DNA of 64,000 bases. Origin: Amphiscolops sp. MND2022. Lineage: Eukaryota. The notes beneath the pieces were generated by a model. It worked only from the letters and a program-made list of their open reading frames with translations, was not told where the DNA came from and made no database searches. Made by a program: the position numbers and the translations under genes. Shown here piece after piece: positions 1-64,000 of this stretch. The first letter of the stretch is position 1. Each line of letters begins with the position of its first letter. The DNA lies in assembly GCA_964187785.1 (NCBI GenBank), contig OZ076409.1, positions 17,300,001-17,364,000 on the forward strand, in the 5' to 3' direction.

Positions 1-799
1 AAATCCTAGGTGCGTAGATTTAATCACGATAACCAGATTTGCAAATTTTTGTTTTATAGTGGGCACTCTTCTAGTATAAAGTGCCCGACTATTACAGTGG
101 CTAGTTTTTTTTCGTCAGACCAAAAAGCTCACCCTGTATGTTCCAGTTTTTGTGCATTATGTACTTTTACCATAGGCACTCAGTACTTCATTTTGGACGC
201 ACCCAAACCCTCTAACATGAAATACAAAACCATTCCGAAGCAGAAGTGTCCCCTTTCCAATTTTTTGTCACTATGAAACTTTTCGGCTTTGAGACTTTTT
301 TTGAGTTTTACAACAAACTGGATTTCCAAAAAGCCTAAAGGATCTCCCTTTTTCAATTTTAAAAACTTTGCGCTTTTGTTTGAAATTTCGTTTCAAACTT
401 TGCGTTTTTTGTTTCCGTTTGTTTCAAATTGTATTGTGAATTTCTTATTAATTAAGTTTAATCTGACAAAATTAAAATGTTTTGAGGAGGACACAAGGTT
501 GTGGAAAGCATCCGTTTGCCCTGGTAGAGGTATCCAATTGACATGAGTTCCGATTTGTTTCACGATTTTGATTTTGCTTGCTGTGTTTCACATTGTTTGA
601 AGTTGCTTTCTTGTTCTTCTAACTAAGGAGAGGATAACGTAAAATCATACAATTTTGAGTGCGCTCGGGTACATTTTTTCAATCTTGTCAAAAATTTTTA
701 AATTTAACGAGAAAATCCTTAGATTAGTTTTTTTCTCTTCACCTATTAACTTCAACTGTGCGCTTACCACAAAGTACGTTGGTAGTAGACGAAGTTTGA

Positions 800-3700
800 G
801 TTATAGGAACGAAGGCGGTCTTTATGGATTCGGCCCCGTGGTTTTCACGAATCGACTTAAGTTATTATACAAGATGGTACAAACTCACTCCTGAAAAAGC
901 AACAGATAGATGTCCCACAGGTTTTCGAGAGTTATAAAGGTCTGGTTCAAACTATACTTGACAAATTTCACCCGGACCATCTAGTTCTCTGCGAGGTGCC
1001 TTTGATAAAAGAATCTGAAAGAAACAAAGTAAAAAATAGTCGTATCATGGAATACAATGAACTGATATCAAAGTTTGCTGAATCGGCAGATATCAGTACA
1101 AAACTGAGGGTACTGTCAGTGGCCAAGAGTATGCAGAGTTTCTCCAAAATGAATGATCTTTTCTATGATGAAATTCATTTCAATTATGAAACTGGGCTAA
1201 TTTTCCTTAAAAATGTACTACTATCAGCTCTTCTTACAACATCAAATGGGCTCCCGTCCGAGCAAAGACAGCACCACCAGACAAGATACCCTCATTAAAG
1301 ACAACAAATGTATTCTTATGGACAATACCGGTATCCGCAGCAAACTTACAATTATCTGTATTGTTTTAACACAGTTCTAATCAATGGGAGTTACTTGAAC
1401 TACGTTCCTGGTTCTAGACTACTAAATCATGGTTACCTTCCTTCTTCTCCTAACTGGAATGTCCGCGTACACAAGAGATGGAGACTCGGACACATTCTAC
1501 TTGTACTGTAAAAATATGAATGTTAATCCCCCAACAAACAATGTTTTTCGTACAGTAAGTTATGGGTTGAAATCCTTTTGAGATGAACAAAGTTTTTTGT
1601 ACAGCTTTTTGATAATGCTACAATCTGGTGAACTAAATCCTGGACCCTTGAATATATACAAGGAAGTCACAAAAAATTCAAAAAAAATGAGTGTAATCTA
1701 AAATTTTTCTTGTAAATTGCCAACGCATTGTACAGAAAAAGGGACAACTAGAAGTAATAATGCAAGATCTTGGGGTAAACATTGTCTATGGCATCTCTGA
1801 AACCTGATTGAAAAGAGACAATGGAGCCCCTTTCTGGGAGCTCAACAAAGACAACTTCAAAACTTTCCGATCCGATAGAAAAATGATGAGTAAGAATAAA
1901 GGTGGTGGAGTAATGCTTTTTGTACCCAAATCTCTGAATTCTAAAGTTCGTAAAGATATAAACTATTTGGATAAGGAATCATTTGAAAGCCTATGGGTTG
2001 AGTGTAATATTGATAATGGAACAAACAAAAAGAAGCAATTGATTAATATCAGTTACAATCCGAATAAATCTCTAATAAATAATTTTTTTGGGAGAGTTAT
2101 CTACAAGCTTTGACTCAGCTAGTGTAGAAAACAAACCGATCACACTCATGGGTGATTATAACATAGATTATCTAAACGTCAAAGAGAAAGAATGTCTTGA
2201 AACAATACTTTTACCATATGGTCTGCAGATTGTGAATACTGAGCAGCCAACTCGGGTAAAAGGTAACAGTCAATCAATAATTGACTTTATTATTACTGAT
2301 CTCTCGAATTCTAAGTGTTTTGAAGCGATAATGTCAGATACACCATTAAGAACATTGAAAAACGCTGGAATAGACAACTGGGCAACATCAACATTAACGT
2401 CGATTCAAATGAGAAAGAAATCAAAAGTTACTATCGAAGAAGTCTACATTGAATGACATTATTGAAAATGCGCTTCGAAAGTGTGCTCCGAAAAAAGGTA
2501 TTCATCCGGAACGACAGAAGTGGCTTAGTCATACGTCAAAAATGGATCAAAAATGAAACGAAAAGTCTTACAAGACGCCCGCTAAGCACCGGGATATTTT
2601 CCGCGACACTCTTTCTCCAAAAAAAAGTATGGCGAAGGAGAGGATCGAACCCACGACCTACTGGCTGGGAAACAAAAAAGTCAAGCACCAGCCTGGGTTC
2701 GAACCCAGGACCTACAACCTGACTGAGCCACGGTAATTGAACAAAGTGCATAAATAGAGTGGAGTTTTGGCAGAAAAACGCATCACAGATCGTGATTTTC
2801 CTCCCCCATTTATGTGGGCGGATAATAATAACATCGAATTTGAAACCTAACATCACAGTCTACACAGCATTAAAAAGTCAGTTTCTCGACAACATTCAGA
2901 ACGATCGATTGAACGATCAAAAAAAATTGTTCAAGACTCTCACGACTGAAAAGGGAAAAAGGAATTTTATCAAAGTTCGGAATGAACAAGACGGAAACGT
3001 CTAAAGTCGGCGCCATATCTAAGGCTCAAAAAGCTCAAACTTTTTGAAATTTTAAAAGGTTTTGGGTTTTTTGAAAATCCAATTTGTTGCGGGGTGTAAC
3101 GTCTCAAACTTCGGATATATTGTGCTGGCCCAAATGGGAGCGCTTTTTGAACCTCCGCCTCCTCCTTGGTAAAACGGAATATAATTCGGATATAACGTCA
3201 AAAATTCGGATATAGTGCTTTACTCAGGATATTAGGTTCAAGTTTCGGATAGTTTTGGAAAAATTATTGGTAAATATATACTGAGAAAACCTAATTTTAG
3301 ACGAAAAATGACAATTTTAACAGTCTCATAGTGCCGAAAAATCTAAAATAGGGGACCCTTTGGGATTGTTTAATATCTATTATGTTACAAAATATTTTAA
3401 AAATTGAAGGGGGGACCCTTTCGAGACCTTAGAAAACTATTCGAGAAAAAAACGAAAAATCGAAAAATAAGAATTTTGAGCCAGTCTCATAGTGCCGAAA
3501 AACTAGAAAGGGGAGACCCTTTGGGCTTTTTGAAACTTCAATTTGCTGTAAAATATCAAAAAACTCGAAGGGGGGACCCTTTGGAGACAAAAAAACTCGA
3601 AAAAAAGTTGCATAGTGCCGAAAAAACTCAAAGGGGGGACCCTATAGTCTTGTCCTGTTTTGTATCTTACGATAAAAATGGAGTAACTGAAAGGGGGGAC

Positions 3701-5690
3701 CCTTTGCACTATCCTAAATGCGCTCCCCGTTTGCCAGTCCAGTAGTTTAGTACTGCAATTAGTTGTTGAACGTTAATTTTAACGTTCGTCGCTTCGAGTC
3801 TGTCTTAAAAAAAGAAAAAAAACGAGTGACTGTAATAGTCGGGCTCTTTTAATAATAAAAGCGCCGACTGAAAACGAACGAAAACAGAAATAAGAAGCTT
3901 AAGAAATTGTTTTGATGACATTGTCACTGATGAGAAAAAAAATTGCCAACCTTTTGAACTATCGCTTCTCCAAATTGGGTGACTACCTTGGTGAAACAAA
4001 ACTCTATCCCAAATCGATTGAAGTGTATTGTCAAAAAAGTTTCAATTTCAACCCGTAAGTCTTTTCCAATGCAAAATCGGATCAAAAAGTTAAACATCAA
4101 TAAACCTTTATGCCCATTATCTATCCCTGCATGGGCTTTGAAATATTGCCTAAATGTTGTTGCTGAACCTCTATGCTTTTTGATTAACAGTTTCTTAGAT
4201 ATAGGTGGGTTCCCCAATCATTTAAAACAAGTATTTGTTGTTCCAATTTACCAAAAAGGCGATGTCGAAGAACCTAACAGCTGTCGACCAATTTCCATCA
4301 CTTCGGTTCCATCAAAGATCTTTGAAACCGTTTTGAAGGGTCAAATCGTCGAATTTTCGGATGAAAATAATCTTTTAAGTTACAGTCAGTTCGGTTTTCG
4401 CTCTCATTTTTTATCAGATGCGCTGCTTTTTGCAACAGACCATTCGAAAACAGATTCATGAAAAAAAAACATTGTAGCGGCCGCTTTCCTTGATCTATCA
4501 AAGGCCTTTGATTCAATATCACACTGCATCCTTCTTGAAAAATTAAAGGAACTCAATTTCGAGGACAAAGCAATTTCAGTTATAAAGAACTATCACAGGA
4601 AGAATTCAGAAAGTCTCACTGGATTCATGTAATTCTGATTGGATCGAAATATATCAAGGTGTTCCTCAAGGCACAGTATTAGGGCCTCTTTTTTTCTCAA
4701 TATTTATGTAAATAGTATGAAACAGACCATCTCCAATCAATGTAAATTGGTACAATATACAGACGATACCATGATGTTATGTTTTTATTAAATGAAAATC
4801 ATGCTCTCAACAAGTTGGAAAAAGATATTGAACAATTCATACTTATTTGAAAATCATCGGCTGACAATCAATGCAGACAAAACAGAATTTATACTTTCTT
4901 GTAAACCATCAAAAAATAACGATGTCAAAAGTTACAAATTGCACGTGAAAGATCAATTATTGAAACATTCGAACTCAGTCAAATATCTGGGATTTTTCAT
5001 TGATCAGAATCTTACATTTCAAAATGAAGTAAAAAAGTATTTTGCAGAAAATGAGTTGTGGTATCAAACGTCTTTACTCAATACGAGATCTGTTTCCTTA
5101 AAAAACACGATTGATGCTGTTAAGCGCATTGGTAGTTAGTCATTTACAGTATTCGGCTCAGCCGAATACTGTAAATGACTAACTACCAATGCAGGCTGTT
5201 CTTTTGACCGGAATTACTGAAAATCTAATGATCACGTTAGAGAAACAGCTTATCTGGGCTATTAAGGCATGTGTTTTGCACTAAATACGGTAATTCCTCA
5301 GATCTGAAATTACAGTATAAAATTTTACCGATACGATATTTGCTCAATGTGAAATCGGTACTTTATCGTTGGAAATGGAAAAGCAAAATGATCCCGGCTC
5401 TCATCGGTGAAAATGAACCATCAACCGCTCAGCTCAGATTTCTTGAAAGAACAGATATACTTGTATATACTAGGCGCTGTGAGAGTTCTTTCATGAGAAA
5501 CAGCTTTTTAAAGAAAACAGTCCCTCTTTGGAACACCTTGCCGAAAAACTTGAAAACTAAGTATATAAAAAAACTAAAACTCATATACAACTATAAAGAA
5601 CAAGACCAAAGCTTTTTAACTCAAACAACTTGAAAGAAGTGGATACACCTAGATTACGGTAAAAAATGTTGGAGGGATTATCAATTTAGG
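800..5690 (+). mobile_element. Decayed APE-type non-LTR retrotransposon (L2/CR1-like LINE), probably inside an upstream intron of the syntenin gene
   Basis: Frameshifted and stop-interrupted motifs in LINE order. ORF1 SGNH-like (IIQDGTNS ~861-887, YDEIHFN ~1164-1184). APE endonuclease (GISET*L, NKGGGVMLFV, ESLWVE, LMGDYNID, PTR..IIDFII, ~1780-2400). RT (CRPISITSVPSKIFE, QFGFR, AFLDLSKAFDSI, GVPQGTVLGP, YTDDT, ~4280-4770). C-terminal PLWNTLP at ~5520. Interrupted by inserts at ~2570-2870 and 2985-3873. Ends are approximate. Confidence 0.9.
2985..3873 (-). mobile_element. HINE-like (Helentron-type non-autonomous) element, family A, inserted in the LINE
   Basis: Reverse-oriented family A termini: aacaagacggaaacgtctaaagtcggcgc at 2985 and agtcgggc...aaaagcgccgact at ~3837-3869. 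Internal ggggaccctttg / atagtgccgaaaa modules. Confidence 0.8.
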
Positions 5691-6411
5691 TAAATGTTCT
5701 TGTTTTTCATTTCAACCTCAATATTTTTAATTGTATTTGTACACTACTTTTTTACTGATTCTTTCATGATTTTAGTAATAAAGGTCAATACAGTTTTTTG
5801 TTGAAATTTTTCTTACGTGACCTTACTGGCTGTTACGTGACCTTACTGATCTAGCAGAGACGACTCATATTCTATTTGATTGTTTCGAGGCTTCCTTCAA
5901 ACGGGCCTTTGCCCCTGGAAGTCTCTTCTGCTGAATTTGTTTTCTTTGAGTTGCTCGTTGTTTTGTTAATTGAATTTTTCGATTAAATGTTACGCACAAT
6001 TCAACAGAAAAATTCAAGAATTTTTTGTTGACCATCATTTCCTTCGACCGGTAGTAATTTCCTTCAGTAAAGTTTATGGCTAGTGAACAACGTTTCCAAT
6101 CGACTTGAGTTAAACCTGCTCGTGATTTTCTGTTTCGTTTTTGGAATCAACTCGATTGATTGCCACGGAATATTGCCTGAAGTCTGCTACAGTTACAAAG
6201 CGTTTTGAATTTTTGAACTATTTTCAAATGTTCTGTAAGAGTTTTCCATTGACTTTCTGAAACGAAGATTGGAGGAAAAAGTTCTTGGAATTCTTTTTGG
6301 TGAATTCTTCAATCTGAAACGAGTTTTTGGATATCAATCAATCCTTTGGCAAGCAGTCAATTCTTGTTATTTGATAGGAGTCCTTGAATTGTTAAATGTT
6401 CCTTTTTGCAG

Positions 6412-9400
6412 GGAGTGTTTGTGCAGTTCGTGGCAGAGGACAGTCCGGCTGCGTTCGGAGGAATGAAGTTCGGGGATCAGATTTTGTCGATTAACGACGA
6501 ACTCATCGCCGGATACTCTGCTGACAAAGTGCACAAGTTGCTCAAGAAAGCGGAACCCAACAACATTCGACTCGCTGTCCGAGACAGGTATCTTTGTTAA
6601 CATCTCTCATTCACAAGTTTCTTCTATCATGTAGCAAAATATGCTAAAATATATGTACTCATTGAATCAGCATCAGTATCATATGGAGAAAATTTTCTGT
6701 TCGAAATTAGTCGAGCTTTTCTGTTTAAAGGATCTTCCAATTCGCTGTTTTATCTCTCCCGAATTTCAAAAGCCAGACGGTGTATTTCTTTTTCTGTTCC
6801 AGACCGTTCGAGAGGATCATAACAGTGACAAAGGACTCGACTGGTCTCACTGGCTTCGGCTTCCAGGATGGGCGAGTGGTCAGTATCGTGAAGGACTCGA
6901 GCGCGGCCAGAAACGGCATCGTGACTGACCACCAAGTGGTGGAGATCAACGGCAGAAATGTGATCGGACTGAAGGACAAGCAAATTTGCAAGTTCATCGA
7001 AGAAGGCGGTGACGTCATCACTGTCACGCTCATGCCTTCTCTAATCTACGATCACATGATCAAAAAGTCAGTAGCAGCCCTATTCTATCCCTTGTTTTTA
7101 GTCGGCGCTTCATGAAGTGAAACGCGACTATTATAGTGACTTTTCTTTTTTTTTTTTTTTTTTTTTCAATCCACACGAACTGACCAAAATAGTTCTTAAA
7201 AGTTCTACAAAATATTATTGGTCCAAAATGCACTATTTGGTCTAGCGAACTGAACCAAAAAGGTTTTTCCTGTTTTTCCGCGTAACAAACCATACCGGGC
7301 GAGACCAAAGACTCCCCCTTTCATTTTTTTCGGCACTGCGAGACTTTTTTTCCGAAAAAAAATTTTTTCCCCAAAGGGTCCCCCTGCATTTTTTTGATGT
7401 TTTGCGACAGAATGGATGTTGAAAAATCCCAAAGGGTCCCCCCTTTCAGTTTTTTTCGGCATTGTGAGATTTTTTCCCGAAAATGAAAATTTTTGTTTTC
7501 TTCAATTTTTTCATGTTTTGCGACAGAATGGATGTTGAAAAACCTCAAAGGGTCCTCCCTTTCAGTTTTTCGGCATTGTGAGACTTTAGCGCGCCAGGGG
7601 CTCGCGCTAGCGAGCCCCGGCGCGCCACTCGGTCCATTTTTTTTGAGTATGTAATTTTTTCGAAAAATTTTTTTTCAAAAAATTTCGATTTTCGAGTACT
7701 GTAAAAGAGTACTTGACACTTGGAAGTCGTTTTGCTATTTTTGAGCCTTGGATATGGCGCCGACTTGGGCCGGTCCCGGCTTGTTTCAAATAAAAGTCGC
7801 GGCTCCTACTATTGGTTTCGTTGACACTTTGCGGCTTTTAATTTTTGGGACTCGGAAAAAAATTCAACTGCTTGTGCACTCTTACCTCTACCGATCTTTC
7901 AATGAAAATTTCGATTTTCTCAAAAACTGTCCATATTATTTTTAGTCGGCGCCTTTTCCCTTAAGGAAAAAAGCCCGACTCTTACAGTGAGTAGTTTTTT
8001 TTTTTTGTTTTTTTCAGTTGACAATCTCACTCTGAGTGGTCCACTTTTCTTACAATTCTGCAATTCTGCGCAGAAGGCAAACTTTACTCCAAAGGGTCCC
8101 CCTTTCAGTTTTTACTTTTTCAAGGAAACATACACAACCGGACGTGCCCAAAGGGTCCCCCCTTTGGATTTTTTTCGGCATTTTGCGACTTAAAAAATAC
8201 TTTTTTTCGAAAAAAATTTCAAAAATAATTTTTTTGAAAAATTTTTTTTTCCAAATTTTTACAATAGTTGTTCCTTGAATATTTTTGAGCCTGAGATATG
8301 GCGCCGACTTGGGACGTTCCCGTCTTGTTATTTCTGCGATAGCAGGAATATTATTGAAACCTCAACATTTCCACTTTTTTTTCAGAAAAATCTTTGTCGT
8401 GATACTGAAACAATCAGAAATTTTGTTCGGTAGTGAGTATAAGCATGAGATATAAATTTCTCAAGCTGCCGACAACAATTCGTTTCTCGTGCGATGGAAC
8501 GAGCGAGTGGTATTTATGCTTTCGTACGCCGAGTGATTGAGATGAAGCGAACGAGTGTTAATTATTCGTACGCCGAGTTCATGAAATGAAGTGAATGAGT
8601 GTAAATTATTCGTTCGCCGAGAGCTTCCCCTGCATTTAAATGCGAATGTGAAACTTCGTCTACGCTTAGTAGTTATATTTGCTGTAGTCCGAGAGGAATT
8701 AAAGATAGTGATTAATTGTGCGCTAAGTAGTGATTAAACAGGAGTGTATTGGTATTCCAGATGATTCTATTATTGAAAATGAAAGATTAAAGCAGAAATA
8801 ATACTGAGCCCCGGAGGGGCCCATTTTTAAAATAAATTTTAGCAGTCATTCTACACGCAAAGGTGCTCCTGTGTGCGCAATGACATCAAAGTCGTCTTTT
8901 TGGTATCTGAGAAAGATAGCCAAAGTTTGTCCGAAATTTATCAAAAAAGGCCGTTTTTGGACACAAAAACTCTCCATACGATTCGAACAATTTTTTTTTA
9001 AATCATCATGCGCCATATTAGGGTCCTTTGTGTTCAATGATTTCAAAATCGTATGACTAGGATCTGAGAATCATAGCCAAAATTAATCCAAAAATGATCA
9101 AATGACTAAGTACACTTTTTGTTTTTCTATAGTTTAAATCCGTTTCCGACTCCTTTGCCGCACATGCGGCTCTGGTTGAGGTTGTTTCTAAAATTTTTCG
9201 CCCATAATAGTGCCCATATTTAGCTTTTTTTGCAGTAGACCAAGCTGTGAGTTTGAGAGTACCTTAGTTATTCTAGGAAAAGCAACTTGAGGCAAATCTT
9301 ACAATCTATTTCTCGAACACGGCGGTGATTTTTGAAAAAATGTTAAAGATTTTTATCCAGTTTACAAATATGTTTGTTTGAAAAATATGCGATGAAAATT

Positions 9401-9970
9401 TTAGAAGTTACGAAAGGCCATTTTAGTCAAGTTTAGTTCAAAATTAATTTCTTTCTCACTTCTGGTCTACTTTTGCTCATTAGGGGATTTAAATCGACCC
9501 CCTCAATTTATACCGAAGTCCCTGAAATGTTTTGATTTAAAACTTTACTCTTGTAAAATCTTCCAAAAAAAGGCTGGAAAGTTAGGCTTTTTTGAAACTC
9601 GTGTATTAATCAAGATACTATTTTGAAATTTAACAACATAAAACAAGCTCATACTAAAACAATTTACTATATTTTTGAGGAAAAAAATTATACTGAGATG
9701 AGAAATATCCGGGAGATAATATTTCGTAATCAAAAATGTTTAATTGGGTGAAAATTCAAAAAACTCACTGAAGTTTTAAAAATAGCTCTCGGCCAATAGA
9801 ATGTGCGCGTGAGACCCTAATTAGCCACGGAGATTTGCTTATTCGTTTTATCTGCGTGCTTTGTTGCTTTTTAAAATCAGTTATATGCTTTTGTTTTTGA
9901 AGCTCCATGTTTTTGTTTCAGGATTGGCAGCTTGATCAAATCGATGGATCATTCCAAACCCGAATGTTGA
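6412..9970 (+). CDS. SDCBP: Syntenin (syndecan-binding protein, tandem PDZ), last three coding exons; 5' exons not seen
   Basis: Exons 6412-6587, 6803-7066 and 9922-9970 with GT-AG sites and consistent phases. Translation GVFVQFVAEDSPAA...GDQIL...AVRDRPFERIITVTKDSTG...SSAARNG...IYDHMIKKIGSLIKSMDHSKPEC* matches syntenin PDZ1-PDZ2 and the MDH..PE. C-terminus. Confidence 0.92.
7095..7785 (+). mobile_element. HINE-like element, family A (full length)
   Basis: 5' ttttt-agtcggcgc plus hairpin partner cgcgact. 3' gcgccgact (inverted subterminal repeat), gccgg-tc-ccggc hairpin, ttgtt. Closely similar copy at 31455-32087. Confidence 0.85.
7939..8329 (+). mobile_element. HINE-like element, family A (short variant)
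   Basis: agtcggcgc at 7944, gcgccgact at 8301, gacg-ttcc-cgtc hairpin, ttgtt end. Confidence 0.82.
8328..8828 (+). mobile_element. HINE-like element, family B (~500 bp)
   Basis: 5' ttatttctgc-gata-gcaggaata hairpin. 3' gcagaaataa inverted repeat, gcccc-gga-ggggc hairpin, T-run. Internal ~45-bp tandem units. Further copies at 17615, 24847 and (partial) 47087. Confidence 0.85.
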
Positions 9971-11202
9971 GTAGTGCCCAAAAAACGATGCTGATTTGGT
10001 TTCAGTAGTTCCTTCTTCACTAGTTTTTATATATTCCATTCAGTTTTCATTCCGTTGAAAAGTGAGATAAAAATTGAATTGTTTTTTTTCTTGTGAGAAA
10101 AATTAATGTTGATGTGAGGAAGGGAAAATGAAGAAAAAGAACTCAAGTTCATCCGTCACAACTGAATTATACACACTTCATTATCTGCCCATCATCGATG
10201 TCGTTGGACATCATGTCTACAATGGAAATTTGATGTATTTTTGATGATTTGCATGTCGCAGATATGTTTCGATGTTAGATAGATGTTCAGTCAGTGTTAC
10301 TAATTACATACAAATCGACGGATGTTTGTCTCTTGTCATTATAAATGTCTCCTATTTAATTGAATTGTGCGACCCGACCCGTTATGAATTTCTATTTTTA
10401 TACGTCTGCAAATGTGCAAAGATTGGCTAAAGTATTGTGCAGTTTGGTTTAGTTAGAAACAGCATCGTAAATAGGGAAACCTCCATTTTAGATTTCATGT
10501 TGCTAATTTTTGATGATCTCCAATAATGAATAAATTTTTCTTCCCTCCAAGTTTCTTGTAGATCCTTCTAGTTATTCGTTTTTTGACATATCAGCAGGGA
10601 TTGGTTGTATGTCGTGTACAACAGTTTTTGCCGTGTATCGTCCCATTTATTCCAAAGTCAGCCTATGACAGCTTATAAGCAGCATATAACTGATTTCGAC
10701 TAACTTGCAAAGTATCCACTTCGTCTAACCAACTTGACCCGTTCATACACTGTTGAATACCTATTAAAGTTGCGAGCCTATTTTCCATAGTTAAGTCCTG
10801 GGTTAGTTCAGAATTACAGTGATTCGGATTATTTAGAACTCTTAGGTTAACATAACATGAACTTTCAACATGGGCATTGAACAAAAAGTCATTTGATCAC
10901 CGCCCCCTTCACTTTTCAGAACGTTTCCGATTTGAAAAAAGCGTTTTGCAAGCCTAAAGGGTCTCCTATCGGCGGTTTCGGTACTATGTGAATTTTTCAA
11001 AAGTTTGAGTTTTTTTATGTTTACCGATAGGGAAAAAGCTGTTTTCGCGTCTCAAAGGTACTGGAAGTCCTTCGAATTTCTTTCGAACCTAATATCGATT
11101 TAAAAGTCTCGCAATAGTTTTTCCCTAGAATATTTGAAACTTCGGTCGTTCCTGACTTGTTCTTGGTGTAAGCGCTTTTCCGTATAACCTTTGCTAATGG
11201 GA

Positions 11203-11694
11203 AACAAGACAAAAGCGTCTCTATCCGGCTCTTCGCCTAAGGTTCAAGAAGAGCAGTCTCGTGAATATGCTCAGAGTGGCTTTTAGCAAATTCTCAATTT
11301 TCAGAAATCCGAAGCGGCGCCTTGTGGCTTCGGAAAACAATTTTCTCGGTCTGAAAACATCGAAAAACCGATATCAGTCTGAAAGTTTTTTTTTCCCGAA
11401 GTTAAAACAGGGGGAAAACCGAAGGTGGCCTTTGTAGAATTTAAAAAAAATTATAGTACCGAAAAACCCCCTTGATAATGTCAATATTCGCAAACATTAC
11501 AAAATTAGTCCTCGGTCGGAATCGAACCCTCAACTCTCTGCTTGGTGAGCACGCATCCTAACCACCAGGCCAAGTGGCGACGTGAGGAAACTGCTCAATA
11601 AGTGGGTCATTCTGTGCGAGATCTGTGGTCAGACAAAAAAACTTGCACTTGTAAGTGTCGGGCATTTTTTGTTACAATAAGCGTCGACTAAAAA
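11203..11694 (-). mobile_element. Diverged family A HINE-like element carrying a tRNA-like cassette
   Basis: aacaagac at ~11203 and gtcgggc...agcgtcgactaaaaa at ~11657-11694 (reverse termini). A-box/B-box segment at 11508-11578. Confidence 0.65.
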
Positions 11695-11963
11695 TGAGCA
11701 TTGAGAAATTTTGAAGCCAAGTGGAAATTGGGACAAATATAAGATAATTTGATGCTACAGAAATTGTTTCAAATATTTTTTTCAAAGATCAAGAATACAT
11801 CACAGGGTCCAAAAATATCCTGTAACACCAATGTTTTGAAGCGTAATGAGCGACTGACTATGAGCGGCTTCAAAATGATTCCAGACTTTTTTGCTCGTTG
11901 TGTGCCCAGTTCCTTTCTTCAACATGTTGACCTAATGATATCTCAGTGATTCAGATTTCTTTC

Positions 11964-23078
<11,115 letters not shown>

Positions 23079-23274
23079 TTGAATCTTTGGTTGTCAATTT
23101 CAAACAATAGTTAGTATTGATGATACGTGATTATAAGTGCTTTGTTTTCAATTGTTTTTTTTGTTTTACAATTTAATTCTTTTTAATGTCATCGTCTTTT
23201 TTCAAAGTTCATGTATCGTGAAAATTATCGCTACTTCCTGTGACTATCAAGAGCCTTCTCTGTTCATGCTAGGT

Positions 23275-24848
23275 TTTTTAGTCAGCGCTTTCGATAGAAA
23301 ACGCAGACCATAGCAGTAGCTTTAAACTGCGAACCAACTGATTCTTTAAATTTCCTTATCGCCTGCCTCTTGTCCTGTCTAGTGGTTGGCGCGTGTGTCG
23401 GTTCATGGGCTGGGAAGCAGGAGTTCATCTGTTCGAATCCTGTGCTGGTCTAAAAATTTTTACGTTTTCATAGTTGACTTCGTTGACCTTTGGGTTTTTC
23501 GGCACTGTGCGACTTTTCTGGGAAAAAAACTTTCATTCACCAAAGAGTTCATTGATTTTTTTGATGTTTTCAGCGAGGAAAGTATTTTATCCGAAAGGGA
23601 TTCCCTTTGTTTTCGGCAGTGTGTCACTTTTATCGAATTTTTTTCAAATTTGGGATTTCTGATGTTTTTCAGTACTGTGAAGTTGATCAGAGTGTCTGCA
23701 AGATTGTCGTTTTCTGAAAGCATTTTCAAAAGGCTGCTTTTTTTAGTTGACGAATTTTTTAAATTTGACTTTTAATCACTCTGGAAGAATCAATCTGTTT
23801 TTTAGTTCGAAAAAAATGCACGAGTCTTACAGTGGCTAGTTTTTTTTCGTCAGTTCAACGCGATCGTTTCACTTTTTTGTTCATTTGTTCAACATCATCA
23901 ACTTTAACTTAGGACCTCCAAAACATACTCGAAACGCAAGAACCTCGTCCAAAACAAAAACATCGACAACCAGAACCTCGAAAACATAGGACCCCCCCCC
24001 CTTGGTGTTTTTAGTCGGCGTTTTCGAAGAAAATCCCGACTCTTACAGTGGCTACTTTTTTCTCGTCAGTTCAACGCGATCGGTCCACTTTTTGTTCATT
24101 TGTTCAACATCATCAACTTTAGCTACGGACCTCCAAAACATACTCGAACCGCCAGAACCTCATCCAAAACAAAAACATCGACGTCCAGAACCTCGATAAC
24201 ATAGGATCCCCCCTTTGGTGTTTTTCACTCGGATTTTTTTTCGGCACTATGCGACTTTTTTTGAAGCTTTTTGGATTCCACCAAAGGGTCTCCCCTTCAA
24301 TTTCTTAAATATTGTGCAACACAATGGATGTCAAAAAATCCCAAAAGGTCCCCCCTTTCCCCATTTTCGGCACTGTGACACTGTTCAAAGATCTCATTTT
24401 AAAATTTTTGGAAATTTATTTAATGTCTCCAAAATGTCCCCTTCAATTTTTTTGATATTTTGCGACCAACTGGAATTTCACAAAGCCCAAAGGGTCCCTC
24501 CCCCCTTTTTGCACATGACGAAGTCAATATGCATTGCAGTCCAGCTAAGTAAGTTTTTTTCCACTATAGTCAACTTCATAATGAGCGCCTTCTAGAAAAA
24601 AGCCAAAACCCCAGAGAGATTCGAACCTGCAACCTCCCGATTGCACGGCATAAGTGTTGACCACTGTGCCATAGGGACGTTATTGAACAAAGTTGAACTG
24701 TTGAATATATACGCATGCGATTAAATAATATATATACGCATATTAAAATAATCGATGTTTTCGTCATGTGTTGCGAAGCACCGCTTCGCCTCTGTGTACA
24801 ATTTTGAGCCTTAGATATAGCGCCGACTTTGGCCGTTCCTGGCTTGTT
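23275..24848 (+). mobile_element. Cluster of family A HINE-like elements (three 5' ends at ~23275, ~23800, ~24008; one 3' end at 24848)
   Basis: 5'-end motifs ttttagtc(a/g)gcg...(c/g)act..acagtggc. A ~210-bp tandem duplication (about 23800-24010 and 24010-24225). 3' gcgccgactttggccgttcctggcttgtt. tRNA-like segments at ~23360-23450 (+) and 24609-24678 (-). Confidence 0.75.
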
Positions 24849-25372
24849 ATTATTTCTGCGGTAGCAGGAATATTATTGAAATCTGAAGATGTCTACTTTT
24901 TTTCAGTACAATTCTTCGCACGATACTGAATAATTCAGATGTTTTGATCGGCAGTGACTACAAGCGTGAGAATTAAATTTCTCAAGCTGCCGACGACAAT
25001 TCGATTCTCGTGCGATGGAACGAGCGAGTGGTAATTAATCATTCGTACGCTGACGTCATTTAGATGAAGCGAGCGAATGTTCGTAATTATGCTTTCGTAT
25101 GCTTTTCGAGTTATTGAGATGAAGCGAATGAGTGTTAATTCTTCGTAAGCCGAGAGCTTCACCTGCATTCAAATGCGAATACGAAACTTCGTCTACGCTT
25201 AGTAGTTACATTTGCTTTAGTCCGAGATTTAAAGGCGGTCTAAAGTGGTACAGTGATTAATTGTGCGCTAAATAATGATTAAACAGGAGTGTATTGGTAT
25301 TCTAGATATGATTCTATTAATAATGAAAGATTAAAGCAGAAATAATAGTGTGACCCGGAGGGGCCTATTTTT
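24847..25372 (+). mobile_element. HINE-like element, family B
   Basis: Collinear with the 8328 and 17615 copies, same termini. Confidence 0.85.
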
Positions 25373-25684
25373 ATTTAACGGAAACACTGTGGGAAAAAAA
25401 AAGATTCGTAAAGCGCGTTTCAAACGAGGACTTAAAACCAGAACGTGTGGTTTCTATTCAAAGAATATAAAACTAAATTGTTTGACCAAATATGGTCTCT
25501 TTGGGGGTGCCTTGTAATCGGAGGCGTATTCTATTGGAAGAAATACGGTATGTATTATTAGTTCAGTTGGAAATCTTGCAGCTGATTCCCGGGGATCCCA
25601 TTTTTCTTTGGGTACATCAAAAAGAAGCTCTAACAGCTGAATTACTTATTGTACTCAGTATCTTTGATTGTTTTTCAGGTTTTC

Positions 25685-27457
25685 ATGATGGCTAGACAAA
25701 GCCCTGAGTTCACATTCACAGTTCGTTTTGACAGCGAAGTGTTCTATAGCCTGTTGGCTTCTCATTTAACTTCTGATAAGAAAATAACATCGTTTGGAAC
25801 CAATGACTTTGAAAAATCAGCTCAATTTGCCGACTGGTGCGATGAATTTGATATCGTTGATCACAAAAGAGGAAAACGAATAGGATCGATATCAATGAAA
25901 ACAGTAGATTCTGTGCCTCGTGATAATGAGTCTTTGGATGACATGCAGCCTTGTCAGTCTGATTCTGACGTCAATAATGAAAACGGCTTCGATTGCATTA
26001 AGACCAGTGTATTGACCTTATCGTGTTTTTAACTCAAAATTTTATCTCAACCCCTTGGATTTTATGTCAAACGAGGAATTTTGATCAAAAATTTAGGTCA
26101 ACGAAAAACCTCGAAGCCATGTTACGTATGCATTTCAACGAAGAATTTGTTCGATTTGGCACTGCGACTTTTCTGGGGAAATCCTTTCATTCACCAGAGA
26201 GTCTCCCGTTGATTTTCAGCGAGGAAAAAGCGTTTTGCTAGCCAAAAGGACTCCCTTTCCGTTTTTCGGCACTGTGCCACTTTAGTTCGGGTTTTCTGAT
26301 GTTTTTCGGTACTGTGATCAGTGTTTCAAACTCTAGTAGCAGCAGTGAAACGCTGTATTCAATATTTGGAAATTAACTTTATTGAGCCACGAATTTCAAC
26401 ACGCCCTATTTGATCGGGTTAATTTTCGTTGCCATTCAGTTCATTTTGAACCTTTTTTGATTTGTGAAATTAGGCAAATGCACTGATACAGACACCGAAT
26501 TACAATGAGACGTCAGAAAAACAACAACAGATTCTTACGAATGAGACCATCGATGAAAGTAACAGGTTTGCCCTCTTTGTGGACTACGGGCCTTCTGCCT
26601 CGAAGAATATTGGCGGCGTTGAACAAACGCCCGACACTCAGATGGAAACTAAATGCGTCCTACCAGTTCAGGTTTTGCCTCCCTCAAACCATATCATTGT
26701 TGCAAATGATTCTCAAATGAATGGTGCTCTTATTTCGCAAAATTTACAACCTGCTGACGTGCCTAATCTGAACCAGTTCCATCAACATCAAATGACGTCA
26801 CTCGATCATGCCTCTGCCCCGTCTGAAAAATCCACCCATTTGACAGCTTTTTACGAGAGCGAAGCTCAAAATGTTCTGAATAACTTGCATTCTAATAATA
26901 AAAACACTAAAACCAAAAGACACCATCCTTACTCTCCGAGCTACAAAAGCGCAGTTAGCAATGATTTGGCTTCTCAAAACAATCAGATGGATCAGAAGCT
27001 TGCCTATCGATGCAAAGATTGCAACCACGTCAGTAAAAGTTCGAAAATGTTGAAAAAGCATATCTATCATTCGCATATCCAAGCCACTTTATTCAACTGT
27101 GCTATGTGTGAATACGCAGCCACCCAAAACTGTGATTTGAGCTATCATTATGTCTCTGTTCATAAACTCGACATAGATACTGTCGCCTCTTTAATCAGGA
27201 GTTCTACTCGAGAACGAGAAAAGCATTCGTTTCCAGGAACCCAGCCGACCATAGCTGTATCTATCTCCCAAGATTCACGGAAACCATCGATATCTCAACC
27301 CAATTCTAGTGTTCAAGAACGCGGGTCTTCGGAATTGACAGAATATGTACCTTCAATAGCCTCTGCTATGCCTCTGACGAAAAACCCAGTGTTCGACGTG
27401 GTGAACACTTACGGCAGTCTAAGTGCTAATCAAGAGCCAGGAGCATCGTCTTCATGA
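25685..27457 (+). CDS. C2H2 zinc-finger protein (two fingers) with an unrecognised N-terminal domain
   Basis: Exons 25685-26008 and 26474-27457 (phase 0, GT-AG). Fingers YRCKDCNHVSKSSKMLKKHIYHSH and FNCAMCEYAATQNCDLSYHYVSVH. Exon 1 resembles exon 1 of the gene at 50943. Confidence 0.8.
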
Positions 27458-28027
27458 TATATTTTCCCTAATTTTGTCTGGTAACTAAGTTGATAAAATA
27501 TTGTATACTTGTAATCTTGTGCTTTTTTCTCAAATCTCATATTTTCCTGATATTTAATTCAGATTGTTTTAGTTCAATCAATCTTATTGCAATCTCCGCG
27601 TTGGTGTCTTTTCTAAAGAAAATCAAAGTGCCTTTTTCCTGATTTCTATATATGAAATTCAAAATATCACATGCGTCACTTCTTGCATATCATTGTATCT
27701 TTCTAATGTCCAGAGCTTGCGAATTTTGATGTGGTATGTTGAATGCGTATGACGGTGCATACATTCTAAATTTTTGTACTAGGTGTTCAAATTTAATCTG
27801 CAATTTTTCATGCAACAATTGTACCTCACTACCTAAAGTTCTTCCGCCATGTGAATTTCGATTGTTGAATTCTTTCCAGCTTCATTAATTGGAGAGCTTT
27901 CCTACCTTGTAACAGTTTGTGGGCCTGCTTTCAGGTCCATTTGTTTCTGCTCTTAGAATCTTGTTTGACTTCATCTCATGTGCAAAGATATCCGTATATT
28001 TGAGTAGTTGAAGTTAATTACTTCTTC

Positions 28028-28135
28028 AATAAAAGATAACTTAGTCATAGTGTTTGGCTTCTAGAGAGCCTTCACGCCTCCAAGAATTCGATAACTCCTA
28101 ATAACGTCACTCATTCTATCACTTTTCTCTTTCAG
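28028..28135 (+). promoter_or_regulatory. AATAAA poly(A)-type signal (28028-28033) followed ~100 nt later by a strong 3' splice acceptor (ttttctctttcag, ends 28135)
   Basis: Both motifs are read directly from the sequence, between the zinc-finger stop codon (27457) and the transketolase ATG (28178). Use in vivo is not shown. Confidence 0.5.
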
Positions 28136-28177
28136 ATTGACGTTGCTCGTGCTCTGCTTTCTGCCGTTTGAACCACA

Positions 28178-30067
28178 ATGGACAAAACTACGGAACAGAA
28201 ATTGTACAACTTGGCGGACAAGCTCCGTGCGCTGAGTATACAATGCACGAGCATGAACCCTGTGGGTAACAGTGGGCACCCGACCACATGTGCGAGCTGT
28301 GCCGAAATTGTGTCGGTGCTGTTTTTCCACCACATGAAGTACAACAAGGTCGAGAAACGGGATCCAAGCAGCGATCGATTCATCCTTTCGAAGGGTCATG
28401 CTGCGCCTATCCTGTATGCCGCCTGGGTGCTTGTTGACGACGCTCTTGCCAACGGTGGAAAACTGAAGCTCAGGGAAATGGGTTCTCACCAAACTGAGCT
28501 TGTCAACCATCTGAGAGAAACAGGGCATAAATTTGAGGGTCACCCGATTCCGAAGTTGGACTTTGTGGATGTTGCGACTGGCTCTCTGGGTCAAGGTTTG
28601 GGTTGTGGAGCCGGTATGGCCTATGTTGGGAAGTTTTTGGACAAAGCTTCCTACAAGGTTTTCTGTCTTCTTGGAGATGGAGAAACTGCCGAAGGTGCTG
28701 TGTACGAAGCTATGGCTTTCGCAGGGCATTACAAACTAAACAACTTAGTCGCTTTTGTCGACCTTAACCGATTGGGTCAGAGCCAGGCTACTATGTACCA
28801 ACACGATGTGGAACTGGTTGGAAAGAGGTGGGAATCCTTTGGATGGGATGTATCTATTGTCGATGGTCATGATGTCGTCCAAATTAATGACGCACTGAAT
28901 AAGTCTTCGGATAAACCATCTGTTCTGATTTGCAAAACATTCAAAGGAAAAGGATTCGAGGGTATTGAAGACAAGGACAACTGGCATGGGAAACCTCTGA
29001 GTGACCCAAGCAAGTTTGTTAACGCCTTGTTGGCAAAACTTCCTGAAGGAGACTTCGATGTTCCTTCCACCCCGGAACCCATGGATTCGGCTCCTTCGGT
29101 CAGCTTGGCAAATATTGATTTCTCCAAGTTCCCCATTCCTGAAGGAACCGCTAAAATGTCAACTAGAAAAGCGTATGGGATCAGTCTAGCTAGTCTGAAC
29201 AACGACAGAGTTGTTGCTTTGGATGCTGATGTGAAAAACTCAACCTTCTCAATTGATTTCATGAAAGTGCACCCCGAACGATTCGTGGAATGTTTCATCG
29301 CTGAACAGAATTTGGTCGGTGCCGCGATGGGAATGGCTTGCCGAGATAGGACAGTCGCTTTTGCAAGCACTTTTGCGGCCTTTTTCAGCCGTGCTTACGA
29401 TCACATTAGAATGGGTGCCATCTCTCTCACTAACGTCAATCTTGTGGGTAGCCACTGCGGCGTTTCGATTGGACCTGACGGACCCAGTCAAATGGCCCTG
29501 GAAGATCTGGCCATGTTCCGAGCCATTCCCAACTGCTCTGTGTTTTACCCGTCTGATGCTATTTCCATGGCAAATGCTGTCAAAATTGCGGCTAATACCA
29601 AGGGAATGTGTTTCATCCGAACCACTCGTGAAGATACAGCTCTTCTGTATCCCGTGTCTCAGAGTTTTGAAGCTGGTAAGAGCTACGTTTTGAAACAAAG
29701 TGCTTCTGACAAGTGCTTGGTCATCGCAGCTGGTATCACAATGCATGAAGCTATCAAAGCCCATGAGAAGCTTGTGGCTGAGGGGATCAATGTTAGACTG
29801 ATGGATTTGTTCTGCCTGAAGCCTCTGGACAAAAATGGAATCTTGGCTGCTGCCAAGCAATGTGGGAATAAGATTATCACTGTTGAAGATCATTATCCCG
29901 AGGGAGGCATCGGGGAGGCTGTTTCGGCCGCCCTCTCTGAGGAAACAGGAATTGTTGTGAAACGTTTGGCTGTCAGAGAGGTGCCATGCAGCGGAAAACC
30001 AGCTGAACTCATGGATAAATATAACATCAACAGTCGAGCAATTATTGAAGCTGTCAAGTCTTTGTAA
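28178..30067 (+). CDS. TKT: Transketolase, animal type, single coding exon (629 aa)
   Basis: Uninterrupted ORF with SGHPTTC, DRFILSKGHAAPILYA, DVATGSLGQGLG, GDGE (TPP binding), DNWHGKP, ECFIAEQN, SHCGVSIGPDGPSQMALED, TVEDHYPEGGIGEAV. AATAAA at 30251. Confidence 0.97.
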   Translation: MDKTTEQKLYNLADKLRALSIQCTSMNPVGNSGHPTTCASCAEIVSVLFFHHMKYNKVEKRDPSSDRFILSKGHAAPILYAAWVLVDDALANGGKLKLREMGSHQTELVNHLRETGHKFEGHPIPKLDFVDVATGSLGQGLGCGAGMAYVGKFLDKASYKVFCLLGDGETAEGAVYEAMAFAGHYKLNNLVAFVDLNRLGQSQATMYQHDVELVGKRWESFGWDVSIVDGHDVVQINDALNKSSDKPSVLICKTFKGKGFEGIEDKDNWHGKPLSDPSKFVNALLAKLPEGDFDVPSTPEPMDSAPSVSLANIDFSKFPIPEGTAKMSTRKAYGISLASLNNDRVVALDADVKNSTFSIDFMKVHPERFVECFIAEQNLVGAAMGMACRDRTVAFASTFAAFFSRAYDHIRMGAISLTNVNLVGSHCGVSIGPDGPSQMALEDLAMFRAIPNCSVFYPSDAISMANAVKIAANTKGMCFIRTTREDTALLYPVSQSFEAGKSYVLKQSASDKCLVIAAGITMHEAIKAHEKLVAEGINVRLMDLFCLKPLDKNGILAAAKQCGNKIITVEDHYPEGGIGEAVSAALSEETGIVVKRLAVREVPCSGKPAELMDKYNINSRAIIEAVKSL

Positions 30068-31454
30068 TGAGATCCAGTTGAAGATCAAACTAAACAAAAA
30101 CGGCGATTCTGTATGGACCAGTAAACTGCACTGCACAGACAAGTAGCTGAAATTGTATTGTGATGTTAAAACTGTATAAATGATGAAACTTTCACTTGAT
30201 GACTGTTGAGACTTATGATTGTGATGCAGGTATGACAGTGATGTATAGTCAATAAAAATTATTTCATTCCAGTCCTAATTGACTTACAAATTTGTGATTT
30301 TTCCGAAAAGGCAATCTCAGAAAGTACAATTATAAGCTTCATTATTTGAAAACATCAGCGGCTCGTATGTTTTATTCAGTCAACTAAAATGTTTCAATGA
30401 ACTCATCAAAAAATTATTTTGCCATTATTAACAATTGTGTTGGTCTCTATATTCTGTGGTAAAAGGTTTTTGGGCTAGAAAATTGCAGTGTGAGTTAATC
30501 TGCTGTCCAGTAAAATAATTCCAGAGTTTCTGCATCGGAATTGTTGAAAGCCATTGATGTGAAAACTATGATAGATATTTTTTATTATGGAGTCAATAGT
30601 AGTAAAGCCTCCATGCCTTTTTACTCGAAATGTTCGCAATCCAAGAGACATTGCAGCAATTTCTTGCAACTTCGATGTAGTTGATCTTAAACGTTCAAAA
30701 TTCAAGAATGGAATTCAGTTGCATAAAACAGCCAAGTACAATGTCTCGAAAGGTCTTGCAAGTTAGCAATTTGTCAAGTGTCAAGTATGGATTTGTCAAG
30801 AATTGAATCTAGTTTACAAAGGTCTGTTCTGAATTTTTTGAAAAACCCATGCTTTAATTGCTGACATTTTTGACATCTTTGGGTTTTTTCGGTTGTATGT
30901 GACTTTTTTTCTGAATTTTTTACACGAGCCCTCTTTCAATTTTTAGCAGAAACAAGGCGTTTTGCGATCATAGTGAGCCCCTTTAGAGTTTTTCGGCCTT
31001 ATGCGACTTCGTAAAATTGTTTTCTCACAATTTTTGGGTTCTTGAAGTTTTCTGTGGGAGAAAACCATTTTCCAAGCCTTTGGTGACATCTTCGGTTATT
31101 CATCGGTCTTTTGGAACCGGTGAGAGTTTCTGCAATACCTGTTGAAAAGACCTGATTTTTCGGCACTGTGCATCTTTTTCAAAAAGAAAACATTTTGTCA
31201 AAGGGTACCCCCTTTATTTTTAGTCGGCGCGTTTTCTTTTTAAGGAAAAATGCCCGACTATAGCAGTGACATTTTTTAGTCGGTGCTTTATCCTTTTAAG
31301 GAAAAATGCCCGACTATAGCAGTGACCTTTTTTTCTTCAGACTACAATCCTCACACTGATCGGTCCACTTTTTAGTAACAATCCTGAAACCAACTAAGGC
31401 CAAGTCCGGCCCAGGCAAACTTGCAAACTTAGTCCAAAGGGTCCCCCCTTTCAT

Positions 31455-32087
31455 TTTTAGTCGGCGCTTCATGAAGTGAAACGCGACTATTATAGTGACT
31501 CTTTTTTTCTATCCACACGAACTGACCAAAATAGTTCTTAAAAGTTCTACAAAATATTATGGTGTCAAATTGCACCATTTGACCTAGCGAACTGGACCAA
31601 AATGGTTTTACCTGTTTTTCCGCGTAACATACCATACCGCGCGAGACCAAAGAGTCCCCCCTTTCAATTTTTTTCGGCACTGCGAGACATTTTTTTTCGA
31701 AATTTTTTTCTCCTCAAAGGGCCCCCTGCATTTTTTTGATGTTTTGCGACAGAATGGATGTTGGAAAATCCCAAAGGGTTCCTCCTTTCAGTTTTTTTCG
31801 GCATTGTGAGATTTTTTCCCGAAAATAAAAAAAAATTTTCTTCAATTTTTTCATGTTTTGCGACAGAATGGATGTTGAAAAACCTCAAAGGGTCCCCCCT
31901 TTCAGTTTTTCGGCATTGTGAGACGTTAGCGCGCCGCTCGGTCCATTTTTTTAGTTTAATTTTTTCAAAAAAAAATTTCGAAAAATTTTTGATTTTCGAC
32001 TACTGTAAAAGAATACTTGACACTTGGAAGTTTTTTGCTATTTTTGAGCCTTGGATATGGCGCCGACTTGGACCGCTCCCGGCTTGT
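31455..32087 (+). mobile_element. HINE-like element, family A, nested; close copy of 7095-7785
   Basis: Same 5' ttttagtcggcgcttcatgaagtgaaacgcgact and 3' gcgccgacttggaccgctcccggcttgtt. Preceded by two further 5' ends at ~31218 and ~31273. Confidence 0.85.
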
Positions 32088-32199
32088 TTTTATTTAAGAC
32101 AGACTCGAAGCGACGAACGTTAACGTTCAGTATCTTCAACTCAACGAATACCCCGGAAACGCATCTAAGTTATTCCAAAGTGTCCCCCCTTTGGCTTTT

Positions 32200-35100
32200 T
32201 ACTTTTTACTTTTTCAAGGAAACCCACAAAACCGGTCCCCCCTTTGGATTTTTTTCGGCACTGTGCGACTTTTTTTCAAAATTTTTTTAATGTCCCCAAA
32301 GGGTCCCCCTTCGAGTTTTTTGATATTTTGCAACTGAATGTGTGTTAATAAATCTAGAAGGGTATACCCTTTTACATTTTTCGGCAGTATGGGACTTTTT
32401 CCAAAAAAAAAGAATTTCATTTTTTCCAAATTTCAATTTTGCGCTTTTTGAGCTTTAGATATGGCCCCCACTTTTTTCTTCAGACCACATCAATCACACT
32501 GATCGGTCCACTTTTTAGGAACATCGCTGAAACCACCTTAGGCCAAGTCCGGCCGAGGCAAACTTAGTGTAAAGGGTCCCCCTTTCATTTTTTACTTTTT
32601 TAACGTAAACTACAAAACCGGGCGAGACTAAAGGGTCCCCCCATTTGATTTGTTTTTGGCTTTGAGACTTCGAAAATTTCTTAATTATCTCCAAAGGGTC
32701 CCCCTTTGAATTTTTTGATATCTTGCAACAAAATGAAAGTTAAAAAATCCGAAATGGCTCCTTTCAGATTTTTTGGCACTATGCGACATTTTTCAAAGAA
32801 ATTTTTTGAAAAAATTCAAGTTTTATTCCAAGAAACATGTTTTGCGCTTTTTGAGCCTTAGACGTAGCGCCGACTTTAGACGTTCTCGTCTTGTTTAAAG
32901 AAGTGATGGCTCGGAAAAAGCGTTTTACGATCATAAGGTCTCCTTTTGGGTTATTCTATTCGGCACTATAAGACGTTGTTGGAAATTTTTGTGAAGGTTT
33001 TTTTTTCAAAACATGGCTTTTTCTGTGTCCAGTTCAAAGAAATATTTTCTAGTCTCAATCGGGTATTTTTGGCACTATGATAATCGAAAAGTTTCACAAT
33101 AGTTGGCCCTTGAATATTTCGAATATCTGCTTTTTTTGGTGGGCGCTTTTTGTTCAGCAAAAAATGCCCGACTCATACAGTGACCTTTTTCTTCAGACCA
33201 CAGACCTCACACTGAAAGGTTCACTTTTTACAGTAACTACTAAAACTATTGGAGCCAAGTCCGACTAGCGGAAACTTAGTGCAAAGGGTCCTCCCATTCT
33301 TTTTTTACTTTTTAAACGTGACCCACAAAACCGGTCCCCCCTTTGGATTTTTTTCGGCCTTGTGCGACTTTTTTTCAAAATTTTTTTAATGTCCCCAAAG
33401 GGTCCCCCCTTCGAGTTTTTTGATATTTTGCAACTGAATGTGTGTTAATAAATCTAGAAGGGTATACCCTTTTACATTTTTCGGCAGTATGGGACTTTTT
33501 CCAAAAAAAAGAATTTCATTTTTTCCAAATTTCAATTTTGCGCTTTTTGAGCTTTAGATATGGCCCCCACTTTTTTCTTCAGACCACATCAATCACACTG
33601 ATCGGTCCACTTTTTAGGAACATCGCTGAAACCACCTTAGGCCAAGTCCGGCCGAGGCAAACTTAGTGTAAAGGGTCCCCCTTTCATTTTTTACTTTTTT
33701 AACGTAAACTACAAAACCGGACGAGACTAAAGGGTCCCCCCATTTGATTTGTTTTTAGCTTTGAGACTTCGAAAGTTTCTTAATATCTCCAAAGGGTCCC
33801 CCTTTGAATTTTTTGATATCTTGCAACAAAATGAAAGTTAAAAAATCCGAAATGGCTCCTCTCAGATTTTTTGGCACTATGCGACATTTTTCAAAGAAAT
33901 TTTTTGAAAAAATTCAAGTTTTATTCCAAGAAACATGTTTTGCGCTTTTTGAGCCTTAGACGTAGCGCCGACTTTAGACGTTCTCGTCTTGTTTAAAGAA
34001 GTGATGGCTCGGAAAAAGCGTTTTACGATCATAGGGTCTCCTTTTGGGTTATTCTATTCGGCACTATAAGACGTTGTTGGAAATTTTTGTGAAGGTTTTT
34101 TTTCAAATCATGGCTTTTTCTGTGTCCAGTTCAAAGAAATATTTTCTAGTCTCAATCGGGTATTTTAGGCACTATGATAATCGAAAAGTTTCACAATAGT
34201 TGGCCCTTGAATATTTCGAATATCTGCTTTTTTTGGTGGGCGCTTTTTGTTCAGCAAAAAATGCCCGACTCATACAGTGACCTTTTTCTTCAGACCACAG
34301 ACCTCACACTGAAAGGTTCACTTTTTACAGTAACTACTAAAACTATTGGAGCCAAGTCCGACTAGCGGAAACTTAGTGCAAAGGGTCCTCCCATTCTTTT
34401 TTTACTTTTTAAACGTGACCCACAAAACCGGTCCCCCCTTTGGATTTTTTTCGGCCTTGTGCGACTTTTTTTCAAAATTTTTTTAATGTCCCCAAAGGGT
34501 CCCCCCTTCGAGTTTTTTGATATTTTGCAACTGAATGTGTGTTAATAAATCTAGAAGGGTATACCCTTTTACATTTTTCGGCAGTATGGGACTTTTTCCA
34601 AAAAAAAAGAATTTCATTTTTTCCAAATTTCAATTTTGCGCTTTTTGAGCTTTAGATATGGCCCCCACTTTTTTCTTCAGACCACATCAATCACACTGAT
34701 CGGTCCACTTTTTAGGAACATCGCTGAAACCACCTTAGGCCAAGTCCGGCCGAGGCAAACTTAGTGTAAAGGGTCCCCCTTTCATTTTTTACTTTTTTAA
34801 CGTAAACTACAAAACCGGACGAGACTAAAGGGTCCCCCCATTTGATTTGTTTTTGGCTTTGAGACTTCGAAAGTTTCTTAATATCTCCAAAGGGTCCCCC
34901 TTTGAATTTTTTGATATCTTGCAACAAAATGAAAGTTAAAAAATCCGAAATGGCTCCTCTCAGATTTTTTGGCACTATGCGACAATTTTCAAAGAAATTT
35001 TTTGAAAAAATTCAAGTTTTATTCCAAGAAACATGTTTTGCGCTTTTTGAGCCTTAGACGTAGCGCCGACTTTAGACGTTCTCGTCTTGTTTAAAGAAGT

Positions 35101-38100
35101 GATGGCTCGGAAAAAGCGTTTTACGATCATAGGGTCTCCTTTTGGGTTATTCTATTCGGCACTATAAGACGTTGTTGGAAATTTTTGTGAAGGTTTTTTT
35201 TCAAATCATGGCTTTTTCTGTGTCCAGTTCAAAGAAATATTTTCTAGTCTCAATCGGGTATTTTAGGCACTATGATAATCGAAAAGTTTCACAATAGTTG
35301 GCCCTTGAATATTTCGAATATCTGCTTTTTTTGGTGGGCGCTTTTTGTTCAGCAAAAAATGCCCGACTCATACAGTGACCTTTTTCTTCAGACCACAGAC
35401 CTCACACTGAAAGGTTCACTTTTTACAGTAACTACTAAAACTATTGGAGCCAAGTCCGACTAGCGGAAACTTAGTGCAAAGGGTCCTCCCATTCTTTTTT
35501 TTACTTTTTAAACGTGACCTACAAAACCGGACGAGACTGAAGGGTCCCCCCATTTGATTTGTTTTTGGCTTTGAGACTTCGAAAATTTCTTAATATCTCC
35601 AAAGGGGTCCCCCTTTGAGTTTTTTGATATGTTGCAACAAAATGAATGTTTAAAAATCCGAAATGGCCCCTTTCAGATGTTTCGGCACTATGCGACATTT
35701 TTCGAAAGAAATTTTTAAAAAATTCAAGTTTTATTCCAAGAAACATGTTTTGCGCTTTTTGAGCCTTAGATGTAGCGCCGACTTCAGACGTTCTCGTCTT
35801 GTTTAAAGAAGTGTTGGCTCGGAAAAAGCGTTTTGCGATCATAGGGTCTCCTTTTGGGTTATTCTATTCGGCACTATAAGACGTTGGAAAATTTTGTGAA
35901 GGTTTTTTTTTCAAAACATGGCTTTTTCTGTGTCCAGTTCAAAGAAGTATTTTCTAGTCTCAATCGGGTATTTTTGGCACTATGATAATCGAAAAGTTTC
36001 ACAAAAGTTGGCCCTTGAATATTTCAAATATCTGCTTTTTTGGTGGGCGCTTTTTGTTCAGCAAAAAATGCCCGACTCTTACCGTGACCTTTTTTCTTCA
36101 GACCACAGACCTCACACTGAAAGGTCCACTTTTTACACTTACTACTAAAACTACTGGAGCCAGGTCCGACTAGCGGAAACTTAGTGCAAAGGGTCCTCCC
36201 ATTCTTTTTTACTTTTTAAACGTGACCTACAAAACCGGACGAGACTAAAGGGTCCCCCCATTTGATTTGTTTTAGGCTCTGAGACTTCGAAAATTTCCTA
36301 ATATCTCCACAGGATCCCCCTTTGAGTTTTTTGATATCTTGCAACAAAATGAAAGTTAAAAAATCCGAAATGGCCCCTTTTAGATTTTTTGGCACTATGC
36401 GACATTTTTCGAAAGAAATTTTTAAAAAAATTCAAGTTTTATTCCAAGAAACATGTTTTGCGATTTTGAGCCTTAGATGTAGCGCCGACTTTAGACGTTC
36501 TCGTCTTGTTTAAAGAAGTGTTGGCTCGGAAAAAGCGTTTTGCGATCATAGGGTCTCCTTTTGGGTTATTCTATTCGGCACTATAAGACGTTGTTGGAAA
36601 TATTTGTGAAGGTTTTTTTTCAAAACATGGCTTTTTCTGTGTCCAGTTCAAAGAAGTATTTTCTAGTCTCAATCGGGTATTTTTGGCACTATGATAATCG
36701 AAAAGTTTCACAAAAGTTGGCCCTTGAATATTTCAAATATCTGCTTTTTTGGTGGGCGCTTTTTGTTCAGCAAAAAATGCCCGACTCTTACCGTGACCTT
36801 TTTTCTTCAGACCACAGACCTCACACTGAAAGGTCCACTTTTTACACTAACTACTAAAACTACTGGAGCCAAGTCCGACTAGCGGAAACTTAGTGCAAAG
36901 GGTCCTCCCATTCTTTTTTTACTTTTTAAACGTGACCTACAAAACCGGACGAGACTAAAGGGTCCCCCCATTTGATTTGTTTTTGGCTTTGAGACTTCGA
37001 AAATTTCCTAATATCTCCAAAGGGGCCCCCTTTGAGTTTTTTGATATCTTGCAACAAAATGAAAGTTAAAAAATCCGAAATGGCCCCTTTCAGATTTTTT
37101 GGCACTATGCGACATTTTTCGGAAGAAATTTTTTAAAAAATTCAAGTTTTATTCCAAGAAACATGTTTTGCGCTTTTTGAGCCTTAGATGTAGCGCCGAC
37201 TTTAGACGTTCTCGTCTTGTTTAAAGAAGTGTTGGCTCGGAAAAAGCGTTTTGCGATCATAGGGTCTCCTTTTGGGTTATTCTATTCGGCACTATAAGAC
37301 GTTGTTGGAAAATTTTGTGAAGGTTTTTTTTCAAAACATGGCTTTTTCTGTGTCCAGTTCAAAGAAGTATTTTCTAGTCTCAATCGGGTATTTTTGGCAC
37401 TATGATAATCGAAAAGTTTCACAAAAGTTGGCCCTTGAATATTTCAAATATCTGCTTTTTTTTGGTGGGCGCTTTTTGTTCAGCAAAAAATGCCCGACTC
37501 TTACCGTGACCTTTTTTCTTCAGACCACAGACCTCACACTGAAAGGTCCACTTTTTACACTAACTACTAAAACTACTGGAGCCAAGTCCGACTAGCGGAA
37601 ACTTAGTGCAAAGGGTCCTCCCATTCTTTTTTTTACTTTTTAAACGTGACCTACAAAACCGGACGAGACTAAAGGGTCCTCCCATTTGATTTGTTTTTGG
37701 CTTTGAGACTTCGAAAATTTCCTATCATCTCCAAAGGGCCCCCCTTTGAGTTTTTTGATATCTTGCAACAAAATGAAAGTTAAAAAATCCGAAATGGCCC
37801 CTTTCAGATTTTTTAGCACTATGCGACATTTTTCGGAAGAAATTTTTTAAAAAATTCAAGTTTTATTCCAAGAAACATGTTTTGCGCTTTTTGAGCCTTA
37901 GATGTAGCGCCGACTTTAGACGTTCTCGTCTTGTTTAAAGAAGTGTTGGCTCGGAAAAAGCGTTTTGCGATCATAGGGTCTCCTTTTGGGTTATTCTATT
38001 CGGCACTATAAGACGTTGTTTTAAAATTTTGTGAAGGTTTTTTTTCAAAACATGGCTTTTTCTGTGTCCAGTTCAAAGAAGTATTTTCTAGTCTCAATCG

Positions 38101-41100
38101 GGTATTTTTGGCACTATGATAATCGAAAAGTTTCACAAAAGTTGGCCCTTGAATATTTTAAATATCTGCTTTTTTTGGTGGGCGCTTTTTGTTCAGCAAA
38201 AAATGCCCGACTCTTACCGTGACCTTTTTTCTTCAGACCACAGACCTCACACTGAAAGGTCCACTTTTTACACTAACTACTAAAACTACTGGAGCCAAGT
38301 CCGACTAGCGGAAACTTAGTGCAAAGGGTCCTCCCATTCTTTTTTTACTTTTTAAACGTGACCTACAAAACCGGACGAGACTAAAGGGTCCCCCCATTTG
38401 ATTTGTTTTTGGCTTTGAGACTTCGAAAATTTCCTATCATCTCCAAAGGGCCCAACTTTGAGTTTTTTGATATCTTGCAACAAAATGAAAGTTAAAAAAT
38501 CCGAAATGGCCCCTTTCAGATTTTTTGGCACTATGCGACATTTTTCGGAAGAAATTTTTAAAAAAATTCAAGTTTTATTCCAAGAAACATGTTTTGCGCT
38601 TTTTGAGCCTTAGATGTAGCGCCGACTTTAGACGTTCTCGTCTTGTTTAAAGAAGTGTTGGCTCGGAAAAAGCGTTTTGCGATCATAGGGTCTCCTTTTG
38701 GGTTATTCTATTCGGCACTATAAGACGTTGTTGGAAAATTTTGTGAAGGTTTTTTTTCAAAACATGGCTTTTTCTGTGTCCAGTTCAAAGAAGTATTTTC
38801 TAGTCTCAATCGGGTATTTTTGGCACTATGATAATCGAAAAGTTTCACAAAAGTTGGCCCTTGAATATTTCAAATATCTGCTTTTTTTGGTGGGCGCTTT
38901 TTGTTCAGCAAAAAATGCCCGACTCTTACCGTGACCTTTTTTCTTCAGACCACAGACCTCACACTGAAAGGTCCACTTTTTACACTAACTACTAAAACTA
39001 CTGGAGCCAAGTCCGACTAGCGGAAACTTAGTGCAAAGGGTCCTCCCATTCTTTTTTTACTTTTTAAACGTGACCTACAAAACCGGACGAGACTAAAGGG
39101 TCCCCCCATTTGATTTGTTTTTGCCTTTGAGACTTCGAAAATTTCCTAATATCTCCAAAGGGCCCCCCTTTGAGTTTTTTGATATCTTGCAACAAAATGA
39201 AAGTTAAAAAATCCGAAATGGCCCCTTTCAGATTTTTTGGCACTATGCGACATTTTTTGAAAGAAATTTTTTAAAAAATTCAAGTTTTATTCCAAGAAAC
39301 ATGTTTTGCGCTTTTTGAGCCTTAGACGTAGCGCCGACTTTAGACGTTCTCGTCTTGTTTAAAGAAGTGATGGCTCGGAAAAAGCGTTTTACGATCATAG
39401 GGTCTCCTTTTGGGTTATTCTATTCGGCACTATAAGACGTTGTTGGAAATTTTTGTGAAGGTTTTTTTTTCAAAACATGGCTTTTTCTGTGTCCAGTTCA
39501 AAGAAATATTTTCTAGTCTCAATCGGGTATTTTTGGCACTATGATAATCGAAAAGTTTCACAATAGTTGGCCCTTGAATATTTCGAATATCTGCTTTTTT
39601 TGGTGGGCGCTTTTTGTTCAGCAAAAAATGCCCGACTCATACAGTGACCTTTTTCTTCAGACCACAGACCTCACACTGATCGGTCCATTTTTTAGGAACA
39701 TCGCTGAAACCACCTAAGGCCAAGTGCGGCCGAGGCAAACTTAGTGTAAAGAGTCTCCCTTTCATTTTTTACTTTTTTAACGTAAACTACAAAATCGGAC
39801 GAGACTAAAGGGACCCCCATTTGATTTGTTTTTGGCTTTGAGACTTCGAAAATTTCTTAATATCTCCAAAGTGTCCCCCTTTGAATTTTTTGATATCTTG
39901 CAACAAAATGAAAGTTAAAAAATCCGAAATGGCCCCTTTCAGATTTTTTGGCACTATGCGACATTTTTCGAAAGAAATTTTAAAAAAAATTCAAGTTTTA
40001 TTCCAAGAAACATGTTTTGCGCTTTTTGAGCCTGAGATGTAGCGCCGACTTTAGACGTTCTCGTCTTGTTTAAAGAAGTGTTGGCTTGGAAAAAGCGTTT
40101 TGCGATCTTAGGGTCTCCTTTTGGGTTATTCTATTCAGCACTATAAGACGTTGTTGGAAAATTTTCTGAAGGTTTCTTTCAAAACATGGCTTTTTCTGTG
40201 TCCAGTTCAAAGAAATATTTTTTAGTCCCAATCGGGTATTTTTGGCACTATGATAATGGGAAAGTTTCACAATGGTTGGCCCTTCAATATTCCAAGTATC
40301 TGCTCTTTTTAGTGGCCCGACTCTTACAGTGACCTTTTTCTTCAGATCGCAGACCTCACACTGATCGGTCCATTTTTTAGGAACATCGCTGAAACCACCT
40401 AAGGCCAAGTCCGGCCGAGGCAAACTTATTGTAAAGGGTCCCCCTTTCATTTTTTACTTTTTTAACGTAAACTACAAAACCGGACCAGACTAAAGGGTCC
40501 CCCCATTTGATTTGTTTTTGGCTCTGAGACTTCGAAAATTTCCTAATATCTCCACAGGATCCCCCTTTGAGTTTTTTGATATCTTGCAACAAAATGAAAG
40601 TTAAAAAATCCGAAATGGCCCCTTTCAGATTTTTTGGCACTATGCGACATTTTTGGAAAGAAATTTTAAAAAAATTCAAGTTTTATTCCAAGAAACATGT
40701 TTTGCGCTTTTTGAGCCTTAGATGTAGCGCCGACTTTAGACGTTCTCGTCTTGTTTAAAGAAGTGTTGGCTCGGAAAAAGCGTTTTGCGATCATAGGGTC
40801 TCCTTTTGGGTTATTCTATTCGGCACTATAAGACGTTGTTGGAAATATTTGTGAAGGTTTTTTTTCAAAACATGGCTTTTTCTGTGTCCAGTTCAAAGAA
40901 GTATTTTCTAGTCTCAATCGGGTATTTTTGGCACTATGATAATCGAAAAGTTTCACAAAAGTTGGCCCTTGAATATTTCAAATATCTGCTTTTTTTGGTG
41001 GGCGCTTTTTGTTCAGCAAAAAATGCCCGACTCTTACCGTGACCTTTTTTCTTCAGACCACAGACCTCACACTGAAAGGTCCACTTTTTACACTAACTAC

Positions 41101-42974
41101 TAAAACTACTGGAGCCAAGTCCGACTAGCGGAAACTTAGTGCAAAGGGTCCTCCCATTCTTTTTTTACTTTTTAAACGTGACCTACAAAACCGGACGAGA
41201 CTAAAGGGTCCCCCCATTTGATTTGTTTTTGGCTTTGAGACTTCGAAAATTTCCTAATATCTCCAAAGGGCCCCCTTTGAGTTTTTTGATATCTTGCAAC
41301 AAAATGAAAGTTAAAAAATCCGAAATGGCCCCTTTCAGATTTTTTGGCACTATGCGACATTTTTCGGAAGAAATTTTTAAAAAAATTCAAGTTTTATTCC
41401 AAGAAACATGTTTTGCGCTTTTTGAGCCTTAGATGTAGCGCCGACTTTAGACGTTCTCGTCTTGTTTAAAGAAGTGTTGGCTCGGAAAAAGCGTTTTGCG
41501 ATCATAGGGTCTCCTTTTGGGTTATTCTATTCGGCACTATAAGACGTTGTTGGAAAATTTTGTGAAGGTTTTTTTTTCAAAACATAGCCTTTTCTGTGTC
41601 CAGTTCAAAGAAGTATTTTCTAGTCTCAATCGGGTATTTTTGGCACTATGATAATCGGAAAGTTTTACAATGGTTGGCCCTTGAATATTCCAAATATCTG
41701 CTCTTTTTAGTGGCCCGACTCTTACAGTGACCTTTTTCTTCAGATCGCAGACCTCACACTGATCGGTCCATTTTTTAGGAACATCGCTGAAACCACCTAA
41801 GGCCAAGTCCGGCCGAGGCAAACTTATTGTAAAGGGTCCCCCTTTCATTTTTTACTTTTTTAACGTAAACTACAAAACCGGACGAGACTAAAGGGTCCCC
41901 CCATTTGATTTGTTTTTGGCTTCGAGACTTCGAAAATTTCCTAATATCTCCAAAGGGTCCCCCTTTGAATTTTTTGATATCTTGCAACAAAATGAAAGTT
42001 AAAAAATCCGAAATGGCCCCTTTCAGATTTTTTGGCACTACGCGACATTTTTCGAAAGAAATTTTTTAAAAAATTCAAGTTTTATTCCAAGAAACATGTT
42101 TTGCGCTTTTTGAGCCTTAGATGTAGCGCTGACTTTAGACGTTCTCGTCTTGTTTGAAGAAGTGTTGGCTCGGAAAAAGCGTTTTGCGATCATAGGGTCT
42201 CCTTTTGGGTTATTCTATTCGGCACTATAAGACGTTGGAAAATTTTGTGAAGGTTTTTTTTTCAAAACATGGCTTTTTCTGTGTCCAGTTCAAAGAAGTA
42301 TTTTCTAGTCTCAATCGGGTATTTTTGGCACTATGATAATCGAAAAGTTTCACAAAAGTTGGCCCTTGAATTTTTCAAATATCTGCTTTTTTTTGGTGGG
42401 CGCTTTTTGTTCAGCAAAAAATGCCCGACTCTTACCGTGACCTTTTTTCTTCAGACCACAGACCTCACACTGAAAGGTCCACTTTTTACACTAACTACTA
42501 AAACTACTGGAGCCAAGTCCGACTAGCGGAAACTTAGTGCAAAGGGTCCTCCCATTCTTTTTTTACTTTTTAAACGTGACCTACAAAACGGACGAGACTG
42601 AAGGCTCCCCCCATCTGATTTGGTTTTTGGCTTTGAGACTTCGAAAATTTCCTAATATCTCCCAAGGGTCCCCCTTTGAGTTTTTTGATATCTTGCAACA
42701 AAATGAATGTTAAAGAATCCGAAATGGCTCCTTTCAGATTTTTCGGCTTTATGAGACATTTTCCGAAAAAAATCTCTGGTGTTTTTCAAAAGAAACATTT
42801 TTGTTCCAAGTTGGGGAAAAAATGGTTTCCGAGTCTTATCGATCTTGAAAGGCACCCTTTGGGTGTCTCGAAACTTTTCTGAGCTTTTCATAAATAGGTC
42901 CTGGGCGTGTTTTAAAAACTTTGCGCTTTTTGAGCCTTAGATGTAGCGCCGACTTTAGACGTTCTCGTCTTGTT
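32200..42974 (+). repeat. Tandem array (satellite) of HINE-derived units of ~1098, ~712 and ~686 bp
   Basis: The family A 3' terminus gcgccgactttagacgttctcgtcttgtt (single-base variants at 35775 and 42126) recurs 14 times: 32867, 33965, 35063, 35775, 36482, 37193, 37907, 38619, 39331, 40042, 40727, 41438, 42126, 42946. Confidence 0.97.
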
Positions 42975-44899
42975 GATACTTGATATGGGCGCCAATTTTG
43001 GCCGTTCCCGGCTTGTTTGATGGAAGTACGCAACTCGATAACGAAGTCTGCTTGTCTGGACTCAAATCAATAATAACCAGAAGAATTGCAATTCAAACAA
43101 CTATGGAGGTTGCTGAAATTCTCAATATTCGAAGTCGTTTTTCTTGAAGCTAATTTTGCAGATATTTTTAGCAAATGTATTGGGAGTATATGCCGTTTGT
43201 AGGAGTTGTTGTTGACGCCTTGCTGAGGTGAAAAAAACGTTCAGCTATTGATGACTCAAAAATACAATTTGAAAAAAAATCAATGACAAATTTTCTTTTT
43301 CTTTAAAGCCAATATGCGAGATGCCATAGTATTGCTTTCTTCCATAGTCTGAATGTTGTATGCAGTTGTCTTTGTACTACATATTGCTCAATAATCCAGA
43401 AATAGAACAAAAAAATCAATGACTTATTCCGAATTTGGAATTAACTGTAGGTGCCTTACGCAAAAATCTTGTTTTGAGTAAATAGTCATTTCGGTTACCA
43501 TTCGAGTTCAGACTCATCGACAGTTTAAATTTGTCTATAAATACTTGCCACTTCTTGAATTTAATGACCTTTGAGACATTACGGATTCTTCTCCAGTGAT
43601 CGATTTATATCGATGTGATCAAAACATCAACCAGAAGATTTATAATCGACCGTGTTTTTCCATTGTGGGTATTTTCGGTTTTTATTCTAAAACTGAAGCC
43701 TCAATAGTTTCAAGTTGTCTGTGAATCGGGCAATTTTTACTTGTTAATTTCTCTGCGTGAGCTGTGATATACCAACTTTTTTTCGACCGAGGAAAATGTA
43801 TTACATATAGTAAAGAGTATTTTGTCATTGTTTTCAACGTCATAAGGCGGAAATTTTCTGTTACAAAATCGTTTTTTCGTCTTTATTGCTTTCAATTGAG
43901 ATTTAAGAAACATAAATATGCTTACAATAATTTCCAAATGACAGTCCAAAAGTGCCCATATTTGCATAGGTGTCACATTTTTACAATTTTCAAAAACAAT
44001 TTCTCACTCATTTTCTTTGACAATAGTTTCAATTAAAAGAAAAGTACCTTTGAATTGATTTACCTGGGAACAATTTTGAGATAGCTTTCATTTGTTGTTC
44101 GTTCGAAAATAACAATGAAGGTCCCTTTTGTACGACTTCATAGATAATTTTTTCAATGGTGCCATATTCAGTTTTTTTTTCAGTTATTTGAACCGAAACA
44201 TTGCTAAAGTAGCATTTGATCTATCTTCGTTTCACAAAATCGTTTTTCTGTTATTTCTCATTTGCTTTCTTTGGTAATGTCCTTAGAATTACAATGTACC
44301 AATTTTCGAGCTTCCTTTTGCTTTCGAGAAATTAATCGAAAGTAGCAAAAATTATTGCTTTTTGACGCCTTGCTCCGTACAAGTTTCATCTAAAGCGTTG
44401 TCGCAAGCCTACTTTTTGTAGATTGAGTCACTCAACATTTTTCAGCCTGACTTTTGCTAGCGATCCGAGTACCTACTGAAAAATTCAGATTTTTTTGTTC
44501 TCGTTATATCGTATAAAGCCGAGATCATAGAACGGCTACAGTAATAACAACGAAGAAACAGGAAAATTTGAAAAGTCACGGATTGTGCTATTAAGCCATG
44601 CATTTCAATGCAACCAAGGCATCGGAAAATCTGCCAAGCCATGGATTATCTAACAAGTCATGAGTTTCTTTCAAGTTTCTTGCATATCCATGGTGGGACC
44701 CATGGATTTTCCTATCAAGACATAGTGAGGCTGCATGAATTTTCGACGTAAGTTTTACCATGGACAAAACACGGTGTGGTGATTATGATTTGGATTTGGA
44801 TTTCATGTGATTGGGTTGTGTGTGTGAGCCATGCTGAAATACAACCAGTTCCAATTAACTCTAAGAACTGTTTCAGGCCCACGCCGTGTATCTGAATCG

Positions 44900-47086
44900 T
44901 TTCGTTTGCAAAATACCCGATCCCCACATTTGGGTACTCTGATTTTTGCGTGTTGTCTCGCAGGGCTTTCCTTATCTTTGATGAAATCCTCGCTTTTTCC
45001 ATTAAGTTTATATGATCTGCCAATATCTTACTCTGTGTCCGTCCATCTGAGGAAGGCAAGTTTATCGTCAGGTATGCTCGGTAATCGAGGGTTTTGTCCA
45101 AAAGCCAGTTGGAAAGGAATAAAACCTTGTGCCACGGACAACGTGTTTTTATCGTGACATGCCTATGCCAGAGCGCGAGGCGAAGGACAAGCCGGGTCAT
45201 CTGTCATCGACTCTTTGACCGTAATATCAACAACTGCATTGTTCTGCTCACATAATCCGTTGCTCCATGGTGATTCGACAGCCGTTTTGCATTCCACTAC
45301 ATTTATCAGTTCACACATCTCTTGAAAAGGGAAATTTAAGAACTCAGTACCATAATCGAAAAGGAACCATTTTGGAGCGTCAGGACCATCAGTCAACCAC
45401 ATGAAAATTATGCCATTTTTATCGTCTCAACTCGCTTATCACAAATGATGCGGTCTTTAATCAGCCTTGTAGCATCATCAATAAGATGAAAGATGTAAAT
45501 GCTCTTTTTGAAATTCCAAATTTTCAAATCCACCACCACAGTATGGTTGAATTCGGTACCCAAAGGCATGGCGACAATTGGACATCGTTTGTTTGTGAAC
45601 GGTAATTTAACAGTTTTTGAAAATTTCCTTAGTATGGAGACTAATTGTCTATTTTTCGTATCGTGACCAGCAGATTCGATCAATCAGTTGAGGAGCGGTT
45701 GGGTATCCCGTTTGCACAAATAATTTCGTTAGGTGCTTGAGGTTAAATTCCTCGTTGGCTATCATGACAAATTCAACTTTTCTATCAGTCGCGATAGTTA
45801 AGTGTCCAGTTTTCGGAAGCAGTTTAACAGGTTTAACTGATTGATTTGCGTTTTTGCTTTCTTCAGTTATGGTTTTCCAATAAGCAAAGGTTTATCAGAA
45901 TCCACAACAGCTGTGCGAATAAAGCAACGAATTCCGCCAGTGGAGCAGAGAATAACAATGTTCTTAAGGGACTGTAGCATGCAACCACTTCCGAATCTGA
46001 ATGTGCGCTGCCTACCAACTCTTTACCAGATTTTCTTCTTCGGGTAATGTTTCAAGGTAATTAACTAGACTTTTCTGGCCACCAAGTGGTTGAATCCAAA
46101 ATTGCAAAATTTGTTGTCTGATTTTAAAACGTCACAAGATGGGATGCTTTCTGTCATGAGTATTATGCCTACATTCTCCACTAAATCAACCTATGTAGTT
46201 TCTTCCGTCTCTATTACCTTGCTTGTTGGTTTTCAGGACAGACAGCACTCATATGATTCCAAGACCCACACTTGTGACACAGAAGGGGACTATCGTTTTG
46301 GTCCAAACAATTTCTATCGTTTTGAACTGACCTCGAACCTCTAGTTCTCGCAGAATAATTATTCCTTGCCCCTGTAACGGCACGAGAATTGAAGCACCCA
46401 CGAGAAATGCGATACTGATTCTGTTTCCAGTGTATAGACTTTCAGATGCTGGTTCGATGTTTACTGGATCACTCGTGGTTATTGAACTGGATTGTTTACA
46501 GTTGACATTTGTTTGAATAGTCTGAAAGAACACACTTCTGGTCCCTTTGATCCAATCTAGATGCTTCGAGTAATTTGAATGCCTGTACGGTTTGCGGTAG
46601 CTCAATGCCAACTTTACTCACACCATTGTATAACTTTTGAGATTCCGAAAAGACTCTTTAGTACTTGCTTCATCACATTTGACAGATCAAAACCAATCCA
46701 CTTCTCGTACAAAAGCGGCAGATCACCTTCCTTATAGATTGTATCAAGGAAATCTACGAGAACTTGCAAACCATTATTCAATTCCAATTGCGTCCGGTCT
46801 ATTTCATTAATCACGCGCTCTGGAATTTTCCTCTGGTTTATTTCATCAAAGGTGGTCAATTGTAATGCTACCGTTGGACCTTGATTTTCCTTCTTTACTT
46901 CTGTCACATCTGAACTTCTGTTATCTATTGTGAATAACTCGGCTTCATTGATACATTCTGGCAGGATTTTTGTTCTCATTGTTTGTTACCTCTTTCTCTA
47001 CCATAAGTTAAAAACCCAAGTATTGATGAAAGGTAAATTAAACCCCACCACACATGACACATGCATCTGTAACATACACATTAACA
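44900..47086 (-). mobile_element. Decayed LTR retrotransposon with Ty1/Copia domain order (gag-protease-integrase; RT not found)
   Basis: Minus strand: short LTR-like segment tgttaa...ttaac (47086-47006), degenerate PBS-like tggtagaga (~47003-46995), gag-like ORF 46979-46614, zinc knuckle CHKCGSWNHMSAVC (46279-46238), protease-like AILDS / FRFGSG / VVDSDKPLLIG, integrase core FNHTVVVDLK...HLIDDATR...FLFDYGTEF...TAVESPWSNGLCE (45683-45163). Multiple frameshifts. Confidence 0.85.
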
Positions 47087-47289
47087 GAGAGCTTCGCCTT
47101 CATTTAAATGCGAATACGAAACTTCATCTACGCTCAGTAGTTATATTTTCAGTCGAAAAAGAATTAAAGGCGGTGTAAACTGGTACAGTGAATAATTGTG
47201 CTCTATATAAGTGATTAAGAGATGCTTGTATTATTCAACATGAAAGCCTAAAAGCAGATATAATGCTGTGCTCTGCAGGGGCCCATTTT
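47087..47289 (+). mobile_element. 3' fragment of a family B HINE-like element abutting the LTR
   Basis: gagagcttcgccttcatttaaatgcgaat...aaagcagatataat...gggcccatttt matches the 3' third of family B. Confidence 0.75.
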
Positions 47290-47329
47290 CAAGACCAACG
47301 GTCCGACAGATCTTATAAGCTGTTACTTA

Positions 47330-47838
47330 CTAATTTGTGACTTTTACTAATCGGTTTAGAAGGAACTCAGTGGTCGCGGGATCGAGTCCCTGCTTGGGTC
47401 AGAAAGTTTTTTGTGCATTGGTGAAACTGAACGTGACTAAAGGGTCCCCTTTTCCATTTCTTTGGCTTCGTGAGACTTTTTTGATTTTTTAAATGTCTCC
47501 AAAGGTTCCCCCTTCATGTTTTTGATGTTTTGCAACGAATTGGATTTTCAATAAGCCCAAAAGGTCCCCCTTTCCACAATTTTTGGTGTTGAGATTTTTT
47601 TCGAATTGAATATTTTTCGTCTTAATATTAGGTTTTCTCAGCGCACTATATTCGATTTTTTTCAAGACCGGCGGTTTTTCCATGTGACTTTATACTTTTT
47701 TTCAAAGTCCCCCTCAATTTTTACAAGAAATGAAACGTTTTGAGAGCATACTGGACTCCTTATACTTTTCGCTACTTTGCGACTTACTTTACATTTGTGA
47801 ACCTTGAGCGGGGCGCCGACTTGGGTCGTTCCCGGCTT
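47330..47838 (+). mobile_element. Family A HINE-like element, 5' end decayed
   Basis: aaagggtcccc modules, 3' gcgccgacttgggtcgttcccggc, B-box-like ggatcgagtcc near 47380. Confidence 0.65.
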
Positions 47839-50800
47839 TTTCGCGTTTATGATTCATTTTCAAGTCATTTTATGGTGTCCTGAGAAACTATTGTCGTTGA
47901 AATATAAATTTTCAGGGAAAAAATCTTCCGAAAAGTCCGCTTGAGCCAACAACTTTTTCTGGTCAATTCTTCTGAGAAACAATCAATTATCACGTCAATA
48001 GTTGCCTTCGTAGAGTGCAAAAGCCTTTGTCTCTAGTTTTCTAAGACGAAATGATCTTGACAAAAAGAACGAATTGTTATATATAGTGCGTTGTTACGCA
48101 GTAGTGGGAGGGTTCTAAAATTTTGCTGAGTCCCGGATTCGACTCAGGGATGAAAGTCAGGAGGATAGTTTTTCACTGCGATACTATGCAAAAGATCGCA
48201 ATTTTGAAATTTTATATCAAGCTTACAATGCCAAAAAGATATTCGAAAGGCGCTTTTCACGTACTGGAAACATCCCAAATTTTGAAAGACATTTGCAGAT
48301 ATTTTTCTTCCGAAAAAGTTCTAGTGGCGAAACACCCAAAAGGAGATCCTTCCAGTTCGCATAACGGTCTTTCCCGGACGTAAACTTTAGAATGGAAGTG
48401 TGGTATTTTACCGAAAGAGAATTGGTTTGAACGTTTTGTTTTCAGTAAAAATCGGGGGTGAAAATGGATTTCCGTTTTTTAAAAAATGAGAAATCGATTA
48501 GTACCGAAAAAAATTTGTCATTTGCTACTTTTTTGCAAGTATAAATGTTTAGTGCGGGACTCGAACCTACGTACTCCAGCTTCTCAGGCCACCGTTATGA
48601 CCTTGCTATCCGTGTTAACCAATGGGCCAAAACGTGGGCCCACTTCCATTTAGAATAAAATGTGACCCATTCAAAATTTATAAAAGTGGGCGTTTCACAG
48701 CTGCCTTAAGAAAAACTAAGGGTTGTGCACTTTTTTCAAAAAGCGCTGACTAAACTCACAATTATTATATTGAAAAGCTTTCCCGTTCCCGCTTATCTTT
48801 TTCCTTAATCCGGATTAGAAATTGAAATGTAAGTTTAAAGAATACAATTTCGGTTACACAATAAAGAGACAATAAATGTTTGTTTCGCTGTTTTTCGTTG
48901 CTTTGATCTTTGTATTATCTATTCAATAAGGACCTTGAAAACGTTCATCGGTACTAAAATTGAATAGCATTTATTTTTTTAAATTAATTTGTTCACAACC
49001 ATATTCAATAGAATGGGAACGTTTTCTACTTTCACGTTCGATTATGTAACTTAGTTGATAATTCATACCCGTTTCATGAAAATGTGTACATTTAAGTTTC
49101 CACTTCCGGTGTAAGGTCAGTAAAAATATTCCTTCGTAACACTGTAGAATTATTACTACTGATTTAATGTTACGACATTAAAAATAGGACTTAACATTGA
49201 AAATAATTTGAAATACATTTTGTACTTCGAAAAGTTTTGTCGTACTTCAAAATCTTTGGGAACTTTTTACAAGTAACGTTGAATTGCCATTGTTCGTACT
49301 ACGAATTTCGTAGACAGATGCTGAAACTTAATGATAAGATTTGCATCGTATCAAAATTCGCAGTAATTATTGTCTACAAAGTTTAATTTGTTAGTTCATA
49401 AAAAACAGGTACTTCTGTTTTCAACTCAGTATTGTCGTGTAAAGTAAAATTGAATACACGTATCGTATTTGTGGCAGCCGGTATCAAATTTATTTATAGC
49501 GTTCTTATCGAGAGCTCTCTTTGTATAAAGTTCGTCCCTTCGTCGTATTACTAAGCAGGGAAATTTTGCTACTGATAATAAAACTTAGCAGCTGTAAACT
49601 TGTAGATTTACTCCTACTATTGATGAAATTTATAGGCCATGTGGGATTTTAAATTTGGGCGGATTTTTCTTTTACCTCACCAAAAGTGAAAAGGTACGTA
49701 ATAATTTCCATTGTTTTTTCTCGTTTTTACTGGGTTTTGTGTCATTCTGATCTAAAATTGATATTCAGTTGCTTGTATTATTCATTAGTTCAAATACTTT
49801 AGCAAGTTCTAATACATAATGGTTTTACGTTATGGACACAAATGAAGTCTAAGGAACAACGTTTAAAAGTGTTCCGGGTATAATGTCTAAAGCATGTTTA
49901 AAATTCAATGCCTCAAGATAGAGAATGAGCATACTCTGCTTCAAAAGTTATTCCCGTTTTGCATTCAGACGTTATTCCTGCATGCAGTTTAGTTTAGCGT
50001 GCGAGACTTTCCTAGACTTCAGCATTTGGGAACTGTCAGTATGCTCAAACTCCGAGTTGCGAAATAGACGAAGAACAAATATTGAGCTTTTGCCAACGAT
50101 TGTTAATTGCCGAAAACACGTTTGTTCTAAGAATCGTAGAGTTGTTTTTAAACTTTTTCATTTTAACGTCCTTTGTTAAAAAAAGTTTTTGCAACTCCAA
50201 GTACATGGTTTCAAGAGGACGAGGTACGCGGTTGTACGGTATGGGGTATTCGACACTGGAAAACGAACTCACCAAAGGGTCTTCCCTTTGGCCGTTTGAA
50301 TTCTTTTGGTTTGCCCTTTCGATTGTCAGAAGTATGAGATTTGTCAGAATTTTCTAGAGAACAGTCATATTTTCAAAAGTCTGCGGTTCCCGGTTTGTTA
50401 TCTTTTTTCTTTAATTGGATACAATATCTTCCGTTTATTTGGAAGTCAATAGTCTTTATTTTCTCATGAGCTTATGTTTTTTGAAACTGACAGATTTTAT
50501 GCCTGCTTGTTTTTCTTTGCAAACTAGATAGTTGAATTTCGCCAAAAGCTCTGAAATTTCATCATTGAATGCAAATCTGTGCTGTGCCATAATTTCAAAT
50601 CAGAATAAATAGATACATGTGGTAGATACCCAGTGGATACCTGCCTGTTCAGTAGCTGACCGTTTAGTAGAGCAACGCTCCTCAAGAAAAATATATAAAA
50701 GTTGCCACTCATCCAAATTTTATTGCAAGTTAATCAGGTTTTCGTTATGCGAGAGTCTTTGAGAGTCTGTTCCATTTCATGATCTGCCTTCTAGATGATG

Positions 50801-50942
50801 GTTGAATACTTTGATTTAAAATGCGATTTATTTTGATTATGGAATAAATGCGATTATTATTATCATGGTTGAAATTGACTTTTTTCCAGAGTAGTGATAG
50901 TTGGTGTTGACTGGCGGGTGTTGTTCCTCCTCCACCTGAAGA

Positions 50943-53054
50943 ATGTCTTCTCTGGATATGACGTCATCGTTTAGTTTGTCTCTCAACCTGGACAGGTCTT
51001 TTTTCACGTTTCTGCAAGGCCAGCAGCAGAAAGTGAACGATGGAGACAACAGCATGGACCTCTCTCGCTCCACTGGCCAGAACGGAACCTCCAAGCACAC
51101 GTTTTGTGAGGAGTTCCTGGTAGTCAGCAAGCTCATGGATAAGTGCATTGGGTCCATCAGTATCAAGATCAACAACATCGAAGCAACGTTAGTATACTTG
51201 TTTTGTCGCCACATTTTGTACGAAGTGTGCCCGACTATTGCAGTGACTAGTTTTTGAAAGTTTTTCCATAAGACTACAAAATGTATGCGACTTTTCAACA
51301 GAGTTTGTTCACGGCGCCAGTAGTTGGAATGCGCGCTTCGTAAGCAGACAACCGTCGGTTCAATGCCTGTGTACTCAATATCTTTGTTTGTGAATTTTGA
51401 CGTTCCCCTAATGTCCCCCTTTTGTATTTTTGGCACAGGGCGACTTTCAGAAAACCTTTTTCATCCGCTTTTTTGATGTTATCGTTAAGAGAAGAGTTTT
51501 TGGAGGACACAGGTTGCCCCTTCGGATACTTTTACCACTCTCAAAGTTATGAAAATTTCCTCTGAGGTTTTTAATGAGACTTTGCACGTTTTTAGCTTCA
51601 AGCGAGGCGCCGACTCCAGACAGTCCCGTCTTGTTCTTAACGTTTGATGTTTTTTGGGAATCGTTTTTTTTCAAGTTGAATCTGTTCTTCACTACTACAT
51701 GTCTTGATTGCTTTCAACACGTGATATAAGTATCATCGAAAACTTATGAATTTGAACTTTCTTCAGCTCGAAGAGCCATACAACCGTGCCAACTAATCAT
51801 CAAGCAAACTGTGTGGAAAAACATAGATTTTCTTCTCAGCCAACTCGCAATAACTGTGTCACAACTCAACCCATGATGCAATCACAGCCATATTCCAGTG
51901 CCACATTCACCCCATGTGCTCACGTCTCACAAAATTCTAGCATGATGAGGTCAACGGCCAATTTATCACAAGTTTCTCATTCGTACCCACCCGTCAAGAC
52001 TGCAACGCTGGGCGTGCCAATCACCAACAGGCCGCCTCTGCTTCCTAATGGGAACGGATCTTCCTTTGTTATGGAAAACACATCTACTAATCGTTACTGG
52101 AGCTCTCTGGGAACCCTCTCAAGTCCCCTCATCAGTGGTATTAAAGTTGAAAACGGAGGTGTGCAGAATCATTATGCAGGTGCTTACACTCCATCTACTC
52201 CTATAAGCACTCCTAAAGCTGAGCCTGGGCAATCTAATGGACCTTTCTTCACCTCTCCGGGGGCATTCAATAGAAGCCCAGGAAACAAAAACAACTTGAA
52301 TGGAAGGTGTCATTGGCCATATACGGCTTCTATACGCGGGGGTTTCATGAGTAGAGGTTCAAGGGGCAATTACGTGAAACGAGGACGTGGCTCGGCATTT
52401 GGAAAAGTTAATGGGGTCGAAGTTCCGAGAAATCCTTTCGGAGCAAACATAAGGAGCCGGGTTAGAGTTGCCAAAGTACCTCAACCCAGGGCCAACATCC
52501 CATGCACCTTATGCGACTTTTCTACCGCTTATTCCCACAGTCTAGATGTCCACATGAAATCTGTTCATTCAATGGAGAGACCGTTTTCTTGTGTTCTTTG
52601 TGACTACACTTGCAAGCTAAAAGGCAATCTTAAGAAGCATTACGTTGGAACCCACAAACTGGAAGTAGAACCGGCTGAGTCCTTACTGAAGCACAGTTCC
52701 AACAGTGAAAATGCGGTCCCGTCTCAAGTCAATGTTTTCAACGCCAAAACCATGGAAAACACGCCGATTCAGCCAGCCAATGAAGTTTCAGACGCTAAGC
52801 AACCAGAAGAACACGAGCCATCTCTAAGCGAGATCTATGACGCATACAACTCAGCTGAGTTTTCCGACTTCCTCGTCAACGACCAGGAGACTGCAGCAAC
52901 GGGTGCTACTCTGCAACATATGGCCACAACTGCACCAAACGAGGATCTGACCCTGGAAGCAACCGACTCGTCTCAGGAGATGTTGCCGGCCGACCTCTCT
53001 GTCCAAACTCTAAACTCAAACTTTGGCACTCTTGCTACTGTGCTCTCACCTTAA
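50943..53054 (+). CDS. C2H2 zinc-finger protein (two fingers), paralog of the gene at 25685
   Basis: Exons 50943-51187 and 51767-53054 (phase 2, GT-AG). Fingers CTLCDFSTAYSHSLDVHMKSVH and CVLCDYTCKLKGNLKKHYVGTH joined by an SMERPF linker. RG-rich stretch upstream of the fingers. Confidence 0.85.
51198..51635 (+). mobile_element. Family A HINE-like variant in the zinc-finger intron
   Basis: 5' ttttgtcgccac...gcccgactattgcagtgac and 3' gcgccgactccagacagtcccgtcttgtt. Interior similar to 19102-19573. Confidence 0.75.
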
Positions 53055-54066
53055 CGGAAACTAGGTGCTGCATTGAAATGGGTCAAATTTAGTATGCCAA
53101 AAACAAAACACAATCACAATGCTTTTTGAAAATGATTCGGAGTTCTTCACCTTTCAAATTCGAAGTGATATCTAAGTATAACCTATATAGAAAATTGTCC
53201 AATTCTTGGCGCCCGATACAAACATTTTGTACGAATACTCATGGTTAAAACATTGATTTTGTCGGTTTTTTCAACTGTAGATTACCCTTACCTTTAGTTT
53301 TTTGACCCTTTTGAGTTTGGTTATTGCAATATTATTTCGAGTTAATGTTAAATTTTCAGTTAGTTAATTTATTGCCATGAAACGTTTTCCTAACTTGAAT
53401 TTTCCCAAATTTTCTGTTGGGAGATACTTTTTTGAAAATAAAATTTCTGCTTTGTGGAGAGATGCTACTTTGAAGGAAATTGCCAATTCTCTGATTCTAT
53501 CGACGCAGGACGTCGCTAATTGCACATTGGTAAATTATTCCTTAGGTGCAGTTTGAATTGCTTGTTTCCTTCATAGTTTGCTTGCATTTCTTCAAAAATG
53601 CTGTAAAATTTTAATTCATTTGCAATCATACAATATGTTGAAATTTCTATAGTTGTTTGCTTGTTATGAAAAATTCTATTGAGTTCATCGTTGAATATGT
53701 TCTATGAATCTTGGAACGATTTCTATTTAAAGTAAATAGTGTTTTTTCTTCCTTTGCTTCATTTTTTAAAGGAACTTGAGTGTTATAGACCTAAGGCAAT
53801 TGGAGCAATATAATACTTTTTAAAACAAATACAGTAGATCCTCCCTTTAATGAACGCCCGGGACAAATGTTTGAAAAGAGTTCATGAAATCGACTTTCAG
53901 AATTCAACCAAAACATTGAATATTTTCAACTGCTTCAAAGTGTCCAATATTTCATACGCAGCCAATTCCTTGAGTGATTTAAAGATACTGCTATGTAATG
54001 CTACTGTAATGCTATGTAATTTTTCGATTGATTTGATTGCTTCTGCATTTGTAACTGTAGATGATA

Positions 54067-54237
54067 CACTCAACTCCGTTTATAACGAGTGTTTTTTAAC
54101 GATATTCCGGTTATAGCGATAGTTCCACGGTCCCGGCCACGATGCTAGTATATAACAATTTTCGTCTAGAACGATATTCGGATATAACGATTAAGAAACG
54201 CCGGTCCCCGGGCAATCGTTATAAGCGGAGTTGAGTG
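54067..54237. mobile_element. MITE, Tc1/mariner-pogo type (171 bp)
   Basis: 22-bp terminal inverted repeats cactcaactccg(t/c)ttataacga (21/22 match) with TA on both flanks. Confidence 0.85.
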
Positions 54238-55598
54238 TAATTTCATCTTCAGATTTATTTTCGTCCACAAATGAATCATCAGCTTTCGATACAGATTCAA
54301 TTATTGGAGTTTCGTCCAAAACCAGAATCAATCAAGTCACGTTGCTTGCAGCCATTGTATTTTTTCACCGAACGTGGCGTTTGCTGCTTACGCCTGAATT
54401 ATATCTGCTAGGTCTAGTAGAACGTTGGCTTCCGAATCAAAATTGTGTATTGTGGGCCAAGTTTTATTCCACGATCGAATCAAATTAGTGGCAAATTTTT
54501 TCATGGCTTTTAAATCTAGATTGGATCAAACGGGCCCCTTTGGGTTTTTTCTACGCTGTGCGACCTTCGATCTTTTCATAATTTTCCAGGAGGTCCTCTT
54601 TCTATTCTTCCACATTTTCAACGAATTTTTCCGTGTCGGTGCCGCGCTCGAAGTTCAAACAGTAAATTGTTATAACTATGCTTAGGGACATTATCGTGAA
54701 ACTTTTCATCAAATTTACAGTGCCATAAGATTCGAAAACCTCTTTCCATAACTCGAAACAATAAAGTCCCTATTTTTGAAACAATGTCGAAATTTTTCCT
54801 CTCTTAAAAAGTCTCATAGTGTCGAAAACCCGAGAAGATCCTTCAAGTTCGCCAGCTGAAAATTTCGCGAAAAGGGAAGATTCTACCCTCTAACCAAATA
54901 AAAATTTTTCGAGAAAAAGTCACAGTGCCGAAAAAACCGTAGGTTTTTTCTCCGCAATTTTTGAGGAAACTCTCATCAGTCCCAAAGGATCAAAATTAAT
55001 CATCCTTAAGATGCATAAGATGCATCCTTAAGACTCGGAAAATGTTTTTTTTTTAACTGAAAACCTCAAAAGCCAAAAAATTGAAAAAAAAACATTTTCT
55101 AAAAATTTCTAATCTTTTCAATTTTTTCGAAATGTCTTAGTGCTGAACAACGCTTGCTAGCAATGTTCGCTAAAAATCCTAGGGGGCTTCGGTAATTGAA
55201 CTATCTGAAAAAGTGTCGCATAGGATCGAAAAAACCTAAAGCATAAACAATTTTGTCATTCCTCTACCTTTGCAAGCAAAAAAATGGTTTTATGCAGGAC
55301 TCGAACACAGGCCTGAAAGTATGTGTTACCCCCTACCGTGCGAGGCGAAACTATGTTGGTCTGCAACGGGAATGATGGCCCGTAGTCCAGAGAGACAATT
55401 TTATAACTGAAAGATGAGAGTGCCGAATCGCTGCAAGCTGCAGAGCCTCCTTGCAGTGTCATTAACGGTCCCCGTATATATAAATAGTCAAAAACCTGAT
55501 CAAGTGGAGGACCGATTTACAAAGCAAAACACCAAAATTTATTGAAAAGGTCAAAAAACTGACGTTCAGGATATGCACCCACGTGGGATTGTCATAAT

Positions 55599-55890
55599 TC
55601 ACGACAGCCTTCCCTCCTGCACTGTTGCCGCAATGGAAGACTCAACATGGTCTATTTGACGCTTAAGGGCGCGACATCCTCTCAGGCATAGTACCGAGCT
55701 CCGTAGAAGTGCAAGGCTGATTTTTGTACGAATGAAGCTAATTGCGTCGGAATAGCTGTCATGTCCCTTCTCAGAGATTTTCAACGCTAGTCTTGACATA
55801 GCTGTCGAAGCCGAAGGCCCTGCTCCACCAATGCAGGCAAAAACTAGCGAGCGGGTTGAAGGTGCTGTGTTCCACGTCTATGATTCTATT
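55599..55890 (-). mobile_element. 3'-terminal fragment of an RLE-type non-LTR retrotransposon (CRE-like)
   Basis: Frameshifted IIDVEHSTFNPL ... MSRLALKISEK...YSDAISFIRTKISLALLRSSVLCLRGCR, which resembles the C-terminus of CRE-clade ORFs (recognised from memory, not searched). Confidence 0.7.
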
Positions 55891-56398
55891 TGAAATTACA
55901 AACGTTAGAAGTATTAATTTTGCCATCAAAATTGAAAGAGAAAATGGCAAAATAATCAATGTGACGTTTGGTTGTTTTGAATTTCTTTGAAAGGCATTTT
56001 CTTTATAAAATCCAAATGCTACAGGAAAAAAGACATTTTAAAAAAGTTGTTGAAATGTTTGATTGTCACGAGATTCTGTGAATTTAGACATTTTTTATGT
56101 CTAAGAAAGATTCTATTTTTTGCTTCACTGATAAGGCCAAATGAACTTTTAGATTGGAGCCGAATCATGGCGTAGGAGCTGAGAATTTTATTTTCAACCT
56201 CTCAAATTTTTGGACTTAATTCCGTTTTTATTGTTTGTTAACGCCGGTGAAAACCGTTGCCAGAATTTTCACTGTGAAATATCCGTATTTCATCGTGGTT
56301 GTGCATGATGAACATCTCCATTGTTGTTAATTTTCTATTGGTAGAAATTGGTTCTAATCAACGTTGTTTTTACCTGTTTTCATATTTTCTTCAGGTTT

Positions 56399-59300
56399 AT
56401 GCAATTTGGATCGCCGGCGAAGTTGTATGCTGTAGCTCTTGCCCAATCATCTGGCGTAGCCTCGCCCGACTCACCAGAAAAGCGCCGAATCAGGATGATG
56501 GGGAGAATGGAAGATTCACAAAATGATTCCACCATAAACCTCTTGGAAGGAGGAAGGCTAGACGACAGTTTAGACGAACATAATTTAACGAATCCATCGG
56601 GCGAAGGAAGCTCAAGGGACAATCAGAATTCCTACAGAGATGCTGAAAAAACGCAAACTGTCAATTCTCCGCGAGTAGCTTATGGTGCACGGTTCATATC
56701 CTCTATCCTTTTGCCTGAGTCCAAGTTCTCAGTATCCACTAGAACTCTTTACTTCAAGTTGTTCATATTGGCCCTTACATTTGTAACTTACTGCAGTTTC
56801 CATATATCACGCAAGCCCATAAGTGTAGTCAAGACAGTTTTGGAGCCTCCAGAAGACAAAAGTTCCTCTAAAACCGGTTGGGCGCCTTTCGATAATGATG
56901 ACTACAAAACTCTTTTTGCAGGATTAGATGCTGCTTTTTTGTTTGCTTATGCAATCGGCATGTTTTTCAGCGGCCATCTCGCCGAGCGATTCGACCTTCG
57001 TTACTTCATATTTTGCGGGGCGTCTTCCAGTGCTATTTTCACTGCCTTATTTGGAGCTGGATACTATTTGAACATCCATTCATATGTATTCTTCTTTTTC
57101 GTTCAACTAATCGGAGGTATTCTTCAAAGTTCTGCATGGCCAGCGGTCGTCACATGTCTCAGCAACTGGTATGGAAAGGGCAACCGAGGTCTTTTAATGG
57201 GCATTTGGACTTCCCATACCTCTTTGGGCAATATTTTGGGATCTATACTAGCTGGAATTTGGGTGGAACAAGCCTGGGGCTTATCCTTCATCGTACCGGG
57301 TACAATTCTGGGCGTGGTTGCAATCCTGAATCTTCTTTTCCTCATACCGTTCCCAGAATATGTGGGCTGTGATGATCCCATGGTTTTGAGAAATGGTAAA
57401 GAGACACCTCCATTGTCTCGGAGATCAAGAGCTGTAGCGATCCGAGATGACGATGATGATTTGTCAGAAGAATTGTTGCCTTCAGAGGAAGAAATCGGAG
57501 GTTTTGTTGACTTGTTTTACTATCCATAATTTAGTTTGTACCCAAGTCTCAAGGAACATACATAGGTCTCTCAAATATTTCATAATAGCAATCAGAAAGG
57601 AAATTGGGTTTTGTTGAATTCAACGCCCCATTTTTAGTATGCACTTCAAGAAGTAAAACGCGACTATAATTGTGGCATTTTTTTCGACCCACACGAACTG
57701 ACCAAAAAATTTCTACCAAAAGTTCTAAAAATTTTAAGGGGCTAAATTGTATCTTGGCCCAGGGAACTGAACTATAATAGTAACAGTTTCTGATATGGAC
57801 AAAATATTGTGCTATATCTAAAACTTCTGCATTACATCCGAAATTAATTGTGTACTTAATTTTTGGTACTGTGAAATTGAGAATTCATTCAAAAGAGAAT
57901 CCTTGACGCTTTGAAGTGTTTGCTCTTAACTCTAATTGACTTGGGCGTTTTTGCAAATTTTCAAAAAATTTGAATAAAATTTTTTTAAAAAATTAGCATC
58001 TCCACAACTACGCGTACCAGAGAAACGAATTATAGCGCGTTTGAAAGGTCTGTTATTGGGCTTTCATTTTGGCCAGGTGAGCCCCTGTCGCCGCGCGCCC
58101 CATTCTCCAGAATTTTAGTTTTTTTCGGTATCACCGCATCGCGACCATTCCGCATTCGTGCGGCTCACTGCGCGGGATTTCCAGAAACAACCGGATATTA
58201 TTCGGGTTTGTTGCACAAGGACTTGTCGTGAAAGGTTAAGGGGTTGCTTTTTTCTATTGGTCAAAGACTTTTGAGAAAACTGGATTTCGCCAAAAACTGA
58301 ATTTTGGAAAAGTATCACCATTTTTTGTGCAACAGAAAACATTTTCCCCAGATTTGGAGACATTCACTTTCTCTAATGCTTGTGCCATTCAAATCAATCT
58401 AGGTACCAATGAACGGTTGAAACAAAAATGTGCTAGAGAATATGGGCAAAAGGAAACAAAAATTGAAAAAACGGTACGCTGCTTTAAAGTACCACTAAGT
58501 TAATTAGGGTTAAGCGGGGCACCAACTTATGCCGATCCCGGCTTGTTCAATTACTGTTGAGCAGCAATAGTTTTATGTGGTTTTCAAGGAAGATAATAAT
58601 AACCCACAGGGAAAGACCTCTGTTGGTCGTCATCCACATCCCCCATTCAGTTTTTTTTCGCTGAATATTTCACAATCTAGTCTCATCGCACGTAATCAAG
58701 ATACATATATCAGAGGTTTTTGTGTTGTAGGCTTAATGTTGATAATGGGGAGTATGTCAGTAAAATAGAGACCTTTATTTACTCATCTTACCGTTTTCAG
58801 AGAGTTCCTACAACATTCAAGAAGATAGGTTATCCAGTGTTGTTCTATCCGGTAGCACAGCTTCGAACCCCCCTGTTTCGTTTTCCCGTGCTCTGGCCAT
58901 TCCGGGCGTGGTGGAATATTCTTCGTGTCTGTTCTTCAACAAACTAGTCAGCTACACCTTCCTCTACTGGCTTCCAGTCTACATCCAGCACACCACAGAT
59001 GACACCCCCAAGGAGAGTGCTTTCCTCTCCACTCTGTTTGACGTGGGAGGAATCATCGGATGTATCGTGGCTGGTAGGTACCATCTAATTATTGCAACTT
59101 GAATTACTTGTTCGCCGAACAACTTCATGGGTTTGAAATGTTTCTTCTTTGACATTCAATGTTTTCTTATTCCCGGGTTTTACAGCTTTTGTCACTTCTT
59201 TGCATGTTCTTCAATGAAATCTTTTGATTAGATGCCTGAACTATTTTAATATTTTCTCCGATTTCATCAAGAACATTATTTTAAGAACATTCAATGTCTT

Positions 59301-60106
59301 CTATATCTAACTCTCCAATTATTGCTATTTGAAGGTGCCATAACGGACTATACTGGAGAGAGGGCCACTTTCTGTGCTATAATGTTGACCGCTTCTGTTC
59401 CGTGTCTCTATCTGTACTTGCTGTATGGAAATGTATTTCCCATGTCTCTCCTCTTTGTGAGTGGAATCTTCGTCAATGGACCTTATGGGCTCATCACAAC
59501 TGCGGTTGCTGCTGATTTGGGTTGGTCATATTCTGGTTTACTCGAAGGATTATGGGCATATTTGTGAAAGCAAGGGCACGAGAAAGGCACAATTATATAT
59601 CAAAGTAGGACCGGGGAAAAGAGCTACTCAGCTCGCCTTGCGGTTTAATTGAAACTTTTTTGAACCATGGTAATCTATGAAGTTGCAGGAATCATTTACA
59701 AAACACTCAGAAGTATCGAGAAAGCCAAGTAGAAGTTTGCGACATGAAGCAATAAAGGTTCTTACCTTCTGATCAAGTAGATAGACTTTGAAATCCGTAA
59801 CATTGGCTAGGCTATGTGCTCTAGGTTTTGCTTCATGAAATGTATGATTGTTTGTGACTCCCCAAAACGTATGTTTCAGGAACGCACCCCAGCATAGGTG
59901 GCAGCTCACGTGCGTTGGCCACTGTGTCTGCCATAATAGACGGCACCGGGTCCATCGGGGCTGCTCTGGGACCTCTGCTGGCCGGGGTCATCAGCAAGTT
60001 CGCTGGCTGGGGCAGTGTCATATACGTACTCATAGGGGCCGAAGTACTCGCCCTCATATTCCTATTCAGTCAGATCTCACAGAGAAGATGTAATAATAAC
60101 AGATAA
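56399..60106 (+). CDS. SLC37A2: SLC37-family sugar-phosphate/phosphate exchanger (SLC37A1/A2-like, MFS)
   Basis: Exons 56399-57500, 58801-59073, 59335-59520, 59880-60106, phase-consistent. Motifs HISRKPISVVK, GWAPF, FAYAIGMFFSG, WPAVV..NWYGKGNRGLLMGIWTSHTSLGNILGS, IPGVVEYS.CLFF.KLVSYTFLYWLP, NGPYGLITTAVAADLGTH, ALATVSAIIDGTGSIGAALGP. A1 versus A2 orthology is not resolvable here. Confidence 0.92.
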
Positions 60107-63100
60107 TGCAGGATCTCACTTGGTTGCACCCGCCGTATTTCTCCATATAATTAGTTTTGCTGTAAAGAAGGTTTACTTCGGTTGTGACAAGAAATTAATA
60201 AAAAATGAACAAGTCATACGAATAGCATGAAGGAAAAAGTCGAGAAATACGTGTATCATAAATAGCGTAAATCGATTGAAATTTGAATGATCAAAATGTA
60301 CAATCGGCTTAGAAATGGCAGACAAATGTATGCACATAAATCAAGCCATTTTGAGTTTATACCCGAATTCTACTGTCTGAAAATGACACTACATTTATAG
60401 AAGTGAAACTACATTTACTCTCATTTACACGGATTGGCTAGTTTATGATTATTCTATCTATGGAAATAAACGGGAAACATTGTGCATATTACCTTCTCTT
60501 CCGTGCATTAGTCGCAACTACTAACAACATTTTGGTATAGTCTTTTGGAACTATTTCTCAAAACGAGGTCTCCGGGCTTACAACTACACCACGGAGCTGA
60601 AATAGCTTGACTTGTACTTTCTTTCATCGGATCAGATTGAAACCCTATGGAAGTCAATTTTAAGAGTGAGGCGCGAAACCTCGCATGAGATGAAATCATC
60701 AAGGTTATTATCATCAAAAAATGAAATAATTGCAGTTGGTTGTTGGGCTTTCCATTGTTTCTGAAACTTTCATTCTAGTTGACTTGACTATAATTTACAT
60801 CGGTAAATTATTGCTACCATCCCATCAAACAGATAAATATGATTAGTTTGGATCAATCGAAGACATGAATTAAAACGAAACAACTTGCTCCGTTGACGAC
60901 GAAGGGGCATTAGCTTGCCAAAATACTAACCCTTACAGTGGTAAAGAAATAGGCAAAATTTCTGTAGTACCATTAGATTACTTCATCACTTACGTCACGA
61001 GAAACGGTCGTCGCTATAATTGGCAAGAGAATTCAAGTAAATTGATCAATCGATGACATTAGTCGACTAGAATCAAAGGAGTTAGCTTGTCAACTTTACA
61101 CTAAAGATCGTAGCATTGGATTTGATTGGATAAATTGTTCTGGGACTTTTCAGACATTTACAAAAATCATGGATAACCGAGCCTTTCAAAGTAAATACAA
61201 CTAGCACAGTTTAACTGGCTGCACAAACACTCGAAAATGAGAATGCTGAAAGAGTTTTTCGTTACAGCAATTTTTCAATAACGGATTTCAATTTCTCAAC
61301 ATGACATTTTTGTGACCGATGTCAGATGAGGACATTCATTAATGGTTTATGCCATAGAGTAGAAGTGGTAGGAAAGTCAGTAAAAGTTAAACGTGTGATT
61401 GGATTCCTCCTGTTTTTCCGGAACTTTTTACCTAACTTGATGAACATCTTGATCCACTCTACAATGTATTGAGAAAAAACGTAGCATTCGAAAAAGCGGA
61501 TGAAATGAAAGGAGCCTTTTATACCCTGAAAGAGATACTTCCACACAAAACCTAGACGTGGACGGCAAAACGGAGAGTCCAATAGGCGGGAAAAAGTTAA
61601 AAAGGAAAGTTACTCACGTGATTGGAGAAGTCGTCGTCCGTCGGGTGTTGGTTTAGAGGTTAATTAGTGGTTAATGATGTTCAAAAATGTCCTCGGTCTC
61701 CACCGCGTGGCATGGTTCAATTCAAACATCAAATCTTAAAAAACGCTGTTGTGTTAGACATCACCAGTGAAGGATTGCACAGCAAGAACAAAGATTAGGT
61801 TTATCAGAAAGGCATTGAAACACAGTTCGCTGCTTACAAGCCAACCACAAACATACCAGACGTAACGTGTTATCAAATACTACCTGTATGCAGGAAAAGT
61901 CAACTCCGACACCTGGCGAATTACCGCCTCAATATGATACGACTTGAATTTAAATAGGACTTTTTTTGTTCAGAACATCTAATCACCTACCACGCTTTTC
62001 GTCGATCAGTGATGACACATCTACCTTAATTTGTGTAAAAATCCTAATCACTGACCACGCTGTCCATCGATCAGTGATGCAAATTAAACACAATTAACGA
62101 ATACCTGTCTTGATTCACACGAATCTTTACCGAATCGTTCACCACTTTTTCCATTGATGAGTAGATAGAAAAATCAGAAAAATTCAAGTTGAAACTCACT
62201 ATAAGTTCTATAAGAGAGAAGATAAATTTACAAGTAACGGTTTCAATTATCCATACATAAAGTAAAGAGGCTCAAATACAACTTGGCCAAAAAATTGGAA
62301 GAAAATTTTAAAGCGTAAATATCAAATAGCAAAAACAGCTGAAACGAATTGTTCATAAATACACAATAAAACAAAGTCAAACGCAAAAACTAATATCAAT
62401 AAAGCAAAATCAAAATGGAAATGTAAAGCTTCCAATTCTATCTGTAAATTTTATAAATTCATTCTGATAAAGCTGATAAAGCTACTTTGCTACTGATATA
62501 CTTGCTGCTGAATGTGAACAGAGTTATAATAGACACTGAGATCCATATAAAATTCTACTCCGTACTAATGTCTGTTCACGTGATGTAATTCAACATATTT
62601 ATTTCCTTCCTTTTAGTCAGAGAGCTCATTTACCTACTCTGCCTTGCACTTACTCACGCAACTTCCTATCTTCGCACGTACACCGAGGCACTTCCTTTCT
62701 AGTATTTCTCAGGCGTAAGCTTTGAGGCTTTCTTACTCATTTCTACTCAATAATTGAATAGTCGCCTGAAAGTACTTTGCAAAATGCTAAGTAAACTGAA
62801 CTGACTAATACGGATAACGATCGAACAGTCCTTGAAAAGAGAAAGCCGAAAATAGTAATTTAAAATCTATCCACGCGTGCGACAGTATCGTAATGAGGAT
62901 GCAGTATGGACTTCTTCGCAATGCGATCTACCACTCAAGTGTCTTCGTACCCCCCTGATTGCGTTTTTTTTTAAAAAAAAACACCTAAACATAGGTTATC
63001 AAAACTTACGGACCTGTTTCTTTTAGGTCAAAGGCCTTCGAAATAGCTCAACTCGAGTTGTCGATATACTGCATAGAATTTCTTTCTTTCATTGTTCTTT

Positions 63101-64000
63101 GCCCTTTAAACATTCTCACGTTTCATCTTATCTGGGGATGCAGATATCAGTTGTCATATTGACAAATGATAAAAGCGGAACAAGTTTCTTCCTGGCAAAA
63201 ACGATCCTTCCATCACTGTGTTCAATCACGGATTTCAACATTGGAATCGCCCTTATTCCAAACAGCAGCCGACTTCCTTTCCCGCCCACAGGTCGATTTC
63301 AATGAGAATGCGGAACTTACTGATAAAAAGTTGTTTCGAGAAAAAGGAACTGATATCAAAACCGAACAACTAGTTTTTAAAAACGAACACTTCGAAGGTG
63401 ACTTACCAGTTATCTTACTCCAAGTAAATTTTATCCATGTTTTGATAACACTGTAGCAATTGAATAATTTCAAACAAACTGTTCGGGGAGTCAAAAGCAT
63501 AAGGGTAGGGCAGATATTACTCTCACGAAATACGTCCAACGTTAACTGCAGATCAGAGCAAGATTCGAACCGAATATGTTGGACAAGTACCCAGAGCTGA
63601 AGACGTCTGGGACGTCTGAAGATTAGCGAAATGACACAAGAACGGTGAAAAGAAGCTCTGTTGCAAAACGTCTTGAATTGACTTCAAGAAGTACCACTCT
63701 CGAGCATATATGCTTACAACACTGAACAGAAAGAACCGAAGTACTTTCACTATTAAAGAAATAAAAAATGGACTATCTTCCGAAACAAAACCGCGAAACC
63801 GATAAAATGAAGCTTTTGCATTCGAAATATCAAGGACAGCTCAGCATAACATCAGCCGAACTAACAACCGAAAGCAAGCAAAGAACACCCGTTTGGGAAC
63901 TCACTCAATAGTCCTTGCCCATCAGGTAATTCAAGTTGAAATTCCACCAAACCCAAAAACCCCTTAGAACACTTCGGGTAATTAGCATAAGTGCATCAAT

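Follow-up and report, generated by a model that had tools for sequence, protein, structure and literature searches.

A small N-terminal domain, apparently undescribed, in an expanded family of two-finger C2H2 zinc-finger genes

The N-terminal segment shared by two zinc-finger genes, ZF1 and ZF2, is apparently an undescribed, lineage-restricted domain associated with C2H2 fingers. It occurs at no fewer than 96 loci on 11 contigs of genome G000, is kept in a related species, is predicted to fold with confidence and has no library match, in agreement with the initial annotation, which had proposed a new finger-associated module of this kind. That annotation knew the module from two paralogs; the sharing is real, but its extent was understated. 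On balance, the segment is best read as a copy of a domain of 45–50 residues that opens about 100 two-finger C2H2 genes and probably works as a self-pairing module.

Gene structure of ZF1 and ZF2

The window, that is the whole stretch of 64,000 nucleotides analysed, spans positions 17300001–17364000 of contig C1 in G000, a genome of 1.07 Gb. It contains only two C2H2 finger pairs (27011–27163 and 52503–52655), with one module upstream of each. The peptides by which the segment was first recognized are encoded in frame on the plus strand as annotated, PEFTF at 25703–25717 and IGSIS at 25880–25894 in ZF1, SSFSL at 50964–50978 and IGSIS at 51147–51161 in ZF2. Both genes encode C2H2 proteins with two fingers of the form C-x2-C-x12-H-x3-5-H, for which matches to the Pfam zf-C2H2 clan lie below the curated cut-offs (best E of 3e-5 for ZF2 and 0.06 for ZF1). 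For the N-terminal segments of ZF1 and ZF2, Pfam returned nothing at E ≤ 10.

The putative ZF1 splice, 26008/26492, is the best of eight donor/acceptor pairs when compared with P0001, the orthologue described below (964 vs 954 and lower), while the putative ZF2 splice, 51187/51767, keeps the frame open. Acceptor-like AG dinucleotides at 25677–78 and 50888–89 point to a further exon upstream in ZF1 and ZF2 alike. The repeat fragment within the ZF1 intron (window 26155–26317) has 21 other matches in G000, one of them at 23498–23680, 2.7 kb upstream.

Table 1. Features of ZF1 and ZF2 (window positions)
Feature	Position	Strand	Description
ZF1 N-terminal module	25688..25906	+	Predicted strand at residues 7-14, helix 16-28, disordered loop, hairpin 53-58 and 63-73
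ZF1 block 1 (strand and helix)	25706..25771	+	Residues 5-28; 20/24 identical to P0001
ZF1 variable loop	25772..25831	+	4/20 identical to P0001; pLDDT <50 at residues 39-49
ZF1 block 2 (hairpin, family-invariant Gly66)	25832..25900	+	20/23 identical to P0001
ZF1 putative phase-0 intron	26009..26491	+	GTATTG...CAG; alternative acceptor ends at 26473; dispersed-repeat fragment inside
ZF1 finger exon	26492..27457	+	Low-complexity linker, C2H2 fingers 27011-27076 and 27098-27163, family tail helix, stop
ZF2 N-terminal module	50943..51170	+	Begins at first Met following an in-frame TGA
ZF2 putative phase-2 intron	51188..51766	+	GTTAGT...TTCTTCAG; frame open to stop with it
ZF2 finger exon	51767..53054	+	C2H2 fingers 52503-52568 and 52590-52655, family tail

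Other genes in the window encode a PDZ protein (6729–7112), a RecQ-like helicase with a DEAD match (14854–23075), which we take to be BLM-like, and an MFS transporter (56345–59564). A single-frame transketolase (28181–30064) begins 720 bases after ZF1; the solved structures that match it best, 4kxu, 3ooy and 3mos, are human. Together with the spliced genes, this transketolase suggests that G000 belongs to an animal. A long-period tandem repeat with units near 712 and 1098 bases (30957–42974) lies between the ZF1–transketolase block and ZF2.

A gene family in the genome

Iterated profile searches of the 693 kb of loci retrieved placed the module at 83 sites, mostly in tandem two-finger C2H2 genes. 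The rise to 96 at the final count comes from additions accepted by eye, with scores from about 10 bits upward, and the total is a lower bound, since the loci read amount to about 1.5 Mb of 1067 Mb, with overlaps counted in. Searches of G000 with finger pairs gave 59, 39, 54 and 64 matches, many in tandem on contigs C2, C3, C4, C5, C7, C10 and C12, and the N-terminal frames at these loci open with a similar pattern.

The general class of accessory domain is reflected in what was found: the module is N-terminal, lies in the same polypeptide as the fingers and is common to an expanded family. It starts at Met in 69 of the 83 loci, and its own open reading frame holds two fingers in 48, one in three, none in 32 and never more than two. 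The layout with a separate first coding exon, initially compared with KRAB, therefore describes ZF1 and ZF2 but not most of the family, where 48 of 83 frames hold module and both fingers together. A short basic KR motif follows the module in 64/83 by a loose pattern counted without a control. Fingers lie within 1.5 kb downstream of 56 of the 60 strong module matches, a link inflated by the fact that most loci were fetched through finger matches. Searches that began with the module gave five new loci; in three of them a finger exon follows, at distances of 2.4, 9 and 11 kb, and in the other two, C13:37961049 and C7:157300, there is none within 12 kb. No module was found in 15 stretches around other C2H2 genes, multi-finger genes included.

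Other architectures were met in the same genome. A core-type module exon at C13:37961049 (L238:1492–1641) has, 20 kb downstream on the same strand, a frame that encodes a Brinker DNA-binding domain (C13:37981330, L253:1330–2172; E 4.6e-7, passing the cut-off), and the module may also serve this helix-turn-helix (Brinker-type) factor. After the module exon at C7:157300 comes a large mobile element on the minus strand (C7:138001–157000, L247–L248), presumably Polinton-like by the motifs of its integrase, ATPase and polymerase-like frames. L064:3363–6098 also has a long frame of similar, finger-led type.

A two-finger gene at C8:57364–57366 kb (L219:1454–3148, minus) has the same finger type and a different N-terminus with no Pfam match below E 0.16, which by eye forms a helix and two strands and which we take to recall a MADS-like dimer unit. 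About two dozen BTB matches were seen in long open frames, many of 860–900 residues, on many contigs (L205, L206, L208, L215 and others), and the BTB family of G000 is apparently large, expanded and intron-poor.

Conservation and divergence

P0001, the ZF1 orthologue from a relative (421 residues, E 4e-24), is colinear with the joined ZF1 and contains the module and both fingers in a single protein. It is likely encoded by one unbroken frame, because other family entries in that collection span Met to the first stop and not introns. The contrast in identity between the two blocks and the loop (Table 1) indicates that selection keeps exactly the two blocks outlined in the initial annotation; in the next 25 residues past the module identity is 12%. 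Seven of the eight contact residues of ZF1, read from the alignment, are the same in P0001. One such entry, P0006, has 66 residues, as many as the unspliced frame at C4:24003329. In a second cross-species pair, P0023 and C5:24749038, identity is 70% overall and the module is kept, and no closer match was found in G000.

Among 13 paralogue pairs, dN/dS is 0.41 for the module, 0.33 for the linker and 0.22 for the fingers, which leaves the module no better conserved than the linker. Within the module it is 0.33 at the hydrophobic and Gly positions and 0.48 on the surface, the fastest class; within the fingers, in a coarse test pooling the 13 pairs, it is 0.34 at contact positions and 0.16 at the others. 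The median pairwise identity of modules is 15%. Taken with the orthologue identity, these classes point to a module constrained between orthologues and drifting fast between paralogues. Recognition helices are varied, with 31 signatures in 46 first fingers and 30 in 44 last fingers, and module similarity covaries weakly with finger similarity (Mantel rho 0.19, 3/2000).

The most constrained part of the single-frame members (dN/dS 0.14) is a short segment about 22 residues before finger 1, which could extend that finger structurally. Pairs at C12:33420001–33428525 (L074) diverge in a mosaic manner, with module dN 0.009 and finger dN 0.34 in one pair and 0.23 and 0.07 in another, which suggests gene conversion or shuffling between module and fingers.

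Predicted fold

The module was initially drawn at about 75 residues; its conserved unit spans about 45–50, and the loop is longer in ZF1 and ZF2 than in most relatives. Of the initial motif, the hydrophobic spacing and one Gly hold throughout the family, whereas W/F-C-D/E-E-F and IGSIS do not. In the alignment of 66 modules the Gly is invariant (66/66) and the first strand always has hydrophobic residues at four alternating positions (66/66); a short helix and a hairpin come next. The mean length is 49 residues, with a mean of 1.7 Cys and an acidic mean net charge of −3.8.

The fold is predicted to be strand-helix-strand-strand. The AlphaFold model of a compact member (pLDDT 87) contains the helix, the hairpin and a first strand that is confident (84–88) yet unpaired. 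In the ZF1 model (pLDDT 75) a disordered loop separates the helix from the last two strands, and the first strand pairs intramolecularly. The pTM of both models is 0.52–0.53. The second strand of the module has adjacent hydrophobic positions, and these, together with the confident but unpaired first strand, hint at a partner chain; the ZF1 model, with its first strand satisfied internally, makes a monomer possible.

Proposed function

The module is likely a finger-associated interaction domain that would dimerize with itself. The two fingers probably bind DNA, as suggested by the Arg that 32 of 46 first fingers have at +6, and alone they would read too few bases, so that pairing of modules would supply the specificity. 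Two short two-finger units, once paired, would then read DNA jointly. The dimer would form through the first strand, with the unpaired strand as the interface, and the fast surface change between paralogues may set the choice of partner in a ZAD-like manner. More tentatively, the module could represent an independently invented accessory class, a 45-residue strand-swapped dimer of unsolved fold whose surface would hold a partner code for at least 100 two-finger factors, the pairs giving four-finger specificities and one copy possibly working with a Brinker-type helix-turn-helix protein.

It is rather unlikely that the module is instead a monomeric effector, recruiting a co-repressor or another chromatin partner in the manner of KRAB and probably FiNZ, in a family that silences transposons or repeats. 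Such a role would suit the N-terminal position, the tandem expansion, the varied recognition helices, the acidic charge (FiNZ is Glu-rich in the available text of its description, 10.1101/2022.11.29.518450) and the contact codons, which change at about double the rate of the remaining finger codons. A shared co-factor, however, should conserve the surface, which is the fastest class here in modules of such low median identity. KRAB and FiNZ proteins also have long arrays where these have two fingers, the pooled contact-site dN/dS is below 1 and shows no excess of change, and the ZF1 contact residues are nearly fixed across species. The link to control of the repeat load that had been suggested at first is likewise not supported, given the two-fingered members, the contact dN/dS and the contacts shared with the orthologue. 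Self-pairing remains the preferred reading.

Comparison with known accessory domains and folds

ZAD binds zinc through two CxxC pairs. The module resembles ZAD (zf-AD, PF07776) in being N-terminal, fast-evolving and lineage-expanded, and differs from it in having CxxC in 0/66 members, about 49 residues against 75 positions in the Pfam model, and two fingers in place of an array. PF07776 is not among the 12 Pfam families matched by any of the 66 members at E ≤ 0.5, and was not returned for ZF1 or ZF2 at E ≤ 10. As far as the available text goes, ZADs homodimerize selectively, with a paralogue-specific choice, despite low sequence similarity (PMC7913770).

Like KRAB and SCAN in vertebrate zinc-finger proteins, the module is an accessory N-terminal domain in clustered genes. 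KRAB and SCAN are accessory N-terminal domains that often have their own exon and belong to clustered genes, and both are helical, unlike the module, which is modelled with two or three strands and one helix and shows no Pfam match to them in 66 members. BTB/POZ is an N-terminal α/β interaction domain often accompanied by few fingers or a helix-turn-helix. The module shares with it (PF00651; ZBTB, tramtrack-type) the N-terminal position, the α/β make-up and the few fingers, but BTB has about 110 positions with conserved His and Leu, and HHalign of the module against 11 BTB pieces from G000 gave a probability of 0.2% (E 0.37). By the Pfam searches, the lack of CxxC and this comparison the segment is not KRAB, ZAD, SCAN or BTB, none of which had been recognized in it initially either.

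FiNZ of cyprinids is described, in the text available, as a highly conserved domain of 28 residues with its own exon; it precedes long arrays of positively selected fingers and has been linked to the repression of transposons (10.1101/2022.11.29.518450). The module is likewise lineage-limited, acidic, N-terminal, dissimilar to known domains and part of a tandemly expanded family, but its low identity, the lack of an intron in most genes, the two fingers and the absence of a pooled sign of positive selection set it apart. Long arrays of the KRAB or FiNZ type were not found in the frames of the 83 loci, nor positively selected contacts in the coarse test pooled over 13 pairs.

In the SHS2 fold three strands form a sheet beneath a single helix. 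SHS2 consists of strand-helix-strand-strand and often mediates protein contacts, according to the available text (PMC5311493). The ZF1 model has the same element order, compared by order alone, and the compact model leaves the first strand unpaired. It is improbable, all the same, that the module is a known small fold (SHS2-type, one with a ribbon-helix-helix-like start, or a BTB fragment) much diverged and recruited to fingers, and so not new. The shared order with SHS2 would favour this, as would the strand-then-helix hydrophobic spacing, which resembles that of ribbon-helix-helix proteins, and the ease with which short diverged domains evade sequence search, the members themselves scoring only about 25–45 bits on their own profile. 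Against it, Foldseek searches of PDB with two models and of BFVD with one gave no match at E ≤ 0.001, the best query TM among the matches listed being 0.32, 0.38 and 0.44 (a dodecin stood 17th, at TM 0.23). No Pfam family was matched by more than one of the 66 members at E ≤ 0.5, and the HHalign result stands against a BTB fragment. In flies, single C2H2 fingers that carry an extra strand dimerize (PMC12774644, in the text available); these are zinc-bound units, which the module is not.

Searched with the profile, 1.84 billion proteins gave only members of this family and four repeat artefacts, yet the two known cross-species relatives were missed. The literature search, with supplementary domain tables outside its scope, found no description of such a domain; in the available text on an acoel genome, which would bear on this family if G000 is of that lineage, 73 C2H2 genes are counted and no accessory domain is mentioned (PMC6451197).

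Place of ZF1 and ZF2 in the family

ZF2 is a clear member of the family, and ZF1 is very probably a divergent one. Their modules align better than shuffled controls, with a local score of 51 vs 24.7 ± 4.7 (reached by 4/20000) and a global score reached by 20/20000, figures that apply to a pair preselected in the initial annotation and are uncorrected for that choice. A three-block profile of 41 other paralogues, with ZF1 and ZF2 left out but its columns and 0–45 spacer set when both were already known, ranked ZF2 first (27.2) and ZF1 second (20.0) of 1036 open reading frames in the window, in the register of the initial annotation. These scores were reached in 1/2000 shuffles for ZF2 and 9/2000 for ZF1, the leave-one-out range being 7.3–39.5; on P0001 the best match of this profile places block 1 out of register.

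HHalign against a profile of 60 other members gave E 1.5e-5 for ZF2, 1e-3 for ZF1 and 0.67 for a control linker, although for ZF1 the hairpin alone was aligned, with a probability of 22%. In a plain HMM neither gene rises above noise (ZF1 third of 1652 at 8.9 bits, the best of the shuffled windows ranging from 7.7 to 15.3), and an HMM of the core subfamily (n=7) detects ZF2 (29.9 bits, where 30 shuffled windows reach 12.4 at most) but not ZF1. These two HMMs and the long branch of the ZF1 fingers would allow the ZF1 N-terminus to be a conserved segment of that gene alone, resembling ZF2 and the family by amphipathic-strand chance, but this is very improbable given its rank and register in the three-block profile, the HHalign contrast with the control, the position of its module at the first Met, as in the family, the same finger type and tail, and the exact coincidence of the blocks conserved in P0001 with the two blocks of the family.

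Significance

Vertebrates and insects have each linked an accessory domain (KRAB, SCAN, FiNZ, ZAD) to zinc-finger families that were expanding. The module is a further, apparently independent case that differs in build, being a tiny α/β module with two fingers only. It defines a transcription-factor family of about 100 genes, which Pfam scores poorly because even the fingers lie below the curated cut-offs. As a small soluble target, the module would allow dimerization to be tested against co-factor binding as the driver of such expansions.
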